In this document: positions 1 through 64,000 of the stretch, one piece after another
How the letters are laid out: each line of letters starts with the position of its first letter
How positions within the stretch are numbered: position 1 is the first letter of the stretch
Origin: Thermoanaerobaculia bacterium
GTDB lineage: Bacteria > Acidobacteriota > Thermoanaerobaculia > Gp7-AA8
Length of the DNA stretch: 64,000 nucleotides
Assembly: GCA_038230535.1 (NCBI GenBank)
Contig: JBBRNB010000006.1
Location: 10,531 to 74,530, forward strand
Direction: 5' to 3'
Made by a program: the position numbers and the translations under genes
Notes under the pieces: model-generated
What the model was told of the DNA's origin: nothing
What the model saw: the letters and a program-made list of their open reading frames with translations, nothing else
Databases searched by the model: none

Positions 1-472
1 CAATGGCCGGCTCCACGGAGATCGTCTTGATGTTCGCGTCGCGCGAGACGAAGCGGCCGATCCAGGGATCCTGCCAGTTTGTGCGCAGTCCGAACGGAGT
101 GAACACACCGATGCCGGCCGTGAGGTTCGTGCCGATCGGTATGACGGCGTAGAAGTTGGGAGGCACGAAGGTGTGGCGCACGTAGTGGCCGGTGGCGCCG
201 CTGGTGAAGGCGTCCGTCGGGTCGCCGGTGAACTGGTTGCTGAAGTTGATGCCAGTACCGCCTGCGATTACCGTCATGCGGTGCTGCTGGGCGATGCCGG
301 CAACGTTGTAGAAGATGGCGCTCGGATCGTCCGCGGTTGCGGCGAAGGCGCCCCCCATGGCAGTTGCTTTGGCGCCCTGTTCGAAGAGCCCGAATCCGGC
401 TCCAAACGCCGTGCTGCTCACTACCAACAATGCTGCCGAAACCAATAGCCCGATTTTGTTGAAAGAACGCAA
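1..472 (-). CDS. FadL/OmpP1-family outer-membrane transport protein (partial; C-terminus lies beyond window start)
   Basis: Reverse-strand translation gives a signal peptide then GFGLFEQGAKATAMGGAFAATADDPSAIFYNVAG, typical of the FadL/TodX N-terminus. AGGAGG lies 7 nt upstream of a putative TTG start at 472-470. The ORF stays open to position 1. Confidence 0.55.
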   Translation of the reverse strand, partial: MRSFNKIGLLVSAALLVVSSTAFGAGFGLFEQGAKATAMGGAFAATADDPSAIFYNVAGIAQQHRMTVIAGGTGINFSNQFTGDPTDAFTSGATGHYVRHTFVPPNFYAVIPIGTNLTAGIGVFTPFGLRTNWQDPWIGRFVSRDANIKTISVEPAI

Positions 473-602
473 GCTGGACCTCCTAAAGTCACTCGAATTC
501 CGCTGGAAAGTAGGACCCCGGAAAACCGCCGGATCATAGCACAGGCATATCTCCACAACTTCTCTGTCGAGAGTGATTTCGCTCAGCGCGTCGGGACAAA
601 AG

Positions 603-1274
603 CTACCGGTACACTACGCAGCCGTTCGCTTCCAACTGTGCGGCCGTCGCCACCGGCATCGAGAAAGTCGTGATCCATCTCAGGTCGAGCTTTTCGAGCC
701 GGGGAAGATCCAGCAGGCTTGACGGCAGATCGGTAATAGGGTTACCGCGAAGGTCGAGTTGTCGAAGAGTCCGCAGCCGTCCGATCGATTCCGGAAGGGT
801 AATGAGATTGTTGTTCCTCAGATGCAGTTCCCGCAAGCTCGAGAGCGAGCCAATGCAGTCCGGCAGGGATCCGAGCTCGTTGTCCGAGGCGCGAAGCTCG
901 ATCAGGCCGGTCATCCTGCAGATCGCCGCAGGCAATGCTGTGAATTCGTTCTCGCTGAGGTTGAGATAGCGCAGCCGGGTCAGGTTTCCCAGGGAGTCGG
1001 GCAAGGTCGCGAGCTCGTTGTCGTGCAGGTAGAGAAAGTCGGTGAGGTTCACGAGGCCGCTGATCGTTTCAGGCACGGACGTCAGCTCGTTGTGTCCGAG
1101 GTCGAGCATGCGGAGCCGGGTAAGCGCTGTGAGCCTGGGAGAAACGACAGTCAGTCCGTTGTCTGCCAGTACCAATGTCTCGAGATCGTGCAGACCCCAG
1201 ACGTAATCAGGAACGGTGCCGAGTCGCTGCTTCCAGAGACTCAGATGCCTGATCGGTTCGTCCTGACCGCTCAC
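603..1274 (-). CDS. leucine-rich repeat (LRR) protein
   Basis: Repeated LxxLxLxxNxLxxLP units ([26 protein letters not shown] etc.). The GTG start overlaps the gatB stop (GTGA). Confidence 0.75.
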
Positions 1275-2668
1275 GATCCGAGCAACTCCCGGAGAACCTC
1301 ATTCGCCAACTCCGCTTTTGCTTTGCCACTCGTCTCTTTCATCAGTTGACCGACCAGAAATCCGAAGAGCTGCGCTTTGCCGGCACGGTACTGCCCGACC
1401 TGCACGGCATTGCGCTCGATCACGCGCCGCGCCGCTTCACGGATGACCTCGGGGTCGCTGATCTGCGACAGCCCTTTGCGTTCGACGATCTGCTCGGGCG
1501 CTTCACCGCTCACGGACATGTCGTCGAAGACTTCCCTGGCAGACTTGCCGCCGATGGCGCCGCTGTCGATGAGGCGGATCAGCCGTCCGAGCATGCCGGG
1601 GGTCACGCGATAGCCGCTGATGCCGGCCTTTTGCTCGTTGAGAACGCGCAGCACGTCGTTGCGCACCCAGTTCGCCGCGGCGCGAGGGTTGCCGCTGGCA
1701 TCAGCGACAGCTTCGAAGTATTCGGCGAGCTGCCTCGACGTGACGAGCGCCTCGGCGTCGACGGCGCTGAGGGCGAAGTCGCGCTGGTAGCGCTCCGCGC
1801 GGAGCTGTGGCAGCTCAGGGACGGAGCGTGCGATCTCGTCGATCCACGCTCGTTCGACAACGAGCGGCGGCAGGTCGGGATCGGGGAAGTAGCGGTAGTC
1901 GTGTGCCTCTTCCTTCGAGCGCATCGGACGCGTTTCACCCGAGGCCGGATCGTACAACCGCGTCTCCTGAGTGATCGCGCCGCCCGATTCGAGTACACCG
2001 GTCTGACGTGCGATCTCGAAGTCGATGGCGCTGCGAAGGTAACGGAAGGAGTTGAGGTTCTTGATCTCCGTGCGCGTCCCGAGCTCAGCTCCCGGCTGCC
2101 GCACGGACACGTTGGCATCGCAGCGCAGAGAGCCTTCCTCCATGTTGCCGTCGCAGACGCCGGTATACATGAGGATCTGCCTCAGACGCGTGAGGTACGC
2201 ATCCGCCTCTTCAGCGGAGCGGATGTCGGGCTCGGAGACGATCTCGACGAGCGGTGTCCCGGCGCGGTTGAGATCGACGTGCGAAACCTCGCCGTGATGG
2301 ATCGACTTCCCCGCGTCTTCCTCCATGTGGATGCGCAGGATGCGTACACGGCCAATGCTTCCTCCCGTCGCGAGCGGCCGGTCGAATTGCGAGATCTGAT
2401 ATCCCTTGGGCAGGTCTGGGTAGAAGTAGTTCTTCCGCGCGAAAACGGATCGTTCGTGGACGGTGCATCCCGAGGCGATCGCGGCGCGGATGGCCAGCTC
2501 TACAGCCCGCCGGTTCAGCACCGGTAATGCTCCCGGATATCCGAGACAGACAGGGCAGACCTGCGTGTTCGGTGGCGCACCAAAGGAGGTGGAACAGCCG
2601 CAGAAGATCTTCGTGGCGGTGGAGAGGTGCGCGTGGACTTCGAGGCCGATGACTGCTTCCCGCGACAT
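1271..2668 (-). CDS. gatB: aspartyl/glutamyl-tRNA(Asn/Gln) amidotransferase subunit B
   Basis: N-terminus [10 protein letters not shown]...KIFCGC...[19 protein letters not shown]...IHMEEDAGK and a C-terminal GatB/YqeY-like tail. ATG at 2668. Confidence 0.9.
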
Positions 2669-2685
2669 TTCCTCGATTATGACAT

Positions 2686-2790
2686 TGGGAGTAGGGAGTG
2701 GGGAGTGGGGAGTGGAGTGGGGGGTGGGGGGTGGTGGGGGAGGTTCTGTTATTTCCTTTACGACCCCCTACCCCCCACTCCCCACCCCCG
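2686..2790. repeat. G-tract/C-tract palindrome (GGGAGTAGGGAGTGGGGAGTGG...GGTGGGGG / CCCCTACCCCCCACTCCCCACCCCC) in the divergent gatB/GGDEF promoter region
   Basis: Read directly: a run of GGGAGT-type units is followed by its reverse complement. The same motif family recurs at about 22275-22330, 35165-35245, 52462-52500 and 60515-60610. Confidence 0.65.
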
Positions 2791-2812
2791 GGCATACAAT
2801 CCCCGGCAACCC

Positions 2813-5074
2813 ATGTCCCGCGCGTTACTCCTTCGTATCTATATACTTACAGCAATCACGATAGCCGTCGGGGCGGTGATGTGGACCTTCAGCGTGGCGT
2901 CGTTGACAACTGCCGAGGCCTTGTTCTATGCGGGGCTGGTCGCGGTTGCGGCGTGGGTGCGCATCGAAGAGGGGACGCCCGGTTTCGAGGCGGCGGTCGT
3001 ATTCGCGGCCATTCTCATACTGCATGACCCATCGGTCGCATTGATCGCTGTGTTTGCCGGCAGCGCGGTGTACCACGTGGGTCACGATGCCGGCCGCCGC
3101 GTCTTCAGGCTCGATTCGTTGTCCCAGGCTGCAGAACAGGCGCTTTCGTACTACATCGTTGCGCTGCTGTACTCGTCGGCGGTGGCGAAGGATGCGCTGC
3201 CGATGGCGAAGGTCTCGGGCTACATCCTTCTCGTCGTCGGCTATCTCGTCGTGCACTTGCTTTTCACGGCGGTCAGGTATGCGCTCGGGGGACGCGGGGA
3301 CGCTCTCGACGTTCGCCGCATTCTGGCCGTCCAGGGTCAGATGCTGTTCGTGATGACGCCGGTCGTCGCGGCGGAGGTACTCTGCCACTCCCTTTATGGG
3401 ATGCCTGGTTTCGCGCTGGCCTTCCTGCCGGCGCTCGTGATCGCGTACGCGATGCGCAACGAGTCGGACGCGGCGCGGCAGAATGCGGAACTGGTCCGGC
3501 GCAACCGAGATTTGTCCATCCTCACGGAGAGCGCTTCGCAGATCCTTTCAGCCGAGGGCGATCAGGAGACGCTTCGGCGAATGGTGTCACTCCTCGGCCG
3601 GCTGGCCCGGCTGAAGGCGTGCGCGGTCGTGACGTGGGGACCGAACCCTGACACTCCGGCCACGGTCTATCGCCACGGAGCCTGTCAACCGGCCGACCAG
3701 GGGATTCTCGCCTGGGTCGAATCAGCCGGCTTCGCCGAGTCGGCTCCGAGCCGTGCCTTCATCTTTCACAACGATCAGCGGCGCTTCCCGTTGTCCGAGG
3801 GGAACGCCATCCAGGTACTGATCGGCATTCAGACGGTGGAGGTCATCTACGGAGTCCTCATCTACGAGACCGAAGAGCAGTCGATCCTGAAGAGCGGCAG
3901 CATCAATCTCCTGACGTTGCTGGCCAGTCAGACGGGGCTATCGCTTCAGGATCAATTGCTGCGGCGTGAGATGGAAGAGAAGAGGACGCAGCTCGAGGCG
4001 CAGGCGGCGACGAAGTCACTGATCCTCGAGGTCGCCCACGATCTCATCGGCTCGTTTGACGTCGACGCCATGCTGACACGCATCGCTCAGGCAATCAGCA
4101 CGGCGCTCGGTTTCGAGAAGGTGGTCTTCGCGCTCTACGACGTGAAACGTGCGGAGTTCACACGCCGCGCGCACGCCGGACTCGATGATGTTTGGGAGGA
4201 GATGAAAAAGAAGACCGTGGCTTCGAGCGAGATCACGCCATTCTTCGCGGGCGAGTTCAGCGTCTCGAACTCGTTCTTCATCTCGCACACCGTGCTGCAG
4301 CAGAGTGAGCACGGGTTCTTCGTCAGACATGATGACGATCTCCTGCGGCGCCCCGACGAGTGGCATGACAACGACAACCTGATCGTGCCGCTGGTCAGCG
4401 CGGAGGAGATGCTCGGCTACCTGTCCGTACGCGACCCGCATGACCGGCGCGTGCCGAATCTGGAGATGGTGCAGACGCTGGAGATCTTCGCGTTCCAGGC
4501 TGTGTCTGCGCTGCGGTCGGCGAGGCAGTACGATGAGATCCGCCGCCTTACCTTCATCGACGGGCTGACCACCGCGTTCAACCATCGCTACTTTCAGGAC
4601 GCGCTGGCGAAGGAGCTCAATCGCAGCGTGCGCACCAGCCGCCAGTTCGCGCTGGCCATGCTCGACATCGATAATTTCAAACGGATCAACGACACCTTCG
4701 GCCATCCTGCCGGCGACGAGATCCTCAAAGGACTGGTCGACGAAATGATGACGAACGCGCGCGACAGCGATGTCGTGGCACGCTACGGCGGTGAGGAGTT
4801 CGCCATCATCTTCGCCGACACACCAGCAGCGTCGGCGCGCGACGCGGCAAACCGGATGCGTGAGCTGATCGCCAGGCGCGAGCTCACAGTGACATCGATC
4901 GGACGGACGTTGCGAGTGACTGTGAGCATCGGTGTCGCCGTCTATCCCCACGACGGCGCAACGACGGCCGATCTGGTCGCCCGCGCCGATTCCGCTCTCT
5001 ACTACGCCAAGAAGAACGGCAGGAATCAGGTGGCGATGGCAGGGGAGTTGCCGGCGGAGAGTGCGCTGGCTTGA
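2813..5074 (+). CDS. membrane-anchored sensor diguanylate cyclase (N-terminal TM segments, GAF-like region, GGDEF domain)
   Basis: C-terminal RYGGEEFAIIF GG(D/E)EF motif and FNHRYF...LAMLDIDNFKRINDTFGH. Hydrophobic N-terminus. The start was moved to the ATG at 2813 (MSRALLLRIY) because the upstream part of the ORF only translates the G/C-tract repeat. Confidence 0.85.
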   Translation: MSRALLLRIYILTAITIAVGAVMWTFSVASLTTAEALFYAGLVAVAAWVRIEEGTPGFEAAVVFAAILILHDPSVALIAVFAGSAVYHVGHDAGRRVFRLDSLSQAAEQALSYYIVALLYSSAVAKDALPMAKVSGYILLVVGYLVVHLLFTAVRYALGGRGDALDVRRILAVQGQMLFVMTPVVAAEVLCHSLYGMPGFALAFLPALVIAYAMRNESDAARQNAELVRRNRDLSILTESASQILSAEGDQETLRRMVSLLGRLARLKACAVVTWGPNPDTPATVYRHGACQPADQGILAWVESAGFAESAPSRAFIFHNDQRRFPLSEGNAIQVLIGIQTVEVIYGVLIYETEEQSILKSGSINLLTLLASQTGLSLQDQLLRREMEEKRTQLEAQAATKSLILEVAHDLIGSFDVDAMLTRIAQAISTALGFEKVVFALYDVKRAEFTRRAHAGLDDVWEEMKKKTVASSEITPFFAGEFSVSNSFFISHTVLQQSEHGFFVRHDDDLLRRPDEWHDNDNLIVPLVSAEEMLGYLSVRDPHDRRVPNLEMVQTLEIFAFQAVSALRSARQYDEIRRLTFIDGLTTAFNHRYFQDALAKELNRSVRTSRQFALAMLDIDNFKRINDTFGHPAGDEILKGLVDEMMTNARDSDVVARYGGEEFAIIFADTPAASARDAANRMRELIARRELTVTSIGRTLRVTVSIGVAVYPHDGATTADLVARADSALYYAKKNGRNQVAMAGELPAESALA

Positions 5075-5129
5075 TCGCGCGATTGCAAACGCGCTCGGAG
5101 TGTTGCCGCGCTCAGGTCATAATCTCCGC

Positions 5130-6440
5130 ATGAAGCGAATCGCAATCCTCATCCTGCTCATCACCTCATCCGCCTTCGCCCAGTCGCTCGATCAGATGAT
5201 CGACCGCGAGATTCCATCGCTTCTCACGACGTACAAGCAGCTTCATGCCGCTCCCGAGCTATCGATGCAGGAGAAGAACAGCTCGGCGCTCGTTGCCGCG
5301 CGGCTGCGCGAGCTTGGTTACGATGTGACCTATCCGGTTGGCCAGTACAGCGAGCCGGGCGCGACCTGCTACGGTGTCGTCGCCATCATGAAGAATGGCA
5401 ACGGTCCGGCCGTTCTGGTTCGCAGCGACATGGATGCGCTGCCGGTGCTGGAGCAGACCGGTTTGCCGTACGCGAGCAGCGTCCGCGCGAAGAGTCCGTC
5501 CGGAGACGACGTACCGGTGATGCACGCCTGCGGACACGACATCCACATGACCACGCTCCTCGGAACAGCGAAGATGCTGGCTCAACTCAAGTCTCAGTGG
5601 CACGGAACGGTGATACTGATCGGCCAGCCAGCCGAGGAAGTGGTCAAAGGGGCGGAGGGGATGATGCGCGACCGGCTGTACGAGCGATTCCCGAAGCCTG
5701 ACTTCGTCATCGCTCTCCACGACAACGCCAACCTCCCTGCGGGGCAGATCGGCTACACATCCGGCTACTTCATGGCCAGCGGAGACTCGGTCAACGTGAC
5801 GATCCGCGGCATGGGAGGTCACGGCGCAGCGCCGCAGGCGACGAAGGATCCGGTAGTGATGGCGGCGCAGTTCATTAATGCGCTGCAGACGATCGTGAGC
5901 CGCGAAGACTCGCCGCTGGACCCGGTGGTCGTCACGGTCGGCTCGATCCACGGCGGGACGAAGCGAAACATCATTCCCGACGAGGTTCAGCTCTTGATGA
6001 CCGTTCGAACGTACAAGCCCGAGGTGCGCAAACGCGTGCTGGCGTCAATCGAACGGATCGCGCGCGGCGTGGCGATGGCGGCGGGCGTACCGGAGGATCG
6101 TGCCCCGATCTTCGAGCTGGTGCCGGGTGAATCAGTCGAAGCGACGTACAACGATCCGGCGCTGACCGAGCGCCTGGCCGCGGCGTTGACGCGCGGGATG
6201 GGCGCCGCGAATGTGATCCGTATCGATCCGCTCATGGTCAGCGAAGACTTCGGCCGTTTCTCCCCCGACCACAAGATCCCCCTCACCATGCTCAACCTCG
6301 GCGCCGTCGACCCCGCAAAGATCGCCAGCGGCCAGCGCCTCCCCTCACTTCACTCGTCCGGCTTCGCGCCCCTTCCCGACCCGACGCTGCGTGGAGGGAT
6401 CAAGGCGATGACGCTGGCGGTGATGGAGTTGTTGCATTAG
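5130..6440 (+). CDS. secreted M20D-family amidohydrolase (hippurate hydrolase/aminoacylase-like)
   Basis: Signal peptide MKRIAILILLITSSAFA. MHACGHDIHMTTLLGTAKML metal-binding motif of the M20/M20D peptidase family. ATG at 5130. Confidence 0.85.
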   Translation: MKRIAILILLITSSAFAQSLDQMIDREIPSLLTTYKQLHAAPELSMQEKNSSALVAARLRELGYDVTYPVGQYSEPGATCYGVVAIMKNGNGPAVLVRSDMDALPVLEQTGLPYASSVRAKSPSGDDVPVMHACGHDIHMTTLLGTAKMLAQLKSQWHGTVILIGQPAEEVVKGAEGMMRDRLYERFPKPDFVIALHDNANLPAGQIGYTSGYFMASGDSVNVTIRGMGGHGAAPQATKDPVVMAAQFINALQTIVSREDSPLDPVVVTVGSIHGGTKRNIIPDEVQLLMTVRTYKPEVRKRVLASIERIARGVAMAAGVPEDRAPIFELVPGESVEATYNDPALTERLAAALTRGMGAANVIRIDPLMVSEDFGRFSPDHKIPLTMLNLGAVDPAKIASGQRLPSLHSSGFAPLPDPTLRGGIKAMTLAVMELLH

Positions 6441-6940
6441 GGCACGCCTTCGGCGTGCGTTTTCTGCGCTGCGCGCGTTGTCGGCGTTGCACGCGTTTTC
6501 TGCGCTGCGCGCGTTTTCTGCGCTACGCGCGTTGTCGGTTGTCGGTTGTCTGCGGCCTGCGGGCCGCGTTGGCGCGTACGCTCTCGATCCTGGACAAACT
6601 CGATCAGGCCTTGCAGAGGGGCGGCGACACGGCGAATCGAACTTCGGAGCCGCCTCCACGTATCGTCGTCGATGTACTCGAGCCGGTGGGCGGCGATCAT
6701 CTGCGCCTGAACCTCGTACAACGACCCGCGCGCATGGCTGAGAAACTGCCGCCATTCACCGGGAGACAACCGTCCTTGTCCTTCTGCGATGTTGCTGACC
6801 ACCGACACAACTGCCCGCCGAAGCTGCTGCGTCAAACCGAATCGCTCGTCTCGCGGAAAGGCCTTGGTTGTCTTGTAGATAGCTACCATCAGATCGAGAG
6901 AGCGCTTGAATGTATCGAGATCTTCAAATGACCTGGTCAT
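6437..6940 (-). CDS. four-helix-bundle protein ('23S rRNA intervening-sequence protein' family), with a C-terminal tail encoded by the flanking repeat arm
   Basis: MTRSFEDLDTFKRSLDLMVAIYKTTKAFPRDERFGLTQQLRRAVVSVVSNIAEGQGR... matches the PF05635/TIGR02436-type family. ATG at 6940. The last roughly 45 aa (QPTTRVAQKTRAAQKTRA...) are a translation of the GCGCGAAGCGCAGACAAC repeat. Confidence 0.8.
   Translation of the reverse strand: MTRSFEDLDTFKRSLDLMVAIYKTTKAFPRDERFGLTQQLRRAVVSVVSNIAEGQGRLSPGEWRQFLSHARGSLYEVQAQMIAAHRLEYIDDDTWRRLRSSIRRVAAPLQGLIEFVQDRERTRQRGPQAADNRQPTTRVAQKTRAAQKTRATPTTRAAQKTHAEGVP
6442..6470 (+). terminator. putative Rho-independent terminator of the amidohydrolase gene
   Basis: GCACGCC-TTCG-GCGTGC stem-loop followed by GTTTTCT. 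Confidence 0.5.
6458..6557. repeat. left arm of inverted tandem-repeat element (units like CGCGTTGTCGG / TTCTGCGCTGCGCG)
   Basis: Tandem copies that are the reverse complement of the 7028-7155 arm. The same family occurs at 8275-8345 and 49586-49945. Confidence 0.75.
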
Positions 6941-7027
6941 CGCGTTTTGCGGTGCTACGGAGAGGAACGAGAGCGATCGAAAACGCAAGAGGCGACCTGC
7001 CGGTCACTCGGTGGGAACCAAATCATA

Positions 7028-7155
7028 CCATCCCACCGCCACTGACAACGCGCGAAACCGCAGACAACGCGCGAAGCGCAGACAACGCGTGAAGCCGCAG
7101 ACAACGCGCAAAGCGCAGACAACGCGTGAAGCCGCAGACAACGCGCAAAGCGCAG
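7028..7155. repeat. right arm of inverted tandem-repeat element (CGCAGACAACGCG(C/T)GAAGC x about 6)
   Basis: Roughly 22-bp units in tandem, complementary to 6458-6557. Together the arms bracket the IVS-protein gene. Confidence 0.8.
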
Positions 7156-8259
7156 CTATCTCACCCCCTCCGCCATCCTCATCACCTCGGCTTCCATCTC
7201 GGGACCGAATTCTGTCTTGATTTCGTTGATCCAGCCGGAGAGGAGCTCGTTGAGGATCTTGCGGATGACAGTGGGGTAGTCGCTGGTGCCGGAGGCGATG
7301 ACGTTGTTGAGGAGCTGGTCGAAGTCGAGGCGGGCTTCGTTCACCAGGTTCATGCCGGAGAGGTGGGGCGTGGTGCCGGCCGGAAGGTGGAAGATCAGGC
7401 GGTCCATGAAGTCGTAGATGTGATCGCCGATGCGCTGAAAGACCAGACTGAAGATCGATTCGTACATCCGGTTGTAGCGCTCGACGACTTCTTCCAGCTC
7501 GTACTCCGTCTCGGCCGCCGCGCGCTGTTCATTGACCGCGCTGCTTTCCGTTTCCGCGACCAGATTCACGCTGAGCAGCGCCCAGAGCGTACGGCAGGTG
7601 ACGAAGTTCGAGAAATAGCTGCGCGAGCAGACTTCCTCGACCGTGCCGGGCTCGGTGAGGAGGCTCAGTACATGGCTCTCTTCGTCCGTCAGCTCCAGAG
7701 AATAGGTCCGTGTGCCGGCGTCGGATACCTGCTGCAGAATGCGGTCGGGCCGCGCCAGACCGCGAATGATCAGCGACCAGAACTCGATGCTCTGTACTCC
7801 GTCGAGGATGAGGCGTTCGGTGTTCAGGGGCAGGGAGATGATCTCCGGCGGAAACTCGCTCGTGAACTCCATGCTGTAACTGCCGGTGCGGTAGCTGACG
7901 GCGTTGAGCACGATCGTGCTCACCTGGCGCTCCACGGCGCGCAACAGCTCGTCAGGCTGCAGGTAGCCAAGCTCGCAGAGCAGTGCGCCGATGCGCCGGG
8001 CCACGACGATCCGGTCCATGGCGAGGTTGTATTGATGAAGCGACAACTCGCCGCTGCGGAGCAGAATCTCGCCAAGCCCCATGTCCGGATCGGAGCTCGA
8101 CGCGAAGATGATCTTCCCCTCGTTGAAGTAGATGACATCGTTCCGGCCGATCGCTTCCAGCGACACGATGCCGGTCTCACCACTCCGAAGCAGCGTCCGG
8201 AAGAGATCCGGAACAGTCGTCTCCGCAAGGGTTCCCTGGATACTCAGACCGTCGGACAT
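7156..8259 (-). CDS. DUF4388 (PatA-like N-terminal domain) protein
   Basis: N-terminus GTLAETTVPDLFRTLLRSGETGIVSLE is the DUF4388 signature. ATG at 8259. Lies 132 bp downstream of the 8392-9684 gene on the same strand. Confidence 0.7.
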   Translation of the reverse strand: MSDGLSIQGTLAETTVPDLFRTLLRSGETGIVSLEAIGRNDVIYFNEGKIIFASSSDPDMGLGEILLRSGELSLHQYNLAMDRIVVARRIGALLCELGYLQPDELLRAVERQVSTIVLNAVSYRTGSYSMEFTSEFPPEIISLPLNTERLILDGVQSIEFWSLIIRGLARPDRILQQVSDAGTRTYSLELTDEESHVLSLLTEPGTVEEVCSRSYFSNFVTCRTLWALLSVNLVAETESSAVNEQRAAAETEYELEEVVERYNRMYESIFSLVFQRIGDHIYDFMDRLIFHLPAGTTPHLSGMNLVNEARLDFDQLLNNVIASGTSDYPTVIRKILNELLSGWINEIKTEFGPEMEAEVMRMAEGVR

Positions 8260-8274
8260 GGCGCGATTATATTG

Positions 8275-8345
8275 CGCTGGCGTATTGCGCTTCGCGCGTT
8301 ATCGGTTGCCGGTTGGTTGCGCGGCTGGGCGCCGCGCGGGCGGTT
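8275..8345. repeat. solo arm of the GCGCTTCGCGCGTT...GGTTGCCGGTTG repeat family
   Basis: TGCGCTTCGCGCGTTATCGGTTGCCGGTTGGTTGCGCGG resembles the arms at 6458-6557 and 49590-49730. Confidence 0.5.
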
Positions 8346-8391
8346 GGACTTTACGGTGCAGCTTCCCGGCAAGAGCCGAAGTTTCGCCGTC

Positions 8392-9684
8392 CTACGGCGC
8401 CTTCGCCAGTAATTCGTCGAGTTTCTGGAGTTGGCCGGTCATCGAGTCCACCATCCACGATGGTGCCGTCCTGGCGATGTTCTCGCGCAATTTGTCCGCT
8501 TCGTCCTTCTGGCCGCTGCCGGCAAGTGCCTCGACGAGGGACGCCGTAACCCAGAAGGTCTCTTCCGGGTCATGTTTTCCGTCGTCAACTTTGATGCCGG
8601 AAGCGAGCATCGCCCGGGCGATGTCGATGACGCGGCGACGGATGCGCTCGGCCTGCACCACGTCCGCGTTCGCCTCCCGCGGATCGGCGGTATTGGCGGC
8701 GCGTACGTTGAGCATGAAGGCGAGATTGATCCCGTTGTAGTAGTCGTTCTTGACGTAGAAGCCTTTCTCGTAAGCCCAGATCGACTCCTCGAGGTCCGCG
8801 GCTTCGCCTCTCAGTTCGAACAGCCGCTTGTGAATCGCGCCCCAGAGGCCGAGCGTTTCGGGATCGGTGGTCGTGCGTGGGTGCAGCTCTTCGAGAATCT
8901 TGCGGGCCTCGAGGAGCGCCGTGACGGGATCCGGCTTCTTGCTTTTGTACGTCGCGAGCGCGAGTTGCTGCCGGAAGAATGCGTCGTTGGGACGCTTCTC
9001 GACCAGGCGTCTCAGAGAGCGCACGGCCGAGCTCCACTCCGAGTCCGCCTTTGCCTCGCGATACATGGTCATCAACTCGCTGATGCTGTCGTCCGGGACA
9101 GAGGCGGGGGTAGCGGCCGCCACAGCGAACGACTTGCCCGAGTCGGCCACCGCGGTAGCCTCGAGAACCGGCGCCACGCCCGCATTCCAGGCGCGCAGTC
9201 TCGGCAGGAACGTGTAGATGGGGCTGTCAATGTCGGGGTTCGCGAGTAATTTGTGGATCGCGTCCTTCAACTCCGCACGGACGGTCTCGGCATGCTCGGC
9301 ATCGATCCCTTTGCCGAGGTGCTCGTAAGGGCGGATCACGATATGCGAAAGGTCGAACGGAAACTTGAACTGCGATTCCGCCATGATGATGGTGGTGTGC
9401 GGGCGGAGCGCGTGGCGTACGCCGAGCTCATAGATCGCATTCGGATTGGCGGTGGAAATGTCGGCGACGACGATGTCGGCGGTGAGCAGCAACTCGTACA
9501 TCGGCACGTCGATCAGCCCGGAGTGCTTGATGTCGTCGGCCCGGATACATTCGAGTCCCGCCTCTTCGACCGCTTTCCTGATGATGATGCGATAGGTCTT
9601 ATCGAGATCGAGGGTGCGCCCGGTGGCGAGGTCCGTCTTCTCGCCGAACCCCATCACGACGAAGCATTTCTTTTTTTCATCCAT
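8392..9684 (-). CDS. hypothetical protein: N-terminal Rossmann-like domain resembling nucleoside 2-deoxyribosyltransferase/TIR-like folds, plus a C-terminal TPR-like helical region (tentatively DUF4071/ASK1-N-terminal-like)
   Basis: N-terminus KKKCFVVMGFG...ADIVVADISTANPNAIYELGVRHALRPHTTIIM parallels the D(S/T)G..FE.G.A.ALGKP core of nucleoside deoxyribosyltransferase-like domains. The C-terminal 250 aa are helical and repeat-like. The track ORF starts at a TTG at 9696; the first ATG is at 9684. Confidence 0.6.
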   Translation of the reverse strand: MDEKKKCFVVMGFGEKTDLATGRTLDLDKTYRIIIRKAVEEAGLECIRADDIKHSGLIDVPMYELLLTADIVVADISTANPNAIYELGVRHALRPHTTIIMAESQFKFPFDLSHIVIRPYEHLGKGIDAEHAETVRAELKDAIHKLLANPDIDSPIYTFLPRLRAWNAGVAPVLEATAVADSGKSFAVAAATPASVPDDSISELMTMYREAKADSEWSSAVRSLRRLVEKRPNDAFFRQQLALATYKSKKPDPVTALLEARKILEELHPRTTTDPETLGLWGAIHKRLFELRGEAADLEESIWAYEKGFYVKNDYYNGINLAFMLNVRAANTADPREANADVVQAERIRRRVIDIARAMLASGIKVDDGKHDPEETFWVTASLVEALAGSGQKDEADKLRENIARTAPSWMVDSMTGQLQKLDELLAKAP

Positions 9685-9795
9685 GTGATCCGGCAATGTA
9701 GCCTCAGGATGGAGTTAAGTCCAGCGACGGAGGTTGAGGAGAACGCTTCATTGATGACTGGCAAAAATTGCCGAACTGCGTTGTCAGCGGCAGAG

Positions 9796-10068
9796 GCGAT
9801 GCCTAAATGCTAGGGATCGATGCCTATTAACTAGGGATCGATGCCTAAGGATTAGGAATCGATGCCTATGAATTAGGGCTTGATGCCTGAAAGTTAGGAA
9901 TCGATGCCTAGTACTTAGAGATCGATGCCTAGGAGATAGGGATCGATGGCTAAAAGTCAGGGATCGATGCCTGTTAGATAGGAGTTGATCCCTAAAAGTT
10001 AGGGGTCGATGCCTAAGAGATAGACATCGATCTAGAAATCATGGATCGATCCCGGATCGATATTTGAG
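9796..10068. repeat. AT-rich tandem array, about 12 copies of a 21-bp period (16-bp core TAGGGATCGATGCCTA plus a roughly 5-nt variable spacer); iteron-like
   Basis: Read directly: TAGGGATCGATGCCTAttaac TAGGGATCGATGCCTAaggat TAGGAATCGATGCCTAtgaat ... The last copy is the perfect palindrome GGATCGATCC. Every unit contains GATC. Local GC is far below the window average. Lies 110-380 bp upstream of the start of the 8392-9684 gene. Confidence 0.85.
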
Positions 10069-10124
10069 ACTCACAGACGTGCGGCATCTCCTTCAGCCGT
10101 CTTGACCGGAGCGGTGGCCGCGTC

Positions 10125-10640
10125 GTGCCGCTCCGGCAGAACGCCGGCGATGATGGCGCGTTCATTTATGTTCCGAAGGCGCTGGATGCCAGCGTCGACA
10201 TGGAGCTGCGCGTGCGCGATCTTTCACGCGACAACAAAGGGCTCGGCAGCGAGGTCCCGATCGTGCCTGCGACGGCCTTCAGTAACCCCGTCCGGCTCAT
10301 CGACATCCCGAACGATCCGCGCTTCCGAGTCTCTCTCCGCGTCTACGGCGCTACGAGTACGAGTCCGGTCCCCATTCACTATCGAGTGCTGTCTGGCGGC
10401 TCAAACTCCATCGTGGCAGCAGGGGATGCGGCGCTGTCGATCTACCCGTTCGTCGGAGACCTGCCGGTGAATCCTTCGTATGCCCAGCTCGACCCGATGA
10501 GCAACGCGGTCCGGGCCTCGAGCGAGACCAGTCTCCGGATCGAAGTATCGACGCCAGGGTCGCAAACGCCACTCTGGGCGATGGCGTCGATCACGAACAG
10601 CGATACGCAACAGGTAACGATCATCTCGCCGCGACGGTAG
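10125..10640 (+). CDS. hypothetical protein (no recognisable domain)
   Basis: 171-aa ORF with host-like codon usage, beginning right after the AT-rich array. No signal peptide and no motif recognised. Confidence 0.4.
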   Translation: MPLRQNAGDDGAFIYVPKALDASVDMELRVRDLSRDNKGLGSEVPIVPATAFSNPVRLIDIPNDPRFRVSLRVYGATSTSPVPIHYRVLSGGSNSIVAAGDAALSIYPFVGDLPVNPSYAQLDPMSNAVRASSETSLRIEVSTPGSQTPLWAMASITNSDTQQVTIISPRR

Positions 10641-10723
10641 CCGAGAGACATCGATGATGGACAACCCTTGGAGACCGCCCTTCGAGGATCGACCTGTGCC
10701 AGAATCACACCCCGGAGGATGCC

Positions 10724-10921
10724 ATGGGCCAGGACGAAGAAGAAGACAAGACGATCTATAAGGCCGTGCTCAACCACGAGGAGCAGTACTCAATCTGGCC
10801 GGCGGATCGTGAGAATCCGCTCGGATGGACCGACGCCGGGAAGAGCGGTACCAAGGCCGAGGTCCTCGACTACATCAAGGAAGTGTGGACTGATATGCGT
10901 CCTCTGAGCGTTCGGAAATAG
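10724..10921 (+). CDS. MbtH-like protein
   Basis: [19 protein letters not shown]...[13 protein letters not shown] is the MbtH family signature. GGAGGA RBS before the ATG at 10724. Confidence 0.9.
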
Positions 10922-10924
10922 ATG

Positions 10925-11050
10925 AATGAGATGGGGTAGGCAGAAAGCAGAAAGCAGAAAGCAGAAAGCAGAAATGCTGCGCTACGCCCCACGTTTCGGC
11001 GTAGCGCAGCATTTCTGCCTTCTGCTTTCTGCCTTCTGCTTTCTGCTTTC
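10925..11050. repeat. hairpin element with (GCAGAAA)n / (TTTCTGC)n arms; convergent terminator between the MbtH gene and the 11051-11941 gene
   Basis: GCAGAAAGCAGAAAGCAGAAAGCAGAAAGCAGAAATGCTGCGCTACGCC-loop-GGCGTAGCGCAGCATTTCTGCCTTCTGCTTTCTGC... Confidence 0.8.
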
Positions 11051-11941
11051 TCAACCCCTCTCTAACTCCGCCCGATCCCAACCACCCGCGGCGGCGGCGG
11101 CGGCGTAGGTAGACTGGCAGAAGCGGAGGAGGGCATCCTCCGGGTCGGACGACATGCGGACGGCCTCATACGGGAGGACGTACTCGGAGAAGGCGTCGCT
11201 GTAGAAAGCTTCCGCCGGTTCGACGCGGGCGTCCTTGAAGCCGGCCGGCTGCGGGGCGGCGTAGGCGTAGAACGCCGGCGCGGGGAAGGCGCCGCCGCCG
11301 GGCCACCATCCGCAACTGCTGACCTCGTGTGAGTAAGCTTCGCGCGTGATCGGATCGGCGTTCGGATTGTCCGGGGCGCGGCGGCCGGAGAAGCGGGTGA
11401 CGGCCATGTCGAAGCTGCCCCAGAAGAAGTGTACGGGGCTGCTCTTGCCGATGAACGACGCGCGGAACTGGTTCAACAGGCGGTCGGTGAAAATCAGGAT
11501 GCGCCGGAAGCGTTCGACGGCGTCTCGGTCGTATGATGTGTGCTCATGGTCTTCGGCGAACGGAATCGGGTTGTCGATCTCGACCGGGACCGGCCAGATC
11601 TTGACGTCGATGCCGCACTCATGGAGACGCGCCATCGTCTCGGCGTAGAAATCGGCGACGGAGCGAGGGACGAGCGGCACCCGTCCGTGGCGGCCGTCGC
11701 TGCAGCGGATGACGAGTTGGTGATCGATGAAGTCGAATTCGCAGTCGAAGACGCGGCCGCGATACGGGATCGCCGATGTGGTCAGGCCCCTCGCGCTGAC
11801 GTAGAGCGCAGTGTCCCACCAGTGGTTCACCCGAGGAGCGAGAGCGAGGCGGACCTTGCCGGCGATCTGCGTCCACATGTGCAGAGTGTCGCAGGTCGGC
11901 TTCCAATCTGGCAGCGGCAGGGGATCAAGATCGTTGATCAT
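11051..11941 (-). CDS. conserved hypothetical protein (possibly DUF5996-like; family assignment uncertain)
   Basis: 296-aa ORF with ATG at 11941 (MINDLDPLPLPDWKPTCDTLHMWTQIAGKVRL...). No catalytic motif recognised. Confidence 0.65.
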   Translation of the reverse strand: MINDLDPLPLPDWKPTCDTLHMWTQIAGKVRLALAPRVNHWWDTALYVSARGLTTSAIPYRGRVFDCEFDFIDHQLVIRCSDGRHGRVPLVPRSVADFYAETMARLHECGIDVKIWPVPVEIDNPIPFAEDHEHTSYDRDAVERFRRILIFTDRLLNQFRASFIGKSSPVHFFWGSFDMAVTRFSGRRAPDNPNADPITREAYSHEVSSCGWWPGGGAFPAPAFYAYAAPQPAGFKDARVEPAEAFYSDAFSEYVLPYEAVRMSSDPEDALLRFCQSTYAAAAAAGGWDRAELERG

Positions 11942-12013
11942 GGGAAAGATTATGAACCTGGCAGAGCGATTGCGATGATAGGAGACAGCAGTGAACGGCC
12001 CAAAGGAGGCAAC

Positions 12014-13045
12014 ATGAACAGCACAAAGAGGTTAGCAGCGCAGATGGCCGGAGTGGTTGCGATTGCGACTCTCTTCGGAACGTCCGCTTTTGCGGACAGT
12101 CGTCACTCAGATGCGACGGAGCGCGATCGTTCCCACCATTCCGACAGGGGCGACAGCCGCGACAACGGCAGACATTCGAATGACCGGCGCGACAACAACA
12201 GCAATCAGTCGCAGACCTTTGAACGGCGCGATTTCCGGGGAAGTGCGCCGCAGACGTTCGAACGGCGCGATGTCCGGGGAAGTGCGCCGCAGACGTTCGA
12301 ACGGCGCGATTTCCGGGGAAGTGCGCCGCAGACCTTTGAACAGCGCGATATCCAGAGAAGCGCGACGCAGACGTTCGAGCGGCGCGATGTCCGCGATAAC
12401 GGGACGCGGTCGTTTGACCGCCGCGAACCCGCCAACAACTTCCGGAATGAGAGCCGCTCGCAGGCCGGGAACTTCCGCGGCAACGAGCGCTGGCAGGGTT
12501 CCCGGGATGACAACCGTTGGCAGGGTTCCCGGAATGACCGCCGGGAGGGCTCTCGAAATGAGCGTCCGTCGTTCGACGATCGTGGCCGCCGCAGCTCGTT
12601 CGTCGAGGGACGGGTCAAGCGCTTCGAACACGAACGGGGTGGTTTCCGCGTGTGGGTCGACGGCGGCCGTTTCCCGGTCTGGATTCCTGAAGCGCGCATC
12701 AATCTCTTCCCCCACCTGCGCGTCGGCGTGTCGCTCCGCTTTGGCGGCTACTACGATCCAGCCGGCTATCTCGATGCGTATGACTACTACGGCGGCCCGG
12801 CGTATGCCGGCGCGCCTGTCTACAGCTCCGGCTACCTGCGGGGAACCGTGGAGACTGTCGACTTTCGCCGCGGCACGCTGGTCATTCGCGATGAGACTTC
12901 CGGCGCCTTCGTAACGGCGGTCATCCGCGACCGCAGTCTGGAAACCCTGCGGCCCGGCGACTACGCCGAGATCGCCGGCGACTGGACCCGCAGCGGTCTC
13001 TTCGAAGGACTGCGTCTCGAAGATGTGCAAGGTGGGCGGTACTGA
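12014..13045 (+). CDS. secreted low-complexity protein with 5 tandem 13-aa repeats (QTFERRDFRGSAP) and a C-terminal globular domain
   Basis: AAAGGAGG RBS and ATG at 12014. Signal peptide MNSTKRLAAQMAGVVAIATLFGTSAFA. 39-bp nucleotide repeats at about 12200-12400. The upstream part of the track ORF is antisense to the neighbouring gene. Confidence 0.7.
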   Translation: MNSTKRLAAQMAGVVAIATLFGTSAFADSRHSDATERDRSHHSDRGDSRDNGRHSNDRRDNNSNQSQTFERRDFRGSAPQTFERRDVRGSAPQTFERRDFRGSAPQTFEQRDIQRSATQTFERRDVRDNGTRSFDRREPANNFRNESRSQAGNFRGNERWQGSRDDNRWQGSRNDRREGSRNERPSFDDRGRRSSFVEGRVKRFEHERGGFRVWVDGGRFPVWIPEARINLFPHLRVGVSLRFGGYYDPAGYLDAYDYYGGPAYAGAPVYSSGYLRGTVETVDFRRGTLVIRDETSGAFVTAVIRDRSLETLRPGDYAEIAGDWTRSGLFEGLRLEDVQGGRY

Positions 13046-13094
13046 GGGTAGTCGTATCGCTTAGATGCGAAGGCCGCCTGTGGTTTGGGCGGCC

Positions 13095-13230
13095 TTTGTG
13101 TTTTGCGGTCTCGCGGGGTGCTGGGTCTCGCGGTCTCGGGGTTGCCTGGTTGCTGGGTTGTAGGGTTGGTTCAACATCTCTCCGACAACCACGCAACCCT
13201 GCTACCGAGCAACTCCGCAACCTCGCAACC
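13095..13230. repeat. hairpin element of the GTTGCTGGGTTG / CAACCCAGCAAC family
   Basis: GGTCTCGCGG-containing loop flanked by CTGGGTTGC-type units and their complements (GCAACCCTGCTACCGAGCAACTCCGCAACC). Confidence 0.7.
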
Positions 13231-13305
13231 GCAACAGTGAGCACCATCACGCCCTCCCGTCGAAATTGCGGTAAAGTTGATTCCTTACACAACCCACAGG
13301 AGAAA

Positions 13306-14010
13306 ATGATGCGCAAAGTACTGTTCGTGATTGCTTCACTCACGTTGTTCGTCTCCTCAGCCTTCGCAGCGAAGCCTGTTCTCGCTGTCGCTGAGTTCCG
13401 GAACGACACTTCGGCTGGCTGGTGGTCGTCCGACGTTGGCAGTGATCTGGCCGGAATGCTCACCAATGAGCTGGCCGGTACCGAGAAGTTCAAGCTCGTG
13501 GAACGCCACAAGCTCAATTCAGTCCTCGACGAGCAGGATCTCGCCACCTCGGGACGCGTCAAGAAGTCGACCGGCGCCAAGCTCGGCCAGATGACCGGCG
13601 CGCAGTATGTCGTCGTGGCCACCGTCAGCGCCTTCGATTCGAAGACGCGCGACACCGGCGGTGGCATCAGCTTCCACGGGATCGGCCTCGGCGCCAAGCA
13701 GGAAGAGGCGTACATCGCCGTCGACCTGCGCGTCATCGACACCACCACCGGTGAGATCGAGTTCACGCGCACCGTCGAGGCCCGCTCCACCGGCGGCGGC
13801 GTCGGCGTCAGCGTCTACCGCGGTGGTTTCGGCGGCCACCTCTCGAACTACGAGAAGACCCCGACCGGCAAAGCCATCCGCGCCGTCATCATGGAGATCT
13901 CCGACTACCTCGGATGTGCCATGGTCGACAAGGACTCCTGCCTGGACGAGTACAAGGCCAAGGAACAGAACCGGCGGGCAAAGGACAAGAAGTCGATCAA
14001 GCTGGACTGA
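13306..14010 (+). CDS. CsgG-family lipoprotein (curli production assembly/transport component-like)
   Basis: Signal peptide. KFKLVERHKLNSVLDEQDL...GAQYVVVATVSAFDSKTRDTGGGISFHGIGLGAKQEEAYIAVDLRVIDTTTGEIE aligns with the CsgG core. ATG at 13306 with a GGAG RBS. Confidence 0.8.
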   Translation: MMRKVLFVIASLTLFVSSAFAAKPVLAVAEFRNDTSAGWWSSDVGSDLAGMLTNELAGTEKFKLVERHKLNSVLDEQDLATSGRVKKSTGAKLGQMTGAQYVVVATVSAFDSKTRDTGGGISFHGIGLGAKQEEAYIAVDLRVIDTTTGEIEFTRTVEARSTGGGVGVSVYRGGFGGHLSNYEKTPTGKAIRAVIMEISDYLGCAMVDKDSCLDEYKAKEQNRRAKDKKSIKLD

Positions 14011-14031
14011 TTCCAAGTCGACTGCCGACGT

Positions 14032-14064
14032 AAAAAGCGCCGCTGTTCGCAGCGGCGCTTTTGT
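14032..14064. terminator. bidirectional Rho-independent terminator
   Basis: AAAAAGCGCCGCTG-TTCG-CAGCGGCGCTTTTGTG: a perfect 10-bp GC-rich stem flanked by an A-tract and a T-tract. Confidence 0.85.
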
Positions 14065-14072
14065 GCGTGGCG

Positions 14073-14240
14073 TGTCAGTGGATCAGTAGGTCAGTGGATC
14101 AGTGGATCAGGAACATGCTGGTCGTTGGGTCCTGATCCTGATTCTCTGGTCAACTCATCAAGTCGTTGTTTCGATCAGAAACGAGAGGTCTTCTGATCCT
14201 GATCCACTGATCCACGAACCACCGATCCACTCACTGAATC
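14073..14240. repeat. hairpin element of the GATCAGTG / CACTGATC family
   Basis: GTCAGTGGATCAGTAGGTCAGTGGATCAGTGGATCAGG...loop...CTGATCCTGATCCACTGATCCACGAACCACCGATCCACTCACTG. Confidence 0.8.
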
Positions 14241-15673
14241 TCGATCCCGCCGTTCGTCGTCTGGAGTTGCATGCGGCAGGCGCCGTTGCCGATCGTCCCG
14301 GCGAGCGAGTGTTCGGACTTTGACGTCATCGTGATCGGAATGGCGGTCATGATCGAGCCGAAGCTGGTTCGGGCGTCGACCTGGTAGCCGCCGCTGCGCG
14401 GGACATCGAGCTTGATCGGGGCGAAGCTGGTCTTCAGGTTGATGCCGGCGCACGCGCCGCGAAGGTCGGAGACGGAGATCGAGCCGTTCGCATTCTCGAC
14501 CGTGACGCGGCCGGCGATCGTCTTCAGCAGGACCGGGGCGAAGGTGGTGTGTACGCGCACGCCGCCCGAGACGTCGGTGGCCGTGACGCCGCCGTTGGCG
14601 TTGTCGACGTCGAGTATGCCTTTGATCAATTCGGCGCGGACCAGGCCAAACCTCGCCTGGATGTTCAGATTGCCGCGGATGTCGAGAGCCGTCACGTTGC
14701 CGTTTGCGTTCGTGATCTTTGACGGCCCGCCAATGTCGTGTACGGAGATGGCATCGAAGCTCCCGGTGATCGTGGCGCTTCCGCCGACGTGCGAGCCTTC
14801 GATGCTTCCGTTCTGCACGATCACTATGAGATCGCGGCCGATATTGACGAACTGAGTAGAGGCGAAGGAGTTCTTGATCGAGGCGCGGCCTTTGATGTCT
14901 CGCACATCGACGCGGCCATTCTGGTTACTCAGATCGAGGTCGCCGGAGACGTTCGCGACGGTGACGCTGGCGAAGGTGTTTACGATCGAAGCGTTACCCG
15001 TCACGTCGCGCACATCGACCGAGCCGTTGCCGTTGTGGATGGTGAGGTTGTGCGCGTCGTTCACATTGACGGAGCCAAAGCGGTTCGTGATGCCGAGGTT
15101 GCCGTCTACGTTGACGGCGCTAACCGACCCGTTGGCGTTCTGTACGGTCGTGTCGCCCGCGCTGTTCTCGACCGTGATCGAGCCGAAGGAGTTCTCCACA
15201 GTCTGCGTTCCGCGGCTGTCCTTCAGTACGATCGAGCCCTGTGCATTCACGATCTCGCCCGCCGCGCGAGTGCCGGAGACGTCGATACTGCCGAAGCGGT
15301 TGTGAACGGTGAGGGGTGCGCTGGCAGGCATCGTCACGTCGATGTCGACGGAGTAGGAGAAGGAGAAGTGTCCGCGAAAGTGCATCTCCGGATATTCAGT
15401 CTTGATGGTGACGCCGTTCGCTGACGACTCGGAGACGGAGATGGTGATGGCCTTTCCGATCTCGGCATCCGAGGCGCGGATCAGCGCGCGCACGCGGACG
15501 TCATTGCCGCTCACTGCGTGTACCGTGACGGCACCGTAGGAATGGTCGATGGAGATGCGGCCGCCCTGATACGTCTGCGTTCGGCTGAACGTGCGCTCGA
15601 AGCGTTCGGTGCAGAGTGCCGGCGCCGCCACGAACAGCAGCGCCGCGGCAAGCCATTTATTGATTCGAAGCAT
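14231..15673 (-). CDS. DUF4097/DUF4098 beta-helical repeat protein (putative adhesin; LiaG-like envelope-stress module)
   Basis: Signal peptide followed by many G(S/N)(V/I)xVxxxxG repeat units (NGSVDVRDVTGNASIVNTFASVTV...). Last gene of the sigma/anti-sigma operon. Confidence 0.8.
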   Translation of the reverse strand: MLRINKWLAAALLFVAAPALCTERFERTFSRTQTYQGGRISIDHSYGAVTVHAVSGNDVRVRALIRASDAEIGKAITISVSESSANGVTIKTEYPEMHFRGHFSFSYSVDIDVTMPASAPLTVHNRFGSIDVSGTRAAGEIVNAQGSIVLKDSRGTQTVENSFGSITVENSAGDTTVQNANGSVSAVNVDGNLGITNRFGSVNVNDAHNLTIHNGNGSVDVRDVTGNASIVNTFASVTVANVSGDLDLSNQNGRVDVRDIKGRASIKNSFASTQFVNIGRDLIVIVQNGSIEGSHVGGSATITGSFDAISVHDIGGPSKITNANGNVTALDIRGNLNIQARFGLVRAELIKGILDVDNANGGVTATDVSGGVRVHTTFAPVLLKTIAGRVTVENANGSISVSDLRGACAGINLKTSFAPIKLDVPRSGGYQVDARTSFGSIMTAIPITMTSKSEHSLAGTIGNGACRMQLQTTNGGIEIQ

Positions 15674-16295
15674 GGTGGTTCTCCTCTCGCAGAACGTCCT
15701 GCAGCGTCCGCTGTTTTTCCGAGTACATGGTCAGCAGTTGCGCGCGGAGGTATGCGTTCTGGCGGTTTTTTTGAATAACGCTTTGGCACTCGGCGATGGC
15801 GTCGTCGAGCATCATCAGTTTCTCTTTGTAGCTGACCATTAGCGGTGTGGACGGCTGGCCGAGCTTCGGGGATGCGAGTGATTCCAGGTGGTCGATGGCA
15901 ACCATGTGCGCCTTCTCCGCGCGGTCGACCTCATCAATGGTGCTCTCCTTGATGAGGGCTTCGTCGAACGCCGTGGCGTGCATGCGTCGCTGGGCGATCC
16001 AGGCGGTCACACCTAGTGCGATGAGCAGGAAGAGGGCAGCGGCGATCTGCCACGCGCGCGTCCGCGTGTGGCGCTTTTCGTTCCGAATGGCCCGGATGCC
16101 GTTTTCGATGCGCGGCCACAGCAGGTCGTTGTTCCATGTCGTGCGAAGGTCGCGCGCCGTGGCCGAGATCTCATTCCACTCCGCGAGCTTCTGCATGCAT
16201 TCGTCGCACGACTGCGCATGCCGGGCGGCGAGCTCGAGCGAAAAGCGGCCGCCTTCGAGAAGGAGATCGTCGAGTTGATTGCAACTGATGTTCAT
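15657..16295 (-). CDS. anti-sigma factor (zf-HC2 type, single TM)
   Basis: N-terminal CNQLDDLL...HAQSCDECMQKL zinc-finger-like motif and a central hydrophobic helix. ATG at 16295 overlaps the sigma-factor stop (ATGA). The track ORF start is a GTG at 16343. Confidence 0.75.
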   Translation of the reverse strand: MNISCNQLDDLLLEGGRFSLELAARHAQSCDECMQKLAEWNEISATARDLRTTWNNDLLWPRIENGIRAIRNEKRHTRTRAWQIAAALFLLIALGVTAWIAQRRMHATAFDEALIKESTIDEVDRAEKAHMVAIDHLESLASPKLGQPSTPLMVSYKEKLMMLDDAIAECQSVIQKNRQNAYLRAQLLTMYSEKQRTLQDVLREENHHASNQ

Positions 16296-16816
16296 GATTT
16301 CCACTGCTCCTGGAGCTGTTTCCTGGTGGAGAAGAGAATCCACTTGGAGTTCCCTTCAGTGATGTCGAGGATCCCGGCGATCTCGGCGTGGCTGAGGCCC
16401 TCGATCTCGAAGAGGGCGAAGACGGTGCGGCGCTGTTCGGGAAGCTCGGCGAGCATTTTGCGCAGGGCCATGCGCTTGACGTCGTCGACCGCGTTCGCGG
16501 CGCGGCCGGCGGCCAGCAGGTCGTCGATCGGCGTCTCCCGGACCCTGCGGCTGCGCTTTCGCAGCATGTCGTAGCAGGTGTTGATGAGGATGCGGTACAG
16601 CCACGTGGTGAAGGCCGCCTCGCCGTTGTAGCTCGCCGCGGCCCGATGCACCTTGAGGAACGTCTCCTGCACGGCATCCTCGGCATCCGAGACGTTGCCG
16701 AGCTGGTTATACGCGATCGATTTCATCCGATCGCCATGCCGGGTGTAGATCGAGGCGAACACTTCCGAGTCGCCGGCGGCACAGGCGCGCGCCAGGCGAA
16801 GATCCTCTTCGCTCAT
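16292..16816 (-). CDS. ECF-type RNA polymerase sigma factor
   Basis: Sigma-70 region 2 (DAEDAVQETFLKVHR) and region 4 (LPEQRRTVFALFEIEGLSHAEIAGILDITEGNSK). Start taken at the ATG at 16816 (MSEEDLRLA). An alternative ATG at 16891 would add 25 aa. Confidence 0.8.
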   Translation of the reverse strand: MSEEDLRLARACAAGDSEVFASIYTRHGDRMKSIAYNQLGNVSDAEDAVQETFLKVHRAAASYNGEAAFTTWLYRILINTCYDMLRKRSRRVRETPIDDLLAAGRAANAVDDVKRMALRKMLAELPEQRRTVFALFEIEGLSHAEIAGILDITEGNSKWILFSTRKQLQEQWKS

Positions 16817-16990
16817 GCGCGGCGGCGGTTGCAGTGTGATCGTCAGGTTCACGTCCCGGGGCAAGTCTACGGCGAGGGGTGCGGCGTCCATCGGTCTGAG
16901 GGGATAGACGCCGGGGAGGAGGGGAAGTTAGAGCTCGTCGGTTCGGGTACACTGGCTTTAGATGGAAGGACCTCATGGTCGAACCCTGTA

Positions 16991-17260
16991 TTGGCGAACC
17001 GGGAACAGATACTCAGGCTTGCGCGACGGCATGGCGTTACGGGAATCCGCGTCTTCGGATCGATGGCCCGAGGCGACGCCGGCCCTGAGAGCGACGTCGA
17101 TCTGTTGATCGAAGTCGGGGCGGAGCCGAGCGCCTGGTTTCCGGGAGGACTCGTTGCCGAGTTGGAAGAACTTCTCGGCAGGCGAGTCCAGGTCATCACG
17201 GAGCGTGGCCTTGATGAACTACAACTCATCGATCGACTTCGGCCAGTCGCTATGCAGTAG
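16991..17260 (+). CDS. nucleotidyltransferase-domain protein (MNT/antitoxin-like, solo)
   Basis: GIRVFGSMARGDAGPESDVDLLIE is the GS...D.D minimal nucleotidyltransferase motif. Only a TTG start at 16991 is available in frame. No HEPN partner gene is adjacent. Confidence 0.6.
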   Translation: MANREQILRLARRHGVTGIRVFGSMARGDAGPESDVDLLIEVGAEPSAWFPGGLVAELEELLGRRVQVITERGLDELQLIDRLRPVAMQ

Positions 17261-18100
17261 CCGCGACAACGCCCGATCGGCGAGCAGCTTCCCACCCGTC
17301 TGACATCGAGCGCAGTAGTTCGTCTCGTTCTCGGAGTAGACGATGTGCTGCACGTGGGTGCCGCAGTCGGGGCAGGGTTTGCCGTAGCGGCCGTGGACGG
17401 CGAAGTCGGGGCGGAAGGCGGTGACTTTTTCCGGGAAGCGCTCGATGGCCTCGGCGCGGAGGCGTTCGGTCCAGCCGATGAGCGTCTGCCGCGTGGCGTC
17501 GTAGAGGCGGGAGATCTCCTCGTCGGAGAGGTTCGTCGTCATCTGTACGGGCGAGAGGCGGGCGCGATGCAGGATTTCATCGGAGTAGGCGTTGCCGATG
17601 CCGCTGAAGACGTGGGGATCGGTGAGTGTCCGCTTGAGTGTGTGACGCTCGTGGGTGAGCGCGGCGCGGAAGTCATCGAGCGATGCATCGAGAGGCTCGA
17701 TGCCGCCGGGATCGTGAGCACTGACCGACTCTTCGCCGCGTACGATGTGAATCGACGCTCTCCGCTTCGACCCGGCTTCCGTCAGCAGGAGCGTGCCGTT
17801 GGGGAAGTCGAAGGCGGCCAGCCCCATCTTTCCGGGGAGCTTCGCGCCGGACGGCAACCATTTGAACCGGCCGGCGATCATCAGGTGGATGACGATGAAG
17901 AGATCGCCCTCGGTGGCGATGACGATCCTCTTGCCGAGGCGGCGAACGCCGGTGGCGCGTTTGCCTGCGAGATCGGACGGCGGCGGATCGACGGTACGCA
18001 GGACGAAGGGGCTGCCGAGGCGGATCTTCAGCAGAGGCTGATCGACGATCCTACTCGCGATCGATTCGACGTACACGGTCACGTCCGGCAATTCAGGCAT
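17219..18100 (-). CDS. Fpg/Nei-family DNA glycosylase/AP lyase
   Basis: MPELPDV N-terminus with the catalytic Pro2, and a C-terminal zinc finger CPDCGTHV...YCARCQ. ATG at 18100. The upstream ORF extension was discarded. Confidence 0.85.
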   Translation of the reverse strand: MPELPDVTVYVESIASRIVDQPLLKIRLGSPFVLRTVDPPPSDLAGKRATGVRRLGKRIVIATEGDLFIVIHLMIAGRFKWLPSGAKLPGKMGLAAFDFPNGTLLLTEAGSKRRASIHIVRGEESVSAHDPGGIEPLDASLDDFRAALTHERHTLKRTLTDPHVFSGIGNAYSDEILHRARLSPVQMTTNLSDEEISRLYDATRQTLIGWTERLRAEAIERFPEKVTAFRPDFAVHGRYGKPCPDCGTHVQHIVYSENETNYCARCQTGGKLLADRALSRLLHSDWPKSIDEL

Positions 18101-18137
18101 ATCGGGATTATCGCGGCTCCGTTGCTTTTTATGGAGC

Positions 18138-18731
18138 GTGCCCATGCGCAACACCCTCAGGCTACTTGTAGCCGTCGCCGGCGTAGCTATATTCGTCACT
18201 GGGCGGATCACTCCGGTGGCGCGCGCGCAGACGACCGTTGCCGGCGTGACCGCCGTCGTTCCCTTCGGCGACGATGCCATCGTCATTCCCGTCGCCGGCG
18301 TCGCGAAGAAAACCTTGCGGGGCGACTTCGACGCCATTCACAACGGGCATCGGCATCACGCCATCGATATCCTCGCTCCACGCGGTACGCCGGTACTTGC
18401 GGCGGTCGGCGGGACGATCCGGAAACTGTGGGACAGCCGCGACGGCGGGCATACGATTTACGAGTTCGACCTGGCGGGGGAGCGGAGCTACTACTACGCG
18501 CATCTCGACGGGTATGCGGACGGCCTTGTCGAAGGGATGCGCGTGCGGCAGGGCGACGTCATCGGTTATGTCGGTACGACCGGCAATGCGCCGCCAGATA
18601 CGCCGCATCTGCACTTCGCCATCACGTTGTTACCGCCGAACAAGGCGTGGTCGAAGGGCGAACCGATCGATCCGTACCCGATCCTCGTCACGCGCGGTGT
18701 GACGAGAGTGGTCGAACTTGTGGACAAGTGA
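18138..18731 (+). CDS. M23-family (LytM-type) metallopeptidase
   Basis: HxxxD...HxH signature: GHRHHAIDI...TGNAPPDTPHLHFAI. Signal/TM N-terminus. Confidence 0.85.
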   Translation: MPMRNTLRLLVAVAGVAIFVTGRITPVARAQTTVAGVTAVVPFGDDAIVIPVAGVAKKTLRGDFDAIHNGHRHHAIDILAPRGTPVLAAVGGTIRKLWDSRDGGHTIYEFDLAGERSYYYAHLDGYADGLVEGMRVRQGDVIGYVGTTGNAPPDTPHLHFAITLLPPNKAWSKGEPIDPYPILVTRGVTRVVELVDK

Positions 18732-18739
18732 CCGTTGGT

Positions 18740-18835
18740 ATTGGTCGATCAGTGGATTTAGCAGGTCTGTGGTTCAGGATCAGAAGCCCGCGATTCGATT
18801 CTGAATCAACTGATCTACGGATCTATCGGCTGAGA
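18740..18835. repeat. degenerate GATCAGTG-family hairpin
   Basis: GATCAGTGGATTTAGCAGGTCTGTGGTTCAGGATCAG...CTGAATCAACTGATCTACGGATC. Confidence 0.5.
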
Positions 18836-18847
18836 CACTCCCCGACC

Positions 18848-19711
18848 CTACGACACCCTCTTCAACGCCTCGGCTACATCCTTCTGCTTCGGATTGAGTT
18901 TGAGCGAGAGTACGAAGCTCGCCTTTGCCTCGGCCTTTTTCCCTTGCTTCTCGAAGATCTGACCGAGCCAGTAGTGTGCGCGGGCGAGGGGAGGCTCGTC
19001 TTCCTTCGGTGTGTAGGCGATGTATTTGCGGAGCATCTCTTCGCCGTGAGGGAGGTTGGTGTTGGAGAGAACGGCGAGCTGTCCGATACGGAAGGTTGCC
19101 GGCATGTAGGTGGCGTCCACCTTGAGGGCGGTCTCGAGCTCTTCACCGGCGGCTTTGTAGTTCTTCTCGGTACTCGCGTAGTACAACCCCAGGTCCAGGT
19201 GCGCGCGAGCTGATTTCGGGAACTCCCTGACTTCGTCGATGTACTCCTTCCTAACGAGGTCGGGTTTCTTCTGATGCGAGTAGATGAACGCCGCGGAGCG
19301 GTGCGCCATCATCGGATCGCGCTTGCGGATCTCGTCAACCTGTGCGAAGGCTTTGTCGTAGCTGCCGCCCATGATGCCCGGTGCGATGGTGTAGTACTCG
19401 ATAAGGCTGGAGCGGGCTTCGAGAAGGTTCGGATCGAGGGCGACGGCCTGTTCGAATTCGGACTTGGTCTTCGACGCGAGGGAAGCCTGGCTGAAGATGT
19501 TCGCCTCCTCGGCCTGCGATCCGTATGCGTTGCCGAGCCAGAGATGCGCCTCGGCGCTCTTTGGACTCTGCGCTACAGCCTTCTCGAAAAGTGACGCGGC
19601 TGTCGCGTAGTCATTCCGAGCCATGGCGGCACGGCCCTGATCGAGCAGCGAGTTTTGTGCGAACAGAGGAAGAACGATCAGCCCGGTCAGGAGGGCGAAC
19701 ATGTGGCGCAT
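18848..19711 (-). CDS. secreted TPR-repeat protein (paralog 1)
   Basis: Signal peptide plus TPR-like repeats. 287 aa and colinear with its neighbour (AHLWLGNAY, AHLDLGLYY, AHYWLGQIFEKQGKKAEAKASF). Confidence 0.8.
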   Translation of the reverse strand: MRHMFALLTGLIVLPLFAQNSLLDQGRAAMARNDYATAASLFEKAVAQSPKSAEAHLWLGNAYGSQAEEANIFSQASLASKTKSEFEQAVALDPNLLEARSSLIEYYTIAPGIMGGSYDKAFAQVDEIRKRDPMMAHRSAAFIYSHQKKPDLVRKEYIDEVREFPKSARAHLDLGLYYASTEKNYKAAGEELETALKVDATYMPATFRIGQLAVLSNTNLPHGEEMLRKYIAYTPKEDEPPLARAHYWLGQIFEKQGKKAEAKASFVLSLKLNPKQKDVAEALKRVS

Positions 19712-19753
19712 GTGAACCTCTACGCGGTTCAGGCGCCGGAGGTTTCCTCTGCG

Positions 19754-20617
19754 CTACGACACTCTCTTCAACGCTTCCGCCACATCCTTCTGATTCGGAT
19801 TGAGCTTGAGTGACGCCGCGAAGCTCGCCTTTGCCTCAGCCTTCTTTCCCTGCTTCTCGTAGATCTGGCCGAGCCAGTAGTGGGCACGGGCGAGCGGAGG
19901 ATCGTCCCCCTTCGGTGTGTAGGTGAGGTACTTGCGGAGCACCTCCTCGCCACGGGGGAAGTTCGTGCCGCTGAGAGCGGCGAGCTGTCCGATGCGGAAG
20001 AATGCTGCCATGTAGGCCGCGTCGATCTTCAGAGCGGCATCGAACTCGTCGCCGGCGGCTTTGAAGTTCTTCTCACTGTTCATGTAGAACAACCCGAGGT
20101 CGAGGTGAGCCCGTTGCGATTTCGGATTCTCCTTGACCTCGTCGAGGTATTCCTTCTTCGCCAGGTCGGGTTTCTTCTCGGAGGAGTGGACGAACGCGGC
20201 GGCGCGATGCCCCATCAGCGGGTCGCGTTTCCTGATCTCTTCCGCCTGAGCGAGCGCCTTGTCGACGCTGCCTCCCATCATGGAGGGCATGTTCGCGTAG
20301 ATTTGAACGAGCGCGTATCGAGCGTCGAGCAAGTTCGGGTCGAGCGCGACGGCCTGCTCGAACGCGTCCTTCCCTTTCGAACCGATCGAGGCGGCGCTGA
20401 ACATGCCTGCACTCTCGATCTGCAGTGCGTATGCCTTGCCGAGCCAGTAGTGCGCCTGGGCGTTCTTTGGACTCTGAGCGACGGCTTTCTCGAGTAGCGC
20501 GACCGCGCCATCTCCATCGTTCCTGGTAATTGCGGCGCGTCCCTGGTCGACGAGGGAGCTCTGAGCGAGTAGAGGTAGGACGATCAGTCCCGTGAGGACA
20601 GCGATTATCGTGCGCAT
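19754..20617 (-). CDS. secreted TPR-repeat protein (paralog 2)
   Basis: 287 aa, clearly homologous to 18848-19711 along its whole length (AHYWLGKAY, AHLDLGLFY, AHYWLGQIYEKQGKKAEAKASF). Confidence 0.8.
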   Translation of the reverse strand: MRTIIAVLTGLIVLPLLAQSSLVDQGRAAITRNDGDGAVALLEKAVAQSPKNAQAHYWLGKAYALQIESAGMFSAASIGSKGKDAFEQAVALDPNLLDARYALVQIYANMPSMMGGSVDKALAQAEEIRKRDPLMGHRAAAFVHSSEKKPDLAKKEYLDEVKENPKSQRAHLDLGLFYMNSEKNFKAAGDEFDAALKIDAAYMAAFFRIGQLAALSGTNFPRGEEVLRKYLTYTPKGDDPPLARAHYWLGQIYEKQGKKAEAKASFAASLKLNPNQKDVAEALKRVS

Positions 20618-20682
20618 GAGGAAGATTGTACGGGATTTAGGTGTGGAAGGTTTTCTCTCGGCTAGAATGCCCGGACTTTTCG

Positions 20683-22674
20683 ATGACTGAAGCGATTACT
20701 CTCGACTCTCGCCCGACCATCCCGATCTTCGACGCCGCCGCGCTGGCAACGGCGTCCGAGCGCGTGCTCGCCGAAGCCCGGCGCCGGCTGGGAGTGATCG
20801 AGCGGCTACCGCTCGAAAAGATCACGGCGCAGTCCGTGCTCGAGGCATGGGACCGGATGGCCATGGTGCTCGAGGACGCATACGGCCCGATCTCGCTCCT
20901 CAACAGCGTCCATCCTGATGCCGAGGTGCGCGATGCGGGTGACCGCGCCCTCATCGAAGAGTCCGTCTTCATGACGGATCTCTTTCAGAACGAACAGCTC
21001 TACGAACGCGTGCGCCGTGTCGAGCCGCGGACGAGCGCACAGAAGCAGTTGAAGAAAGATCTGCTGGAAGCGTTCGAGGACAGCGGTGTGGCACTGCCGT
21101 CGGAAAAGCGCCAGCGTTTCAAGGCGATCTCGGAACGCCTCACAGAGCTCTCCCAGGAGTTCAGCAAGAACATCCGCGAGAACAGAACCGTCCTCACGTT
21201 TACCCCCGAGGAGTGCCAGGGTCTGCCGCAGTCCTATCTGGAGCGGGTGGCGCGCGACGAACAGGGGAACATCGTCGTCGGCTTCGACTATCCAGACTAT
21301 GTCCCGTTCATGGCGAACGCCGCGAACGAGCAGGCGAGAAGGCGCTACTACATCGCCAATACGAACCGTGGTACGGCGCGGAACCTCGAGATTCTCGATG
21401 AGATCGTGGCGCTGAGAAAAGAGACCGGTGATCTCTACGAGGTTCCCAGTTACGCGCACTACGTCACGAAGCGCCGGATGGCCGGAGACCCCGAAACGGT
21501 GACCCGTTTTCTCGATGAGGTGAGAAATGCGGTTACCGAGGCCGAGCTGAATGACCTGCGGCAGCTCGCTGAAACGAAGGCAGAGCTGACTGGCTTGCCG
21601 GTCGAGCAGGTGCCGATCGAGCGGTGGGACGTTGTCTATTACCGCGAGCGTCTTCGGGAGAAGCGCTACGCCGTCGACCAGGAAGCGCTGCGCGAATACT
21701 TCCCGACCCTGCCGGCCGTGCATTGGATGCTGGACATTACCGAACGCCTCTACGGCATCCGCTTCAGCATGGCCAGCGTTCCCGTGTGGCACGACGACGT
21801 CATTTACTACGACGTCGATGATGTCGTCTCCGGCGAACGGATCGGCGGTATTTATCTCGATCTCTTCCCTCGCCCGGACAAGTACAAGCACGCGGCAGCA
21901 TGGCCGGTTCGCGGCGTCTCGAGCAGGGCCGGCCGCAAGCCCATCAGTGCCCTGGTCACGAATTTCAACCGGCAGGGGCTGACCCATAGCGAGCTCGAGA
22001 CGCTGCTTCACGAATTCGGGCACGTCATGCACGGCATCCTCTCCCGGACCGAATACAACCAGCATTCCGGCACGAGCGTGGAACGTGACTTCGTCGAGGC
22101 TCCGTCGCAGATGTACGAGGAGTGGGCCAGCCGCATGGAGAGCCTGGCGCTCATGCGCAACCACTGTCCGAACTGCCCGCTCATCGACGAGTCGCTCGTG
22201 CAACGGATCCGGGCGGCTGGGAAGTTTGGCTCGGGAGTCGACTACGGAAGGCAGCTTCTTTACGCCAGCTACGACATGGAACTGTGTGGATCGGGAGTCG
22301 GGAGTGGGGTATCAGGTATCGGAGATGAGCACGGTGCTTCTTCGACCCCGGACTCGCACTCCTTGAAGATCTGGAAACGGATGGAGGCCTCCACCCCCAT
22401 GGGTCACGTCGAAGGGACGGCATTTCCCGCCACCTTCGAACACATCGCCAGTGGCTATGCGGCGGGGTATTACGGTTACATGTGGGCGAAGGTGATCGCG
22501 CTCGATCTGATCTCGGCGTTCGGTCCTGACGTAATGAACGAGGCGACCGGCCTTCGTTTCCGTGAGTTGATTCTCTCGCGAGGCAGCGAGGAGCCGGCCC
22601 GCGATCTCGTTGAGCGCTTCCTCGGGCGGCCAGTTTCCAGCGAAGCATTTTTCGCGGAGATCCGCGGCGAGTAG
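20683..22674 (+). CDS. M3-family zinc metallopeptidase (oligopeptidase A / peptidyl-dipeptidase Dcp-like)
   Basis: HEFGHVMH HExxH motif with a downstream E (EAPSQMYEEW). Size is typical of M3A. Start taken at the ATG at 20683; the track start is a GTG at 20641. Confidence 0.85.
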   Translation: MTEAITLDSRPTIPIFDAAALATASERVLAEARRRLGVIERLPLEKITAQSVLEAWDRMAMVLEDAYGPISLLNSVHPDAEVRDAGDRALIEESVFMTDLFQNEQLYERVRRVEPRTSAQKQLKKDLLEAFEDSGVALPSEKRQRFKAISERLTELSQEFSKNIRENRTVLTFTPEECQGLPQSYLERVARDEQGNIVVGFDYPDYVPFMANAANEQARRRYYIANTNRGTARNLEILDEIVALRKETGDLYEVPSYAHYVTKRRMAGDPETVTRFLDEVRNAVTEAELNDLRQLAETKAELTGLPVEQVPIERWDVVYYRERLREKRYAVDQEALREYFPTLPAVHWMLDITERLYGIRFSMASVPVWHDDVIYYDVDDVVSGERIGGIYLDLFPRPDKYKHAAAWPVRGVSSRAGRKPISALVTNFNRQGLTHSELETLLHEFGHVMHGILSRTEYNQHSGTSVERDFVEAPSQMYEEWASRMESLALMRNHCPNCPLIDESLVQRIRAAGKFGSGVDYGRQLLYASYDMELCGSGVGSGVSGIGDEHGASSTPDSHSLKIWKRMEASTPMGHVEGTAFPATFEHIASGYAAGYYGYMWAKVIALDLISAFGPDVMNEATGLRFRELILSRGSEEPARDLVERFLGRPVSSEAFFAEIRGE

Positions 22675-22835
22675 ACTTATTCGCAGAAAAAGCGTATGGT
22701 GTGGGCTCTTGAGGAACCTTCCTCAACCTTCAGGCCGCCTGAGCTGAGTCAGCGCTTCTGAACATCAATCTTCTTAGCAAACTACTTTTTTCAGGCTGCT
22801 CGAAGTGTGCGGCAGAAAGAACGGGAGTCCCTCTC

Positions 22836-23108
22836 ATGAAGGTCTATTTTGGAAACCTGCCCAAGGATATCGATGACACGAAGCTCGGCGAGATCGTGAA
22901 GCCGTATGGTACCGCCACGACCGCAGAAGTCGTCAAAGACCGTGTCACCGGATCATCCAAGGGTTTTGCTTTCGTCGAGTTCGCGAATGACGACGAAGCG
23001 CGCGCAACGATCACAGCCCTTGACGGCAAGGACATGAACGGGCAGGCGGTCGTGGTGAACGAAGCGAAATCGAAGAAAGACGCGCCGAAGGCTGCCGCCT
23101 CGGCCTGA
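22836..23108 (+). CDS. RRM-domain RNA-binding protein
   Basis: RNP-2 (VYFGNL) and RNP-1 (KGFAFVEF) motifs. Confidence 0.9.
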   Translation: MKVYFGNLPKDIDDTKLGEIVKPYGTATTAEVVKDRVTGSSKGFAFVEFANDDEARATITALDGKDMNGQAVVVNEAKSKKDAPKAAASA

Positions 23109-23129
23109 TCAGAAAAGGAGCTTGTACTG

Positions 23130-23348
23130 ATGACGAACGTGTTGAAACCGAAACGCGCCCCGAAGGTTACTGTCTCTGAGACCAACATCCGGAAAGCGGC
23201 CGCGCGCCTGATGCAGAAGCCACTCGTCTCACCCGAGGTGCAGTACATCCAGCGTGTCCTCGGTGCCACAGCAACGCAGGACGCGGTCGACGAAAAAGTC
23301 CTCGCGGTCCGCAAGATGCCGTGGTCAAGCATCGTCATACCGGAGTAG
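23130..23348 (+). CDS. small hypothetical protein (72 aa)
   Basis: AAAAGGAG RBS 9 nt before the ATG at 23130. Co-directional with, and 21 bp after, the RRM gene. Confidence 0.5.
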   Translation: MTNVLKPKRAPKVTVSETNIRKAAARLMQKPLVSPEVQYIQRVLGATATQDAVDEKVLAVRKMPWSSIVIPE

Positions 23349-23351
23349 GGG

Positions 23352-23378
23352 TCAGCGGATTGCGCTGACTTCTACCTC
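23352..23378. terminator. putative bidirectional terminator between convergent genes
   Basis: GGTCAGCG-GATT-GCGCTGAC stem-loop followed by TTCT. Confidence 0.45.
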
Positions 23379-24743
23379 CGCCCCTCCTGTCGCCAGCACG
23401 TGGAGGACGATTCCGCTCGCGTCGAGCATCAGCACGCCCGGCTCGATGGTGTCGACGTGGCCGCGCATCACCACGCCAGGTGCGAGCGGCCGTGTGATGG
23501 CGCGCTCGATCTCTTCGCGGATCGAGTCGATCTGTGGAGCGACGGACCAGTGCGCCGTACTCGCCAGGCTCGCGCGCAGCTTGTCATGAGACACACGGTC
23601 AGCGATGCGGAGGAACGGGTTTCTTCGCCGCGGATCGAGCGAGTAGTCGAGGTTCTGGAGTGAGATCGTTCGCGTAGCCGGATCGAAGAACGGCGTCCCT
23701 TCCAGGAAGACCAGACCGCTGTAATGCTTCAGGAATGAGGCGTGATAGTTGATGTTCAGCTCGATCGACACGCGGCCATCAGCCGCTGCGCCGAGGCGGA
23801 TTGAATCGACCGCGATGCCCTCGTACGTGCGTTTCGCGAAGTTCTCCGTCATCAGGCGGTTGGCCTCTTCGTAGGGCAGCTCGACGTCGAACGGGATGCG
23901 GATGCCGTCGTTCGCAGCTTGAGAAACCCGTAGCGCAGGTAGAGGCTTTGGCGTCACCGGCGGCCGTTCGCCGACGACGACGCGCGTGCGAGCGCGCAGG
24001 GTGAGAGCGCTGGTGAGCGAGAGCCCCGAGCCGGCGATCGGACCGAGCGCAATGTCGAGAGGTTCCATGACCAGCCACGTTCGCGGCGCGATCTCCGTGG
24101 GGGCCTGGAGCGCCGACCAGACCTGCACCGCGGCGGGGCGGATGTTCGTCAGTTTGGGTGTGTTGGCATCGATCGTCTTGACTGTCTGCCGCAACTGCTC
24201 ATTCACGATCGGAGCGATCTTCCAGTCGGTGATATCGATGTTGGCGAAGGTCACCTGACAGCGGTTCGACGAGAAGCCGGCCGGCGACGCCCGTGTCACG
24301 GAGCGGAGGCGCCAGTTGGCATCCCATTCCAGGTGAGAAGAGAACGAGATCCAGGCGTCGCGCATCGGCTCACCGAAGCCGCACGAGATGCAGGGCCACA
24401 TCACGACGTCCTCGCTGAACGGTTTCTTTGTCCGGCGGCAGCCTTCCAGCGCGTAGTGGACCGTGGTCATGGCGTGGATGCCGCTGCCCAGTACATTGAG
24501 CGCGATCGGATCGCGCACCACCCGGTACTTCATCCCGAATTGCTTCTGTGGATCGAGCTCATACGCATCCGTCTTCGCCAGACTCTTCGGCACCTGCGAC
24601 TCCAGTTGCGGAAGGAGTGGCGCGAGCGACGCACGGATCGGAATGACGATGGTCGAGAGCTCGGGGGGCGGTGGTGGTGCTGTGGGCGGAACCGGTGCGG
24701 TGGCCGTGGCGGCAGCGACGGCTAGGAGGAGGGTTGTGAGCAT
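23352..24743 (-). CDS. secreted hypothetical protein (possibly DUF4403-like; uncertain)
   Basis: ATG at 24743 (MLTTLLLAVAAATATAP, a signal peptide). 463 aa with no catalytic motif recognised. Confidence 0.65.
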   Translation of the reverse strand: MLTTLLLAVAAATATAPVPPTAPPPPPELSTIVIPIRASLAPLLPQLESQVPKSLAKTDAYELDPQKQFGMKYRVVRDPIALNVLGSGIHAMTTVHYALEGCRRTKKPFSEDVVMWPCISCGFGEPMRDAWISFSSHLEWDANWRLRSVTRASPAGFSSNRCQVTFANIDITDWKIAPIVNEQLRQTVKTIDANTPKLTNIRPAAVQVWSALQAPTEIAPRTWLVMEPLDIALGPIAGSGLSLTSALTLRARTRVVVGERPPVTPKPLPALRVSQAANDGIRIPFDVELPYEEANRLMTENFAKRTYEGIAVDSIRLGAAADGRVSIELNINYHASFLKHYSGLVFLEGTPFFDPATRTISLQNLDYSLDPRRRNPFLRIADRVSHDKLRASLASTAHWSVAPQIDSIREEIERAITRPLAPGVVMRGHVDTIEPGVLMLDASGIVLHVLATGGAEVEVSAIR

Positions 24744-24744
24744 G

Positions 24745-24920
24745 CGGTTGTTGGGTGGGTGGCTGGGTTTTCTGGTTGCTGAGTTGCTGGGCCGCCGCCG
24801 GATTCGTTGGCGGCGAATGATAAAGTCACTTGGCAACCTGGTAGCCGGGGAACTCGGCAACCGTCGAACCCGTCAACCTGGCAACCCTTAACCCAGCAAC
24901 CCGTAACCAGTAACCACACA
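24745..24920. repeat. hairpin element of the GTTGCTGGGTTG / CAACCCAGCAAC family
   Basis: GGCTGGGTTTTCTGGTTGCTGAGTTGCTGGG ... GGCAACCTGGTAGCC...CAACCTGGCAACCCTTAACCCAGCAACCCG. Confidence 0.7.
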
Positions 24921-24924
24921 ATCC

Positions 24925-25308
24925 ATGAGCGACACAACCACACGCGGCATCCGCATCCAGGTCGAGAGCATGTACGTCGAGGAGCGTAGCGATCCGCAGG
25001 AGAGCTACTTCTTTTTTGCGTACCACGTCGTGATCTCGAACGATGGCACCGAGACAGCGCAGCTCATCAGCCGCGAGTGGGTCATCACCGACTCCGACGG
25101 GAACGTTGAGCGGGTGCAGGGGGCAGGAGTGGTCGGCGAAACGCCGGCGCTGCAACCAGGAGCGTCATTCGAGTACACCAGTTTCTGCCCGCTGCGTACA
25201 TCGATGGGATCGATGCAGGGGGGGTACATGATGCGTCTGTCGAGCGGGGAGACGTTCCAGGCGGAAATCGAGCCCTTCACTCTCGCTGTTCCGGGCGTTG
25301 TCAACTAG
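24925..25308 (+). CDS. apaG: ApaG (DUF525) protein
   Basis: IQVESMYVEERSDPQESYFFFAYHVVISNDG...VQGAGVVGETPALQPG...MQGGYMM matches ApaG along its whole length. Confidence 0.85.
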   Translation: MSDTTTRGIRIQVESMYVEERSDPQESYFFFAYHVVISNDGTETAQLISREWVITDSDGNVERVQGAGVVGETPALQPGASFEYTSFCPLRTSMGSMQGGYMMRLSSGETFQAEIEPFTLAVPGVVN

Positions 25309-25318
25309 AGGTTCAGCC

Positions 25319-26899
25319 GTGCGCCGGCGAGTCCAGATCTCCTTTCTATCCGTTTTCCTGACGCTTCTGACCGTCGGATTTGCCGCGGCGCTGGTGGTGC
25401 GCGTCTATTCGTACTCTGAGAAGACGCCGGCTGGACCGGACGCGGTATCCACGGTACGGCGGCAGCCGCTGGTGGCGAAGGGGACGACTGTCGCCCCGCG
25501 AACGACCTATCTTCCCCTTCCGGCCGGCGAGGCATCCAATTCGGCGGTGAGTGGGACGACGGCAACATCGTCCTCATCTCCCGCCGCGAAGACACGTGCT
25601 CAGCGTTTCCGCGAATTGCTCGCCCTCGATGTGCCGAAACCGGTAGCCACGCCGCCGGTGTCCGCGAAGCCGCAGCCGAAGACCGCTTCCCCGGCCCCGC
25701 CGGTAAAGCCGCAGTCGGCGATCACGAAACTGCTGCAGCCGATCGTGAATGCGTTCAGCGGCTCGAGACCCGCGCCGGTCCCCTCGACGACGCAAACGCC
25801 GCAGCCGAATGGCAAGACGAACACCGGCACCGCCGATCCGCGCGACCCGAACTCCGACACAACGCCTCCGCAACTCCTCTCCGTCAACTTCGATCCGCCG
25901 CAAGTGCAGGACGGTGGTGATACCACGCTCATCATCGTCGCCACGGACGACCTCTCCGGGATCCGCGGCATCTCCGGCACGCTGACCAGCCCGAACGGCA
26001 AGGCGGTGCAGGGCTTTGCGCAGCAGCGGGACGGCGAGACGACGCGGTATGTGAGCCGAATCCATATTCCGGAGAAGGCGGAGGAGGGGATCTGGAAGGT
26101 GAGCTTCCTGACGATGAGCGACATGGCCACGAACTCAGTAACGCTCAGCTCCGCGCAAGGAAGCCTTCCCCCGACCGCGGTACTGAAAGTGATCTCCTCC
26201 GCATCCGACTCGACTCCCCCCACGCTGACCAACGTCTGGCTGGACCGGCGGGCCATGCGTGCCGGTGAGCACAACACGCTCTATGTCGATGCCACGGACG
26301 ACAAGTCGGGAGTTCATCTCATCGCTGCGGTCTTCCTCAGCCCCTCGAAGTTCGCGCGCATCGGCGTCGGGTGCCAGAAAGGGGCAAACGACGTCTGGCA
26401 GTGTGACCTCTTTCCCCCCACCTGCCTCGACTGTGGCGACTGGACGCTCGAACAGGTCCAACTCCAGGACAACGCCACCAACTTCAACACCGTGCGCAGC
26501 GAGAATCCGGCCGTGGCGGCCATCCGTCTCAATATCACCGCCAACAGTTGCGACAACACGCCGCCCGTGTTGCAGGGTCTGACTTTGAATCGTAACGAGC
26601 TGATCATGTCGCGTGAAGAGCCCGTCATCGAGTTCACGGCGCAGGTCACCGATGACAATTGCGGCGTCGGCGGCGTGAGCGGGCAGATCGTCGGACCGGG
26701 CAGCAGCTCAAGCGGGACATTCTTCTCGTTTACGAGGAGAGACGGGAACACGTACGCCGGCACAGTTCGCCTCGATGCTCACTCGGCACGTGGCGTATGG
26801 CGGCTGCAATCGCTCACCGTGAATGATGTCGGGCAGAATCTGAAGATCTACTACGGGACCGACCCGTTGCTGTCGCGGGCCATGTTCACGGTGAAGTAG
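25319..26899 (+). CDS. membrane-anchored protein with a Pro/Ser/Thr-rich linker and three homologous Ig-like repeat domains of about 100 aa
   Basis: The unit PP.L....DPP.V..G....L...ATDD.SG.......L.SP.GK... recurs three times. N-terminal TM helix. GTG start at 25319 preferred; the track start is a TTG at 25298. Confidence 0.7.
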   Translation: MRRRVQISFLSVFLTLLTVGFAAALVVRVYSYSEKTPAGPDAVSTVRRQPLVAKGTTVAPRTTYLPLPAGEASNSAVSGTTATSSSSPAAKTRAQRFRELLALDVPKPVATPPVSAKPQPKTASPAPPVKPQSAITKLLQPIVNAFSGSRPAPVPSTTQTPQPNGKTNTGTADPRDPNSDTTPPQLLSVNFDPPQVQDGGDTTLIIVATDDLSGIRGISGTLTSPNGKAVQGFAQQRDGETTRYVSRIHIPEKAEEGIWKVSFLTMSDMATNSVTLSSAQGSLPPTAVLKVISSASDSTPPTLTNVWLDRRAMRAGEHNTLYVDATDDKSGVHLIAAVFLSPSKFARIGVGCQKGANDVWQCDLFPPTCLDCGDWTLEQVQLQDNATNFNTVRSENPAVAAIRLNITANSCDNTPPVLQGLTLNRNELIMSREEPVIEFTAQVTDDNCGVGGVSGQIVGPGSSSSGTFFSFTRRDGNTYAGTVRLDAHSARGVWRLQSLTVNDVGQNLKIYYGTDPLLSRAMFTVK

Positions 26900-27569
26900 T
26901 ACCCTTCTCGTTCCACACCTTCGACAACCGGTTGGCCGGCACTCCGGGCACATCGCCGCAATAGTGAGACGTGTCGTTGAACAGCGTCAGACGTGGATGG
27001 GTGATGTCCTTGAAGTCGAGGATGTTGAGAGCACAGGGGCTCTGGTCGAGGCGATCGCGGTACTTGCGGGGATCGAAGCCGAGGAGAGAGCTGAGGAGGA
27101 GGCGGATCGTCGCTTTGTGCGAGACCACCACGATCCGCTGGCCGTCATGTTCTTCGACGATCTTCAGCAGTGCCGGCAACGCTCGCGCCGTAACCTGGAG
27201 GCCACTCTCTCCCTCGGTCGGCGCAAACGAGAACGGGTCGGTCTCATAGCGTGCGTATTCTTCAGGGAACTCGTGCTCGACCTCGGCACGCGTCTTCCGC
27301 TCCCATCGGCCGTGCGCGATCTCGCGCAGTCCGTCGACGGGTGCGACCGCGAGGCCATGTGGTGCGACGATGAGGCCGGCAGTATCCATTGTTCGGGTCA
27401 TCGGGCTGGCGAAGGCGACGCTGATCGGCTCCGTTGCCAGACGCTGCCCGAGTAGCCGGGCCTGCTCGCGGCCTTCGTCCGAGAGCTGAACGTCGATGGC
27501 GCCGGCGAAACGGTCTTCAGCACTCAGTTCCGTCGCCCCGTGGCGGACGAGATAGACGCGGGTAGTCAT
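26886..27569 (-). CDS. histidine phosphatase family protein (phosphoglycerate mutase-like)
   Basis: LVRHGATE catalytic RHG motif at the N-terminus and a conserved H near the C-terminal third (VVVSHKATIR). Confidence 0.85.
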   Translation of the reverse strand: MTTRVYLVRHGATELSAEDRFAGAIDVQLSDEGREQARLLGQRLATEPISVAFASPMTRTMDTAGLIVAPHGLAVAPVDGLREIAHGRWERKTRAEVEHEFPEEYARYETDPFSFAPTEGESGLQVTARALPALLKIVEEHDGQRIVVVSHKATIRLLLSSLLGFDPRKYRDRLDQSPCALNILDFKDITHPRLTLFNDTSHYCGDVPGVPANRLSKVWNEKGTTSP

Positions 27570-27599
27570 CGGTTCAGCATCGTAGCAGACGGGAAGAGT

Positions 27600-27676
27600 G
27601 AGTGTAGAGCCGCCGCCCTCGAGGGCCGGGTGCCTGCGCCACGACGATGGCCGCCGAGGGCGGCGGCTCTACACTC
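27600..27676. promoter_or_regulatory. perfect 22-bp inverted repeat (GAGTGTAGAGCCGCCGCCCTCG ... CGAGGGCGGCGGCTCTACACTC) with a 33-bp spacer
   Basis: Read directly. Lies 31 bp upstream of the phosphatase start, in the 550-bp divergent region shared with the S1-protein gene. Confidence 0.6.
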
Positions 27677-27734
27677 TTGAAGTGGAGCAAGAAAAGCAAG
27701 GGCTCGCGATCCCTGATCTCGCGAGCCCGTTCTC

Positions 27735-27915
27735 GATCCGTTGACAGCCACCAGGGGGCATCCGAACCGACTTTGGTTCCGACGTCCTTTGCCCGTCGCA
27801 ACCGCTCGCCACGCGTTGACAGCCGCAAGGAAGCATCCGCGTGGCAGTCCCGGCACCCATCGCGTTCCGGAACCACCCAACCCGCCGTTGACATCTGCGA
27901 TGAAGCGTCCGGCGC
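27735..27915 (+). promoter_or_regulatory. three direct repeats of about 73 bp, each with a TTGACA hexamer (CCGTTGACAGCCNC.AGG.AGCATCCG); candidate tandem promoters or operator sites in the long leader of the S1-protein gene
   Basis: TTGACA at 27741, 27816 and 27888 with similar flanks. No clear -10 hexamer was identified. Confidence 0.35.
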
Positions 27916-28121
27916 GTCAGGGATCACCAATCTAGGTCCGCATTTCACGGTTCGCAAGGGGGGTACGAAAATAGTTTTTCGATGTCGCGGACTCAGTCGG
28001 CGGAGCCTCAGGCAACCGTCGCCGCAGGCCTGTCGCCAGGTTTCCAACTTTCGAGTAAGATACGCTGCCCAGCCGATCTCGCCGACCTTGAGATCCATCC
28101 CACTGAAAGGCTTTACGATCC

Positions 28122-29534
28122 ATGACCCAGAGTAGAGAAGCCGCCGAAGCAACGTTTGCCGAGGCGTTTGAAGCGAGCCTGAATTTCAAGACCCCTGAGC
28201 AGGGCGAGTTGCTCAAAGGACAGATCGTCTCGATCTCCGGAGACGATGCTTTCGTCTCGTACGGCGGACCATCGGAAGCGGTCATGGCAGCCAACGAGCT
28301 CGACGGGCTCGATGTTGGCGACACGGTCGAAGGGACCGTGGTCAAGACTTCCCCCGAGATCCGCATCTCACGCAAGCTCGCCAAGGGGAAGGCTTCTCTC
28401 GATCTGCTCCGGCAGATGTACGAGAACCGTCTGCCGGTGGAAGCGAAGGTGGCAGCCCGTAACAAGGGCGGCTTCGACGTGAACATCGGCGGTTTGCGGG
28501 CGTTCTGTCCGCTCTCCCAGATCGCCCTCGGCAAGATCGACAATGCTGACCAGTTCATCGGCCAGTCGTACGAGTTCCGGGTGACGGAGCTGTCAGACGA
28601 TGGCCGCCGCATCGTTGTCTCCCGGGCCGCGTTGCTCAAGGAAGCCAACGCTTCCCGCGCCGAGGAGACGAGACGCAATATCGTGCCCGGCGCCGAGCTC
28701 ACCGGCTCGATCAAGACCATTACCCCTTTCGGCGCATTCGTCGACCTCGGTGGGATTGATGGCTTGCTCCATGTCTCGGAGATGAGCCGGCGACGCGTTA
28801 CCGACCCGAAGGAAGTGGTCACGGTTGGCCAGGAAGTCCGCGTCAAGGTCATCAAGGTCGAGAACGACGGCAAGCGCATCTCGCTGTCGATGAAAGACCA
28901 GGAGCCTGACCCGTGGAGCGACGTCGGCGATCGGTATCCGGCCGGCACGCAGTTCAGCGGACGTATCGTCCGCACCACCGACTTCGGTCTCTTCGTCGAA
29001 GTGGAGCCCGGCATCGACGGGCTTGTTCACTACTCGCAGCTTCCCTTCGGCGTGAAGCAGGGCGATGCCGACATCGCCATCGGTACCTCGGTTTCCGGCT
29101 GGGTGCGTGAAGTCGATCCGTCGAAGAAGCGCCTCTCGCTTTCGCTTCGCGAAGTGGCCACGCGCGATCCGTGGGAAGGTGCCTCGCAGCGCTACCCCGC
29201 GGGCAAAGTGGTCGAAGGGACCGTAGATCACGGCGGTGCCCCGGGCATCTTTGTACAGATCGAACCCGGTCTTACCGGCCTGATTCCAAACTCCGAGATA
29301 TCCGTCGCGCCAGGTGCTGATCCGTCACGCGCGCATGAGGCGGGTGAGAAGCTCATGGTCCGGATCATGAACATCGACCCGCAGCGCAAACGCATCTCTC
29401 TCTCTCACGAGGCGGCCAAGGCCGCAGCCGAGCGCGATGAGTATGTGAAGTTCGCGGAAGAGCGCGGCGACAACGAAGCGGGCGAGAGCGCGATGGCTCT
29501 GGCCTTCAAACGTGCCATGGAGAAGCGGAAGTAA
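28122..29534 (+). CDS. S1 RNA-binding domain protein (30S ribosomal protein S1-like, about 5 S1 repeats)
   Basis: Repeated S1 motifs (G.IV....FGAFVDLGGIDGLLHVSE etc.). Long 5' leader. The rpsA assignment is tentative because the protein is shorter than E. coli RpsA. Confidence 0.8.
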   Translation: MTQSREAAEATFAEAFEASLNFKTPEQGELLKGQIVSISGDDAFVSYGGPSEAVMAANELDGLDVGDTVEGTVVKTSPEIRISRKLAKGKASLDLLRQMYENRLPVEAKVAARNKGGFDVNIGGLRAFCPLSQIALGKIDNADQFIGQSYEFRVTELSDDGRRIVVSRAALLKEANASRAEETRRNIVPGAELTGSIKTITPFGAFVDLGGIDGLLHVSEMSRRRVTDPKEVVTVGQEVRVKVIKVENDGKRISLSMKDQEPDPWSDVGDRYPAGTQFSGRIVRTTDFGLFVEVEPGIDGLVHYSQLPFGVKQGDADIAIGTSVSGWVREVDPSKKRLSLSLREVATRDPWEGASQRYPAGKVVEGTVDHGGAPGIFVQIEPGLTGLIPNSEISVAPGADPSRAHEAGEKLMVRIMNIDPQRKRISLSHEAAKAAAERDEYVKFAEERGDNEAGESAMALAFKRAMEKRK

Positions 29535-30394
29535 TGCGGGTCTTCGTCACTGGTGCAACGGGATACATTGGCAGCGCGGTCGTGCCGGCGTTAGGCGATC
29601 ACGGACATGACGTGACGGCGCTCGTCCGGCCGCAGACCGACTCGAAGAGTCTTCGCGATCGCGGCGTCGCGATCGTCGACGGGGACCTTGCGTCGCTCCC
29701 GACGCTGGCCAGTTCACTCGGCGGCTACGACGCCTACCTGCACATCGCGCAAGCGAACACCCCGGACGCCGCGGCTCTGAACCGTACGGCGTTGGATGTG
29801 TTTACCGCGCAGCCAGGCTTCCTGATCTACACCTCGGGTGTCTGGGTCTGCGGCAACACGAACAACCAGATCGTCGATGAGTCGACGCCGCCCAATCCAC
29901 TCCCCATCGTGGCCTGGCGTCCGGAACAGGAACAGGCGGCGCTGGCGACAGGACGGAGCGCGGTCCTGCGTCCGGGCTGCGTCTACGGCGGGAAGCAGAG
30001 TCTCTGCCGCGGATGGTTCGAGGCCGCCGAGCAAAAGAAGCCCCTGTATCTCGTGGGCGACGGCAACAATCAGTGGGCGATGGTGAACCTGCACGATCTT
30101 GCCGATTGCTACGTTCTTGTGACCGAGCAGCGCGCCACCGGCATCCTTCACGCCGTCGATGACACGAATGAAACGCTTCTCGGATGTGCTCTGGCGGCCG
30201 CGCCGGGCTCGGTGATCGAAACGATTCCGGTCGAGACCGCACGTGAGAAATACGGCGCCTTTGCCGACGCCCTGAACATCGATCAGCGTGTCTCGAGCAC
30301 CGCCACGCGCCGAAAGATCGGTTGGAAACCTTCACGCGATTTCACGGACTCGCTGGACGAGCAGTGGGCGGAGTGGAAGAGTATCCGAGGTTAG
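29534..30394 (+). CDS. NAD(P)-dependent epimerase/dehydratase (atypical SDR/NmrA-like)
   Basis: N-terminal VTGATGYIGSAV Rossmann motif. TAATG overlap with the upstream S1 gene. Confidence 0.85.
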   Translation: MRVFVTGATGYIGSAVVPALGDHGHDVTALVRPQTDSKSLRDRGVAIVDGDLASLPTLASSLGGYDAYLHIAQANTPDAAALNRTALDVFTAQPGFLIYTSGVWVCGNTNNQIVDESTPPNPLPIVAWRPEQEQAALATGRSAVLRPGCVYGGKQSLCRGWFEAAEQKKPLYLVGDGNNQWAMVNLHDLADCYVLVTEQRATGILHAVDDTNETLLGCALAAAPGSVIETIPVETAREKYGAFADALNIDQRVSSTATRRKIGWKPSRDFTDSLDEQWAEWKSIRG

Positions 30395-30590
30395 TAGTCG
30401 ATCAGTGGGCTGGTCGATCAGTAGATTGGTCGATCAGTAGATCAGAAACATGAAACCTGATCCTGATCCACTGATCCACCGCGGTCCCTGATCCACTGAT
30501 CTACTGATCCACTGATCCACTGATCCACTGATCCACTGATCCACTGATCCACCGCGGTCCCTGATCCACCGATCACTGATCCACAGCATC
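30395..30590. repeat. large hairpin element of the GATCAGTG / CACTGATC family
   Basis: GTCGATCAGTGGGCTGGTCGATCAGTAGATTGGTCGATCAGTAGATCAG...loop...(CCACTGATC)x6. Confidence 0.85.
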
Positions 30591-31451
30591 CACCGCCTTC
30601 AAGAACCCAATCATCAACTCATTCACTTTCCCTGGCGCATCGGTCTGGACGAAGTGACCAGCGTCGGGGACGTGCTCGAGACGGAGGTCGGGGACGTACT
30701 CGCTGAAATCGCGCAGAGTCTCCTTCGTGAAAAACGGATCGAGATCGCCCCAGATCATCAAGGTCGGGATGTCGATGCGGCGAATCAAGCCGCGCATCGG
30801 TTTGCGGTGCCTCATGGCGCGGTAGTAGTTGGCCATGCCGGTGAGCGCGCCGGGCTTCGCCCATGCCTCGACATACCTCTCGATCTCCTCGGAGGTGAAG
30901 CAGCCGAGTCGTGACATGGCACGGCGCAGGACGGCGTAGCGGAAACGGCGCAGGACGAATTCCGCCAGCCATGGCAGATGGAAAAGGAGCTGATACTTGG
31001 CCCGCCACTTCTGCCGCGCCGACCGCCGCAGCTCGCGCAGGTATGTCACCGGATGCGGCGAATTGAGGATGATGAGACGGCTGACCAGCTCAGGATAGAG
31101 CATCGCCGTCAGCCAGGCCACGGCGCCACCCCAGTCATGGCCTGCCAGCGCGCACGGTGCGTCGCCACTCTGCGCGATCACGCCCGCGATGTCTTTGGCA
31201 AGCTCAGTAAGGCGGTAGGCGTCAATTTCCTGAGGCCTGGATGAGTCGTTGTAGCCCCGCAGGTCGACTGCGATGACGTGAAAGCCCGCCGCGGCGAGCA
31301 CCGGAATCTGATTCCTCCACGAATACCAGAACTCCGGGAAACCATGCAGCAGCACGATGAGCGGACCGCTCCCCGCCTCGACATAGTGGATGGTCATGCC
31401 GCCGACCTCGCACGTACGGTCGGTGACACTCAGTTCCGAAACCAGCTGCAT
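30573..31451 (-). CDS. alpha/beta hydrolase (epoxide hydrolase-like)
   Basis: HGFPEFWYSWR, GHDWGG nucleophile elbow and a C-terminal DAGHFV catalytic His. ATG at 31451 (MQLVSELS). The 162-codon upstream ORF extension translates the 21-bp repeat as heptads and was not annotated as coding. Confidence 0.85.
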   Translation of the reverse strand: MQLVSELSVTDRTCEVGGMTIHYVEAGSGPLIVLLHGFPEFWYSWRNQIPVLAAAGFHVIAVDLRGYNDSSRPQEIDAYRLTELAKDIAGVIAQSGDAPCALAGHDWGGAVAWLTAMLYPELVSRLIILNSPHPVTYLRELRRSARQKWRAKYQLLFHLPWLAEFVLRRFRYAVLRRAMSRLGCFTSEEIERYVEAWAKPGALTGMANYYRAMRHRKPMRGLIRRIDIPTLMIWGDLDPFFTKETLRDFSEYVPDLRLEHVPDAGHFVQTDAPGKVNELMIGFLKAVDAVDQ

Positions 31452-31611
31452 TGAGACATTGTATGGGAGCAGAGGAGGAGCCCACGCGAATGACTGTTGC
31501 CGGCCGAAGTCTGTGTCTGGGTTTGCGCGCGGGATCTCGCGAGCGAAGGTGCCGCTCCGCGGCACGCATTCGCCGTCTGTTTTGGGTTGGGGGGCACCAG
31601 CCCGCGCTGTG

Positions 31612-31905
31612 AAACGCCTGGCGCACACTGTCAGCCGGTGGCGCGCACTGTGAGCCGGGTGGCGCGCACTGTGAGCTGGGCGGCGCGCACTGTGAGCCGG
31701 GTGGCGCGCACTGTGAGCCGGGTGGCGCGCACTGTGAGCCGGGTGGCGCGCACTGTGAGCCGGGTGGCGCACACTGTCGGCCGGGCGGCGCACACTGTGA
31801 GCCGGGTGGCGCGCACTGTGAGCCGGGTGGCGCACACTGTCGGCCGGGCGGCGCACACTGTGAGCCGGGTGGCGCACACTGTGAGCCGGGCGGCGCACAC
31901 TGTGA
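31612..31905. repeat. 21-bp tandem repeat x about 14 (GGCGCGCACTGTGAGCCGGGT and variants)
   Basis: Read directly. The period is exactly 21 bp and sits in frame with the downstream hydrolase ORF, giving PAHS(V/A)R(H/R) heptads on the minus strand. Confidence 0.9.
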
Positions 31906-32248
31906 ATTGGGGTGATTGCCCTGCGGGCGGGATACACACCTTCGGCACCCTTCGACTCGCTGCGTTCGCTCAGGGCAGGCTCTTCTCCCCGCTGCGGAGG
32001 GGAGAAGGCGATCGATTGTAAGTTGTTGTTATAGCTGCACTTTCACATCGATGCCCCTCGCCCCACGAAGTGGGGAGAGGGAGACACGGACCCTGAGTGC
32101 AGCGAAGGGGGAGTGCGGGTGAGGGGCTGGAGTCAAGGCCTGAAGCCGGGGGGCTACGGATCTCATGCCGGCTCCGTCGGCGAAGACGAGCCAAAACATA
32201 CGCATGGCTCTTCGCACGACCGAATCGTCCGGACTCCAGTCCCTCTAC

Positions 32249-32575
32249 TCAATCCTTCTTCAGCGCCGCGTTGATCAACAGCCCCGCACCGACGGCGACG
32301 ACGGCAACACCGGCGGCTACTTTGCCCGGATTCTCCTTGGCGTACGTCGTCGCCTTCTCGCTGCCGGCCTTGAGGTAGTTGCGGACGGTGTTGAGGTACT
32401 CCTCAATATCGATTTCCTTGATCGACGTTTTGAGGTTGGCGATCATCTCTTCGCTGATGCCGAGGCGGCTGAGGAACTGGTCAAGCCCGCTGTTTGTCGC
32501 CGCGGCGCGTGACTGTCCGCAAGTCGGGCAGTATCCGGTCGTGTCCGGCGTCGATTCAGTCATCGGTGTGTCCAT
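32249..32575 (-). CDS. small membrane-anchored protein (N-terminal CxxC pair, C-terminal TM helix; YqjD/ElaB-like topology)
   Basis: CPTCGQ near the N-terminus and ENPGKVAAGVAVVAVGAGLLINAALKKD at the C-terminus. ATG start. Confidence 0.55.
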   Translation of the reverse strand: MDTPMTESTPDTTGYCPTCGQSRAAATNSGLDQFLSRLGISEEMIANLKTSIKEIDIEEYLNTVRNYLKAGSEKATTYAKENPGKVAAGVAVVAVGAGLLINAALKKD

Positions 32576-32639
32576 ACTCGTAATCTCCTGTTCGGAATCC
32601 AGTTGGGGAAAGACTACTGCAAGAGGGAAGCCGTGAATG

Positions 32640-32700
32640 AGTCGATCAGTGGATCAGACGGCGTGTTTCTGATCCACTGATCTACCAACCCACGGATCGA
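32640..32700. repeat. short GATCAGTG-family hairpin
   Basis: GTCGATCAGTGGATCAGACGGCGTGTTTCTGATCCACTGATCTAC. Confidence 0.6.
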
Positions 32701-32725
32701 CCGCAAGAACCACCCGACCCAACCC

Positions 32726-33922
32726 TCACTTCCGATACGTCACCCGCCAGATCTTTCCGGCTCCGTCATCGGAGATGAGAAGCGATCCGTCGCCGAGGAC
32801 GAGCAGACCTACGGGGCGGCCCCAGACATTGCGGCTCGTCTCGTCGGTCATCCAACCGGCGACGAAATCGTCGTAGCCACCGGTGGGGCGTCCGTTTTTG
32901 AACGGGATGCTGATGATTTTGTAGCCGGTGCGCCGCGAGCGGTTCCAGGAGCCGTGCAGGGCGACAAAGGCGCGGCCGCGGTATTCGGGCGGAAACATCG
33001 TCCCCTGATAGAAGGCGATACCGAGCGGTGCGGAGTGAGACTGGATCGGCACCGATGGGGGAATCGTTTTCCTGACCAGGTCGGGGCGCTCGCCGGCGCG
33101 GCGCGGATCCTCGTTTGCGCCAAGGTAGGCGTACGGCCAGCCGTAGAACGCGCCGGGCTGCACGCTGGTGGCGTAGTCAGGGACGAGATCGTCGCCGAGG
33201 CCGTCGCGCTCGTTCACCGCGGTCCAGAGAGCGCCGGTCACCGGCTCCCAGGCCATGCCGACCGGGTTGCGCAGGCCGGAGGCGAAAATCCGTTTGCCGC
33301 TGCCGTCCGGATTGAGCTCGAGGATGGCAGCGCGCTCGAGCTCTTCCCCCGAGTTGACGTTGGAGTGCGAGCCGACAGAGACGTACATCTTCGTCCCGGT
33401 CCGGTTGAACAGGACGCCACGCGTCGAATGACCGCCGGACGGCAGAGGGATGATCTGCTCCGGCTTCCCGTTTGCGGTTGTCTGGCCTGCCGCGTATGGA
33501 AAGCGGACGACGGCGTTTTCGTTGCCGGCGTAGAGCCAGCGGCCGTGAAAGGCGAGCCCGTAGGGATCGTCCAGACCGCTGGCGAATGTGAATCGCTGGT
33601 CAGCCACGCCGTGGTGGCCGGAGTCACGGAGGATGGTGATCTTCCCTTCGCCCGGTTCGGAGAGAATTACGTCCCCGTTCGGCGCTTGAAGCATTGCCCG
33701 CGGATTGCCGAGCTTCTCGGCAAAGAGGGTGATGCGGAACCCCGGCGGCAGGTGCAGCGTCGCATTGACGGGTTGTGCGCCGACGATTGGCGGATTCCCC
33801 GAGGAAGTCGTGGCGTACGGCTTCGGCAATTGATCGATGCGAATCTCATGATGCTGAAGTAGTGGATCGGATGGTGCGGTGACAGCGGCGGCGATGGCTG
33901 CGATGAGTAGAAGGCGTGTCAT
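32726..33922 (-). CDS. PQQ-dependent sugar dehydrogenase (soluble glucose/sorbosone dehydrogenase-like beta-propeller)
   Basis: Signal peptide. Motifs DPYGLAFH, GGHSTRGVLF, GLRNPVGMAW and HGSWNRS are typical of YliI/sGDH-family propellers. Confidence 0.8.
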   Translation of the reverse strand: MTRLLLIAAIAAAVTAPSDPLLQHHEIRIDQLPKPYATTSSGNPPIVGAQPVNATLHLPPGFRITLFAEKLGNPRAMLQAPNGDVILSEPGEGKITILRDSGHHGVADQRFTFASGLDDPYGLAFHGRWLYAGNENAVVRFPYAAGQTTANGKPEQIIPLPSGGHSTRGVLFNRTGTKMYVSVGSHSNVNSGEELERAAILELNPDGSGKRIFASGLRNPVGMAWEPVTGALWTAVNERDGLGDDLVPDYATSVQPGAFYGWPYAYLGANEDPRRAGERPDLVRKTIPPSVPIQSHSAPLGIAFYQGTMFPPEYRGRAFVALHGSWNRSRRTGYKIISIPFKNGRPTGGYDDFVAGWMTDETSRNVWGRPVGLLVLGDGSLLISDDGAGKIWRVTYRK

Positions 33923-33924
33923 TT

Positions 33925-34115
33925 TTGGTTAGGTTTGCTGGGTTGTGGGGGTCTCGCGGTCGTTGGTTACGGGGCACGAGGTTGCCAGAACGCGTAGCCT
34001 GAAGACAACGGAGCTTGAATACAAGTGAACATCCGGTAACTTGTACCCACTGATCGCGAATCACACACCCCGAGACCCAGAAACACCAGCACCCCAGCAA
34101 CCATACAATCCCCAG
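33925..34115. repeat. GTTGCTGGGTTG-family hairpin with a large loop; the right arm overlaps the DUF58 5' region
   Basis: GGTTTGCTGGGTTGTGGGGGTCTCGCGGTCGTTGGTTACGGGG ... CCCCAGCAACCATACAATCCCCAGCCC. Confidence 0.5.
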
Positions 34116-34118
34116 CCC

Positions 34119-35138
34119 ATGCCCCCCTCCCCACCCACCTGGCAATTCGAAGGCGTCGTAAGGCTGACGCGCATCGGCACCTCGTTTGTCGTCTTCACAG
34201 TCGTCATCGGGTTCGCGGCCATCAATACCGGCAACAACTCTCTCTACATCGGGCTCTCCTTCCTGCTCGGTTGTCTGCTCCTGTCGGGCATCGCTTCGAA
34301 GGGCGGTCTCGAGCATCTCGTCGTGGAGCTCGACGGCATCGACGAGGCGTGGGCGATGCGGACGGCGCACGGGCGGCTTCGCATCATCAATCGTTCGCGG
34401 ATCTGGAACGTGCGTGACGTGATTCTGACTTCTGACGACCTGGCCGCACCGCTCTCCCTCCCGCTGATCGAGCGCCGCGGCGAGGTCGTGGCACACGCGC
34501 AGTTCCGCTTTCGCCGCCGCGGCCTCGTGCAACCCAGCCGCGTCGGTCTTTACACCCGCTACCCGTTTGGCTTTTTCCTGAAGAAGCGCCGCGTGCGGCT
34601 GTCCGGCGATGTCGTCGTGTTTCCCCGGCTTCTCGACGAGGATGTTGTTCGCGATCGTTTTCGTGCGATCGAAGGGGAGTTGCATTCATCCAACCGCGTT
34701 GGCGGCGGTACCGAGCTTCACTCTTTTCGCGACTACGTCCGCGGCGACTCTCTCCGCCGGGTCCACTGGAAGAAGTCCGCATCCCTCGGGCGCTGGATCA
34801 TCAAGCAGACCGAGATCGAGGCCGGCCGATCGGTACACGTCGTCGTCGACCCGTACCGGCCGGGGGGTGTGAGCGAAGAGGAATTCGAAGAGATGATCAG
34901 CGAGGCCGCGACGTTCCTCGATGGCGCGCTGCGAGGGGAGCTCGAGATCGCCTTCTCCATCCCTGCGATGACCCTTCGTTCTGACCGTGATACCGAAGCG
35001 TCGATGTTCCGCGCTCTGGCGTTACTCGAAGCGACGCGTGAGCCGATTGCTCAGGTGGTCGATGGGGATAGCGTTGTGTTTAGCGTGTCGCAATACGCGC
35101 GTGTCGGGAGTCGGGTGCCGGGGGTCGGAGGTGGCTGA
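34119..35138 (+). CDS. DUF58 domain protein
   Basis: DSLRRVHWKKSASLGRW matches the D.R.IHW..SAR DUF58 motif. Two N-terminal TM helices. Start taken at the ATG at 34119; the track start is a TTG at 34041. Confidence 0.8.
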   Translation: MPPSPPTWQFEGVVRLTRIGTSFVVFTVVIGFAAINTGNNSLYIGLSFLLGCLLLSGIASKGGLEHLVVELDGIDEAWAMRTAHGRLRIINRSRIWNVRDVILTSDDLAAPLSLPLIERRGEVVAHAQFRFRRRGLVQPSRVGLYTRYPFGFFLKKRRVRLSGDVVVFPRLLDEDVVRDRFRAIEGELHSSNRVGGGTELHSFRDYVRGDSLRRVHWKKSASLGRWIIKQTEIEAGRSVHVVVDPYRPGGVSEEEFEEMISEAATFLDGALRGELEIAFSIPAMTLRSDRDTEASMFRALALLEATREPIAQVVDGDSVVFSVSQYARVGSRVPGVGGG

Positions 35139-35283
35139 CGTGGAGCGGCGCTTCTCGAGAGAGACAGAGGTCTTGTCTGCGGGAGTCGGGGGGCGGGCGT
35201 CGCGCGTCGGAGAAGCTGTCTCCGACCCCCGACCCCCGACAGCCGGCACCCGTCATCGCGACCTCGAGCTCCTCTTCTTCACA

Positions 35284-37191
35284 ATGTTTGCCGCGATCCC
35301 GCTGTACGCGACGCAGACGATCTCGGCGCCGTCGCTGCTGGCCTTTCACGCAATGATGCTGGCGATCGCGGTTCGTGTAGCGCGCGGGAAGGGACCGGAA
35401 GTCGTTCCGGCGATCGTCATGCGCGTTCTGGCGGCCGCGTACGTCCCGTTCTACATCATCGATGCGGCAGTGATCTCGCGCAGCGCCATCGCCGCGTCGA
35501 CGCATCTCATCCTCTTCATCGCCGCGTACCAGCCGATCGAATCGACGCGGACGCCCAACACCGCACAGCGCCTGCTCACGGCATCGCTCATCTTCACCGC
35601 CAGCGTGGCCACGTCGACACACATCGCCATCCTTCCGTTCGTCATCCTCTTCGGATTCCTCCTGCTGCGGCAGCTCATGCACGTCAGCCACGAAGAGACC
35701 GCGAAGATGACCGGTGTTCCGGCTCACGCACTGCCGTCCGGCCGTGCCGCTGCGTTCTACGTCTGTGGCGCGATGTTCATCGGCGTTCTTCTCTTTCCGA
35801 TGCTGCCGCGTGTCCGCAATCCGCTGCTCCCGGGGATGTCAGGGCCGCTCAACAACGCCGCGACGGGCCTCAGCGACTCGATCAACCTCAACGAGCCGCG
35901 GTCGATCAGCAGCGACGCCACCGTGGTCAGCCGCATCTGGATGGGGCCGGAGACGATCCCGTTCTTCACGCCGTTGCGGCTGAAAGGGACGATCTACGAG
36001 CGATTTACGAACAACACCTGGCTGCAGGGACGGCGTGACTTCTACCCCCTCGAAAGCAGCGACGGCGCGACGCGGGTGGCACTGCCGGAGGGATTCACCA
36101 GGAAGGCCAGCGTGCAGCAGCGCTTCATTCTCGGGAGCCGTCTGTTTCTGCCGGTCGGCACCTACGAGGTCAGCGGCGCCGGTCAGATCGCGGAAGGGCC
36201 GACGCGCGACATCTTCACGGTCTGGCAGTCGCATCGCGACGTCGTCACCTACGACGTGGCTTTGGCGCACGAGACCACTTCGCGGCGGCCGCGGAATGTA
36301 GCAGTCTCGAATTATCCGGTGACGCCTGCGGTCCTCGCGCTGGCGCAGCAGATCGCTGGGCGCGAGACCGATCCCATGCGGCAGGCCGCGGCGGTCGAGC
36401 GGTACCTCTCCACCCGCTTCCGCTACGTGCCCGACCCATCGAAGATCGGACACTCCATGACTGTCGACCAGTTCCTGCTGCAGGAACGCCGCGGGCATTG
36501 CGAGTACTTTGCGGCCGGGATGGTGGCGCTGATGACGGCGCTCAACACCCCGGCGCGCATCGTTGGCGGCTTCTACGGTGGGACGCTCAATCCGTTGGCG
36601 GGCTACTTCATCATCCGCCGCGAGGACGCTCATGCATGGGTGGAGGTGTGGGACGGAAGGTTGTGGCAGACCTTCGACCCGACTCCCGCATCGCTCCGTC
36701 CCGGCAATACGCAGGATGGCCTGCTGCACATGTACGCATCCGCACTGTCGGACTCGGTGAACTATTTCTGGGACCGCCATATCCTTACATTCGGCCTGGG
36801 TGACCAGATCGCACTGGTGCTCGACCTTTACGGCCGCGTCCGCGGCTTGACTGTAGCGTCGAACGTCGTGCTGCGCAGCCCGGTCACCCGCAACCTGGCC
36901 TCGCTCATCGCCGTTCTCCTCATCGCCGGTTGCGCCTTCTTCGTCCTCTCACGCCGCCGCCGCACGCTCTTCGACCTTCTCGCCGCGCACATGCGCCGCT
37001 TCGGCATTCAGGTAGGTCCGGCGATGACGATGGCTGAGGCGTTGGACCAGCTGCGGTCGTTACACCCTGCCGCCGCGCTGGAGCTTGCCCCGCTGATCGA
37101 GCTCTACGAAGCGGAACGGTTTTCAGGTAATCCCGAAAAGGAGAGAGTGAAAAAAATTCGCAGGCGCCTGTCCGAGATCACGACTTCTTGA
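35284..37191 (+). CDS. transglutaminase-like (TGc) membrane protein with an N-terminal multi-TM (DUF3488-like) region
   Basis: Cys protease-like core GHCEYFAAGMVALMTALNTPARIV ... DAHAWVEVWDGRLWQTFDPT (C/H/D triad). 6-7 N-terminal TM helices. ATG at 35284; an earlier GTG start near 35140 is possible. Confidence 0.8.
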   Translation: MFAAIPLYATQTISAPSLLAFHAMMLAIAVRVARGKGPEVVPAIVMRVLAAAYVPFYIIDAAVISRSAIAASTHLILFIAAYQPIESTRTPNTAQRLLTASLIFTASVATSTHIAILPFVILFGFLLLRQLMHVSHEETAKMTGVPAHALPSGRAAAFYVCGAMFIGVLLFPMLPRVRNPLLPGMSGPLNNAATGLSDSINLNEPRSISSDATVVSRIWMGPETIPFFTPLRLKGTIYERFTNNTWLQGRRDFYPLESSDGATRVALPEGFTRKASVQQRFILGSRLFLPVGTYEVSGAGQIAEGPTRDIFTVWQSHRDVVTYDVALAHETTSRRPRNVAVSNYPVTPAVLALAQQIAGRETDPMRQAAAVERYLSTRFRYVPDPSKIGHSMTVDQFLLQERRGHCEYFAAGMVALMTALNTPARIVGGFYGGTLNPLAGYFIIRREDAHAWVEVWDGRLWQTFDPTPASLRPGNTQDGLLHMYASALSDSVNYFWDRHILTFGLGDQIALVLDLYGRVRGLTVASNVVLRSPVTRNLASLIAVLLIAGCAFFVLSRRRRTLFDLLAAHMRRFGIQVGPAMTMAEALDQLRSLHPAAALELAPLIELYEAERFSGNPEKERVKKIRRRLSEITTS

Positions 37192-37214
37192 TCTGCGGAT
37201 CGAGTCTTCGAAAC

Positions 37215-37940
37215 TCATCTCCGGGGCGAAGACATCAAACCAATCATCTCCCGCACGGCCCGCTCCAACCCCACCAACGCCGCCCGTGCCACGATCGAAT
37301 GTCCGATGTTCAGCTCCTCGATGTCGCTGAGCGCCGCGATGCCGTCGATGTTGCGATAGTTCAGTCCATGTCCAGCCAGAACCACCAGCCCCATCTTCCG
37401 CGCCGCCTTCGCCGCCGTAGCGACCTTCTCCAGCTCCGCCGCCCAACCGCTCCCGCGCTTCCACGCCTGGGCGTACTTCCCGGTGTTGATCTCCACCTTC
37501 GGCGCCCGCAATTTCTGACACTGCCGCAACTGCTCCAGATCCGGATCGACGAAGATCGAGACGTCGATGCCGGCATCGATCAATTGCCGGACGGTCTTGT
37601 CGACATTGCCCGAGTGCAGGACGACGTCCAGCCCCCCCTCGGTGGTCAGCTCGTCGCGCCGCTCCGGCACCAGCGTCACCTGATGAGGCTTGATCGTCTG
37701 CGCGACGCGAGCCATCTCCACCGAGGCCGCCATCTCGACGTTGAGGTGCGTGGTCACCGTGCGCACCAGCAACTCGGTATCGCGGTCCTGGATGTGCCGC
37801 CGGTCGCCGCGCAGATGGACCGTAATCCCCTGCGCCCCCGCCAGCTCACAAATAGCCGCGGCCGTAACCGGATCAGGCTCGTCGCTCTTGCGAGCTTCAC
37901 GGATGGTGGCGATGTGATCGATGTTGACGGCCAGACGCAT
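37215..37940 (-). CDS. pdxJ: pyridoxine 5'-phosphate synthase
   Basis: LAVNIDHIATIREAR...VHLRGDRRHI...VEINTGKYA matches PdxJ over its full length. Confidence 0.9.
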   Translation of the reverse strand: MRLAVNIDHIATIREARKSDEPDPVTAAAICELAGAQGITVHLRGDRRHIQDRDTELLVRTVTTHLNVEMAASVEMARVAQTIKPHQVTLVPERRDELTTEGGLDVVLHSGNVDKTVRQLIDAGIDVSIFVDPDLEQLRQCQKLRAPKVEINTGKYAQAWKRGSGWAAELEKVATAAKAARKMGLVVLAGHGLNYRNIDGIAALSDIEELNIGHSIVARAALVGLERAVREMIGLMSSPRR

Positions 37941-37992
37941 GAGGGAAGGTTAGCAGATCACCCCGTAGCGCCGGCGCTACGATTGCCGCGTC

Positions 37993-38769
37993 TCACAACC
38001 GCCGCAGCGTCACGTACGTGATCGCAGCCATCGTGACGAGTACGAACCCCAGATAGATCGACACGATGGCAGCGGTCTTTACCGCCGTCAGCCAGCGACG
38101 CCCACCGTAGACGCGCTGTAACGCCATCCCGAGGTATGGAAACACCGTCAGAACCAGCAGCAGCCGGATCACTGTGAAGACACGGTTATGAATCGGACTG
38201 AGCGCTTCGAACAGCGCCAGCATCACGAACGCGAAGGCGTGATAATGCACGGCGAAGTAGAAGTGGGGGACATACATCCGTTCGGCGCGGAAGTAGAAGG
38301 CGAAGACGATCAACGCGAAGAGCGGCATGAGGATGAACATGGCCTTGGGGAACGCCGACTCCATGGCATGCGCGAGAATGGCCGGATCTTTGTTCACTCG
38401 ATCCGCTGCCTCGATCAACTGCGCGTCTCCCCCTTTTGTAATGTTCACATGCATCTTCGAAACGGGAAGGAGACCGAGGATTGCGAAGAAAAGAAGGCTG
38501 CAGAGCAGGTAGACGCGTACCGGCGTCACCGAACGGATTCGCTTCCCAGCCAGGAATTCGGCGGTCAACTGGCCGGGCCTGAGGAGCAGCAGCCCCGCCG
38601 TACGGATGAGCTTCCCGTCAACGTGCGCGAGCTCGTGCACCGCCTCGTGCAGCAACTCATGCATGGTCGGACGAACGTGAACGACTCGCTGCCCACACTG
38701 ACCACACCATTGCCCAGCCAGCGCCGCGCCGCAGTTCAAGCACGGTCCGGTGTATGTCGTCTCATCCAT
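37993..38769 (-). CDS. DUF3667-like zinc-ribbon membrane protein
   Basis: CLNCGAALAGQWCGQCGQ zinc ribbon and an HELLHEAVHEL motif, then 4-5 TM helices. ATG at 38769 (MDETTYT). Confidence 0.65.
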   Translation of the reverse strand: MDETTYTGPCLNCGAALAGQWCGQCGQRVVHVRPTMHELLHEAVHELAHVDGKLIRTAGLLLLRPGQLTAEFLAGKRIRSVTPVRVYLLCSLLFFAILGLLPVSKMHVNITKGGDAQLIEAADRVNKDPAILAHAMESAFPKAMFILMPLFALIVFAFYFRAERMYVPHFYFAVHYHAFAFVMLALFEALSPIHNRVFTVIRLLLVLTVFPYLGMALQRVYGGRRWLTAVKTAAIVSIYLGFVLVTMAAITYVTLRRL

Positions 38770-38879
38770 CGATAAAGGAATGATAGCAACTGGAACCCGC
38801 CGTCTCGACAGCCAGACGCTTGACTCGACGAAACGCCGGCGTCTCGCCGGCTGGCTCGGCGGCGTCCCGCCGCCGAACG

Positions 38880-38945
38880 CGAAGGTGAAAACCACTCACC
38901 CGAGGGTGAAAATAACTTGCGCGAGGGTGAGAACCAAATGCACGC
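38880..38945. promoter_or_regulatory. three direct repeats (GAGGGTGAAAA-like) at about 21-bp spacing upstream of the ABC-F gene
   Basis: AAGGTGAAAACCACTCACCC GAGGGTGAAAATAACTTGCGC GAGGGTGAGAACCAAATGCAC. Confidence 0.35.
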
Positions 38946-39044
38946 CCGCCTTCGGCCTGCTTTCGCTGAGATCCGAAACGTCCAAACTCGTTCCGCCCGA
39001 CTTCGTGGAAGGCCCGCGACCTCCGTTGCGTTGACGGCTCGGCA

Positions 39045-41006
39045 ATGCTCTATCGGTTTGACAATATTGAGAAATCCTACGGGCCCCACGACATCGTAAA
39101 AGGGGCGACGTGGCAGCACAATCCTGGCGAGAAGGTCGGTCTGGTCGGCCGTAACGGTGCGGGGAAGACGACGCTCTTCCGATTGCTGCTGAAACAGGAG
39201 GATACGGATCACGGCCAGATCCTGCGTGCCTCGGGGCTCACCATCGGCCACGTCGGCCAGCATCTCGATGCAGAGCCGGGGATGTCGCTCTTCGACTACG
39301 TCGAGACGGCGTTTGCTGACGTGCTGGCGATCGAGCGGAAGATGCGTGCCATCGAGCACGATCTGGCCGATTCCACGAAAAGCGCTGCCGAGCACGAGAA
39401 GTTGCTAGGGAAGTACGCCGGACTGCAGCACGACTACGAGCATGCGGATGGCTACACCCTGCACGCCGAGGTCGAGAGGGTACTGACGGGGGTCGGGTTT
39501 GCGAAAGAGGAGTGGGAACGTCCGATCGCGGAGTTCAGTGGCGGCCAGCAGAATCGGGCCATGCTCGCCCGCGTCCTCCTCACCGACGTCGACCTCCTGC
39601 TTCTTGACGAGCCCACCAACCATCTCGACCTGGCCGGCATCGAGTTCCTCGAGGAGTTCCTCCAGTCGTTCAAGGGTAGCTATCTCCTCATCTCTCATGA
39701 CCGGACGTTTCTCAACCGAACCGTCCAAAAGATCGTCGAGCTCGCCCATGGCAAGCTGATCGAGTACTCCGGCAACTACGAGCGCTTTCTCCAACTCCGT
39801 GGCGAGCGGATGGAGAAGATGGCCGCCGACTACGAGAGGCAGCAGGAGTACGTCGAGAAGACGCAGGACTTCATCCGCCGCAATATCGCCGGCCAGAAAA
39901 CGAAACAGGCCAAGTCGAGGCGCAAGATGCTGGCGAAGCTGGACGAGGTGGAGCGGCCGGAGACCGACGAGACGCTGGCGAACTTCAAGCTCGAAGCAGG
40001 CCCGCGCTCCGGCGCCGTGGCGCTGACGGCGGACCACATCACTGTCGGATACGGCGACAAAGCGGTGGTCAACGACCTGACCATGACCATCCGCCGCGGC
40101 GAGCGCTACGCCATCATTGGTCCGAATGGATCCGGCAAATCGACGTTGCTGAAGACGTTCGCCGGTAGGCTGGCAACACTGGACGGCGCTGTCACCTACG
40201 GACACAACGTCCAGGTTGGCTACTACGATCAGACCCTCGGCGACCTGAATCCGACGGGCAACGTCATCGACGAGGTATGGAACCTCGATCACTCGCAGTC
40301 CGAAGAAGAGGTGCGGAGCTATCTCGCCCAGTTCTCATTCTTCGACGATGACGTTTTCAAGAAGACGCGCGAGCTCTCCGGCGGTGAGAAGGGGCGGCTG
40401 GCGCTTGCGAAGATCATCTACACCGGAGGCAACGTCATGCTGCTTGACGAGCCGACGAACCATCTCGATGTCTACACCCGCGAAGCTCTGGAGGAGGCGT
40501 TGGAGCGCTTCACCGGAGCGCTGATCGTCGTCTCCCACGATCGCTATTTCATCGACCGGGTCGTCGAGCACGTGATCCTTGTCGAGGACGGGAGTGCGGA
40601 TGTTTTTGCCGGCAACTACAGCGATTACGCGGAAAGGGTGAAGACGGACGCTGCCATTCCGCGCAAACAGGAAGCCCTCGCGCAGCCGTCTCGACGTGTG
40701 GAGCCGGCGCCCTCGCCGGCCCGCGCCGCCGATCGAAAACAACAATCCCCTGAGCAGCGCGCCGAACAGAAGAAACGCGACAAACGCCTGAAGAAGATCG
40801 ACGAAGAGATTGCGGAAATCGAGTCGCGCATCGCCGCGGCGGAGCGCGAGCGCGAGCGCAACGATCTCCTGCTCTGTTCCGAAGAGGTCTTCCGCGACGG
40901 CGAGCGCAGCCGGAAGATCCAGGCTCAGAACGCCGATCTGAAGGCAATGGTGGAGCTGCTGTACGGCAAGTGGGAAGTGCTGACCAAGGGGAGGGAGGCG
41001 GAGTAA
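39045..41006 (+). CDS. ABC-F family ATPase (two ABC domains plus C-terminal coiled-coil; Uup/YheS-like translation or DNA-associated factor)
   Basis: Two Walker A motifs (GRNGAGKTT, GPNGSGKST) and two LSGG signatures (FSGGQQNR, LSGGEKGR). No TM domains. Lys/Glu-rich C-terminal helix. Confidence 0.9.
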   Translation: MLYRFDNIEKSYGPHDIVKGATWQHNPGEKVGLVGRNGAGKTTLFRLLLKQEDTDHGQILRASGLTIGHVGQHLDAEPGMSLFDYVETAFADVLAIERKMRAIEHDLADSTKSAAEHEKLLGKYAGLQHDYEHADGYTLHAEVERVLTGVGFAKEEWERPIAEFSGGQQNRAMLARVLLTDVDLLLLDEPTNHLDLAGIEFLEEFLQSFKGSYLLISHDRTFLNRTVQKIVELAHGKLIEYSGNYERFLQLRGERMEKMAADYERQQEYVEKTQDFIRRNIAGQKTKQAKSRRKMLAKLDEVERPETDETLANFKLEAGPRSGAVALTADHITVGYGDKAVVNDLTMTIRRGERYAIIGPNGSGKSTLLKTFAGRLATLDGAVTYGHNVQVGYYDQTLGDLNPTGNVIDEVWNLDHSQSEEEVRSYLAQFSFFDDDVFKKTRELSGGEKGRLALAKIIYTGGNVMLLDEPTNHLDVYTREALEEALERFTGALIVVSHDRYFIDRVVEHVILVEDGSADVFAGNYSDYAERVKTDAAIPRKQEALAQPSRRVEPAPSPARAADRKQQSPEQRAEQKKRDKRLKKIDEEIAEIESRIAAAERERERNDLLLCSEEVFRDGERSRKIQAQNADLKAMVELLYGKWEVLTKGREAE

Positions 41007-41135
41007 TTCTGGGTCTCGTGGTTGCCGAGCTGCTCGCATAGGTTGCCAGGTTGCTGGGTTGCTCGGTACGCTGCGCGGAATGGTTACTTCCAAGAACGGG
41101 CAACCTGGCAACTCAGCAACCCAGCAACCAACCAA
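41000..41135. repeat. GTTGCTGGGTTG / CAACCCAGCAAC-family hairpin; the right arm overlaps the cinA start region
   Basis: GGTTGCCAGGTTGCTGGGTTGCTCGG...GGCAACCTGGCAACTCAGCAACCCAGCAACCAACC. Confidence 0.7.
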
Positions 41136-42366
41136 TGCAGCATCGATCATCGCCATCGGCTCCGAGATGCTCGGGCCGGCTCGTGTCGACACCAACTCTC
41201 TCAAAGTCACGGCTGCTTTCGAGTCGTTCGGGATTGGCGTTATCCGCAAGAGCGTAGTTGGTGATACGCAAGGCGAATTGGTCGACGAGATCCGCTACTC
41301 GCTGGCGCACGCGGACATCCTCATCACCTCGGGCGGTCTCGGGCCAACCGAGGACGACATGACCCGCGAAGCGCTCGCCGAAGCGCTGGGACTGAAGATG
41401 GAGGTCGATACGGGGATCATCGAGCGGCTCGAGAAACGCTTCGCTGCTCGAGGCTGGAAGATGCCGGAAGTCAACAAGCGGCAGGCGAATGTCTTCATCG
41501 GCCAGAATACGCTCACGAACGAGCGGGGGACGGCGCCCGGCTTTCACATCGGGCAAGAGGGCAAGCATGTCTGGGTTTTCCCTGGCGTGCCGCACGAGCT
41601 GGAGTGGATGGTGGCCACGTACCTGACTCCGTGGCTGGCGTCGATCACGTCCGGACAGTCTCGCTTCCGCCGTGTCCTGAAGATCGCGGGGATGACAGAG
41701 TCGGGCGTCGAGGAGCACTTGAAGCCGTACTACACCGCCCATCCGGAGCCGCTGACGATCCTCTCCACCATGGGGCAGATCGAGTTGCACCTGGCCGCCG
41801 ACGGCGCCGAGGCCGAGGCACTGGCGCGGATCGGCGCGCTCGAGGGCGAACTGCGTGAGCTCTTCGGCGACAAGATCTTCGGCGCTGATGACGACACGCT
41901 GGAGGCAGTTGCCGGCCGGATACTGACGGAGCGTGCCGAGACCGTTGCCACTGCGGAGTCGTGTACCGGTGGTCTGATGGCATCGCGTATTACCGATGTA
42001 CCCGGCAGTTCGGCGTACTTCAAGGGTGGCGCCGTCTGCTATACGGCTGCCGCGAAGACGGCGCTGGCCGGTGTCGATCCGGTACTCATCGCGGAGCACG
42101 GCGAAGTTTCCGAGGCTGTAGCGATCGCTCTCGCTCGCGGTGCGCGCGAGAGGTTCGGTACAACGTACGGTGTCGGAATCACCGGCATCGCTGGGCCAGG
42201 CGGTGGCACCGAGGAGAAGCCGGTCGGTACCGTTCACATCGCGGTAGCCGGCCCCGAGGGGTACAAACATCGCAAGATGTTGTGGCCGCTGGAGCGCAGC
42301 CTCTTCAAACGCATCACCACACAATCGGCGATGGATCTGTTGCGGTTGTTCATCGTGCGCACGTGA
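41080..42366 (+). CDS. cinA: competence/damage-inducible protein CinA (MocF-like domain plus CinA C-terminal domain)
   Basis: IIAIGSEML...ILITSGGLGPTEDDMTREALAEAL and a C-terminal TAESCTGGLMA motif. First in-frame ATG is at 41080, so the first roughly 19 aa (MVTSKNGQPGNSATQQPTN) are encoded by the repeat arm. Confidence 0.8.
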   Translation: MVTSKNGQPGNSATQQPTNAASIIAIGSEMLGPARVDTNSLKVTAAFESFGIGVIRKSVVGDTQGELVDEIRYSLAHADILITSGGLGPTEDDMTREALAEALGLKMEVDTGIIERLEKRFAARGWKMPEVNKRQANVFIGQNTLTNERGTAPGFHIGQEGKHVWVFPGVPHELEWMVATYLTPWLASITSGQSRFRRVLKIAGMTESGVEEHLKPYYTAHPEPLTILSTMGQIELHLAADGAEAEALARIGALEGELRELFGDKIFGADDDTLEAVAGRILTERAETVATAESCTGGLMASRITDVPGSSAYFKGGAVCYTAAAKTALAGVDPVLIAEHGEVSEAVAIALARGARERFGTTYGVGITGIAGPGGGTEEKPVGTVHIAVAGPEGYKHRKMLWPLERSLFKRITTQSAMDLLRLFIVRT

Positions 42367-42376
42367 CATCCACCTT

Positions 42377-42559
42377 GTGTGTATGAAGCGGATGAACGGC
42401 ATCACAATCCGGTCGGCAAACGATTGTCTGATTGCAGCGAGTGCGATTCTCAACCGCATCGAGCTTCTGCATGCCGATCGCGATTTTGACTACATCGCAG
42501 GCATTACCAATCTGCAGGCACGCAACATCAAACCTTCCGTGCCGGCAGCGTGTTCGTGA
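42377..42559 (+). pseudogene. remnant of a PIN-domain (VapC-like) toxin gene, C-terminal third only
   Basis: A 60-aa ORF ending ...DCLIAASAILNRIELLHADRDFDYIAGI resembles the conserved C-terminal D-containing block of VapC. No N-terminal PIN residues and no antitoxin gene are present. Confidence 0.4.
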
Positions 42560-42575
42560 GCGGCGGGGAAACTGC

Positions 42576-45077
42576 CTATCGTTTCGTAAGCTCGGTGAGA
42601 AGGCCTTGTAGAGCCTCCGCGACGCGAGTCAGCGTTTCAGGACGTGGCATCGGAATGGCGAGAAAGAGATCACCGTTTTCGTCGCGTCGTGCTTCGATCG
42701 GGCGGCGTGGGCGAGTCTCTTCGCTGTTCGATTGTGTTGGTAGTGACGTGGTGAATTGTTGCAGGAGGGCGACTCCGCTCTCGATGAGTTGCGCGAGCGG
42801 TGAGGACGCCATCGCGGGTTCCGGGATTTCGAGTACGACAGGCGCGGTCTCTTCGAGGGGCACGGTGTCTTCCGGTGCGGGCATTTCGACAGGCTGTGGT
42901 TGCGGGACCGCCCTTGTCACGCTCTCGACATCTTCGAGGAGGCGTCCCAGACGGCTCTTGCCGAGGAAGACTTCCGTCTCGCCGCCGTCGAGGACACCGG
43001 CGAATAGCGACTTCTTGAAGCGGAGGACGGTCAGCATCCCCTGTTCGATCGTTCCCTGCGCGACTAGATTGATGACACGTACCGGACGAGCCTGACCGAT
43101 CCGGTGTACGCGTCCGATGCGCTGCTCCAGGACGGCCGGATTCCAGGGCACATCGACGTTCACCACGACGCTGGCGTTCTGGAGGTTGAGCCCCACGCCG
43201 CCTGCGTCGGTGGAGAGGAAGATGCGGCACTCGGATTCGGCGCGGAAGCGGTCGACGAGGTCCCTTCTCTGCCGTGTATCGATGCCGCCGTGAAAGAGAA
43301 CGTGCCCCCAGCCGCGTTCCGCAAAACTCCGCTTCAGAAGCTCGTGCATCCGCAGCCACTCGCTGAAGACGACGACCTTCACGCCTTCTTCCTGCAGTAC
43401 CTCGTCGAGGATGGTCATTAATTCACCAACCTTGGTGCCGTGATCCGCGCGTTCGTCAAGGAGGTATGTGCTGTCGCAAACCATGCGCATGTACTGCAGA
43501 GCCACCAGAAGCTGCCGCTGGTCGGCGTCGGAAAGGAAGTGATAGCGTTTCCATTTGGCGGCGATGCGGGCCACCGTCTCGCGATGCTCCGCGTGCAGGG
43601 AGGCCTGCTGCGGCGTAATCGGGATGAAGTAGTGCTTCTCGATGCGCTCCGGTAGCTGTTTCAGCACCTCGCTCTTCCGGCGGCGGATGACGACCGATTG
43701 CAGGCTCTTTGTAACCTTGCCGAGGTCGCGGTATCCGACCACGCGGCCCTCCTCGAGCACCTGGTGGTTCTCGAGGAAGCGGAACGTTGGACCGAGACGG
43801 AAAGGGTCGATGAACTCGACGATAGAGACGAGCTCCTCGATCCGGTTTTCCAGCGGCGTGCCGGTCAGCACGACGGCATATGGCGAAGCGATTTGCTTGA
43901 TGCTGCGGGCTGCGCGAGTGTTCCAGTTCTTGATCCGCTGGGCCTCGTCGAGAATGACGATGTCCGGCGCCAGGCGACGGATGAATGCGAGATCGTAGTG
44001 GACGGTGTCGTAGTTCGTGATCTTGAAGAAGGTGTCGGCGGCAAAGAGGTCATCACGCACACGCCGTCCCCCCTGGATGACGGTGACGCTACGTTCGGAG
44101 AAGGCGCCGATTTCCCGTTCCCACTGATGCTTGAGCGACGCCGGACAGATGATCAGGACCCTGGCGACGCCGAGGTTCCGAGCCATGATCTCCGCGGCGG
44201 CAATGGCCTGGATCGTCTTACCGAGCCCCATTTCGTCGCCAAGAAGACTCCTCCCGGCGCGGGCGGCAAAGAGGGCTCCTTCCTTCTGATAGTCATACAG
44301 AGGCTGCTTCAGGATGCCGTCGAGAGCGCGGCTGGCGATGCCATCCGGGAAGGCAGTGCGAATGGTCTCTTCCCGCCGTTTGACGTCTCGAACTTCGGCG
44401 ACGAACGGCAGCACGTCCTCATACATCCGCAGCTCGGGATCGATCGTCCGTGCCTCTGCCACAAAACGATCGAACGCTCCGAAACCGAACGGGGTAAGCC
44501 GGCTGTTGCGATCGAAGTGGCGCTCGGCCAGGCGGATGACTGCCCGCGGACACTTGCTGCCGGCGCGGAAGCGCACGTGGCGTTGCGGTCCGTACTCCAG
44601 GCTGATGCTGCTGTACTCCGGCTCGTAGCCCGCGGCGAGCGCCTGTTTCGCACCGCGCTTCGCCAGGACGTTCGCCAGTGTGAACTCGATGTGTTTGCAG
44701 GTGCCGAGATGGTTCGTCCGGAAGTCGGCGCAGGAGCAGTAGTTTCGACCGAGCTCCGTGTCGCGAATGGCGACGCGATAGGTGTTCTTACTGGCCGGAT
44801 TGGTGACACGAAAGTCCGAGAAGATAGGATGGTCGCCGAGGTTCTCCAGCTCGAATTTCTGCTCGCGTCCGAACTGACGCCTCAACTCGCGCTGCCACGC
44901 TTCGAGAGACAGCTCAGGCGGCTGGTGCAAACGCGAGACACGTTGCACATCCGGCTTTTTGCGGGGCGCTTTTGCAGCTCGTTTCATGTGAGGAGGAGAG
45001 TACACCGAGGGCGTACTCGAGGTAGCGCCGGCGGCTCGCCGGCTGGACCGCCGCCGGCCCGGCGGCGCCACACTCAA
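42576..45077 (-). CDS. SNF2-family helicase with an N-terminal SWIM zinc finger
   Basis: SWIM motif YRVAIRDTELGRNYCSCADFRTNHLGTCKHIEF. SNF2 motifs DEMGLGKT, DEAQRIKN and a C-terminal helicase domain. Confidence 0.9.
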   Translation of the reverse strand: MSVAPPGRRRSSRRAAGATSSTPSVYSPPHMKRAAKAPRKKPDVQRVSRLHQPPELSLEAWQRELRRQFGREQKFELENLGDHPIFSDFRVTNPASKNTYRVAIRDTELGRNYCSCADFRTNHLGTCKHIEFTLANVLAKRGAKQALAAGYEPEYSSISLEYGPQRHVRFRAGSKCPRAVIRLAERHFDRNSRLTPFGFGAFDRFVAEARTIDPELRMYEDVLPFVAEVRDVKRREETIRTAFPDGIASRALDGILKQPLYDYQKEGALFAARAGRSLLGDEMGLGKTIQAIAAAEIMARNLGVARVLIICPASLKHQWEREIGAFSERSVTVIQGGRRVRDDLFAADTFFKITNYDTVHYDLAFIRRLAPDIVILDEAQRIKNWNTRAARSIKQIASPYAVVLTGTPLENRIEELVSIVEFIDPFRLGPTFRFLENHQVLEEGRVVGYRDLGKVTKSLQSVVIRRRKSEVLKQLPERIEKHYFIPITPQQASLHAEHRETVARIAAKWKRYHFLSDADQRQLLVALQYMRMVCDSTYLLDERADHGTKVGELMTILDEVLQEEGVKVVVFSEWLRMHELLKRSFAERGWGHVLFHGGIDTRQRRDLVDRFRAESECRIFLSTDAGGVGLNLQNASVVVNVDVPWNPAVLEQRIGRVHRIGQARPVRVINLVAQGTIEQGMLTVLRFKKSLFAGVLDGGETEVFLGKSRLGRLLEDVESVTRAVPQPQPVEMPAPEDTVPLEETAPVVLEIPEPAMASSPLAQLIESGVALLQQFTTSLPTQSNSEETRPRRPIEARRDENGDLFLAIPMPRPETLTRVAEALQGLLTELTKR

Positions 45078-45113
45078 ACAGAATCGCCGGGCGTGGCCGC
45101 CGGCGCTACGGGC

Positions 45114-46430
45114 TCACCCCTTGCGCGTTGTTCGCAGCACATTCGAGATCACGTCGTTGTAGAGGACGACGATCATCAGTGCGGCGAGGACGGCGAAGCC
45201 GGCTTGCTGGATGCGCTCTTTGACGCGCAGGGAGAGCTCGCGGCGGGCCACGCCTTCGACGAGCAGCACCATGATGTGGCCGCCGTCGAGGACGGGGATG
45301 GGGAGGAGGTTCATGATGCCGAGCTGCAGCGAGATGGAGGCCATGAGGGCGATCACGGGCATCCATCCCCGGCGCAGCATTTCGCCGGAGATTCGCGCGA
45401 TCGAGATCGGCCCGCTCAACTCCTTGACGCTTCCTTCCGGGCGAAAGAGGCGCCGGAGGGCGAGGAAGGTGGTGCGCAGCATCTTCCAGTTCAGTTGGAC
45501 GCTCTCTTTGAGGGCGGGAAAGAGCGTGAGCTTGTGGATCTCGGTGGGCGGGAAGAAGCCGCGGTAAGGATCGTTCGGATCAAGTTTCATGGCCGCCAGA
45601 GTGGTGTGGAAGCGTGACGAGCCGCGAGCGACGTCGAGCGAGACAGCGGCTCCCTTGGCGGATTCGAGCGCGGTGTCGAACTCGGCGAGCTGCGTTGCCG
45701 GCTTCCCGTTCACGGAAAGGATGTGATCACCGGTCCGCAACCCGGCGATGCCGGCGGGCGAGCCGGGCCTGACGCGGCCAATCGTGGATTCGAAATACGG
45801 CCGGATACCGGCGCGGCCGACTGGGCCGAAGTCGCCGGACTCGCGGTCCGGCGTCATGATGGTCGACCGAAGCTGTCCGTTGCGAATGTAGTCGACGTGC
45901 AGGGCCGTACCGCCGTTCATGCCGATGGCGAGGTGCAGGTCATCGAAGTCCTCGATCTTCTCGCCTGCGATGGCGACGATGCGGTCACCGGGCAGCAGTC
46001 CCGCGCGCGCCGCCGGTTTGCCGGGCGTAACGTCGCCGACGACCGCATGCATGATGACTGACTCGGTACCGGCCATACTGATGATGGCCATGAAGATGAT
46101 GGCGATGGCCACGTTCATGAACGGGCCGGCCACGAGGATGAGGAAGCGCTGCCATTTCGGCTTGGAGAGGAACTCGTCGGAGTTCCCAGGCTGATTCTCT
46201 TCCGGTATGTCGCCGGCCATCCGGACGTAGCCGCCGAGGGGAACGAGCGAGACACGGTAGTCCGTCGAGCCCTTGCGAAAGCCGAAGAGCCGCTTTCCAA
46301 AACCGAGCGAGAAGACCAGAACGCGGACGCGGAAGAGCTTTGCGACGAAGAAGTGTCCTGACTCGTGCGCGAAGATCAGAAAGCCGAGGACGATGACGAT
46401 GCCGAGGATGTTGGTGGCGGCGTTTTGCAT
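45114..46430 (-). CDS. rseP: RIP metalloprotease RseP (site-2 protease, PDZ domains)
   Basis: HESGHFFVAKLF HExxH in TM1, two PDZ regions and a C-terminal LDGGH motif. Confidence 0.9.
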   Translation of the reverse strand: MQNAATNILGIVIVLGFLIFAHESGHFFVAKLFRVRVLVFSLGFGKRLFGFRKGSTDYRVSLVPLGGYVRMAGDIPEENQPGNSDEFLSKPKWQRFLILVAGPFMNVAIAIIFMAIISMAGTESVIMHAVVGDVTPGKPAARAGLLPGDRIVAIAGEKIEDFDDLHLAIGMNGGTALHVDYIRNGQLRSTIMTPDRESGDFGPVGRAGIRPYFESTIGRVRPGSPAGIAGLRTGDHILSVNGKPATQLAEFDTALESAKGAAVSLDVARGSSRFHTTLAAMKLDPNDPYRGFFPPTEIHKLTLFPALKESVQLNWKMLRTTFLALRRLFRPEGSVKELSGPISIARISGEMLRRGWMPVIALMASISLQLGIMNLLPIPVLDGGHIMVLLVEGVARRELSLRVKERIQQAGFAVLAALMIVVLYNDVISNVLRTTRKG

Positions 46431-46439
46431 GGTTGGTTT

Positions 46440-46590
46440 GTGTGAATCAGTGGGTCAGTGGATCAGTGGTCAGTGGTCAGTGGGTCAGTGGGTCAGTGGG
46501 TCAGTGGGTCAGTGGACGGACAGAAACAGCATTCTCCCGATCTACCGATCACGAATCGACTGATCCACTTGATTACTGCCTCATCGCAAC
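46440..46590. repeat. GTCAGTGG-family hairpin inserted between dxr and rseP
   Basis: (GGTCAGTGG)x8 ... GATCTACCGATCACGAATCGACTGATCCACTTGA. Confidence 0.8.
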
Positions 46591-47736
46591 ATCAATTCCT
46601 CGCGCTTCTTCCCGAGCCCATCGGTCCCATGCAAGCGCATCGCCGACCGACGAGATCGGAGCGATGCGGCCGGCATGCCGGTCGAGTACGCGGGACACCA
46701 TGTCTACGATTCCGGTGAACGGAAGTTCCCCAGCCAGGAAGCGCTCTACGGCCACCTCGTTTGCAGCGTTCAGTACCGCGGGCATCGAGCCGCCGGCGCG
46801 GCAGGCGGCGTAGGCCAGCTCGACGGCAGGGAAGCGCTGAGGATCGACGGCGGTGAATTCGAGCTTATGAATCTTCGCCAGATCGAGTCTCGCGAACGGT
46901 GCTGCTACGCGCTCGGGATAGAGCAGTGCGTACTGGATCGGGAACTTCATATCGGTCGTGGATAGCTGTGCGATGAACGAGCCGTCGACGTACTCGACCA
47001 TCGAATGGACGATCGACTGTGGGTGGATGAGGATGTCGATGGCTTCCGGCGGCATGGAGAAGAGGTGGTGCGCCTCGATTACTTCGAGGCCTTTGTTCAT
47101 CATGGTGGCGGAGTCGATGGAGATCTTGTTCCCCATCTTCCAGGTCGGATGAGCCAGAGCGTCGGCGATGGTGACGTTCGCGAAGGTGTCTAGATCGCGG
47201 CGGAGGAATGGTCCGCCCGAGGCGGTGAGCACGATGCGCTGGACCTCGGCGTGTACACCGCAGCGGAGAGCCTGGTGGACAGCGTTGTGCTCGGAGTCGA
47301 CAGGAAGGATCTCGCCGCCGTTCTCTGCGGCTGCACGCGTCATCAAATCGCCGGCGGCGACGAGGACTTCCTTGTTGGCGATTCCGACGCGCTTCCCTGC
47401 TTTCAGCGCCGCGTAAACGGGCGGGATGCCTGCCGCTCCGACGATCGCGGCGATGACGGCGTCGGCTTTGGGCAGCGAAGCGACTACCGAGGCTCCCTCC
47501 GCGCCGCAGACGATCTCCACGCGGCGCTTGACGCGCGTGCGCAACGCTGCGACGTCTTCGGGATTGCGAACCGATACGACTTCCGGTGCGTAGCGCTCGA
47601 TTTGCTCCGCGAGGAGATCAAGATTTCCGCCCGCGGCCAGGCCGATGACGCGCAGTGCCGCGGGGAACGCATCGACGACGTCGAGCGTCGATCGCCCGAC
47701 GGAACCGGTGGAGCCGAGGATTGTGATGTTGCGCAT
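46573..47736 (-). CDS. dxr: 1-deoxy-D-xylulose 5-phosphate reductoisomerase
   Basis: MRNITILGSTGSVGRSTLDVV N-terminus and full-length colinearity with Dxr. Confidence 0.9.
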   Translation of the reverse strand: MRNITILGSTGSVGRSTLDVVDAFPAALRVIGLAAGGNLDLLAEQIERYAPEVVSVRNPEDVAALRTRVKRRVEIVCGAEGASVVASLPKADAVIAAIVGAAGIPPVYAALKAGKRVGIANKEVLVAAGDLMTRAAAENGGEILPVDSEHNAVHQALRCGVHAEVQRIVLTASGGPFLRRDLDTFANVTIADALAHPTWKMGNKISIDSATMMNKGLEVIEAHHLFSMPPEAIDILIHPQSIVHSMVEYVDGSFIAQLSTTDMKFPIQYALLYPERVAAPFARLDLAKIHKLEFTAVDPQRFPAVELAYAACRAGGSMPAVLNAANEVAVERFLAGELPFTGIVDMVSRVLDRHAGRIAPISSVGDALAWDRWAREEARGIDVAMRQ

Positions 47737-47744
47737 GGGTTGTG

Positions 47745-47880
47745 GTGGATCGGTCGATCAGCGGCTGGTGGTTCAAAGCAGTGGATCGGTCGATCAGTCG
47801 GCCAGTGGATCTGGATCAGAATACCAAGTGTTCCTGATCCGCTAGTCTACCGATCCACTAGTCTGCTTATCCACTGATCC
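47745..47880. repeat. GATCAGTG-family hairpin (degenerate) between cdsA and dxr
   Basis: GATCGGTCGATCAGCGGCTGGTGG...CAGTGGATCGGTCGATCAGTCGGCCAGTGGATCTGGATCAG...CTGATCCGCTAGTCTACCGATCCACTAG. Confidence 0.65.
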
Positions 47881-47882
47881 TC

Positions 47883-48707
47883 TCACGCCGACATGATCTT
47901 GAAACTCCTGAAATCGTGCAGGATGAGGAACCAGTACACGTACAGGATCGGGGTTGTGTAGAAAATCGAGTCGAATCGATCGAGGAAGCCTCCGTGACCG
48001 GGGATCAGGGTCCCTGAGTCTTTCACGGCCGCAGAGCGTTTCCACATCGATTCCGCGAGATCGCCGATCACGCCGGCGAGCGAGAGAATCACGCCTGCGA
48101 TGATGGCGTGTACGAGCGGGAAGGTCTTGAAGAAGGTGAAGTGGATGATGACGGCGGTGGCGATTGCCGTGGCCACGCCGCCGATGAGTCCTTCCACGGT
48201 CTTCTTCGGGCTGATGCGCGGCGATAGCTTGTGACGGCCGAAGGTACGGCCGAAGTAGTAGGCGCCGCTGTCGCCGAGCCAGACCACGAGCAGCAGGAAG
48301 AACACCAGCTTCGCGCCATCGGCGAAGTCGTCGTGCAGACGGATCAGCGACCCGCCGAGCATTCCCACATAGAGCGTGGCCATCACGGCGATGGCACTCG
48401 ATGGCAGTGCCTCTTCGAGCTCCCCGTGCGAGAGGACATAGAAGCCTGGGATCACCAGCAACGCCACGAAGACGCCCATCTCGACGGAGATGGGCTCCAG
48501 GATGAATGCCGCGATGATGAAGAGCATCACCGCGATGCAGAGTGGAATGGGGAGGTGGTAGCCCTTCCTCTTGCCGAGGTCGAGGAGCTCGTAGAGGGCG
48601 AGCGCCGATATGAGGGCCATGGCCGCGTCGAAGACATACGGCTGCGCCCAACCGATCATCCAGATGGCGAAGGGAGCGGCGATGAGTGCGGTCAGCTCGC
48701 GCTTCAT
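47883..48707 (-). CDS. cdsA: phosphatidate cytidylyltransferase
   Basis: Multi-TM protein with a C-terminal DSGAYYFGRTFGRHKL...KTVEG signature. Confidence 0.85.
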   Translation of the reverse strand: MKRELTALIAAPFAIWMIGWAQPYVFDAAMALISALALYELLDLGKRKGYHLPIPLCIAVMLFIIAAFILEPISVEMGVFVALLVIPGFYVLSHGELEEALPSSAIAVMATLYVGMLGGSLIRLHDDFADGAKLVFFLLLVVWLGDSGAYYFGRTFGRHKLSPRISPKKTVEGLIGGVATAIATAVIIHFTFFKTFPLVHAIIAGVILSLAGVIGDLAESMWKRSAAVKDSGTLIPGHGGFLDRFDSIFYTTPILYVYWFLILHDFRSFKIMSA

Positions 48708-48749
48708 GAGATTGACATGGGACTGAACGGGCGGGGGCGGATGGTAGCG

Positions 48750-49565
48750 CTAAGACTGTTGATTATCCGCCTCGATGAACATCTGCGCGTCGGATTCATC
48801 GACGGCACCGTAGCGGCGCTCGCGCGACTGGAAGTCGATGATCGCTTCGAAGAGGTCGCGGCGGCGAAAATCGGGCCAGAGCACTTTCGTGACATGGATC
48901 TCCGCATAGGCGATCTGCCAGAGCAGGAAGTTCGAGACGCGGAGCTCGCCGCTGGTGCGGATGAGGAGATCCGGGTCGTCGATGTTGGCGGTATAGAGAT
49001 GATCGGCAAAGAACTGCTCGTCGATCTGGGCGTCGCTCATCTCCCGCTCGCGCAGGACGGCCATGATGCGGTTGACGGTGTCGACGATCTCGGCGCGGCC
49101 GCCGTAGTTGAGGGCGATCTGGAAGAGCAGACCGCTGTTCTTGGCGGTCTGGTCCTCGGCATACTTCAGCTCTCGCTGCACCGAGGGATCGAGCCCTTCC
49201 ACGCGGCCGATGGCGGTGAAACGAATGTTGTTTTCCATCAGCGTGGCCAGCTCTTTCCGCAGGTACTCCTTGAGCAGCATCATGAGCGTGGCCACTTCGA
49301 AGCGTGGGCGTTTCCAATTCTCCACGGAGAACGCGTAGAGCGTCATGACGCGCAGCTCGAGGCGGGCTGCCGTCTCGACGATCTCGCGCACCGAGGCGAT
49401 GCCGGCGCGGTGTCCTTCCACGCGGGGAAGGTTGCGGGCACGCGCCCAGCGCCCGTTCCCATCCATGATCACAGCGATGTGCCGCGGCAGCCTCTTGAAG
49501 TCGACGCGATCGAGGATTGTTTCCTCGATCGAGCCTGGTTCAGCGAGTTTGCGCAAGTCAATCAT
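48750..49565 (-). CDS. uppS: isoprenyl transferase (undecaprenyl diphosphate synthase)
   Basis: HIAVIMDGNGRWA and ...RTSGELRVSNFLLWQIAYAE motifs. Confidence 0.9.
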   Translation of the reverse strand: MIDLRKLAEPGSIEETILDRVDFKRLPRHIAVIMDGNGRWARARNLPRVEGHRAGIASVREIVETAARLELRVMTLYAFSVENWKRPRFEVATLMMLLKEYLRKELATLMENNIRFTAIGRVEGLDPSVQRELKYAEDQTAKNSGLLFQIALNYGGRAEIVDTVNRIMAVLREREMSDAQIDEQFFADHLYTANIDDPDLLIRTSGELRVSNFLLWQIAYAEIHVTKVLWPDFRRRDLFEAIIDFQSRERRYGAVDESDAQMFIEADNQQS

Positions 49566-49585
49566 GGAGCGAGGGATGTTATCGC

Positions 49586-49945
49586 AGCTTTGTGGTTAAT
49601 TGCACTTTGTTGTCTGCGCTTCGCGCGTTGTCGGTTGCCGGTTGTCTGCGCTTCGCGCGTTGCCGGTTGCCGGTTGTCTGCGCTTCGCGCGTTGCCGGTA
49701 GTCGGTTGTCTGCGCTTCACGCGTTGCCGCACCGAGAGGGGCGCGAAGGTGTAACCATCGCCCGACGGGCCGCTAACGCCCAAAGGGCAGACAACGTGCG
49801 AAGCGCAGACAACGCCCAAAGGGCAGACAACGCGCGAAGCGCAGACAACGCCCGAAGGGCAAACAACGCCCAAAGGGCAGACAACGCGTGAGCGCAGACA
49901 ACGCCCGAAGCGCAGATAACCGACAACGCGCGAAGCGCAGACTAC
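49586..49945. repeat. cargo-less palindromic element of the GCGCGAAGCGCAGACAAC family (tandem-repeat arms in inverted orientation around a roughly 50-bp centre)
   Basis: Left arm (GTTGTCTGCGCTTCGCGCGTTGCCGGTTGCCG)x4, right arm (GCAGACAACGCGCGAAGCGCAGACAACGCCCAAAGG)x4. Same family as the arms flanking the IVS-protein gene at 6458-7155. Confidence 0.85.
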
Positions 49946-49952
49946 GAAGGGC

Positions 49953-50660
49953 CTAGTACCCCACATCCCACAACGTCAGCCCTTTCGACGGGGCGGTCCA
50001 TCGCGCTTCGGTCCAGAGCGCTTCCGGTTCCAGCTTGCCGCGGCCGATCTCGATGAGGGAGCCGGCGATGCGGCGGACCATGTAGCGGAGGAAGCCGCCG
50101 GCGGTGACGGGGATGACGATCGCGGTGCCGTCGCGAATGACGTCGATCGACGTGATCGTCCGCTCCGTCGAGCTGACCTCGGGGCCGGCGACGGTGAAGA
50201 GCGCAAAGTCATGGCGGCCGGTCAGCTCCATGGCGACGGCGCGCATTCTGCCGGTATCGAGCGGCTGAGGGACATGCGCATGGGTCTGCCAGGCGAAAAC
50301 GTCTGCAGTCTCATCGTTCCAGATGCGGTAGATGTAGCTCTTCGAGCTCGCTGCGAAGCGGCAGTGGAAATCATCCGCCACGATCTCGACCGCGGTGACG
50401 CGGATGTCGTGTGGCAGCAGGTTGTTGATGCCCTGGCGGAACCCGCGAGGCTCGATGGCGAAGGGCACGTCGGCGTGCGCGCGTTGCGCCCGTGCGTGGA
50501 CGCCTGCGTCGGTGCGGCCGGCCCCTTCGATGCGGATGGGGCTGCTGAACATCGTCGTCAGCGCGGCCTCGATGACGTTCTGAATGCCCGTCGCGTTCGT
50601 CTGCGACTGCCAGCCGGCGTAGCGCGTGCCGAGGTATTGAAGCGTCAGGAGAACGCGCAC
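49953..50660 (-). CDS. truA: tRNA pseudouridine(38-40) synthase
   Basis: MRVLLTLQYLGTRYAGWQSQ...GRTDAGVHA (catalytic Asp) matches TruA. Confidence 0.9.
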   Translation of the reverse strand: MRVLLTLQYLGTRYAGWQSQTNATGIQNVIEAALTTMFSSPIRIEGAGRTDAGVHARAQRAHADVPFAIEPRGFRQGINNLLPHDIRVTAVEIVADDFHCRFAASSKSYIYRIWNDETADVFAWQTHAHVPQPLDTGRMRAVAMELTGRHDFALFTVAGPEVSSTERTITSIDVIRDGTAIVIPVTAGGFLRYMVRRIAGSLIEIGRGKLEPEALWTEARWTAPSKGLTLWDVGY

Positions 50661-50667
50661 GGCGGCG

Positions 50668-51417
50668 CTACTTCGTGCTTTCGATATTCACGATGGATGC
50701 GTCGGCGAAACGCCATTTGCCGCCTTCATTCGCATACACGAGAGTGGCATCGACGCGCACCGGCTTCGTGCGCTTTTCCGGGAGAAATCCGGCCATTCCG
50801 GAGGAGCTGTCATCGAGAGCCTCGCGAGCGATGTTGCAGGCATCGTGCGGCAGGAGCATCGACACGTCGTACTCGCGCTTGCCGTCGGATGCCGCCTTGA
50901 CCGCGGTGATGGCGAGCTCGAGGAAATCGTCCAGCGAAGTAATCGTCGCGTTGTTGAGAGCGACGCCGCTTTCGATCTTGACGATCATATGCTTCTTGAT
51001 CAGATCATCCTTCATCTGCGCGATGAGCGCCGGATCCTGCGCGACGAAAGGCCTGGACACCGGCGGATTGCCGACCAGGGACGCGTAGCGGCATAGCGCG
51101 GTCTTGCTGGCTGCGGCGGAGGAGCGGAAGGTCACGCGCGTGGCGCTGCCGGACGCTTCCGCGCTGACCTCGAGGCCGGCTGCTTTGAGGGTGCCCTTCT
51201 GCGGCTCAGTCCATTCCATCGATGCGCCTGCCGCGGCGAGCCGGGAAGGCAGCCGTTCGATCACCGCCTTCGGAGTCAGGCTGGTCATGACGAGTGTCTC
51301 CGCCGACTTGCCGTCGGAGTGATAGTTCGTCGCGCATTCCGGTTCCTGGCCCAGGACCGCGGTGGCGGCGAGGCAGACGGCGGCAGAGATGGCGATTCGG
51401 CGAAGGCGCATGGCCAC
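50668..51417 (-). CDS. secreted hypothetical protein
   Basis: Signal peptide MAMRLRRIAISAAVCLAATAVLG. No motif recognised. Only 8 bp upstream of truA on the same strand. Confidence 0.6.
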   Translation of the reverse strand: MAMRLRRIAISAAVCLAATAVLGQEPECATNYHSDGKSAETLVMTSLTPKAVIERLPSRLAAAGASMEWTEPQKGTLKAAGLEVSAEASGSATRVTFRSSAAASKTALCRYASLVGNPPVSRPFVAQDPALIAQMKDDLIKKHMIVKIESGVALNNATITSLDDFLELAITAVKAASDGKREYDVSMLLPHDACNIAREALDDSSSGMAGFLPEKRTKPVRVDATLVYANEGGKWRFADASIVNIESTK

Positions 51418-51465
51418 CGAAACCTGCTGGCGCGATGTCCTAATCCCAGCTTTACAATCGCAAAG

Positions 51466-51927
51466 ATGAACTACTGGTTAATGAAGTGCGAGCCGTCCGC
51501 CTATACGATCGATGACCTCAAACAAGACGGCAAGACGAGTTGGGAAGGGGTCCGCAACTATCAGGCGCGCAACTTCATGCGCGATGGGATGAAGCGTGGC
51601 GACCGCGTGCTCTTCTACGCCTCGAATGCCGATCCTTCCGGCGTCACGGGCGTGGCCGAGATCAGCCGCGAAGCCTACCCCGATCAGTTTGCCCTAAAGA
51701 AAGGGCACGAGTACTACGACGAGAAGTCGACCGCGGAGAACCCCATCTGGTACAGCGTCGACATCGGCTTCGTGGAGAGGTTCCCGCACATCGTGCCGCT
51801 GGATACGCTGAAGTCGGCGCGCGGTCTCGAAGAGATGGTGGTGACGAAGAAGGGGTCGCGTCTTTCGATCCAGCCGGTGACGAAGAGTGAGTTCGAGATC
51901 GTGGTGAAGCTGGGCCGTGCGAAGTGA
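51466..51927 (+). CDS. EVE (PUA-like) domain protein
   Basis: [18 protein letters not shown]...[26 protein letters not shown] is the canonical EVE N-terminus. ATG at 51466. Confidence 0.85.
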
Positions 51928-52433
51928 CACGTTTCGAAGTCGTTCGAGCCGACATCACAAAGCTCGCGGTCGATGCGATCGTGAACGCAGCGAACTCGTC
52001 GCTCCTTGGCGGAGGCGGCGTCGACGGCGCGATCCACCGCGCGGCCGGCCCTGATCTCGTCGCCGCTTGCCGGCTCCTCGGGGGCTGCGCCACCGGCGAC
52101 GCGAAGATCACCCCCGGCTTTCGTCTGCCTGCGAAGTACGTCATCCACACCGTCGGCCCGGTCTGGCGTGGAGGCACCAACGATGAGCCGGAGTTGCTGG
52201 CCTCCTGCTACCGGCGCAGTCTCGAGGTGGCGATCGCGAACGGCGTCCGCTCGATCGCATTCCCCGCCATCAGTTGCGGCATCTTCGGCTATCCCCTCGA
52301 TGCCGCCGCGGAGATCGCGGTAAACGAGACGCGACGAGTGCTCGGCGAGAGCGATGCCGTCGATCAGGTTCTCTTCGTCGCGTTTGGCGAGGAGGTTCGG
52401 TTTGTTCTGGAGCGTTCTTTGCGTTTGTTGTAG
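51924..52433 (+). CDS. macro domain protein (O-acetyl-ADP-ribose deacetylase/MacroD-like)
   Basis: [24 protein letters not shown] and ...[15 protein letters not shown] motifs. GTG start overlaps the EVE stop (GTGA). Confidence 0.85.
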
Positions 52434-52585
52434 GGCTGGCCGGCAGTCCGCTGTCGGGTTGTGTACTTTGTCTCCAACTCCCGACACCACGACCCCCGAC
52501 AGCCGAGAGCTGATAGCCGAGAGCCCACTGCCAACAGCCAATAACCAGCTCCCACGCACGCCCCCGGTGTTACTCTAGATAAGTC

Positions 52586-53311
52586 ATGCCGAAGTTCTTC
52601 TTCTATGCAGGCACCGGCTTCTGTCTTTTCGTCGCGCTTTGCGCGGCGGCAGGGTTGATGTCGCAGGCGGAAGGGGGGCCGTTGGCATTCGTGGCGGTGC
52701 ATGGGTCGGTCGTGTCGGCGAAGAACGCGGCGGGATGGGCGATCGTCGTCGCGCTCATCGCCGGGATCGCCACCACGGCCATGCTGATCCGGATGGCAGC
52801 GCTGCTGGCGGCGCGGAATGTCTTCGGTGCGCTCTTCGCGCTGTTGACGACGTCCGCCGCCGTGGTCTCGCTGGCCTGGACGCTGCTGTTGCAGACGCGG
52901 ATGGTGATGCTCGTCCGCCACGGCTACGGATACGGTGAGATCGGGCAGCTTCACTTCGCCGCGTTGATGATGCTCGGTTGCTTCCTCTCGCTCACGTTCC
53001 TGGCGCTGCGGCCTTACTTCTCAGTGCAGGCCAGCCGAGTGCTCTCCGCGCTGGTCTTTTTTCCATTTCCGCTCTACTGCCTGATCCTGACGCAGGAGCT
53101 CTTCGTTTCGACGCGGCTCTCGCCATTGCCGGCCGCATCTCCCGCGGCGCTCGTCTTCTTCGGTGTCGTAGCCATGCTGTTTTTCGCCATCGCCATTCAC
53201 TGCATCCGGCACCGGCACATGTTCATCGAGACGACGAACCTCCGCGAGCTGCTCGACACACGCGTCGACCGCTCCTCGCGCCCCATCGGCGGCGTGGCTT
53301 ACGACTCGTAG
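52586..53311 (+). CDS. hypothetical polytopic membrane protein
   Basis: 6-7 hydrophobic helices. No motif recognised. Confidence 0.55.
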   Translation: MPKFFFYAGTGFCLFVALCAAAGLMSQAEGGPLAFVAVHGSVVSAKNAAGWAIVVALIAGIATTAMLIRMAALLAARNVFGALFALLTTSAAVVSLAWTLLLQTRMVMLVRHGYGYGEIGQLHFAALMMLGCFLSLTFLALRPYFSVQASRVLSALVFFPFPLYCLILTQELFVSTRLSPLPAASPAALVFFGVVAMLFFAIAIHCIRHRHMFIETTNLRELLDTRVDRSSRPIGGVAYDS

Positions 53312-53320
53312 GGGCCGCGA

Positions 53321-54802
53321 TCATCGCTTTGGGCACAACGACGCCCATTGCCGGAGCTCCGAGGCGCGCGAGGTGACGATCGTATGCGCCAGCGAGCGCG
53401 AAGCGTTCCAGGTGCGTGGATCGCTTTCGAATTGCGCATCGCGATCGAGGAGACGTTTTGCGATGCACGGCCGTTCACCTGGTAGCGAGCTCAATCCCTG
53501 GACGAGCGCGGGGGTGGCGTCGCTGCTCAGCAGCAGTGCGTAAGAAGTGTCGAGCGCACGCCGGCCGCCGGCCGCTCGGGCCAGATTCGTGCGCGTGATG
53601 AGGTCGTCGGGGCTGAGGGTGTGCAGCGTCATCACGAGAATGAACCCCGCCGCGAGGGCGCCGATCATGAATTGGGGGCGACGGCCGCGGAGCACCGTCA
53701 GCGCGAACCAGAGGAGAAGCACGCCGAGCCAGATCATGAATGCCGTGGTGTAGAGACGCAGCTCCGTCATCCCGTACTCCTCCGTGTAGATCCGCATCCT
53801 CTTCATCGCCGAGACGATGATGACGAATACGAGCACGATCTGGAGCGCCGCCAGCGATCGGAACATTGCCAGCGCACGGGGGAAGCGTTTGTCGATCAGC
53901 CATTCGCTCCAGAGCAGGAGCGGTACGACGATGGCGGCAACGGTGACCAGCTCGAAGAATCCGCTCCGTGCGTAGTCGGCGTACGTCAGTTTCGGATCGA
54001 GTCTGATCAGCGCCGCGCCGCCGAAGAGGTAACGGAACTGCACGGCGACGAAGGCGGCGAAGAGCAGGTCGATGGCCGCGGTGGCGGTGTTCGTCTCGAT
54101 CGCGCCGAGGCGGAGGAAGTCGGGCTTCATGACCGAGGGGAGTGTCCTGCCGCGCACCAGGCTCCGCAGGAAGCCGCCGCAGACTCCGGCGATGGCGATC
54201 GCCAGAAAGATATGTCCGATCACCTTCGGGATATCGATGGCGAAGACATCGCGGATGATTGCGCTGAACGCGGCGTCAGCCGACATCAGCAGCGCTCCGA
54301 GGAGCAGCAACGCAGGCGTGGCGATGAGGAGACCACGGAAAATCGCCAGCCCGCGCCGGCTCAAACGTCCGAGGGGCACCTGCCGCCAGGAGATATCCAG
54401 CAGCGAGAACTGCACGGTACCCAGCAGTGACTCCACGAACGTATAGAGGAGCGCCGCGCAGTAGTGCAAGATCCCGGCCGCCCAGGCACGCACCTCTTTT
54501 GGTCCGAGAGCCAGAAGGCCGATGAAGGCGAAGAGAAGGATGATGTCGACAGCCGTGAACACGCTCGAGTCGCGCCACGCCAGTCCGGCCGCTGCCGCGA
54601 TTGCGCCGATCGCCGGAATCGCCAGAGACGCCTTCGGCTGCGGCCTGAACCGCTGCAACAACGGGATCGTGACCGCGAAGAGAAGCACCACCCAGATCGA
54701 GGCGTTGATCCCCCAGGGTCCCGCGTGCAGAAGCGCGTCCCCAAGGACGCCGAGAACGGCGGCGGTGATGAAGAGGCGGGAGGAGGAGGTTGTCTCTTGC
54801 AT
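53321..54802 (-). CDS. hypothetical large polytopic membrane protein (about 12 TM)
   Basis: 493-aa ORF with ATG at 54802, hydrophobic throughout. No motif recognised. Confidence 0.6.
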   Translation of the reverse strand: MQETTSSSRLFITAAVLGVLGDALLHAGPWGINASIWVVLLFAVTIPLLQRFRPQPKASLAIPAIGAIAAAAGLAWRDSSVFTAVDIILLFAFIGLLALGPKEVRAWAAGILHYCAALLYTFVESLLGTVQFSLLDISWRQVPLGRLSRRGLAIFRGLLIATPALLLLGALLMSADAAFSAIIRDVFAIDIPKVIGHIFLAIAIAGVCGGFLRSLVRGRTLPSVMKPDFLRLGAIETNTATAAIDLLFAAFVAVQFRYLFGGAALIRLDPKLTYADYARSGFFELVTVAAIVVPLLLWSEWLIDKRFPRALAMFRSLAALQIVLVFVIIVSAMKRMRIYTEEYGMTELRLYTTAFMIWLGVLLLWFALTVLRGRRPQFMIGALAAGFILVMTLHTLSPDDLITRTNLARAAGGRRALDTSYALLLSSDATPALVQGLSSLPGERPCIAKRLLDRDAQFESDPRTWNASRSLAHTIVTSRASELRQWASLCPKR

Positions 54803-54979
54803 ATGTGTAGAGTACTTTACGTAGAAGAGTTAGGTGGGTTTCTTTCTCCTCGGTGTTGATCTGCTGGCCATGTCCATGAACACGGCCATCGGCGGGCGCG
54901 GTCACGGATACCCCTCGAACCCGTCCGCCCGGGACAGAGGCCTGAGCACTACGACTCGTAGATTACAATCCGCTCACCC

Positions 54980-57004
54980 ATGAGAAAACAACGTCTCCTG
55001 TTCGCCGCGCTCGCTCTCTGCCTGCCCGTTTCACTATTCGCTGCCGCGCCCATGACCGACTTTGTCGCTGCCGCGAAGAACCTCAAGCTCGGTGAGTCTG
55101 CAAACGTCAGTAATGCCACCTGGACCGTCGGGCACATGACTCTGCATTTAGCCTCCGGATCGATGGCTCGAGTCCTGGCCGGCAGCGAGCAGGCCGGTGT
55201 CTATTTCAAAGGCAGCGGAACGTTTGATTACGAGACCGTTGAGGCGACAGAACTGCCGGTGGTCGACCACAACGTCAAGGCGGTTGCGCACGTGAAGATG
55301 ACCGCCGACGCGCAGCACGCCACGCTGAGCGGTGACTTCGCCGACATCCTGCTCCTCGGCGGCGGCGTGCCGATGCCTGAGGTGACCGGCAGCGGCGGCG
55401 CAGCGCTCGGCGACAGCTTCACGCAGCACGCCGCGCTCTTCGACCATTTGCGCATCACCCCGGCCGCGCACATTCTGGCTGTGCAGAAGTTCTCGTTTCC
55501 CGCCTCGAAGCGCGTATTCATGGAGCTCAGCGGCGGCCGGGACAACATGTTCTATGACTACGACGACGCCGAGGATCACGACGAGAGCCTCTCCGCCGTC
55601 ACAGGAGTCTCCTCGCCCAGCTCGGACAAGCGCATTCAGCAGTGGCTCTTCCTGAGGCTACTCTCAGATCAGCCTGTGGGGCATGACCATTGGACGGCTG
55701 CGAAGCCGCCGTTCGCGCTGACTGCCCTCGACTATTCGCTCACGGCCGACGGGGACAACGTCAAGGCGGAGGTCACAGAAACGCTTTCACGTCTGAGCCC
55801 CGGCCAGAACGTCCTCCGCTTCAATATGCTCAGCGAAGAGATCGTCAAGGCTAACGTCGCTGCCCGCGCGTTCAACGTTCGCAGCGTCACCGACGAGCAG
55901 GGTCATGCGCTGGCGTTCCATCACGAGAAGAACGATCTTGTCGTTGCGGTTGACGGGATCGCCTCCCCGGCGTTGAAGCTGAAGTTCGTCATCGACGGCG
56001 ACTTCCTCGTGCGGGAGGGGGGCGACAACGCCTGGCAACTTCGGCTTGGTCAACCGTGGTTTCCTCTGCCGCGCCAGCAATCAGGGCAGGCCTACACCAT
56101 TCACTCCGTTCTTCGAGTCAAGAAGCCGTTTATCGGCCTCGCGCCCGGCGACACGATCTCGCGCCGGGATGAGGGTGACTACAACATCGTGGAGAACGTC
56201 ATCGACAAACCGGTGGAGTTCACGATGGTCGAAGCGGGAAAGTACAACCTGTACGAGCAGAAGCGTGGCGAGCGGACCATTCGTGTCGCCACCTACGGTC
56301 TTCGCAACGAGCGTGCGGCGAAGCAGTTGACCGATCTGGCGGAGGGGATCATCGGCTACTACGAGTTTTTCCTTGGGCCCTTCCCCTGGAAGGAGTTCAA
56401 CATCATTCAGGTGAACACCTACGGTTACGGCCAGGCGCCTCCCGCGACCATGTTCATCACGAACGAGGCATTCAGCCCGTCGCTGGGCGACGAGGAAGCG
56501 AAGTTCTTCACACAGGGAATCAACGAACGCTTCGCCCATGAGATCGCCCATCAATATTGGGGATATGTGGTGCGGGATGCCAGCCCCGAAGAGACATGGC
56601 TTGCGGAATCGTTCGCCGAGTACTCTGCCGCTCTCGCGCTCAAGAAGCTGATGCCGAACGGCGATGGCGTCTACAACCGCCTCGTGTCGACCTGGAAGGG
56701 ACAGGCGGTGCTCGCAGCAAAAATTGCGCCGATCCCCTACGCGCGCCGTATCGAGGGCGATCCGAGGACTTCATTTGGTCAGTACTTCGGACTGGTGTAC
56801 AACAAAGGGCCCTATCTGCTATACACGCTGCACAAAGAGTTGGGCGATACTACCTTCCTCACATTCATGAAGTCGTATCAGAAGTCCTTTGCATGGAAGG
56901 CGGGTACTACCAAGGACGTTGCCGGTCTTCTCAGTTTCATGACCAAGAAAGATTACAAACCGTTCTTCGACCAGTACTTCTGGGGGACGGCGATGCCCCA
57001 GTAG
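54980..57004 (+). CDS. secreted M1-family zinc metallopeptidase (gluzincin)
   Basis: Signal peptide. HEIAHQYWG followed by WLAESFAEY about 20 aa later (HExxH...E). Confidence 0.8.
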   Translation: MRKQRLLFAALALCLPVSLFAAAPMTDFVAAAKNLKLGESANVSNATWTVGHMTLHLASGSMARVLAGSEQAGVYFKGSGTFDYETVEATELPVVDHNVKAVAHVKMTADAQHATLSGDFADILLLGGGVPMPEVTGSGGAALGDSFTQHAALFDHLRITPAAHILAVQKFSFPASKRVFMELSGGRDNMFYDYDDAEDHDESLSAVTGVSSPSSDKRIQQWLFLRLLSDQPVGHDHWTAAKPPFALTALDYSLTADGDNVKAEVTETLSRLSPGQNVLRFNMLSEEIVKANVAARAFNVRSVTDEQGHALAFHHEKNDLVVAVDGIASPALKLKFVIDGDFLVREGGDNAWQLRLGQPWFPLPRQQSGQAYTIHSVLRVKKPFIGLAPGDTISRRDEGDYNIVENVIDKPVEFTMVEAGKYNLYEQKRGERTIRVATYGLRNERAAKQLTDLAEGIIGYYEFFLGPFPWKEFNIIQVNTYGYGQAPPATMFITNEAFSPSLGDEEAKFFTQGINERFAHEIAHQYWGYVVRDASPEETWLAESFAEYSAALALKKLMPNGDGVYNRLVSTWKGQAVLAAKIAPIPYARRIEGDPRTSFGQYFGLVYNKGPYLLYTLHKELGDTTFLTFMKSYQKSFAWKAGTTKDVAGLLSFMTKKDYKPFFDQYFWGTAMPQ

Positions 57005-57075
57005 TTGTCGGTTGCTGGGTTAGGCGGTCTCCGAGTCGCGCGAGACCTCGAAACCAAGCAACCAGCAACTCAGCG
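57005..57075. repeat. GTTGCTGGGTT / AACCAGCAAC-family hairpin upstream of dnaE
   Basis: GTTGTCGGTTGCTGGGTTAGGCGGTCTCCGAGTCGCGCGAGACCTCGAAACCAAGCAACCAGCAACTCAGCG. Confidence 0.6.
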
Positions 57076-57126
57076 ATCCCGCATCCCCAGCGAACACCTC
57101 GGATAGAATGACCACCCCGAGGCCTG

Positions 57127-60100
57127 ATGTCCTTCGTTCACCTCCACCTTCACACTGAATTCTCCCTTCTCGACGGCGCCAGCAGGCCCGTGGAGTTGGC
57201 GAAGCGCGCTGCCAAGCTCGGTATGCCGGCCTGCGCCATCACCGACCACGGCAACATGTTCGGTGCGGTCGAGTTCTACGAGGCCATGAAGAAGGAGCAG
57301 GTGAAGCCGATCATCGGCTGCGAGATGTACGTCGCGTACGGCTCACGGTTCGACAAGGCGGGGGTCGAGGATGGGCAGGCCGACGCGGGCGCGAACAATC
57401 ACCTCATTGTCCTGGCGGCGAACAACGAGGGATACAAGAACCTTGTCAAGCTTGTCTCGGCTGGCTACACCGAGGGCTTCTACTACAAGCCGAGGATCGA
57501 CAAAGAGCTGCTGCGCGAGCATCGCAAAGGGCTGATCGTCCTCTCGTCGTGTCTCAAAGGCGAGGTTTCGCAGAGTCTCGCCGGCGGCAACCTCACGAAA
57601 GCCAAAGAGGCAGCGCTCCAATACAAAGACATCCTCGGCGCGGACAACTTCTTCCTGGAGATCCAGGACCACGGCATCCCCGACCAGCAGAAGATCGTTC
57701 CGATGATGGCGAAGCTCGGCGAGGAGACCGGCCTCCGCCTGGTGGCCACGAACGACTCGCACTACCTCTCGAAGGATGACGCCTTCGCGCACGAGGTCCT
57801 TCTCTGCATCGGCACCGGCAAGACGCTCGGCGACGAGAAACGGATGAAGTTCTACAGCGACGACTTCTACGTCAAGAGTCCGGACGAGATGCGGCGCATC
57901 TTCAGCGGTTACGGCGAGGCGCTCGACAACACGGTGAAGATCGCCGAGCGTATCAACGTTTCACTCGACGTCAGTGGCTATCACTTGCCGAATTTTCCGG
58001 TGCCGCCGGGGAAGGATCTGGCCGGATACTTCGCCGAGGTTGCGCGGGCGGGGCTGGAGCGGAGGCTGAAGGCAGCCGCCCCGCTCTTCGCGGCGAAGAA
58101 GAAAAAGCACGAGCCGCAGGAGTACCACGACCGGCTGCAGACCGAGATCGACATCATCATGTCGATGGGTTTCCCCGGCTACTTCCTGGTGGTCTGGGAC
58201 TTCATCAAGTACGCGAAGGACAACGGCATCCCGGTTGGACCGGGACGCGGCTCCGGCGCCGGATCGCTTGTGGCGTACTCGATGGGGATCACCGACATCG
58301 ACCCCCTCGACTACGACCTTCTCTTCGAGCGCTTCCTCAACCCCGAGCGCATCTCGATGCCTGATATCGACATCGACTTCTGCATGAACCGCCGTGGCGA
58401 GGTGATCGACTACGTCCGCCGCAAGTACGGCGCGGACAAAGTTGCGCAGATCATCACCTTCGGGACCATGGCTGCGAAGTCGGTGGTGCGCGACGTCGGC
58501 CGCGTTCTCGGGCTGCCGTACGGGCTGGTCGATAAAGTGGCCAAGACCATTCCGGCCGGGCCGGACGTCACGCTGCAGTCGGCGGCGAAAGACTCGCCGG
58601 CCCTCATCGAGGCGATGAAGAACGACCATGAGGTCGAGCGCATCGTGGAGATCGGCTCGAGGCTCGAAGGTCTTTCACGTCACGCCGGCATGCACGCAGC
58701 CGGGGTCGTCATCACGCCCGAGCCGGTCACGAATTACGTGCCGCTCTATCGCACGAACCGCGATGAAATCGTGACGCAGTACGACTGGCGCGTCGTCGAG
58801 AAGATGGGTCTTCTCAAGATGGACTTCCTCGGCCTGCGCACTCTGACGGTGATCGACGACGCCATCAAGTCAGCGAAGGCGGTGGAAGGTGTGTCGATCG
58901 ATATCGAGAACCTCCCGCTCGACGACCCCGAGGTCTTTCGCGTGTTTCAGGAAGGGCGAACCAAGGGTGTGTTCCAGTTTGAATCTGGCGGCATGGTTGA
59001 CGTCCTGCGCAAGTCGCGGCCGACTCAGTTCGAGGATCTGGCCGCGCTCAACGCCCTCTACCGGCCGGGCGCGCTGGATGCCGGCATGGTCGATGTCTAC
59101 GTGAGAGTCAAGAGTGGTGCGCAGAAGCCGAAGTACCTCGTACCGTTGATGAAGGAGTTGCTGGAAGAGACGTGTGGCGTCATCGTCTACCAGGAGCAGA
59201 TCCTGCTGATCGCGCAGCAAGTGGCCGGGTACTCACTCGGCCAGGCCGATCTGCTGCGTAAGGCCATGGGCAAGAAGGACGCCGTGATCATGGCCGCGGA
59301 GCGCGGCAGGTTCGTCGATGGCGCCGCCGCCAAGGGGTACGACAAGAAGAAGGCCAACGAGATCTTCGACTACATCGAGCCGTTCGCCCGCTACGGCTTC
59401 AACAAGGCGCACTCGGTGGCCTACGCGCTGGTGGCGTACCAGACGGCGTGGCTCAAGGTGTACTACCCGAGACACTTCATGGCCGCGCTCATGACCTCGG
59501 AGATGGACCGCACCGACTTCGTGGTGAAGTTCATCAACGAATCGTCGCAGATGGGCATCCGGATCCTGCCGCCGGATATCAACGAGTCGAATTTCGCCTT
59601 TACCGTGGTCGGTCCGAACATCCGTTTCGGTCTCGGTGCCGTGAAGGGAGTCGGCGAAGGCGCCATCGAGTCGATCCTCGAAGCGCGGCAGAAGAAGGGG
59701 AGGTTCACCTCACTCCTCGACTTCTGCGAGGCGGTCGATCTCCGCGCCTGCAACAAGAAGGTCATCGAAGCGCTGATCAAGTCGGGCTCGTTCGATTTCC
59801 TCGGCGTACCGCGCAAGGTGTTGTTCGAGACGCTCGAGGTCACCGCCGATTCCGCCCAGCGAGCCAGGGAGGAGAAGGAGCGGGGCCAGTCGTCCCTCTT
59901 TGGCGGGATGATGTCGAGTGTAGCGCCCTCGCCGGCGAAGGCCGCCGAGGCGGCGGCCATACACAAGCTTCGCAACGCCGAATGGCCCGACGAAGAGAAG
60001 CTCCGCTTCGAGAAAGAGACCCTCGGCTTCTACATCACCGGCCATCCCTTGAACCGATACTCCGACGAGCTGCAGCTCTTCGCAAACGCCACCACCGCCA

Positions 60101-60978
60101 CACTTCATCAACATATTGACGAGATCGTGAACATCGGCGGCATCGTCTCGCAACTCAAGAAGTCGAAGATCAAAAAGGGCCCGAACGAAGGAAAGCAGAT
60201 GGCGAAGTTCATCCTCGACGACCAGACCGGCTCCGTCGACGTGGTGGTCTTCTCCGATCTCTATTCGAAGTACACCAAATGGCTGGAGAACGGGATCGCC
60301 GTCCTGCTCACCGCCGCGGTCAAAGACACTGGCGGCATGCAGACCGGCCGGAGCGCCGCGCTGCAGTCGGCTGAACAGAACGCACAACGCGCAGACGACG
60401 AGTATGCGCAGGTGTCGGGTTATGACGTGAGCGAAGACGATGTCGACGATGACCGGGATCCGAAAGAGATCGAAGAGGAGAAGTATGGAGATCGAACGGC
60501 CAACCTCGGACTGTTTGCGGGGGTCGGGAGTAGGGAGTCGGAGGTCGTAGAGGATCTTCAGTCTGATGACGACGGATCCACGACCCTCGATCCCCCACTC
60601 CCGATTCCCGGCGAAGACACCTCCTTCTCATCCCATTCCGCCGCGTTTCATGAAGCTCCCATCACTCCCGAGCTCAACGCGCTGGAGATCATTCCGCTCG
60701 AAGGGATCCGCGACAAGAAAGTGAAGGAGATCGCGCTGGAGGTGGCGTATCCGCGTATGTCGGAAGACACCGTGCGCCGAATCCGCGAGATCGTCGATGA
60801 GCACGTTGGGGAAGTGCCGTTGACGATCACGATCGTCGATCTCCCGCAACAGCTCGCCGACAGCTCCAATCGAGGCGAAGTGCGGCTGAGAGTGAACCAG
60901 CACTTCCGCGTTCAGCCTGGCGCCGCACTCAGCGCGAAATTGCTGCAGGTGCATGCGACGGCCAAATACGTTTTCTGA
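57127..60978 (+). CDS. dnaE: DNA polymerase III alpha subunit with a roughly 120-aa acidic C-terminal extension
   Basis: PHP domain MSFVHLHLHTEFSLLDG, a polymerase core with GPGRGSGAGS and a C-terminal OB region. At 1283 aa it is longer than the E. coli protein (about 1160 aa). Confidence 0.95.
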   Translation: MSFVHLHLHTEFSLLDGASRPVELAKRAAKLGMPACAITDHGNMFGAVEFYEAMKKEQVKPIIGCEMYVAYGSRFDKAGVEDGQADAGANNHLIVLAANNEGYKNLVKLVSAGYTEGFYYKPRIDKELLREHRKGLIVLSSCLKGEVSQSLAGGNLTKAKEAALQYKDILGADNFFLEIQDHGIPDQQKIVPMMAKLGEETGLRLVATNDSHYLSKDDAFAHEVLLCIGTGKTLGDEKRMKFYSDDFYVKSPDEMRRIFSGYGEALDNTVKIAERINVSLDVSGYHLPNFPVPPGKDLAGYFAEVARAGLERRLKAAAPLFAAKKKKHEPQEYHDRLQTEIDIIMSMGFPGYFLVVWDFIKYAKDNGIPVGPGRGSGAGSLVAYSMGITDIDPLDYDLLFERFLNPERISMPDIDIDFCMNRRGEVIDYVRRKYGADKVAQIITFGTMAAKSVVRDVGRVLGLPYGLVDKVAKTIPAGPDVTLQSAAKDSPALIEAMKNDHEVERIVEIGSRLEGLSRHAGMHAAGVVITPEPVTNYVPLYRTNRDEIVTQYDWRVVEKMGLLKMDFLGLRTLTVIDDAIKSAKAVEGVSIDIENLPLDDPEVFRVFQEGRTKGVFQFESGGMVDVLRKSRPTQFEDLAALNALYRPGALDAGMVDVYVRVKSGAQKPKYLVPLMKELLEETCGVIVYQEQILLIAQQVAGYSLGQADLLRKAMGKKDAVIMAAERGRFVDGAAAKGYDKKKANEIFDYIEPFARYGFNKAHSVAYALVAYQTAWLKVYYPRHFMAALMTSEMDRTDFVVKFINESSQMGIRILPPDINESNFAFTVVGPNIRFGLGAVKGVGEGAIESILEARQKKGRFTSLLDFCEAVDLRACNKKVIEALIKSGSFDFLGVPRKVLFETLEVTADSAQRAREEKERGQSSLFGGMMSSVAPSPAKAAEAAAIHKLRNAEWPDEEKLRFEKETLGFYITGHPLNRYSDELQLFANATTATLHQHIDEIVNIGGIVSQLKKSKIKKGPNEGKQMAKFILDDQTGSVDVVVFSDLYSKYTKWLENGIAVLLTAAVKDTGGMQTGRSAALQSAEQNAQRADDEYAQVSGYDVSEDDVDDDRDPKEIEEEKYGDRTANLGLFAGVGSRESEVVEDLQSDDDGSTTLDPPLPIPGEDTSFSSHSAAFHEAPITPELNALEIIPLEGIRDKKVKEIALEVAYPRMSEDTVRRIREIVDEHVGEVPLTITIVDLPQQLADSSNRGEVRLRVNQHFRVQPGAALSAKLLQVHATAKYVF

Positions 60979-60981
60979 CCG

Positions 60982-62700
60982 ATGCGTCTCCGGATCATCG
61001 TGCCGCTTCTCATCGCGCTGCTCGGCTCTCCGCAGCTCGCGCGCGGTTTCAGCGGCCCGTGCTGCGATTTCTGCACCGATCAATACCAGCAGGAAGGACA
61101 GTTCCCTTACTTCGAGGTGATCCGCACACGCCGGTTGATCATCAACGGAGACATCGTTGGTGGTCAGGGGTGGAAGCGCGTCTTCGAGAGTTGCGAGCAG
61201 GCGGGGCGGGTCAACATCACCGCATCGACCGAGGTCACTGTTGTCGCACGCGCCTACCTCGAGATTGCTGAGCCGAGCACGCCGGGCGCCGGCATCGAGT
61301 ACCGTTGGCTGCTCGACGACGTGCCCGTCGGTCCGACGTTTCATTTTCTTGCTGGCCGGGCCGGGTTCCCGCAGGGGGATGACATCAACATCGTTCTCCC
61401 GCAAGTACCTGCCGGACAACATCGCGTGGCCATCGACGGGCGCGTGACCGGCGACGGCCGTATCAGTTTCCGGCTCCTCTTCATCACCGCGCAAGGGTTT
61501 CCATCCGCCGCGTTTCCGAGTGATTCGCTGATCGTCTCGAGCAGCAGGACGATTGGCAGCGATTGGACCGAAGTGAGTCCTTCGCTCGGCCTTTCTCTGC
61601 CGCAGTCAGCGCACCTCTACTTCCAGGGGTATGTCGAATTCGCAGGCGGCGAGACAGTCAATTTCCGTTACGTGGTCGATGGTATTCCTCTGACGCCCTT
61701 GCGCGTCGTCATCCCGCCTGGTGGTGGCCTCAGCCTCTGGGATCACCTCGGCGACCCCATCGCGGCCGGCGCGCACAGCGTCCGGCTGGAGGGGCGCGCG
61801 GACTCTCCGGCGGTGATGACGCTCGCGCAGGTCGAAGCCGCGACGGGACCGGCGACGATCCAGAACAAGCCGTTGCCAGTGTTCAATGCCGATGTGAACG
61901 GCTCGCTCGGTACGGATCATCAGCCGCTCAACTGCCTCATCCTCGCCGAGGGGGCTTCCGGAGGGACGGGTGGGTTGGGCGGGACGCCCGCGTGCGGTAA
62001 GTACGACCTGCTATTCGATGCCCAACTGCCGGCGGCACCGCTCACATCGTCGGGGAGCGCCTTCGATGATTACACCGCGTTTGGCGACGGCTTTGTCGAG
62101 ATCGAAAACCGGAGCGGCACGAACGGAGTGGTCACGCTGACCGTCGAAGCGATCTACGAGGATGCGAGGGCGGGCGCCTGCAACGCGCTCGTCGAAGCGG
62201 CAGATACGGCATGCGCGAATCCGAGTGCCTGTTCGACGGCCGACTTCACGCTCGTCGAGTTCGCTGTACCGCCCGGCCGCACGCAGAAGTTCTTCTATGT
62301 CGATCCGATTCACTGGGGCTCTTTGGCGCCGAATCGCATTCGTCTCTGGGCGCGCTCGCAGAACGGCTGCGGCTCGGCTCCTGTCGGCCTGACATTCGGC
62401 CGCAGCCGCCTGGGCATGCAGCTCGTTCCAGCCGGCAACGGATCCTGTTTCTCCGCGCACGCGACGGGGCGCGCCGCGGCACCAGCGGTATCGGTATCGG
62501 CAGCGGGCTCGAAGGTTCCGCTCCGACCCCATCAGCGTGACCGTGCCACCGATCGCGCCGCGACGGCGAAGTGCGGGGAATTGATGCTGTCGGTCGATCA
62601 GTGGATTGGTGGATCAGTGGATCAGTGGATCAGTGGATCAGTGGATCAGTTGATCAGTGGGGCAGTGGTCAATGGTCAGTGGGGTCAACGACCCAGTTGA
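60982..62700 (+). CDS. secreted Cys-containing hypothetical protein whose C-terminus is encoded by GATCAGTG repeats
   Basis: Signal peptide MRLRIIVPLLIALLGSPQLARG. ATG 4 bp after the dnaE stop. The last roughly 35 aa (SVDQWIGGSVDQWISGSVDQLISG...) translate the hairpin arm. Confidence 0.6.
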   Translation: MRLRIIVPLLIALLGSPQLARGFSGPCCDFCTDQYQQEGQFPYFEVIRTRRLIINGDIVGGQGWKRVFESCEQAGRVNITASTEVTVVARAYLEIAEPSTPGAGIEYRWLLDDVPVGPTFHFLAGRAGFPQGDDINIVLPQVPAGQHRVAIDGRVTGDGRISFRLLFITAQGFPSAAFPSDSLIVSSSRTIGSDWTEVSPSLGLSLPQSAHLYFQGYVEFAGGETVNFRYVVDGIPLTPLRVVIPPGGGLSLWDHLGDPIAAGAHSVRLEGRADSPAVMTLAQVEAATGPATIQNKPLPVFNADVNGSLGTDHQPLNCLILAEGASGGTGGLGGTPACGKYDLLFDAQLPAAPLTSSGSAFDDYTAFGDGFVEIENRSGTNGVVTLTVEAIYEDARAGACNALVEAADTACANPSACSTADFTLVEFAVPPGRTQKFFYVDPIHWGSLAPNRIRLWARSQNGCGSAPVGLTFGRSRLGMQLVPAGNGSCFSAHATGRAAAPAVSVSAAGSKVPLRPHQRDRATDRAATAKCGELMLSVDQWIGGSVDQWISGSVDQLISGAVVNGQWGQRPS

Positions 62701-62820
62701 TCAGTTGACCTGATCCACCGATAACCGATCCACTGATCACCGATCACCGATCCACCGATCCACCGATCACCGATCCACTGATCGACTGACCCACTGATCC
62801 ACTGATCCACCGATCGACAT
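62590..62820. repeat. large GATCAGTG / CACTGATC-family hairpin
   Basis: (GGATCAGTG)x6 ... loop ... (CCGATCACCGATCCAC)-type units and CCACTGATCC copies. Confidence 0.85.
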
Positions 62821-62823
62821 ACC

Positions 62824-63300
62824 TTGCGATATCCTGACGGAAAAGAGGAGGGTCTCATGGCCGACGCAACCCAGACCTACGCCACCCACCGCCGGTACTT
62901 CCCCCTGTTTCACTTCATCTCAATTCCACTGCTTGTCATCAATGTGATCGTCCGCCTTATCTACGCCTGGATGCACAGGGGCGCAAGGCTGGTGTGGTGG
63001 GAGGTCGTGTTCGCCATCGCGCTGGTCTGCCTGGCGTTTGCCGCACGGCTCATGGCTCTCGCCGTGCAGGATCGTCTGATCCGGCTCGAAGAGACTCTCC
63101 GCCTTCAGCGCTGCCTGCCGGATGACCTGCGCGCACGTATAGGCGAGCTCTCGACCGGGAAATTGATCGCTCTCCGCTTCTGTGGCGATGAAGCCGAGCT
63201 TGTCGGGTTGACGCGTTCCATTCTGAATGGCGAGCTCAAGACCCGCGACGACATCAAGAAGGGCATCAAGACGTGGAGGGCGGACACGATGCGGGCATAG
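62824..63300 (+). CDS. hypothetical membrane protein (2 TM)
   Basis: Two hydrophobic helices after an N-terminal basic stretch. An alternative ATG at 62857 (MADATQ) is possible. Confidence 0.5.
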   Translation: MRYPDGKEEGLMADATQTYATHRRYFPLFHFISIPLLVINVIVRLIYAWMHRGARLVWWEVVFAIALVCLAFAARLMALAVQDRLIRLEETLRLQRCLPDDLRARIGELSTGKLIALRFCGDEAELVGLTRSILNGELKTRDDIKKGIKTWRADTMRA

Positions 63301-63943
63301 CCGCCCGCAACGCCTCGGCAAAGCCGCTGTCGTCGTCGGCGAGCATCGCCACCGCGTCGATCGTTCGTGTCATCCCTGCCAGACCGTGGGCTGTATGGGG
63401 TGTCTTCAAACGAATGATGAGGCACGGGTCGTCCAGCATCGCCACCTTCAGCACGTTCTTGCGTTTCCACTCATCCTCGTTGAGTACAGGATCGATCGAT
63501 GCGATGGCGGCGAGCGGGATCGTGATGCGCCAGCGCATGCCGTAGTTGACGACGAGGGTGTCGCCACCGATCCGTGTCGGCCGCAGCCGGAGCGCCTGGT
63601 AATCGCCGAGGAGCCAGAGGACGCCGTAGACATCGAGCGCGGTGACGATCCACGCCGCCTTCACGCTCCAGAGCTGCACGATCAGGTGCGCCGCCACCGA
63701 CTCGATGCCGATGAGGAAAACGAACACGCCGGCGATCGCCGGCCAGCCGCTTCGCTGGTGTACGGTGAAGCCTTCCGGTGCCCGTTTGCGCCAGCCGAAG
63801 AAGGCGTAGTAGAGCGTAGCGATCTCGAACGCCACCACGCGCGCGGCACGGCCGCCGCCAAACAGCTCCGCGCACGCGCGCTCGATCCGGTCGAGCGGAT
63901 CGTCGCCGCCGAGGCCGCGGATTCGCGCCACCCGCCGCGCCAC
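63266..63943 (-). CDS. hypothetical membrane protein
   Basis: 225-aa ORF with 3 predicted TM helices. Its 3' end overlaps the convergent 62824-63300 ORF. Confidence 0.5.
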   Translation of the reverse strand: MARRVARIRGLGGDDPLDRIERACAELFGGGRAARVVAFEIATLYYAFFGWRKRAPEGFTVHQRSGWPAIAGVFVFLIGIESVAAHLIVQLWSVKAAWIVTALDVYGVLWLLGDYQALRLRPTRIGGDTLVVNYGMRWRITIPLAAIASIDPVLNEDEWKRKNVLKVAMLDDPCLIIRLKTPHTAHGLAGMTRTIDAVAMLADDDSGFAEALRAAMPASCPPSTS

Positions 63944-64000
63944 GAGCGCGATTGTGAGGAGGTCGAGCGGAGCAGCGATATAGCGAAGCTGGTCGACGAA

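What the first reader, a model, noticed from the sequence alone, without database searches (positions are those of the whole stretch)
6437..7155. Four-helix-bundle '23S rRNA IVS' protein gene nested in the loop of a long inverted tandem-repeat hairpin, outside any rRNA gene
The CDS (6437-6940, minus) is bracketed by two arms, 6458-6557 and 7028-7155. Each arm is a tandem array of about 22-bp units, and the two arms are reverse complements (GTTGTCTGCGCTTCGCGCG vs CGCGCGAAGCGCAGACAAC). A cargo-less copy of the same element lies at 49586-49945, and a solo arm at 8275-8345.

This mirrors the way IVS-protein ORFs sit inside excised hairpins of 23S rRNA. It suggests that the IVS protein and its hairpin form a mobile or RNase III-processed module that also inserts into protein-coding operons.

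The protein's C-terminal roughly 45 aa are encoded by the repeat arm, so the repeat supplies the stop codon.
Basis: partly seen in the sequence, partly recalled or inferred. Interest (0 to 1): 0.65.

Follow-up and report, generated by a model that had tools for sequence, protein, structure and literature searches.

The report
Four-helix-bundle gene nested in repeat hairpin
A small, well-conserved gene of unknown function sits in the loop of a long hairpin made of short tandem repeats between two ordinary genes, and the same design surrounds most sampled relatives of this gene across many bacterial phyla, so the "ribosomal-RNA intervening sequence" that named the family looks like a special case of a commoner cassette.

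Summary
A PF05635/TIGR02436 four-helix-bundle (FHB) gene (6437-6940, minus) lies between two inverted tandem-repeat arms (6453-6561 and 7044-7155; 81-91% complementary). A cargo-less copy lies at 49609-49945 and a degenerate solo arm at 8275-8320.

Corrections: units are 18-19 nt, not 22. The stop codon lies beyond the arm and overlaps the neighbour's stop.

The pattern generalises. Of 69 homologues from many phyla, none in rRNA, 58 (84%) have flanking inverted repeats, against 1.9% of neighbouring genes. Arms are mostly 7-8-nt units, about 4-5 per arm. Four of six plasmid copies show it too, one inside a type III-B CRISPR operon.

The hairpins are also a dispersed intergenic repeat class. The window has ten, and 600 kb of related metagenome DNA holds about 80 with no FHB gene. 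Polarity is nearly absolute: the 5' arm is G-rich and the 3' arm C-rich.

The protein is under purifying selection (dN/dS 0.04-0.2). Arm units are better conserved than synonymous sites.

The published Coxiella 23S IVS has the same anatomy, with heptamer repeats in an RNase III-cut stem. RNase III processing, mobility and protein function remain untested here.

The parts
6437..6940 (-). Four-helix-bundle (PF05635 / TIGR02436, '23S rRNA IVS protein') CDS, 167 aa
   Evidence: Pfam E 7e-32. NCBIfam TIGR02436 at 2.5e-30. PDB 2GSC at 5.9e-22. AF2 pLDDT 85.5 with four helices; Foldseek 2GSC TM 0.94, also 2RLD and Avd 4DWL. dN/dS 0.10-0.13 against relatives.
6437..6565 (-). C-terminal read-through tail (aa about 126-167). 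It is encoded by the 3' arm plus the neighbour's terminator region.
   Evidence: Homologues end at 125-145 aa. The tail is disordered in the model. Relatives L074 and L076 have a stop before the main 3' arm.
7044..7155 (.). Arm upstream of the gene. On the gene's sense strand it is the G/T-rich 5' arm. It is a tandem array of 18/19-nt units (GTTGTCTGCGC + TTCGCGC mini-palindrome) and starts at the stop codon of the PatA_N gene (7156-8259).
   Evidence: TRF period 19/37, score 162-203. Direct and inverted repeat families. Unit search.
6453..6561 (.). Arm downstream of the gene (A/C-rich 3' arm on the sense strand). It has 18-nt units plus GTTGTCG heptamers and lies inside the 3' end of the CDS.
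   Evidence: TRF. Inverted pairs I1-I10, I15-I20 at 78-100% complementarity.
6941..7043 (-). Spacer between the 5' arm and the start codon. It holds a -10-like box TATGAT (7022-7027, preceded by TGG) and a conserved leader box TCCCACCGAGTGACCGGC (7000-7017).
   Evidence: Alignment with three relatives whose synonymous sites are near saturation. No match in the consensus promoter scan, so the promoter is inferred only.
6442..6458 (+). Small GC hairpin plus T-run directly after the M20 peptidase stop codon (terminator-like)
   Evidence: scan_promoters_terminators
49609..49729 (.). 5'-type arm of the cargo-less copy of the same repeat family (32-nt composite units)
   Evidence: TRF score 214. Unit search. 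Fold z -15.1.
49759..49945 (.). 3'-type arm of the cargo-less copy. The loop is 49730-49758.
8275..8320 (.). Degenerate solo arm of the same family (GCGCTTCGCGCGTTATCGGTTGCCGGTTGG), between the PatA_N gene and the next gene
   Evidence: Sequence. No significant fold.
2687..2789 (.). Cargo-less inverted tandem-repeat hairpin of another unit family (GGAGTGGGG / ACCCCCC)
10940..11051 (.). Cargo-less hairpin, (GCAGAAA)5 / (TTTCTGC)5.7
13105..13235 (.). Cargo-less hairpin, GCGGTCTC / GGGTTGCA units and complement
14075..14231 (.). Cargo-less hairpin, TCAGTGGA / CTGATCCA
30397..30593 (.). Cargo-less hairpin, GTCGATCAGTAGATTG / CTGATCCA
35101..35240 (.). Cargo-less hairpin, GTGCCGGGAGTCGG / CCGACCC
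41039..41135 (.). Cargo-less hairpin, TAGGTTGC / GCAACCCA. The same unit family brackets the FHB gene in relative L003.
62596..62815 (.). Cargo-less hairpin, GATCAGTG / GATCCACC

Best explanation
This is an IVS-type cassette outside rRNA. Its order is: G/T-rich tandem-repeat arm, short leader with a probable own promoter, four-helix-bundle gene, then complementary A/C-rich tandem-repeat arm. It is wedged exactly between the stop codons of two host genes, PatA_N upstream in the same direction and M20 peptidase convergent.

Shown:
- The architecture and its statistical specificity for this gene family across phyla.
- Purifying selection on the protein.
- Conservation of the arm units.
- Membership of the arms in a much larger population of gene-less intergenic hairpins with the same strict polarity.

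Inferred:
- Any transcript spanning both arms (read-through from PatA_N) folds into a roughly 100-bp imperfect duplex. Most relatives would form about 30 bp.
- Such duplexes are RNase III substrates, as demonstrated for the homologous 23S rRNA IVS of Coxiella, Leptospira and Salmonella.
- Cleavage would detach the cassette RNA from the host RNA. That would make the cassette tolerable between genes, inside operons and inside rRNA helices.
- Transcripts from the internal promoter lack the 5' arm and end in an unpaired C-rich, G-poor tract.
- The protein is an Avd-like, probably pentameric, nucleic-acid-binding bundle that acts on or with the repeat units.
For: Anatomy and folding:
- establish the arms and folds.

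Specificity:
- An inverted-repeat score of 15 or more is found for 58 of 69 FHB genes, against 9 of 478 other genes in the same loci. Odds ratio 275, p 5e-57.
- 53 of 76 FHB places lie inside TRF-defined inverted tandem arrays.
- The period is 7 nt in 29 and 8 nt in 6 of 48 hairpins. The median is 4.6 units per arm, about 32 bp.
- The 3' arm begins a median 4.5 nt after the stop codon.
- None of the 72 loci contains rRNA motifs. Rfam finds nothing in the window.

Independent cultured examples:
- Azospirillum, Stanieria, Picosynechococcus (between cmr2 and cmr3) and Riemerella plasmid records.

Literature:
- The Coxiella 23S IVS has (GACAGAT)2-3 heptamers at the 5' side of a 28-bp terminal stem around the S23p ORF. 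RNase III cuts at the first repeat (PMC4990558).

Selection:
- The protein is functional: dN/dS 0.04-0.20.
- Arms stay complementary when units turn over between syntenic orthologues: L003 GGGTTGCT versus L004 GGGGTCTC.
- Close relatives L074-L076 keep the same arm family and a conserved leader.

Fold:
- 2GSC, 2RLD and Avd, each deposited with five chains, and the DGR ribonucleoprotein 8UB7.
Against: - No RNA data exist, so RNase III cleavage is argued by analogy only.
- Mismatches in 49 hairpins are no more G.U-compatible on the gene's sense strand than on the antisense strand (53 vs 56). Selection for a sense-strand RNA helix is therefore not detectable.
- Arm unit sequence is more conserved (93-100%) than synonymous sites (dS 0.9-1.7) in several orthologue pairs. 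Pairing alone does not require this; it points to sequence-specific recognition.
- The near-absolute G-first polarity is not predicted by a simple RNase III-stem model.
- If the gene uses its own promoter inside the 5' arm, its own mRNA cannot form the long stem.
- The promoter is not detected by the consensus scan.
- The sample of homologues was drawn with peptide patterns from this protein. It may not represent all of PF05635.
Confidence: 0.55

Rival explanations
1. Cognate-factor model, analogous to REPIN/RAYT. The hairpins are a dispersed repeat population. Each FHB paralogue is the trans-acting partner of one unit family, binding about 4-5 tandem units as a pentameric ring in the manner of TRAP. 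Its own gene is flanked by its binding sites for autoregulation or co-inheritance. This overlaps with, and could coexist with, the best explanation.
For: - Cargo-less copies vastly outnumber the gene-bearing copy: about 76 paired hairpins and 33 solo arms of this family in 600 kb, with 0 FHB genes.
- Unit sequence is conserved beyond the needs of pairing.
- Arms hold a median 4.6 units. Homologues crystallise with five chains, and Avd binds RNA in the DGR RNP.
- Unit families that are cargo-less in the window (GGTTGC, GCGGTCTC) bracket FHB genes in related genomes L003, L004 and L002.
- Protein pairs above 60% identity have more similar arms: 0.35 vs 0.15.
- C-terminal tails of the whole subfamily translate GACAACC/GGCAACC heptamers.
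Against: - There is no global correlation between protein and arm similarity (rho 0.008; 221 of 500 permutations reach it).
- Taxonomy confounds the high-identity bin.
- No binding data exist, and no catalytic domain that could spread the repeats.
- Loops of cargo-less copies are unrelated between sites, unlike REPIN copies.
- The prediction of one FHB per family could not be counted without whole genomes.
Confidence: 0.25
2. DNA-level element. The inverted arrays act as terminal inverted repeats or extruded ssDNA/cruciform hairpins for transposition, recombination or break repair. The FHB gene is cargo or an accessory factor, and RNA structure is incidental.
For: - Symmetric mismatch spectrum.
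- Multiple paralogous modules per genome with different units: L010/L013, and two modules in L056.
- Block inversions between close relatives have breakpoints at the arms.
- G-rich strands run 5'->3' toward the centre on both sides, as expected if repeats were added to 3' ends at a break.
- Copies occur on conjugative plasmids next to IS elements.
Against: - Modules are stably inherited at syntenic positions over dS >1.
- No transposase or recombinase is associated.
- No target-site duplications were looked for successfully.
- Loops differ between copies.
- Homologous IVS stems are proven RNA substrates (PMC4990558).
Confidence: 0.15
3. The tandem arrays are contingency loci. Slippage changes the unit number and so switches FHB expression or neighbouring genes on and off (phase variation). 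The inverted arrangement is secondary.
For: - Heptamer copy number upstream of the S23p ORF varies among Coxiella strains.
- Unit numbers differ between orthologues.
- The 5' arm abuts the putative -35 region.
Against: - This does not explain the complementary downstream array, the strict polarity, or the thousands of gene-less hairpins between convergent genes.
- 7-8-nt units outside coding frames give no frame switching.
Confidence: 0.05
4. Coincidence. A small gene happens to lie between two halves of an ordinary intergenic terminator or repeat, with no functional or evolutionary link.
For: The genome is crowded with such hairpins, ten in 64 kb.
Against: 84% versus 1.9% in matched controls across many phyla, and 0 of 200 random placements reach the observed score in about 50 loci.
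Confidence: 0.01

Closest known systems
23S rRNA intervening sequences carrying an S23p/PF05635 ORF (Coxiella burnetii helix 45; Leptospira)
   Same: - Same protein family in the loop.
- Terminal inverted repeats form a stem of about 28 bp or more.
- In Coxiella, tandem heptamers (GACAGAT) make up the 5' side of the stem, with variable copy number.
- The ORF runs close to the 3' stem.
- RNase III cuts in the stem (PMC4990558).
   Different: - Not in an rRNA gene. There is no rRNA in the window or in 72 related loci.
- The arms here are much longer (about 100 nt) and built of 18-19-nt composite units.
- The protein here is under strong purifying selection, whereas the Coxiella ORF is argued to be decaying and unexpressed.
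- Excision is untested here.
REP/REPIN elements and their RAYT genes (REPtrons)
   Same: - A single gene is flanked by inverted copies of a repeat that is otherwise dispersed in many gene-less hairpin copies in intergenic regions.
- The gene-bearing copy is vertically inherited.
- A genuine RAYT-like example turned up in L031.
   Different: - The enclosed protein is a 4-helix bundle, not a Y1 transposase.
- Arms are tandem arrays of 7-8-nt (here 18-nt) units rather than a single palindrome.
- Loops of gene-less copies are not conserved.
- Many paralogous modules with different units occur per genome.
Inverted heptamer simple-sequence repeats: GGGAATC in Xanthomonas, GGGGA(C/T)T and STRR heptamers in Nostocales (Rehm 2015, PMC4692102)
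   Same: - Intergenic tandem heptamers, typically about 4 units and close to the 5'-side ORF.
- 70-75 pairs per genome in 'convergent' orientation, which is the same G-first polarity.
- Array #15 in their supplement overlaps the start of XCC0516, the crystallised FHB.
   Different: - That work treated the repeats as G-quadruplex motifs and did not connect them to the FHB family or to IVS.
- The units here are longer composites and not G4-prone.
Avd, the accessory protein of diversity-generating retroelements
   Same: Same fold (Foldseek 4DWL, 8UB7), weak HMM similarity, a pentameric barrel, and RNA binding.
   Different: - The Avd HMMs are far below cut-off: 21.5 vs 80 bits and 19.5 vs 40 bits.
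- No reverse transcriptase or template/variable repeat pair was seen next to the gene.
MITEs and other non-autonomous inverted-repeat elements
   Same: Short intergenic elements with inverted ends, many copies, able to fold as hairpins.
   Different: - The ends are internally tandem-repetitive and register-tolerant.
- The internal sequence is not conserved among copies.
- No cognate transposase is known, and no target-site duplication was established.

Membership tests
PF05635 / TIGR02436 four-helix-bundle ('23S rRNA IVS protein', 'S23 ribosomal protein') family | HMM score above the curated cut-off | tested here: met
   Pfam 110.3 bits vs 33.8. TIGR02436 104.9 bits vs 24.
PF05635 / TIGR02436 four-helix-bundle ('23S rRNA IVS protein', 'S23 ribosomal protein') family | Up-down four-helix bundle like XCC0516 / BT_0352 | tested here: met
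   AF2 pLDDT 85.5 with four helices. Foldseek 2GSC TM 0.94 and 2RLD TM 0.85.
PF05635 / TIGR02436 four-helix-bundle ('23S rRNA IVS protein', 'S23 ribosomal protein') family | Homopentameric assembly | not testable with these tools
   The only evidence is that 2GSC, 2RLD and Avd entries each hold five chains.
Bacterial rRNA intervening sequence (IVS) | Inserted in a 23S (or 16S) rRNA helix (23S helices 9, 25, 45) | tested here: not met
   Rfam finds no rRNA in the window. The flanks are protein genes. No rRNA motifs occur in the 72 related loci.
Bacterial rRNA intervening sequence (IVS) | Complementary termini forming an extended stem with the ORF in the loop | tested here: met
   The same holds in 58 of 69 homologous loci.
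Bacterial rRNA intervening sequence (IVS) | Excision by RNase III without religation | not testable with these tools
   Needs RNA end-mapping. Shown only for rRNA IVS in the literature (PMC4990558).
REPIN/RAYT (REPtron) | The enclosed gene is an IS200/IS605-like Y1 transposase | tested here: not met
   The gene is PF05635.
REPIN/RAYT (REPtron) | The gene is flanked by inverted copies of a repeat that is dispersed in many gene-less copies | tested here: met
REPIN/RAYT (REPtron) | Gene-less copies are near-identical over their whole length | tested here: not met
   Loops are unrelated except in orthologous duplicates.
MITE / IS-type transposable element | Target-site duplication and a cognate transposase | not tested
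   The array boundaries are fuzzy and no transposase is adjacent. No TSD analysis was done.
DGR accessory protein Avd | Avd HMM above cut-off, with an adjacent reverse transcriptase and TR/VR pair | tested here: not met
   NF033474 scores 21.5 bits vs 80 and PF22296 19.5 vs 40. The neighbours are PatA_N and M20 peptidase.
CRISPR array | Repeats separated by unique spacers of similar length | tested here: not met
   Units are contiguous head-to-tail.
Intrinsic (Rho-independent) terminator | Short GC stem followed by a U-run | tested here: inconclusive
   Only small sub-hairpins at 6442-6458 and 6501-6513 (+) fit. The 100-bp stem does not.

The most novel reading that the evidence does not exclude
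The PF05635 four-helix-bundle proteins comprise more than 30,000 clusters at 50% identity. On this reading they are ring-shaped, sequence-specific binders of tandem 7-8-nt arrays, one unit per subunit and about 4-5 units per arm. Each paralogue would govern a genome-wide family of polar inverted-repeat hairpins that insulate, process or terminate transcripts. The rRNA 'IVS' would be one accidental habitat of this system. The strict G-first polarity would reflect either how the arrays are made (templated addition to 3' ends) or a Rho/R-loop-based insulator function.
Probability: 0.2. Interest if true: 0.9.

Novelty: new variant of a known kind. Interest (0 to 1): 0.72.

Why it matters
The S23p/IVS protein family has had no function since 1993, yet it is very large: 30,234 clusters at 50% identity match the profile.

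- Its normal habitat appears to be the loop of a polar, inverted short-tandem-repeat hairpin between or inside ordinary transcription units.
- The rRNA IVS shares that anatomy.
- Three separate literatures become one testable system: rRNA IVS, heptamer SSR/G4 repeats in Xanthomonas and cyanobacteria, and DGR Avd.

This gives concrete experiments:
- binding of XCC0516 to (GGGAATC)n;
- rnc-dependent cleavage at the arms;
- polarity-swap constructs.

It also has practical consequences:
- assemblies break at these repeats, as the Logan contig does;
- the repeats are probable breakpoints of block inversions;
- they may be mis-scored as CRISPR-associated features.

Tried and rejected
- Exact look-up of the 167-aa protein found nothing. 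A neighbour gave only a 3.8-kb Logan contig that ends at the repeat, so the source genome was not recovered.
- The G.U versus A.C mismatch asymmetry gave no signal: 53 vs 56, p 0.85.
- The global protein-versus-arm similarity correlation was null, rho 0.008. Only the high-identity bin differs.
- The consensus sigma-70 scan found no promoter in 6300-7300. The -10-like box rests on conservation only.
- A search for homology between the cargo-less loop and the inner edges of the FHB module found only arm-derived matches. There is no evidence that the cargo-less copy is a deletion derivative.
- tblastn for FHB relics in 600 kb around 80 repeat sites found none, even at E 1e-3.
- An rRNA motif scan of all loci gave only spurious single 14-mer hits.
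- PADLOC gave no significant defence-system match.
- Literature searches for PF05635, 'four helix bundle protein' and heptamer repeats found no paper linking the gene family to flanking inverted tandem arrays. Ralph & McClelland 1993 is not held.
- CRISPR array, chance placement and DGR Avd were considered and rejected (see the membership tests).
Full report
**1. What is at the coordinates**

The minus-strand ORF 6437-6940 encodes a 167-aa protein. It matches PF05635 (23S_rRNA_IVP) at E 7e-32 over residues 6-109. It matches TIGR02436 'four helix bundle protein' at 2.5e-30, and the DGR Avd model only weakly. In the PDB it matches XCC0516 of Xanthomonas campestris, entry 2GSC, at 5.9e-22.

An AlphaFold model built on 32 homologues has pLDDT 85.5. 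It shows helices at 9-25, 36-53, 60-86 and 92-125, and a disordered tail from about residue 132. Foldseek returns 2GSC (TM 0.94), BT_0352/2RLD, Avd 4DWL and the DGR ribonucleoprotein 8UB7. The three crystal entries (2GSC, 2RLD, 4DWL) each hold five chains.

There is only one such gene in the window.

**2. The arms**

Tandem Repeats Finder and the repeat finder place the left arm at 6453-6561. It consists of 18-nt units GCGCGCGTTTTCTGCGCT followed by GTTGTCG x2.9. The right arm is at 7044-7155, with 18/19-nt units GACAACGCGCGAAGCGCA and a 37-nt double unit at 96%. Inverted pairs of 30-37 nt are 78-91% complementary.

It is on the plus strand only in left arms and on the minus strand only in right arms.

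As RNA, 6440-7160(-) folds at -338.6 kcal/mol (z -8.4). The cargo-less element 49586-49945 folds at -235.7 kcal/mol (z -15.1). The 'solo arm' at 8275-8320 is a degenerate single arm with no significant fold.

- Units are 18-19 nt, not about 22.
- The left arm carries GTTTTCT variants rather than the quoted 19-mer.
- The stop codon (TAA 6437-6439) lies 14 nt beyond the arm and overlaps the TAG of the convergent M20 peptidase gene (6438-6440).
- The arm encodes residues about 127-162.
- Close homologues are 125-145 aa. Two of them (L074, L076) have a stop codon before the main 3' arm. The long tail here is therefore a read-through.
- Tails such as TDNRQPTT and GNRQPATGN, which are translated GACAACC/GGCAACC heptamers, are common in this subfamily.

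**3. Context in the window**

The right arm begins at the stop codon of the PatA_N-domain gene (7156-8259, minus). The left arm begins 13 nt after the M20 peptidase stop. The cassette therefore fills the gap between convergent genes and is co-directional with PatA_N.

The spacer 6941-7043 contains a -10-like TATGAT (7022-7027, preceded by TGG) and a box TCCCACCGAGTGACCGGC. Both are conserved in three relatives whose synonymous sites are near saturation. The consensus promoter scan finds nothing, so an internal promoter is inferred, not shown.

Rfam finds no known RNA family in the whole window.

**4. The hairpin is not special to this gene in this genome**

A TRF-based scan finds ten inverted tandem-repeat hairpins in the 64 kb, belonging to about seven unit families. 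Examples are GCAGAAA, GATCAGTG, GGTTGC, GCGGTCTC and GGAGTGGGG. All but this one have loops of 10-93 nt.

These loci contain 76 paired hairpins and 33 solo arms of this family, and no FHB gene at all.

Loops of these copies are unrelated between sites, apart from orthologous duplicates.

Of 68 classifiable gene-less hairpins, 24 lie between convergent genes, 34 between co-directional genes and 10 between divergent genes. The hairpin edge lies a median 9-19 nt from a stop codon (crude gene calls).

**5. The gene, however, is almost always in such a hairpin**

A genome-contig scan returned 72 loci encoding relatives. They come from Acidobacteriota, Planctomycetota, Verrucomicrobiota, Gemmatimonadota, Peribacteria and CPR3, Bacteroidota, Gammaproteobacteria and others. 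None contains rRNA motifs.

Aligning the 250 nt upstream against the reverse complement of the 250 nt downstream gives these results:
- A score of 15 or more in 58 of 69 FHB genes (84%).
- The same score in 9 of 478 other ORF-defined genes in the same loci (1.9%), and in 1 of 160 small genes.
- Odds ratio 275, p 5e-57.
- In about 50 loci, none of 200 random placements reaches the observed score.

The arms are tandem arrays with period 7 in 29 and period 8 in 6 of 48 hairpins. Units differ from locus to locus, for example GTGAAAA, AGTTGAG, GGGGTCA, GTGACAA and TAGTTGG. The median is 4.6 units per arm, IQR 4-5. The 3' arm starts a median 4.5 nt after the stop codon and overlaps the CDS in 15 of 48. 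The 5' arm ends a median 41 nt before the start.

Independent annotated records show the same design:
- Azospirillum lipoferum 4B plasmid, where the gene is unannotated.
- Stanieria NIES-3757.
- Riemerella anatipestifer.
- Picosynechococcus PCC 7003. Here the cassette sits between cas10/cmr2 and cmr3 of a type III-B operon, 36 nt from each.

That last case shows that insertion inside an operon does occur. It may also explain why '23S rRNA IVP' appears among CRISPR-linked domains in PMC10910872.

**6. Polarity**

An inverted repeat of skewed composition can be G-first or C-first, and either would pair equally well. Observed counts:

| Sample | G-first | C-first |
|---|---|---|
| Window hairpins | 10 of 10 | 0 |
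| FHB-bearing hairpins | 40 | 4 |
| 600 kb of metagenome | 64 | 1 |
| Metagenome families not selected by the search pattern | 33 | 0 |

The single C-first case in the metagenome set is an artefact pair spanning two neighbouring hairpins.

Rehm et al. describe the Xanthomonas GGGAATC pairs as 'convergent', which is the same polarity. This rule is unexplained. Candidate explanations are in the notebook.

**7. Evolution**

Several loci are syntenic orthologues. FHB dN/dS is 0.04-0.20 with dS about 0.5-1.7, so the protein is functional.

Arm units are usually more conserved than the CDS:

| Orthologue pair | CDS identity | Arm identity |
|---|---|---|
| L057/L069 | 79% | 96-100% |
| L060/L065 | 79% | 97% |
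| L007/L010 | 82% | 93-97% |

In the syntenic Thermoanaerobaculia trio L002/L003/L004 the unit has turned over (GGGTTGCT, GGGGTCTC, mixed). Both arms changed together.

Relatives at 70-79% protein identity (L074-L076) carry the same arm family as the window. Between them, the blocks [PatA_N-FHB] and [FHB-M20] are inverted, with breakpoints at the arms.

A test for RNA-specific pairing is null: G.U-compatible versus A.C mismatches on the sense strand are 53 vs 56. Global protein-to-arm similarity is uncorrelated (rho 0.008). Pairs above 60% protein identity do have more similar arms, 0.35 vs 0.15.

**8. What is known**

Warrier et al. 2016 (PMC4990558) describe the Coxiella 23S IVS as follows:
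- A 28-bp terminal inverted-repeat stem.
- Two to three tandem heptamers (GACAGAT) at its 5' side, upstream of the S23p ORF, with copy number varying between strains.
- RNase III cleavage at the first repeat.

Rehm et al. 2015 (PMC4692102) describe 70-75 convergent GGGAATC heptamer pairs per Xanthomonas genome. Their supplement lists array #15 overlapping the start of XCC0516, the crystallised FHB, without comment on the family.

No paper in the searchable library links the gene family to flanking inverted tandem arrays. I cannot exclude a remark in database family descriptions or in papers that are not held.

The family is very large: 30,234 clusters at 50% identity at E <= 1e-3.

**9. Interpretation**

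Best supported: an IVS-type cassette outside rRNA. Transcripts that span both arms should form a long duplex that RNase III would cut, as shown for rRNA IVS. That would make the insertion tolerable between genes, within operons or within rRNA helices.

Several features point to something more than a passive stem:
- the extra conservation of unit sequence;
- the count of about 4-5 units per arm;
- the five-chain crystal forms of homologues and Avd's RNA binding;
- the large excess of gene-less copies.

Together these make a cognate-binding (REPIN/RAYT-like or TRAP-like) role for the protein a serious, non-exclusive rival. A purely DNA-level role (recombination, transposition or break repair) is not excluded and fits the symmetric mismatch spectrum and the inversions. 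Coincidence is excluded.

**10. Limits**

- The homologue sample was seeded with peptide patterns from this protein.
- Gene calls for the controls are ORF-based.
- No whole genome of the source organism was available.
- No transcript data exist.
- Mobility, RNase III processing, promoter use and protein function are inferences.

Noticed in passing
window: all ten hairpins (e.g. 10940-11051, 41039-41135, 62596-62815); L077-L156: The polarity of inverted tandem-repeat hairpins is near-absolute: the 5' arm is G-rich/C-poor and the 3' arm C-rich/G-poor. Counts are 64:1 in 600 kb, and 33:0 for families not selected by the search pattern. Pairing energy does not explain this.
   Followed up: partly
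L201 1159-1588 (Picosynechococcus sp. PCC 7003 plasmid NZ_CP016476.1): A four-helix-bundle cassette with GGAGATA-heptamer inverted arms lies between cas10/cmr2 and cmr3 of a type III-B CRISPR-Cas operon. It may explain why '23S rRNA IVP' is listed as CRISPR-associated in PMC10910872.
   Followed up: partly
L074, L075, L076 versus window 2600-8300: Block inversions occur between close relatives, with breakpoints at the repeat arms. [PatA_N-FHB] is inverted between L074 and L076. [FHB-M20] is inverted between L075 and the window.
   Followed up: partly
L031 7870-8590: A RAYT-like Y1 transposase ORF is flanked by 26-nt REP-like inverted repeats. It is a textbook REPtron picked up by the same scan.
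   Followed up: no
window 9797-10031; 12210-12426; 31619-31905: Three other long tandem repeats were not examined: 21 nt x 11 (CGATGCCTAAAAGTTAGGGAT), 39 nt x 4.7, and 21 nt x 13.7 (TGGCGCACACTGTGAGCCGGG). L074 6360-6680 has a comparable 21-nt x 15 array.
   Followed up: no
window 6442-6531 (+): The left-arm units are GTTTTCT variants of GTTGTCT. Together with the GCGC..GCGC mini-palindromes they score as terminator-like sites downstream of the M20 peptidase gene. The arm may double as that gene's terminator.
   Followed up: no
L050 and L058, 5862-6405: The 5' arm can pair with a proximal complementary array upstream of the gene (5937-5978), or with the distal one after the gene (6362-6405). 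This gives two mutually exclusive hairpins.
   Followed up: no
L056 3154-3595 and 5935-6391: Two four-helix-bundle cassettes lie 2.4 kb apart on one chromosome with unrelated units (ATCGTTG and AGTTGAG).
   Followed up: no
L197, L198 (Nostoc sp. PCC 7120 plasmids alpha and gamma): Identical four-helix-bundle proteins on two plasmids keep only the C-rich 3' array (CTCTGCC units). The 5' side adjoins IS transposase genes.
   Followed up: no
L084 8854-8985; L090 4110-4223: The loops of some cargo-less hairpins contain a second, nested palindrome (GCACAGACAAGAGTGTCTGTGC).
   Followed up: no
L001 (Logan contig SRR19962015_1293659), window 7126-10967: The only public contig identical to the window ends inside the right repeat arm. 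This suggests that short-read assemblies break at these arrays.
   Followed up: no

Follow-up and report, generated by a model that had tools for sequence, protein, structure and literature searches.

Genes and repeats at the locus

The window, by which we mean the whole stretch of 64,000 nucleotides that was analysed, has a chromosomal housekeeping context (GatB, DnaE, Dxr, UppS, PdxJ and S1). The gene of primary interest (8392..9684, minus strand) encodes a ThsI-like protein of 430 aa from the ATG at 9684, or of 434 aa from an alternative TTG start at 9696. Downstream of it on the same strand, across an intergenic gap of 132 bp (8260..8391), is the gene for a PATAN (DUF4388) protein (7156..8259). 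On its other side, 113-348 bp upstream of the ATG, 11 units repeated in tandem every 21 bp make up an array (9797..10031, no strand assigned), which is followed by a degenerate tail of overlapping GATCGATC palindromes (10032..10062, no strand assigned) that was delimited by its sequence, inverted repeats and GATC/ATCGAT positions. A 5'-truncated ORF of 171 aa (10125..10640, plus strand) lies beyond the tail. An independent Logan assembly was identical to the window over positions 7126-10967, including the array.

The PATAN gene was assigned from Pfam and NCBIfam searches, its orthologs and its synteny with a contig of a related genome (L149). The earlier note had placed a DUF4388 gene at this distance and on the same strand as the first gene, and Pfam agreed, with PF14332 (DUF4388/PATAN) matching aa 8-161 (E 7.8e-20; 71.6 bits versus a cut-off of 25). 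An MshEN-like tandem c-di-GMP motif was visible by eye at aa 60-112. Proteins were counted as MshEN type if they had tandem RLGxx(L/I/V)(L/I/V)xxG...Q motifs above the NCBIfam cut-off, and the NCBIfam model of this type, NF053729, scored 22.4 bits, below its cut-off of 38 (E 7.5e-5). The C-terminal ~200 aa of the protein matched no Pfam family. Orthologs of the PATAN protein in Thermoanaerobaculia were 66-85% identical.

The L149 contig was colinear with the window from 8338 to 3 at 76-85% DNA identity, and in blastn its positions 2499-4263 aligned to window positions 8338-6515. Judged from these sequence comparisons, the PATAN gene is part of a vertically conserved block that consists of PATAN, an IVS protein, an M20 peptidase, GGDEF-GAF and GatB. 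The alignments of the intergenic gap showed that the roughly 80 bp beside the PATAN start codon were conserved with the upstream region of L149's own PATAN gene, and that synteny stopped near 8338. At the orthologous PATAN locus of L149 the block was kept, with neither ThsI nor the array present.

On the far side of the array, representative and tblastn searches indicated that the ORF at 10125..10640 is the counterpart of the last ~165 residues in a protein family where most members have 250-375 aa. The ORF begins at the edge of the array, with tblastn homology starting at 10095-10152, and no N-terminal remnant was found by tblastn with full-length homologs. About 1.7 kb, made up of the ThsI-like gene and the array, separate the synteny break from the truncated gene.

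The ThsI-like protein and its relatives

The ThsI-like protein was analysed by Pfam, BLASTP, structure and fold searches, and comparison of its homologs. It has an N-terminal alpha/beta domain (aa 1-150; 9235..9684, minus strand), with an invariant E86 in a YELGVRHA motif, and a TPR-S (Tetratricopeptide Repeats-Sensor) domain (8710..9036, minus strand; PF20308, E 3.6e-26, aa 221-329 of the 434-aa form). The helical region around TPR-S, of about 230 aa, had a pLDDT above 90 in the predicted model. The modelled fold of the N-domain matched MilB, NDT, DNPH1 and TIR, and the earlier description of an NDT/TIR-like domain fused to TPR repeats was borne out. The tentative likeness to DUF4071 and the ASK1 N-terminal region was also recovered. 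Pfam MAP3K_TRAF_bd (PF13281, formerly DUF4071) matched at 1.3e-10 (41.3 bits versus a cut-off of 24.1), covering profile positions 129-270 only, and 8qgy_A was the best whole-model Foldseek match (470 aligned columns), with TM-scores that were low (0.34 and 0.20), partly from uncertain relative domain orientation.

BLASTP aligned 391 aa of the window protein with Yersinia ThsI (L137:9944-11230), and 41% of the residues were identical (E 8e-88). The validated type VIII system of Yersinia enterocolitica has a ThsB TIR domain whose published sequence (Table S1) is present in the Yersinia locus at 100% identity; the ThsI ORF of this locus was identified via this adjacent ThsB, immediately upstream of which it lies. 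That ORF had the same Pfam pair as the window protein, TPR-S (2.6e-17) and MAP3K_TRAF_bd. By sequence, the gene at 8392-9684 encodes a homolog of ThsI, which is the effector protein in the anti-phage system type VIII Thoeris. The suspected link to conflict systems is thereby supported, and the remark that the arrangement was not a described one no longer applies to the protein, whose family has since been named as a Thoeris effector.

ThsI has been described as 'CMP hydrolase and TPR' and is activated by cADPR; activated type VIII Thoeris stops cell growth, and the system has been reported mainly from Pseudomonadota (bioRxiv 10.64898/2025.12.03.692087). A role of the ThsI TPR domain in TIR signalling was predicted by Burroughs and Aravind (2020), as cited in the same preprint. 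For the window protein, we infer a ThsI function from its identity to a system that has been tested only in Proteobacteria.

Searching the PDB by sequence, either with the whole protein or with an N-domain profile, gave nothing useful, and a homolog search with the N-domain only returned fragments of the ThsI-like family, with no new architectures. PADLOC and NCBIfam, both of whose libraries predate ThsI, assigned the protein to no named system, and the family was unmentioned in papers on DUF4071, TRADD-N and DUF4062 TIR-like NADases. In plasmids, megablast with the ThsI-ThsB DNA of Yersinia produced no match.

No TIR family was detected by Pfam among the roughly 50 called genes of the window, where the crude GC3-filter gene calling could miss a small TIR ORF, and tblastn of ThsB and TIR-WD40 proteins against the 64-kb window found no match. 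Because no TIR gene was found in 64 kb, the ThsI-like gene is an orphan. Plasmid-borne ThsI homologs adjoin TIR genes, and in another homolog locus (L139) a ThsB-like ORF lies directly 3' of the ThsI homolog. More than 5,600 homologs of the window protein were retrieved from Acidobacteriota, Bacteroidota and other phyla. The clade of the window protein is large, unusually conserved (60-83% identity) and mostly without a TIR neighbour, and for these reasons the role of the Acidobacteriota ThsI-like clade may differ from that of the type VIII effector.

Sequence and distribution of the 21-bp array

The array was defined by TRF, its register, motif enrichment and core/spacer mismatches. Each unit consists of a 16-bp imperfect palindrome, TAGGGATCGATGCCTA (14/16), and a 5-nt variable spacer. 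TRF called positions 9797-10031 with a period of 21, 11.2 copies, 72% matches and zero indels, and called a 42-bp period as well; a repeat search found nine register-true copies spaced exactly 21 bp apart. At up to three mismatches, TAGGGATCGATGCCTA had 18 matches versus 0.4 expected, and 17 of these were in the array. The ThsI-like gene contains a 14/16 copy of the core, and it is also there (9298..9310, minus strand; codons K-G-I-D-A) that the only 13-mer match to the array unit elsewhere in the 64-kb window, AGGGATCGATGCC, is located; about 0.04 such 13-mer matches are expected per window. With a GC of about 0.45, the array falls in the lowest-GC 250 bp of the window (0.44 versus 0.62 overall). 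Both the array of palindromic cores and its rank as the most AT-rich segment had been proposed before, and both proved real.

Several common identities for the array were considered. Stops were present in all six frames and no ORF spanned it. Rfam 15 gave no match at the gathering score, only sub-threshold matches to miRNA precursors that were caused by the repeats. The intergenic RNA folding z was -6.4, as would be expected from tandem palindromes alone, and it was not counted in favour of an RNA. Scans for sigma-70 promoters around the array and between the two genes detected no promoter-like site. CRISPR arrays have repeats of roughly 23-47 bp and unique spacers of roughly 21-72 bp, and such an array was ruled out by the 16-bp core and 5-nt spacers.

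The earlier note had described the cores as containing GATC and had suggested a Dam/SeqA-like reader of that site. The array itself stood, but in-register GATC was intact in just 5/11 units (TCGAT in 9/11); the best-kept columns were the TAGG/CCTA arms, and within the core GATC was conserved least. Nor was GATC enriched in the window (671 observed versus 675 expected under a Markov-2 model of trinucleotide content). SeqA is not known outside Gammaproteobacteria. Iterons, F sopC and R1 parC are protein-binding repeat arrays of plasmids, and the window array has in common with them regularly phased direct repeats of ~21 bp, a palindrome in each unit and AT-richness. Unlike them, it lies in a chromosomal housekeeping context without nearby Rep or Par genes. 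Rep, ParA/ParB and integrase were not found by Pfam among the scanned genes of the window, no DnaA box was present within 9000-10800, cumulative GC skew did not turn at the array, and plasmid and phage sequences gave no BLAST match to it. We therefore consider it extremely improbable that the array serves a plasmid or integrated element as origin iterons or as a sopC/parC-like partition centromere, or that it is a Dam/SeqA-type GATC target.

Variation within the array was distributed unevenly. Mismatches affected 16/176 core positions versus 23/55 spacer positions (Fisher p 1.7e-7), and there were 9 distinct spacers among the 11 units. The same pattern of conserved cores and variable spacers was repeated in several other arrays; per-column statistics were discarded for indel-bearing arrays that lose register (L007, L008, L047, L086, L092, L030 and L045). 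The conservation of cores beside near-random spacers suggests that protein binds the array, and higher-order duplication could partly cause the non-uniform column variation.

Tandem arrays of various periods occurred in 11/29 (38%) of the window's intergenic regions of at least 50 bp, including a second 21-bp array at 31619-31905. All 16 palindromic arrays examined were intergenic, with every orientation class represented, and in related genomes, arrays that occupy orthologous positions (L092/L107) indicated concerted evolution. The exact unit was unique to the source organism: the exact two-unit pattern had two chance matches only, both within coding regions, among 185,579 GTDB representative genomes. 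The number of arrays, their concerted evolution and the uniqueness of the unit are what would be expected of a neutral satellite, generated by replication slippage and unequal recombination, with no binding partner and no function. Against this, neutral homogenisation would act on whole units, in contrast to the kept cores and near-random spacers observed here, and the strict 21-bp register without indels over 11 units also suggests constraint. We regard a neutral satellite as rather unlikely.

In a metagenome scan for phased GATCGAT, at least 120 loci were recovered, and 21-bp arrays were present in 70 among the matches listed. None of the at least 120 loci listed encoded a ThsI-like or PATAN protein. 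In 10 other distinct loci of ThsI homologs, with ten different contexts, PATAN was adjacent to the homolog in 0/10 and an array was upstream of it in 0/10. These results bear on the cassette originally proposed, in which the array would be a dedicated operator or iteron-like promoter element of a co-regulated two-gene conflict cassette (NDT/TIR-like-TPR plus DUF4388). The placement of the array upstream of the first gene, the closeness of two genes on the same strand, the conserved cores phased at two helical turns and the 14/16 core copy within the first gene all fit such a cassette. The comparative data do not: neither the gene pair nor the upstream array recurs beside other homologs, the L149 PATAN gene retains its block and the region upstream of it in a locus that has neither ThsI nor array, neither protein accompanies the metagenomic arrays listed, and the exact array is absent from GTDB representatives (the two chance coding matches aside), plasmids and phages. 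The cassette model is largely refuted by these data, and we regard it as very unlikely; the idea that the array is dedicated to the ThsI-like gene is not supported either.

Arrays were, however, found near some ThsI homologs. Arrays of at least 10 copies with a 21-bp period adjoin the homologs in L001 and L007, the former having a GGGATCGAT core in common with the window array. In 3/11 ThsI-homolog loci the distance between gene and array was about 115 bp or less, and about 195 kb of ThsI-homolog flanks contained one other such array only; with the window excluded against ascertainment bias, the association had a p of roughly 0.04 (our own calculation), so that ThsI and such arrays may be truly linked. 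The 13-mer match inside the ThsI-like gene likewise speaks against a chance placement. One explanation gives the array a silencing or insulating role: acquired together with the horizontally transferred ThsI gene, or evolved to suit it, the array would act locally and keep a potentially toxic orphan repressed via a cooperative repressor or an AT-preferring nucleoid protein. This would agree with the low GC and conserved cores of the array, the 1.7-kb ThsI-array segment and the halt in cell growth when cADPR activates type VIII Thoeris (bioRxiv 10.64898/2025.12.03.692087). On the other hand, the L001 and L007 arrays are downstream of the gene, not upstream, at least 7 other homolog loci have no array, and unrelated genes, in all orientations, have comparable arrays beside them. 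We consider the silencer unlikely.

Interpretation and comparison with known systems

Together, these data make it probable that the locus consists of an orphan ThsI, an unrelated PATAN block and a lineage-typical array, which are neighbours by accident of rearrangement and do not form one system. Under this reading of an accidental neighbourhood, the TPR-S region would sense canonical cADPR from an infection-triggered TIR protein, and the MilB/NDT-like N-domain would then hydrolyse a nucleotide as a 'CMP hydrolase'-type N-glycosidase (Glu86), starving the phage. As no TIR gene was found in 64 kb, any cADPR signal would need a TIR whose gene lies outside the window, or the clade may act alone. 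The PATAN gene encodes a signalling protein of the vertically conserved block and keeps its own conserved upstream region.

The array, for its part, is one of many intergenic tandem repeats in a Thermoanaerobaculia-like genome, situated at a synteny break by a truncated gene. Arrays like it, with a 21-bp period and imperfect palindromes centred on ATCGAT, form a class that is loose and widespread. Because the cores are conserved, the spacers are free and the units recur every two helical turns, we infer that a dimeric DNA-binding protein would bind it on one helix face. The array may influence two divergent promoters, in a role that would not be specific to the ThsI/PATAN pair. A broader proposal, which we regard as decidedly unlikely, is that phased 21-bp palindrome arrays are undescribed protein-bound cis-elements (silencers, insulators or nucleoid anchors), frequent in Acidobacteriota and other high-GC soil bacteria, that gather preferentially by mobile defence genes such as solo ThsI.

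The unknown NDT/TIR-like-TPR protein can now be named as a ThsI-type Thoeris effector. Its mostly TIR-less clade would imply either cADPR-type signalling in trans across the genome of these soil bacteria or a TIR-independent role, and in both cases the recently defined type VIII Thoeris would reach bacteria other than Proteobacteria. The array does not amount to a new regulatory cassette; its core/spacer contrast and the many metagenomic arrays point to an uncharacterised class of elements, which is a modest lead only.

Comparison with described systems placed each component separately. Like REP/BIME sequences (PMC3733652), the array consists of short imperfect palindromes in intergenic DNA; unlike them, it is strictly tandem, with a 21-bp period and a single orientation, has no GTAG/CGTC head and is not dispersed, one intragenic near-match being its only other copy in 64 kb. 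The window PATAN protein has the PATAN domain in common with PatA-type proteins (Makarova et al. 2006, as cited in PMC12448109) and differs from them in having an MshEN-like motif and no receiver domain. MAP3K_TRAF_bd is common to the ThsI-like protein and the N-terminal region of human ASK1/MAP3K5 (thioredoxin-binding domain and TPR; PDB 8qgy), although the window protein has no PH or kinase domain. Unlike type VIII ThsI, the window gene has no adjacent ThsB TIR gene and its host belongs to Acidobacteriota, yet the two proteins have the same architecture, a MilB/NDT-like 'CMP hydrolase' domain followed by TPR-S.

The 21-bp array and its setting

Tandem Repeats Finder (TRF) analysis of the DNA upstream of the ThsI-like gene (8392-9684, minus strand) identified an array at 9797-10031, 113-348 bp upstream of the ATG at 9684, with a period of 21 bp, 11.2 copies, 72% matches and zero indels. 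TRF also reported a 42-bp higher-order period, and a separate repeat search identified nine register-true copies spaced exactly 21 bp. In register, the unit was a 16-bp imperfect palindrome, TAGGGATCGATGCCTA, with 14 of its 16 positions self-complementary, plus five variable bases. The tail of the array was degenerate to about 10060 and had overlapping GATCGATC palindromes. With up to three mismatches allowed, the core was matched 18 times in the window against 0.4 expected from shuffles, and all but one of these matches lay inside the array. Across the 64 kb, GC content measured over 250 bp was lowest in the array segment (0.44 vs 0.62 overall). A Logan assembly from run SRR19962015 (L005) was identical to positions 7126-10967, array included, which indicated that the array was no one-off assembly artefact. 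Together, these data bore out the tandem array described in an earlier note on this DNA, as well as its description as the most AT-rich segment of the window. No small gene was found in the array region, where all six frames had stops, and an Rfam search of the region gave no family match. The tetranucleotide CTAG was strongly under-represented in the whole window (17 observed vs 62 expected, Markov-2), with 5 of the 17 occurrences within the 250-bp array.

The array sits at a rearrangement junction. The ORF at 10125-10640 (plus strand, 171 aa) represented only the C-terminal ~165 residues of a widespread family with no Pfam match, for which a search at E ≤0.001 gave 1,791 representatives and whose members are mostly 250-375 aa. 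The ORF was truncated exactly at the array edge; homology of the full-length members began at 10095-10152, and there was no N-terminal remnant upstream. Two other repeats were observed nearby. At 10940-11051, between convergent MbtH-like and DUF5996 genes, five copies of GCAGAAA opposed five to six copies of TTTCTGC in a long perfect hairpin, which produced spurious matches to Rfam miRNA precursors. A protein without a Pfam match (11990-13045, plus strand) had 39-bp coding repeats at 12210-12426 specifying the Arg/Asp-rich 13-aa unit FERRD[FV]RGSAPQT.

Mismatches to the array consensus were found in 23/55 cells of the 5-nt spacer versus 16/176 cells of the 16 core columns (Fisher p 1.7e-7), with nine distinct spacer sequences among the 11 units. 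Since homogenisation of whole units by unequal crossing-over does not give this contrast, we infer that the core is under constraint. The same pattern of conserved core and variable spacer was present in the arrays of five other loci (L028, L034, L053, L106 and L107). The best-kept parts of the core were TCGAT (9/11 units) and the TAGG/CCTA arms. Given this constraint, the spacing of two helical turns and the dyad symmetry, the most economical reading would be a dimeric protein that binds cooperatively along one helix face, and the array is probably protein-bound. The earlier suggestion that the binder might be a Dam/SeqA-like reader of GATC appeared weak, as the in-register GATC was whole in only 5/11 units, the left-of-centre GA was the most variable stretch of the core, and GATC occurred 671 times in the window against 675 expected when trinucleotide content was allowed for. 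No sigma-70-like promoter was predicted around the array or between the two genes. A replication origin or centromere found no support, there being no Rep/Par genes among the genes scanned, no DnaA box nearby and no GC-skew turn.

Phased arrays in the window, in metagenomes and beside ThsI homologs

Tandem arrays were present in 11 of the 29 window intergenic regions of at least 50 bp, with periods of 7, 8, 16, 18, 21, 32, 37, 42 and 45 bp. A second 21-bp array (31619-31905; 13.7 units, GC 0.75), with the 15-bp imperfect palindrome GCGCACACTGTGAGC, preceded an alpha/beta-hydrolase gene by about 180 bp. Intergenic regions at 30463-30593, 62596-62682 and 62712-62815 were filled by GATC-containing 8-bp arrays (CTGATCCA, GATCAGTG and GATCCACC), and related 8-bp arrays without GATC occurred at 14075-14110 (TCAGTGGA) and 46447-46515 (TCAGTGGG).

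A search of GTDB representative genomes for two adjacent good units returned only two chance matches, both inside coding regions, and BLAST of the array against plasmids and phages returned nothing. No further copy of the exact array was found in these collections. Its general design, however, is common. Three GATCGAT motifs at 21-bp phase were identified in at least 120 metagenome loci; among the 120 listed, 70 had 21-bp TRF arrays, and many of the arrays were imperfect palindromes in high-GC contigs. All 16 arrays examined in detail were intergenic, with every orientation class represented. A sub-family, GAA-N2-GATCGAT(C/G)-N2-TTC (an 18-bp palindrome at 21-22 bp spacing), was found in eight independent soil/metagenome contigs (L001, L011, L013, L034, L047, L056, L086 and L118). 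Relatives of the ThsI-like protein, of the PATAN (DUF4388) protein encoded downstream of it, or of the truncated ORF were encoded in none of the 120 listed loci. As a repeat, the array is typical of its lineage, with no tie to the ThsI-like or PATAN gene. In related genomes, arrays were observed at the same position by orthologous genes (L092 11897-12249 and L107 974-1292; L013 4362-4724 and L086 4366-4662), and between L092 and L107 the sequence of the unit had changed in all copies together, by concerted evolution.

In two other loci, an array of at least ten 21-bp units abutted a ThsI homolog, beginning 18-25 bp beyond its stop. The L001 array (6351-6655; unit GCGAAGGGATCGATCTGTTCC, 14.5 copies) began 25 bp past the stop and had the core GGGATCGAT in common with the window array, while the unit of the L007 array (6305-6529; 10.9 copies) had GCACACTGTG in common with the second array of the window. 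Only one other such array was present in the ~195 kb of flanking DNA examined. By our own estimate, which assumed random placement among intergenic regions and, in view of ascertainment bias, did not count the window, the p value for this adjacency was about 0.04, which is suggestive of a possible link. A non-specific explanation would be the insertion of mobile defence genes into rearranged, expendable stretches between genes, in which such arrays build up. Both the L001 and L007 arrays were on the opposite side of the ThsI homolog from the window array. Outside the array, a 13-mer of its unit occurred just once in the window, as AGGGATCGATGCC (9298-9310, minus strand) at the conserved codons K-G-I-D-A inside the ThsI-like gene, against about 0.04 such matches expected per window; the ThsI homolog gene of L001 had no such match to its own array.

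The PATAN gene and its conserved block

The PATAN gene (7156-8259, minus strand; 367 aa, E 7.8e-20) lay 132 bp downstream of the ThsI-like gene on the same strand. Its orthologs in Thermoanaerobaculia were 66-85% identical and similar in length (most 363-372 aa), which also assigned the window to this acidobacterial class. In L149, the locus of an ortholog with 85% identity, the DNA aligned colinearly with that of the window, beginning a little 5' of the PATAN gene and continuing to the window end, in a block of 76-85% identity comprising PATAN, a 23S-rRNA-IVS protein, an M20 peptidase, GGDEF-GAF and GatB. About 80 bp 5' of the PATAN ATG were conserved between the two, indicating that PATAN has its own upstream region. 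Near position 8338 the genomes parted, L149 having three unrelated genes versus the ThsI-like gene and array of the window. In ten other distinct loci with close ThsI homologs (74-82% identity), PATAN was beside the homolog in none. Compared with L149 and these ten loci, the gene pair is confined to this organism, and PATAN is a conserved neighbour of the ThsI-like gene by accident. The new cassette proposed in the earlier note, with both genes behind an iteron-like promoter array, was thus not supported: PATAN adjoined 0/10 homologs and the L149 block lacked both the ThsI-like gene and the array.

A tandem motif at residues 60-112 of the PATAN protein (GLGEILLRSGELSLHQYNLAMDRI ... RIGALLCELGYLQPDELLRAVERQ) fitted the signature of c-di-GMP binding by MshEN (NF053729, E 7.5e-5, below cut-off), and a GGDEF-GAF cyclase gene (2627-5074) two genes away was conserved in the window and L149. 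Together, these observations suggest that PATAN may be a c-di-GMP receptor. The 23S-rRNA-IVS protein gene was flanked by a dispersed repeat family (GACAACGCG / GCGCTTCGCGCG / GTTGTCGG) that also occurred in further intergenic regions of the window and in L149; its copies were at 6453-6533, 7044-7155, 8274-8336 and 49609-49729 in the window and at 2388-2480 and 3659-3709 in L149. A leucine-rich-repeat protein gene (603-1274, minus strand) between GatB and a FadL/TodX-type gene was missing at the same place in L149 and looks like a small lineage-specific insertion.

Two leads remain: the clade of ThsI homologs that stand alone, which is large and conserved, and an uncharacterised class of phased palindromic arrays.

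An orphan relative of the type VIII Thoeris effector

The ThsI-like gene encodes 430 aa, or 434 aa with a TTG start at 9696, and its product matched the Pfam families TPR-S (PF20308, E 3.6e-26) and MAP3K_TRAF_bd (PF13281, formerly DUF4071, E 1.3e-10). Its family is large, with over 5,600 of the scored candidates at E ≤0.001. The best 120 of these were 57-82% identical, were named "TRAFs-binding domain-containing protein" and came from Thermoanaerobaculia, Vicinamibacterales and Segetibacter. An AlphaFold model (55 homologs) was confident in the helical-repeat region (pLDDT >90 from residue 200), with the ASK1 cryo-EM structure 8qgy as its best PDB match. When residues 1-160 were modelled alone (109 sequences, pTM 0.75), the domain matched the CMP N-glycosidase MilB (Foldseek E 3.2e-5), and also TIR-STING and DNPH1. 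These fold matches and the PF13281 match showed the tentative NDT/TIR-like and DUF4071 calls of the first reading to have been right. PADLOC gave a weak match to a TIR effector model, and a profile search of PDB sequences with the N-domain returned nothing.

The window is ordinary chromosome, with genes for GatB, DnaE, Dxr, UppS, CdsA, RseP, TruA, PdxJ and ribosomal protein S1. When some 50 genes called along its whole length were scanned with Pfam, no TIR family was identified, and tblastn with two type VIII ThsB domains and the TIR-WD40 proteins from beside close homologs gave no match. In the ten comparison loci, TIR genes were not present in seven (L002, L006, L007, L128, L132, L147 and L148), TIR_2 genes were near the homolog in one (L133), and a TIR_2-WD40 gene adjoined it in two (L001 and L145). 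The TIR_2-WD40 proteins (L001 2061-4970; L145 6893-9874) were large, unlike the small ThsB of validated systems. In L128-L130, which are one lineage, the ThsI homolog followed, after a gap of 8 bp, a pair of inosine-uridine nucleoside hydrolase genes and a xanthine dehydrogenase (9046-11302 in L128).

Type VIII Thoeris was defined in a preprint of December 2025 that deals with TIR-based immunity; its effector, ThsI, is annotated there as "CMP hydrolase and TPR", with canonical cADPR made by the TIR protein ThsB as its activator (bioRxiv 10.64898/2025.12.03.692087). The preprint credits Burroughs and Aravind with an earlier prediction that this TPR domain has a role in TIR signalling. Among the entries of its Table S2 is the defensive system of Yersinia enterocolitica Ye11102_2, whose ThsB TIR-domain sequence is given in Table S1. 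An ORF at 11250-11636 of L137, an IMG/VR contig recovered with the ThsI-like family alignment, was 100% identical to this ThsB sequence, and the ORF ending 5 bp upstream of it (L137 9944-11230) is therefore the validated ThsI. In Proteobacteria, plasmid homologs of the ThsI-like protein adjoined one or two TIR genes, with a DUF4231 gene too in one case, and in L139 a ThsB-like ORF was directly downstream of the ThsI homolog.

The window protein was 41% identical to the L137 ThsI over 391 residues (E 8e-88), with much greater similarity in the first 120 residues. Both had the YELGVRHA motif around the invariant Glu86, and we take the YELG glutamate of the family to be the counterpart of the DNPH1/NDT nucleophile. 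The L137 ThsI also carried the same Pfam pair, TPR-S and MAP3K_TRAF_bd. Based on these sequence comparisons, the predicted protein adds an orphan member from Acidobacteriota to a known kind, the ThsI effectors of type VIII Thoeris.

What the first reader, a model, noticed from the sequence alone, without database searches (positions are those of the whole stretch)
9796..10068. Low-GC tandem array with short repeats and short spacers: a CRISPR look-alike that is more likely an iteron or phased binding-site array
Direct reading gives about 12 units of a 16-bp conserved core (TAGG(G/A)ATCGATGCCTA) separated by roughly 5-nt variable segments. Each core contains ATCGAT and GATC. The terminal copy is the perfect palindrome GGATCGATCC.

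Unit length and spacer length are far below CRISPR dimensions, and no cas genes are present.

The strict 21-bp period and palindromic core fit plasmid or phage iterons, or a phase-variation or methylation-sensitive switch.
Basis: seen in the sequence. Interest (0 to 1): 0.65.

Follow-up and report, generated by a model that had tools for sequence, protein, structure and literature searches.

The report
Phased palindromic 21-bp intergenic repeat array
A real, non-coding array of about a dozen 21-bp units, each with a 16-bp near-palindrome, lies upstream of an immune-type gene in an acidobacterial chromosome crowded with intergenic repeats; it is neither a CRISPR nor a plasmid iteron, and its function is unproven.

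Summary
Window 9790-10062 carries 10 full units, one partial unit and two to three decayed units, at a strict 21-bp period. Each unit is the core TAGGGATCGATGCCTA plus a 5-nt variable, AT-rich linker. GC is 45% against 62% for the window.

The array is non-coding. It lies between the promoter of a TIR-like/TPR-S gene and a 5'-truncated gene remnant, in ordinary housekeeping chromosome of a Thermoanaerobaculia (Acidobacteriota) MAG. No cas, rep, par, phage or methyltransferase genes are present, and there are no plasmid or phage matches.

Genus-level relatives lack the array at this site. It is not a conserved partner of the TPR-S gene: 1 of 13 close orthologous loci has a related array. Related 21-bp arrays with the same AGGGATCGAT core occur at other loci in two other contigs.

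The window holds at least 20 other intergenic tandem arrays. They fall into a few recurring unit families, often as inverted pairs, and 21 bp is the clade's dominant long period.

The core is conserved far better than the linker, and substitutions are not compensated. The constraint is therefore on sequence, not structure.

Best reading (about 0.4): a slippage-made array of phased recognition sites for a dimeric DNA-binding protein. Main rival (about 0.3): a functionless satellite.

The parts
9790..9810 (+). Partial first unit: only the right half-site (GATGCCTA) plus linker AATGC
   Evidence: In-register layout, (6 mismatches to the core consensus)
9811..10020 (+). Ten full 21-bp units: 16-bp near-palindromic core TAGGGATCGATGCCTA plus a 5-nt variable AT-rich linker
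   Evidence: TRF. Per-column counts: core 14/160 mismatches, linker 20/50, Fisher p=1.4e-6; 20 of 34 substitutions fall in 5 adjacent multi-allelic columns
10021..10041 (+). Decayed unit TAGACATCGATCTAGA + AATCA
   Evidence: 6 mismatches; ATCGAT retained, in phase
10042..10062 (+). Out-of-phase tail: perfect palindrome GGATCGATCC (10043-10052) and GGATCGAT (10054-10061)
9724..9789 (.). Non-conserved spacer between the conserved TPR-S promoter-proximal block and the array
   Evidence: blastn homology to all TPR-S relatives stops at about 9713-9724
9685..9723 (-). About 40-nt promoter-proximal or leader block conserved with TPR-S orthologues in unrelated contexts
   Evidence: alignments of L034, L016, L017 and L005 extend to window 9723-9724
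8392..9684 (-). TIR-like / TPR-S (MAP3K_TRAF_bd) single-gene immune-type protein; the array lies 106-378 nt upstream of its ATG
   Evidence: Pfam PF20308 E 3.6e-26 and PF13281; PADLOC TIR effector model E 4.4e-7 on residues 28-117
10125..10640 (+). 5'-truncated remnant of a secreted 258-280-aa protein family. It matches only residues from about 90 to the end of its homologues. The array occupies the place where the missing 5' part would be
   Evidence: tblastn of 10 homologues; no N-terminal remnant upstream

Best explanation
The feature is a non-coding, lineage-restricted minisatellite. A 16-bp near-palindrome (TAGGGATCGATGCCTA) is repeated at exactly 21 bp, which is two turns of B-DNA, with a free 5-nt AT-rich linker. 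It sits in a rearrangement scar between the promoter of a TIR-like/TPR-S immune-type gene and a 5'-truncated gene remnant. The surrounding chromosome has intergenic spacers generally filled with families of short tandem repeats, many of them dyad-symmetric, a landscape like REP/BIME or cyanobacterial STRR elements.

Shown: the anatomy; the non-coding status; the chromosomal context; absence from genus-level relatives at this site; related arrays elsewhere; sequence-level conservation of the core.

Inferred: the array was generated and is resized by replication slippage, like its neighbours. The core is retained because it is the recognition site of a dimeric sequence-specific DNA-binding host protein. 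Ten to eleven dimers would then sit on one face of the helix and coat about 230 bp just upstream of the TPR-S promoter. The effect would be on local transcription, topology or nucleoid structure rather than on replication or partition of a replicon.
For: Strict 21-bp phase with no indels despite 16% substitutions.

The core is much better conserved than the linker: 14/160 against 20/50 mismatches, Fisher p=1.4e-6. Left-hand units have perfect or near-perfect cores but unrelated linkers (TTAAC, AGGAT, TGAAT, GTACT). Linker columns are multi-allelic, so they record many independent hits. Other arrays show only biallelic variants that were propagated with their units.

Core identity does not fall with distance along the array (0.82-0.94 at all lags), while linker identity stays at 0.20-0.55.

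Substitutions are one-sided and break pairing in both possible hairpin registers: 1 compensated pair (permutation p about 0.2) and 0. The constraint is therefore on sequence, not on structure.

The unit's dyad symmetry is significant (16/21, p=0.01) and unique among the clade's long-period arrays.

The same AGGGATCGAT(GCC) core at the same 21-bp period, but with different remaining bases, occurs in L002 (found through gene homology, not through the motif) and in the Thermoanaerobaculia MAG L006. The L002 and L006 units are 17/21 identical.

The architecture parallels F sopC, which has 12 direct repeats each carrying a 16-bp inverted repeat bound by SopB (PMC3177203 abstract). It also parallels TP228 parH, which has boxes separated by AT-rich spacers (PMC3130281 abstract).
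Against: No candidate binding protein was found. No DNA-binding, par or rep gene lies near any of the three arrays, and they share no neighbouring gene except TPR-S in two of three.

No isolated copies of the palindrome occur at other promoters in 64 kb. The single extra near-match falls on the codons of a conserved GKGIDAEH motif.

The array is absent at the orthologous place in four genus-level relatives. It is also absent beside 12 of 13 close TPR-S orthologues, so any function is dispensable and young.

The genome makes tandem arrays almost everywhere: at least 20 in 64 kb, in recurring families, with fast turnover at orthologous spacers. That makes a non-functional origin the natural default.

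The L002 and L006 arrays are homogeneous throughout their units (92-93% matches), so they give no independent evidence that the core alone is constrained.

The core-versus-linker test treats units as independent although they share ancestry.
Confidence: 0.4

Rival explanations
1. A functionless or selfish satellite: a slippage-generated minisatellite that expanded in unconstrained DNA left by a rearrangement, with no sequence-specific recognition. The better-kept core would reflect unit-level drive, because units with an intact palindrome form hairpins and are duplicated more often. Alternatively the unpaired linker, acting as a loop, would be hypermutable.
For: At least 20 intergenic arrays lie in 64 kb, in recurring unit families and as inverted adjacent pairs. 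The same GatB-GGDEF spacer holds different arrays in different genus-level relatives and none in L043. Arrays sit at synteny breakpoints: L042 has a 14.5-copy 21-bp array exactly where collinearity ends, and the target lies next to a truncated gene. There is no conservation at the locus. Over-dispersed variation among unit columns is common in these arrays. L006 shows G/C flips at the two asymmetric core positions, the signature of quasi-palindrome template switching. Template switching is reported to create and maintain hairpin stems without selection (PMC8794818, PMC7202029 abstracts).
Against: Neutral decay cannot give 16/16 cores next to completely different linkers. Template switching predicts restored complementarity, but the G.G asymmetry persists in most units and 10 of 12 core changes are uncompensated. 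There are no indels in 210 bp despite 34 substitutions. Gene-conversion tracts short enough to spare 5-nt linkers are implausible (inference).
Confidence: 0.3
2. A structured-RNA element: the array is transcribed, for example as a leader of the remnant-mbtH transcript on the + strand or as an antisense RNA. It would act as a string of about 11 stem-loops of the form GAUGCCUA-N5-UAGGGAUC, with conserved stems and free loops.
For: Both strands fold far better than shuffles: z=-9.7 for the + strand and -7.8 for the - strand. The variable 5 nt coincide with the loop of the linker-centred hairpin. Of the one-sided changes at paired stem positions, 7 remain G.U pairs on the + strand, and 2 further changes at the G.G mismatch position create a pair. 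Many other arrays in the window contain mini-hairpins or form inverted pairs between convergent genes, a terminator-like position.
Against: The strong fold is an automatic consequence of tandem palindromes. No compensatory change occurs in the linker-centred register and only one in the core-centred register (p about 0.2). Every stem carries a G.G mismatch. No Rfam family reaches threshold, and only eukaryotic miRNA-hairpin models score weakly. No promoter-like or terminator-like site flanks the array. The position, in a divergent spacer upstream of a pseudogene, is unlike that of the terminator-like arrays.
Confidence: 0.08
3. A methylation-sensitive or copy-number-based phase-variation switch for the adjacent TIR-like/TPR-S gene. 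Clustered GATC/ATCGAT sites would compete with a regulator as in pap or agn43, or changes in unit number would retune the promoter.
For: Ten ATCGAT and ten GATC sites lie in 280 bp, about 36 per kb each, against 0.8 and 10.5 per kb in the window. The array lies 106-378 nt upstream of the ATG of an immune-type gene, a class for which stochastic expression would be plausible. Tandem arrays are inherently length-variable (general knowledge).
Against: GATC is intact in only 6 of 10 cores and ATCGAT in 7 of 10. No methyltransferase is in the window. The only second assembly has the identical copy number. The array lies upstream of the conserved promoter-proximal block rather than within it. 12 of 13 close orthologues of the gene have no such array.
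Confidence: 0.07
4. A cis element physically linked to the TPR-S gene, part of the gene's mobile unit or a preferred insertion target. That would explain why two orthologues have AGGGATCGAT arrays right beside them.
For: L002 was found only through TPR-S homology (81% aa), yet it carries a 14.5-copy 21-bp array with the same 10-nt core 24 nt after the stop codon. L005 has another 21-bp array 11-18 nt after the gene, depending on which gene boundary is used. All three 21-bp arrays of at least 5 copies in 92 kb of TPR-S flanks lie within 800 nt of the gene, although only 19% of the flank DNA does (post hoc p about 0.007). The family is rare overall: one Thermoanaerobaculia hit among GTDB species representatives, and none in 84 kb from genus-level relatives.
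Against: The arrays lie on opposite ends of the gene: 5' in the window and 3' in L002. They lie outside the block of nucleotide homology (8385-9723). 12 of 13 close loci lack an ATCGAT array. L006 has the family next to a DUF3500 gene with no TPR-S within 7.5 kb. No shared flanking sequence exists. If the family is simply abundant in a narrow lineage that includes both organisms, the coincidence is unremarkable.
Confidence: 0.07
5. Iterons or a centromere of an integrated plasmid or phage, or a degenerate mini-CRISPR.
For: The 21-bp direct-repeat period is in the iteron range. A 16-bp inverted repeat per unit and about 12 copies resemble F sopC (PMC3177203 abstract). The region has low GC.
Against: No rep, par, integrase, phage or cas gene occurs in 64 kb. 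blastn finds no match in the plasmid or phage collections. The pattern is absent from IMG/VR. Flanking genes are collinear with chromosomal contigs of relatives. Repeat and spacer sizes are far outside CRISPR dimensions.
Confidence: 0.03

Closest known systems
REP/BIME elements of enterobacteria and pseudomonads (repetitive extragenic palindromes in tandem clusters)
   Same: Extragenic location. A conserved imperfect palindrome separated by short variable linkers, arranged in tandem clusters of up to about a dozen. The chromosome's intergenic spacers, even inside conserved operons (uppS-cdsA-dxr-rseP here), are populated by a few recurring repeat families. Known BIMEs act as binding sites for host proteins such as gyrase and IHF, and as mRNA-end structures (own knowledge).
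   Different: All units here have the same orientation, whereas BIMEs alternate. The unit is shorter (16-bp core against about 35 bp). There is no GTAG-type tetranucleotide. No RAYT/Y1 transposase gene was seen in the window. Only one copy of this family lies in 64 kb. There is no sequence similarity.
F-plasmid sopC and other plasmid centromeres (R1 parC, TP228 parH, pBtoxis tubC)
   Same: About 12 direct repeats each carrying a 16-bp inverted repeat (sopC, PMC3177203). Phased iterons cooperatively coated by a dimeric protein (parC, PMC2241845; tubC, PMC6009700). Boxes separated by AT-rich spacers (parH, PMC3130281).
   Different: No adjacent parA/parB, parM/parR or tubZ/tubR genes. The context is chromosomal housekeeping DNA. 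The unit is 21 bp, against 43 bp (sopC) or 11 bp (parC). There is no similarity to any plasmid record.
Abundant intergenic short tandem repeats of some bacteria (cyanobacterial STRR heptamers; Beggiatoaceae TAACTGA repeats; Xanthomonas/Nostoc G-rich heptamers)
   Same: A genome-wide habit of placing short direct repeats in intergenic regions, with a few unit families recurring at many loci and proposed regulatory roles (PMC4679880, PMC4692102). The window's 7- and 8-mer arrays fit this directly.
   Different: The target has a 21-bp unit with an internal 16-bp dyad and a variable linker, not a 7-mer. Many of this genome's arrays come as inverted adjacent pairs, which is not the described pattern for TAACTGA repeats.
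MIRU/VNTR-type intergenic minisatellites (Mycobacterium)
   Same: Tandem repeats of tens of bp in intergenic spacers of chromosomal operons. They are lineage-specific and expected to vary in copy number (own knowledge).
   Different: MIRUs are 46-101 bp and often carry small ORFs in frame with their neighbours. Copy-number polymorphism could not be tested here.
CRISPR arrays
   Same: Conserved, partly palindromic repeats alternate with variable segments at a fixed period.
   Different: The repeat is 16 bp and the 'spacer' 5 nt, against at least 23 and at least 21. There are no cas genes and no leader. The linkers are related to one another: AAAGT occurs 3 times and nnAGA 3 times.

Membership tests
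CRISPR array | Direct repeats of about 23-55 bp separated by unique spacers of about 21-72 bp | tested here: not met
   16-bp core and 5-nt linker at period 21
CRISPR array | cas genes nearby (or elsewhere in the genome) | tested here: not met
   No Cas family among about 50 ORFs of the 64-kb window scanned against Pfam. The rest of the genome was not available
Plasmid/phage iterons | 17-22-bp direct repeats in or next to an origin | tested here: inconclusive
   The period of 21 bp fits. No origin signature was found: no DnaA-box cluster near the array and no GC-skew inflection
Plasmid/phage iterons | Adjacent gene for the cognate initiator (Rep) on a plasmid or phage replicon | tested here: not met
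   No rep or phage genes. The locus is collinear with chromosomal contigs of relatives. No match in the plasmid, phage or IMG/VR collections
Partition centromere (sopC/parC/parH/tubC type) | Array of repeated binding sites for a centromere-binding protein | tested here: inconclusive
   The architecture is compatible: about 11 units with a 16-bp dyad at two-turn spacing. Binding was not testable
Partition centromere (sopC/parC/parH/tubC type) | Located beside the partition operon (ParA/ParM/TubZ plus the centromere-binding protein) | tested here: not met
   The neighbours are a TIR-like/TPR-S gene, a gene remnant, MbtH, DUF5996 and PatA_N. No partition genes are in the window
REP/BIME | Imperfect palindromic unit in extragenic DNA | tested here: met
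   7 of 8 symmetric pairs in the core. Non-coding: the only open frame has GC3 of 0.33, against about 0.8 in genes
REP/BIME | Many dispersed copies per genome | tested here: inconclusive
   One array in 64 kb. Related arrays occur in two other genomes at unrelated loci. The whole genome was not available
REP/BIME | Alternating orientation of units in clusters; GTAG-type motif; associated RAYT transposase | tested here: not met
   All units share one polarity (G/G at positions 5 and 12). The base before TAGG varies. No Y1 transposase is in the window (and the Pfam calls)
VNTR/MIRU-type minisatellite | Intergenic tandem repeat generated by slippage | tested here: met
   Head-to-tail units in an intergenic location. 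A weak 42-bp super-period and recurring linkers show duplication history
VNTR/MIRU-type minisatellite | Copy number differs between strains | not testable with these tools
   Only one other assembly of the same organism was found, and it is identical. No read-level data were available
Dam/GATC-type epigenetic phase-variation switch | Methylation target sites overlapping regulator binding sites upstream of the controlled gene, plus the cognate methyltransferase | not testable with these tools
   GATC is present in 6 of 10 cores and ATCGAT in 7 of 10. No methyltransferase is in the window. No methylome data were available
Known RNA families (Rfam 15) | Covariance-model match at the gathering score | tested here: not met
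   No hit at gathering threshold in the window. Only sub-threshold eukaryotic miRNA-hairpin models match

The most novel reading that the evidence does not exclude
Thermoanaerobaculia may possess an undescribed class of chromosomal cis elements: intergenic arrays of about 11-15 units with a fixed 21-bp (two-turn) period but diverse unit sequences. These would be read by one or more unknown proteins that use a two-turn ruler. The ATCGAT-core family would be one specificity, which here (and in L002) flanks and controls or silences a TIR-like/TPR-S immune gene, for example as a nucleation site for a repressive filament or as a length-variable expression switch.
Probability: 0.12. Interest if true: 0.7.

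Novelty: new member of a known kind. Interest (0 to 1): 0.35.

Why it matters
As a single locus it matters little. It is not a new immune array, replicon origin or centromere, and nothing ties it to an essential function.

The value lies in the context it exposes. This is an uncultured acidobacterial lineage whose chromosome is saturated with intergenic tandem repeats: at least 20 in 64 kb, in a few recurring unit families, many as inverted pairs, with a marked preference for a 21-bp period. The full-text searches run here found no description of this for the group.

If the core is a protein recognition site, the array offers a ready-made, high-avidity bait for identifying a DNA-binding protein from an uncultured lineage. 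It would also be a case where repeat expansion builds a cooperative binding platform next to an immune-type gene. If it is not, the array is a clean example of how slippage and palindromes fill rearrangement scars, and a warning for automated CRISPR or iteron callers.

Tried and rejected
1. CRISPR: rejected on dimensions and the absence of cas genes.

2. Plasmid or phage iteron or centromere: rejected. blastn (distant mode) of 9780-10075 against plasmids and phages gave no match. The IMG/VR pattern scan gave 0 hits. The window has no rep, par or phage genes.

3. Coding repeat: rejected for the window. Five of six frames have stops, and the one open frame has GC3 of 0.33. Several hits from the genome-wide pattern scan in other phyla (Maricaulis L012, Microbacterium L010 and others) are coding heptad repeats that share the 10-mer by chance. 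They were set aside.

4. Conserved regulatory region of the TPR-S gene: rejected. Homology to all orthologues ends about 40 nt upstream of the ATG, and 12 of 13 close loci lack the array.

5. 'Empty-site' reconstruction: L041's 229-aa gene upstream of PatA_N is unrelated to the truncated remnant, so no clean pre-insertion allele was found.

6. Derivation of the unit from the TPR-S coding sequence: the 14-nt match AAGGGATCGATGCC at 9296-9311 covers the codons of a conserved GKGIDAEH motif, and similarity does not extend beyond the core. It is treated as coincidence.

7. Shared leader or terminal sequences among the three ATCGAT arrays: none.

8. Compensatory covariation in either hairpin register: none significant.

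9. Rfam: no family.

10. Sigma-70 promoter scan of 9500-10300: nothing.

11. tblastx of the relatives' flanks against the rest of the window, to find where synteny resumes, gave uninterpretable noise.

12. Literature searches for intergenic tandem repeats in Acidobacteria or Thermoanaerobaculia returned nothing.

13. The exact two-core pattern is absent from GTDB representative genomes, so the source species is not represented there.
Full report
OBSERVATION. Tandem Repeats Finder reports 9797-10031, period 21, 11.2 copies, 72% matches and no indels. In register it consists of four parts. There is a partial first unit at 9790 and ten full units at 9811-10020. There is a decayed unit at 10021. 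An out-of-phase tail follows, holding the perfect palindrome GGATCGATCC (10043-10052) and GGATCGAT. The unit is a 16-bp near-palindromic core, TAGGGATCGATGCCTA, with 7 of 8 symmetric pairs (positions 5 and 12 are G/G), followed by a 5-nt linker.

The core with up to 3 mismatches occurs 18 times in the window against 0.4 expected, and all but one occurrence is inside the array. GC is 0.45 against 0.62. ATCGAT is intact in 7 of the 10 full cores and GATC in 6 of 10, so 'each core contains both' is slightly overstated. A Logan assembly of SRR19962015 is identical over window 7126-10967.

IT IS NON-CODING AND CHROMOSOMAL. Five of six frames have stops, and the only frame open across the array has GC3 of 0.33, where real genes have about 0.8. 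Pfam scans of about 50 ORFs show an ordinary chromosome. The genes include GatB, a GGDEF protein, M20 peptidase, Fpg, an ECF sigma factor, ribosomal protein S1, PdxJ, an ABC-F protein, CinA, RseP-Dxr-CdsA-UppS, TruA and DnaE. There are no cas, rep, par, phage, transposase or methyltransferase genes.

Names attached to the nearest homologues place the window in Thermoanaerobaculia, Acidobacteriota. blastn finds nothing similar in 72,556 plasmids or 50,697 phages. A pattern scan of IMG/VR is empty, and Rfam has no match.

IMMEDIATE CONTEXT. The array fills most of a 441-nt divergent spacer. On the minus strand, 106 nt from the array, starts a 430-aa protein with a TPR-S sensor domain and MAP3K_TRAF_bd. 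Its N-terminus matches a PADLOC TIR effector model, so it is a single-gene immune-type protein of the kind catalogued in PMC7159879.

On the plus strand, 63 nt after the array, starts a 171-aa ORF. This ORF is a 5'-truncated remnant. Its homologues are 258-280-aa secreted proteins, and the window matches only their residues from about 90 to the end. No N-terminal remnant lies upstream. The array therefore lies at a truncation point, in a rearrangement scar.

COMPARATIVE EVIDENCE AT THE LOCUS. Four contigs whose GatB is 90-91% identical are collinear with the window from position 3 to about 6440 at 80-86% nucleotide identity. One of them (L041) stays collinear to 8338, through the 23S_rRNA_IVP and PatA_N genes. 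Beyond that point each relative has different content. None has the TPR-S gene, the array or the remnant.

Conversely, TPR-S orthologues (75-83% at nucleotide level) sit in unrelated neighbourhoods. Their homology to the window runs only from the stop codon to about 40 nt upstream of the ATG (window 8385-9723), which ends 67 nt short of the array. The array is thus neither part of the conserved gene-plus-promoter block nor conserved at this chromosomal position.

RELATED ARRAYS ELSEWHERE. L002 was fetched only because it encodes the second-closest TPR-S orthologue. It carries 14.5 copies of GCGAAGGGATCGATCTGTTCC starting 24 nt after the stop codon. This array has the same 21-bp period and the same 10-nt core, AGGGATCGAT.

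A scan of GTDB representative genomes for three such cores at 21-bp spacing gave ten loci. Several are coding heptad repeats in other phyla, inside long high-GC3 ORFs. One hit is a Thermoanaerobaculia MAG (L006) with 14 non-coding copies of AAGGGATCGATGCCATCGCGG next to a DUF3500 gene. The L002 and L006 units are 17/21 identical. The three arrays share no flanking sequence and no neighbouring gene other than TPR-S in two cases.

Among 13 close TPR-S loci other than the window, one has an ATCGAT-core array (L002). Two have other 21-bp arrays within 800 nt (L005, L016), and ten have none. All three 21-bp arrays lie in the 19% of flank DNA nearest the gene (post hoc p about 0.007). This remains an unexplained hint, not a demonstrated association.

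THE GENOMIC HABIT. The target is one of at least 20 intergenic tandem arrays in 64 kb. They fall into a few unit families that recur at different loci. The octamer TCAGTGGA/CTGATCCA occurs at six places. An 18-mer with a GCGC-GAA-GCGC mini-hairpin occurs at 7044 and 49759 (16/18 identical). GTTGTCG heptamers occur in the window and in relatives.

The arrays often come as adjacent inverted pairs: 2687/2763, 10940/11012, 14075/14199, 41039/41100 and 62596/62712, plus 6453/7044 around a 23S_rRNA_IVP gene. They even occupy spacers inside the conserved uppS-cdsA-dxr-rseP cluster.

At the orthologous GatB-GGDEF spacer, the window and L041 have one inverted heptamer pair, L042 a different one, L044 others and L043 none. 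Turnover is therefore fast.

In 256 kb of clade DNA gathered without any 21-spaced query, arrays of at least 4 copies have these periods: 7 (7 arrays), 8 (6), 18 (2), 19 (1), 21 (6) and 39 (1, coding). So 21 bp is the dominant long period, and the unit sequences are unrelated. Examples are the window's second 21-bp array at 31619-31905, upstream of an alpha/beta-hydrolase, and L042's 14.5-copy array at a synteny breakpoint. Published parallels for repeat-crowded intergenic regions exist in Beggiatoaceae, cyanobacteria and Xanthomonas (PMC4679880, PMC4692102). My searches found none for Acidobacteria.

WHAT IS SPECIAL ABOUT THIS ARRAY. The core is conserved and the linker is not: 14/160 against 20/50 mismatches, Fisher p=1.4e-6. 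Over-dispersed variation among unit columns is common in these arrays, because variants are copied along with units. The target differs in three respects:
- 20 of its 34 substitutions fall in five adjacent, multi-allelic columns.
- Its left-hand units combine perfect cores with unrelated linkers.
- Core identity is flat with distance along the array.

Its dyad symmetry (16/21, p=0.01) is not shared by the other 21-bp arrays. Both strands fold well (z=-9.7 and -7.8), but that is automatic for tandem palindromes. Substitutions are almost all one-sided and break pairing in both possible hairpin registers. One compensated pair is seen in the core-centred register (permutation p about 0.2) and none in the linker-centred register.

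So the constraint looks sequence-level. This weakens the RNA-hairpin reading. It also weakens the template-switch homogenisation reading, a mechanism described in PMC8794818 and PMC7202029 whose signature is visible in L006.

INTERPRETATION. The descriptive conclusion is well supported (about 0.85). The feature is a lineage-restricted, slippage-type minisatellite with a palindromic core. It is a member of a REP/BIME- or STRR-like repeat landscape and lies in a rearrangement scar upstream of an immune-type gene. It is not a CRISPR and not a plasmid or phage iteron or centromere.

The mechanistic commitment is an inference (about 0.4). The 16-bp dyads would be recognition sites for a dimeric DNA-binding host protein. 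Placed every two helical turns, they would let 10-11 dimers line one face of about 230 bp of DNA just upstream of the TPR-S promoter, affecting transcription, topology or nucleoid structure. The architecture parallels sopC, parC and parH centromeres (PMC3177203, PMC2241845, PMC3130281), but the defining partition and replication genes are absent, so membership is rejected.

The main rival (about 0.3) is a functionless satellite whose cores are kept by hairpin-dependent duplication or loop hypermutation. The minor rivals are a structured RNA, a methylation or length-based switch, and a TPR-S-linked cis element, each at or below 0.08. An integrated plasmid or phage origin or centromere is rated at 0.03.

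LIMITS. No second strain was available, so VNTR behaviour is untested. No methylome, transcriptome or binding data exist. Only 64 kb of the source genome and fragments of relatives could be examined. The collection scans for the family required three perfect cores, so diverged arrays would have been missed.

VERDICT. The array is a new member of a known kind, with an interest score of 0.35. The array itself is probably ordinary. The repeat-saturated genome and the clade's preference for a 21-bp period are the more noteworthy by-products.

Noticed in passing
window 6437-7155: A 23S rRNA-intervening-sequence (four-helix-bundle, PF05635, E 9e-32) gene at about 6560-6940(-) is bracketed by tandem arrays that are inverted copies of each other: 6453-6533 GCGCGCGTTTTCTGCGCT x4.5 and 7044-7155 GACAACGCGCGAAGCGCA x6.1, 16/18 identical when inverted. 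This stem-with-ORF-in-the-loop layout is reminiscent of rRNA intervening sequences. L041 has the orthologous gene with similar flanking repeats.
   Followed up: partly
window, whole (e.g. 2687-2789, 10940-11051, 14075-14231, 30397-30593, 41039-41129, 46447-46515, 62596-62815): At least 20 intergenic tandem arrays lie in 64 kb, in a few recurring unit families. The octamer TCAGTGGA/CTGATCCA occurs at six loci, along with GTTGTCG heptamers and GCGC-GAA-GCGC 18-mers. Many form adjacent inverted pairs with 18-114-nt gaps and so have long-hairpin potential. They occur between convergent, tandem and divergent genes alike, including inside the uppS-cdsA-dxr-rseP cluster.
   Followed up: partly
window 31619-31905: A second large 21-bp array (13.7 copies, 91% matches, unit GGCGCGCACTGTGAGCCGGGT) lies upstream of an alpha/beta-hydrolase gene. 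The hydrolase domain starts at residue 192 of the long ORF. The array is open in frame with the gene but is probably non-coding.
   Followed up: partly
clade loci: window, L002 7351-7655, L005 7305-7529, L016 2433-2567, L042 5459-5848: Period 21 is the dominant long period among tandem arrays in 256 kb of Thermoanaerobaculia-like DNA: 6 of the 10 arrays with period of at least 12. The unit sequences are unrelated, and homogeneous arrays have about 11-15 copies. The similar lengths of about 300 bp could partly be a short-read assembly ceiling.
   Followed up: partly
window 10125-10640: This ORF is a 5'-truncated remnant of a 258-280-aa secreted protein family with no Pfam domain. Only residues from about 90 to the end are present.
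   Followed up: yes
window 562-1271: A leucine-rich-repeat protein gene (603-1274, minus strand) is inserted between GatB and the Toluene_X/FadL-type porin gene. Four genus-level relatives have only a spacer of about 165-215 nt there.
   Followed up: partly
window 2687-2789 versus L041 8032-8105, L042 9851-9940, L044 9652-9955: The orthologous GatB-GGDEF divergent spacer carries inverted heptamer pairs whose unit sequence differs between genus-level relatives: GGGAGTG/ACCCCCC, AATGTTG/ACATTCA and GTTGTCA/CCGACAA. L043 has none. The paired-array architecture recurs while the sequence is replaced.
   Followed up: partly
window 9296-9311 (minus strand): The only near-match to the array core outside the array, AAGGGATCGATGCCGA, lies inside the adjacent TPR-S coding sequence, on the codons of a conserved GKGIDAEH motif. 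It matches the L006 array unit at 14 of 14 positions. It is probably a codon-level coincidence, but it remains unexplained.
   Followed up: partly
L006 185-481: Units of this array show all four G/C combinations at the two asymmetric core positions (CC, GG, CG, GC). This pattern is expected from quasi-palindrome template switching.
   Followed up: no
window 12000-13045: A probable secreted protein has 13-residue tandem repeats (SAPQTFERRDFRG-like; 39-bp DNA array at 12210-12426) and no Pfam match.
   Followed up: no
L002 3061-7326 and L046 1893-6284: In two relatives the TPR-S gene is adjacent to a large TIR-WD40 protein gene, in different relative orientations. This suggests a recurrent immune-gene neighbourhood that the window lacks.
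   Followed up: no
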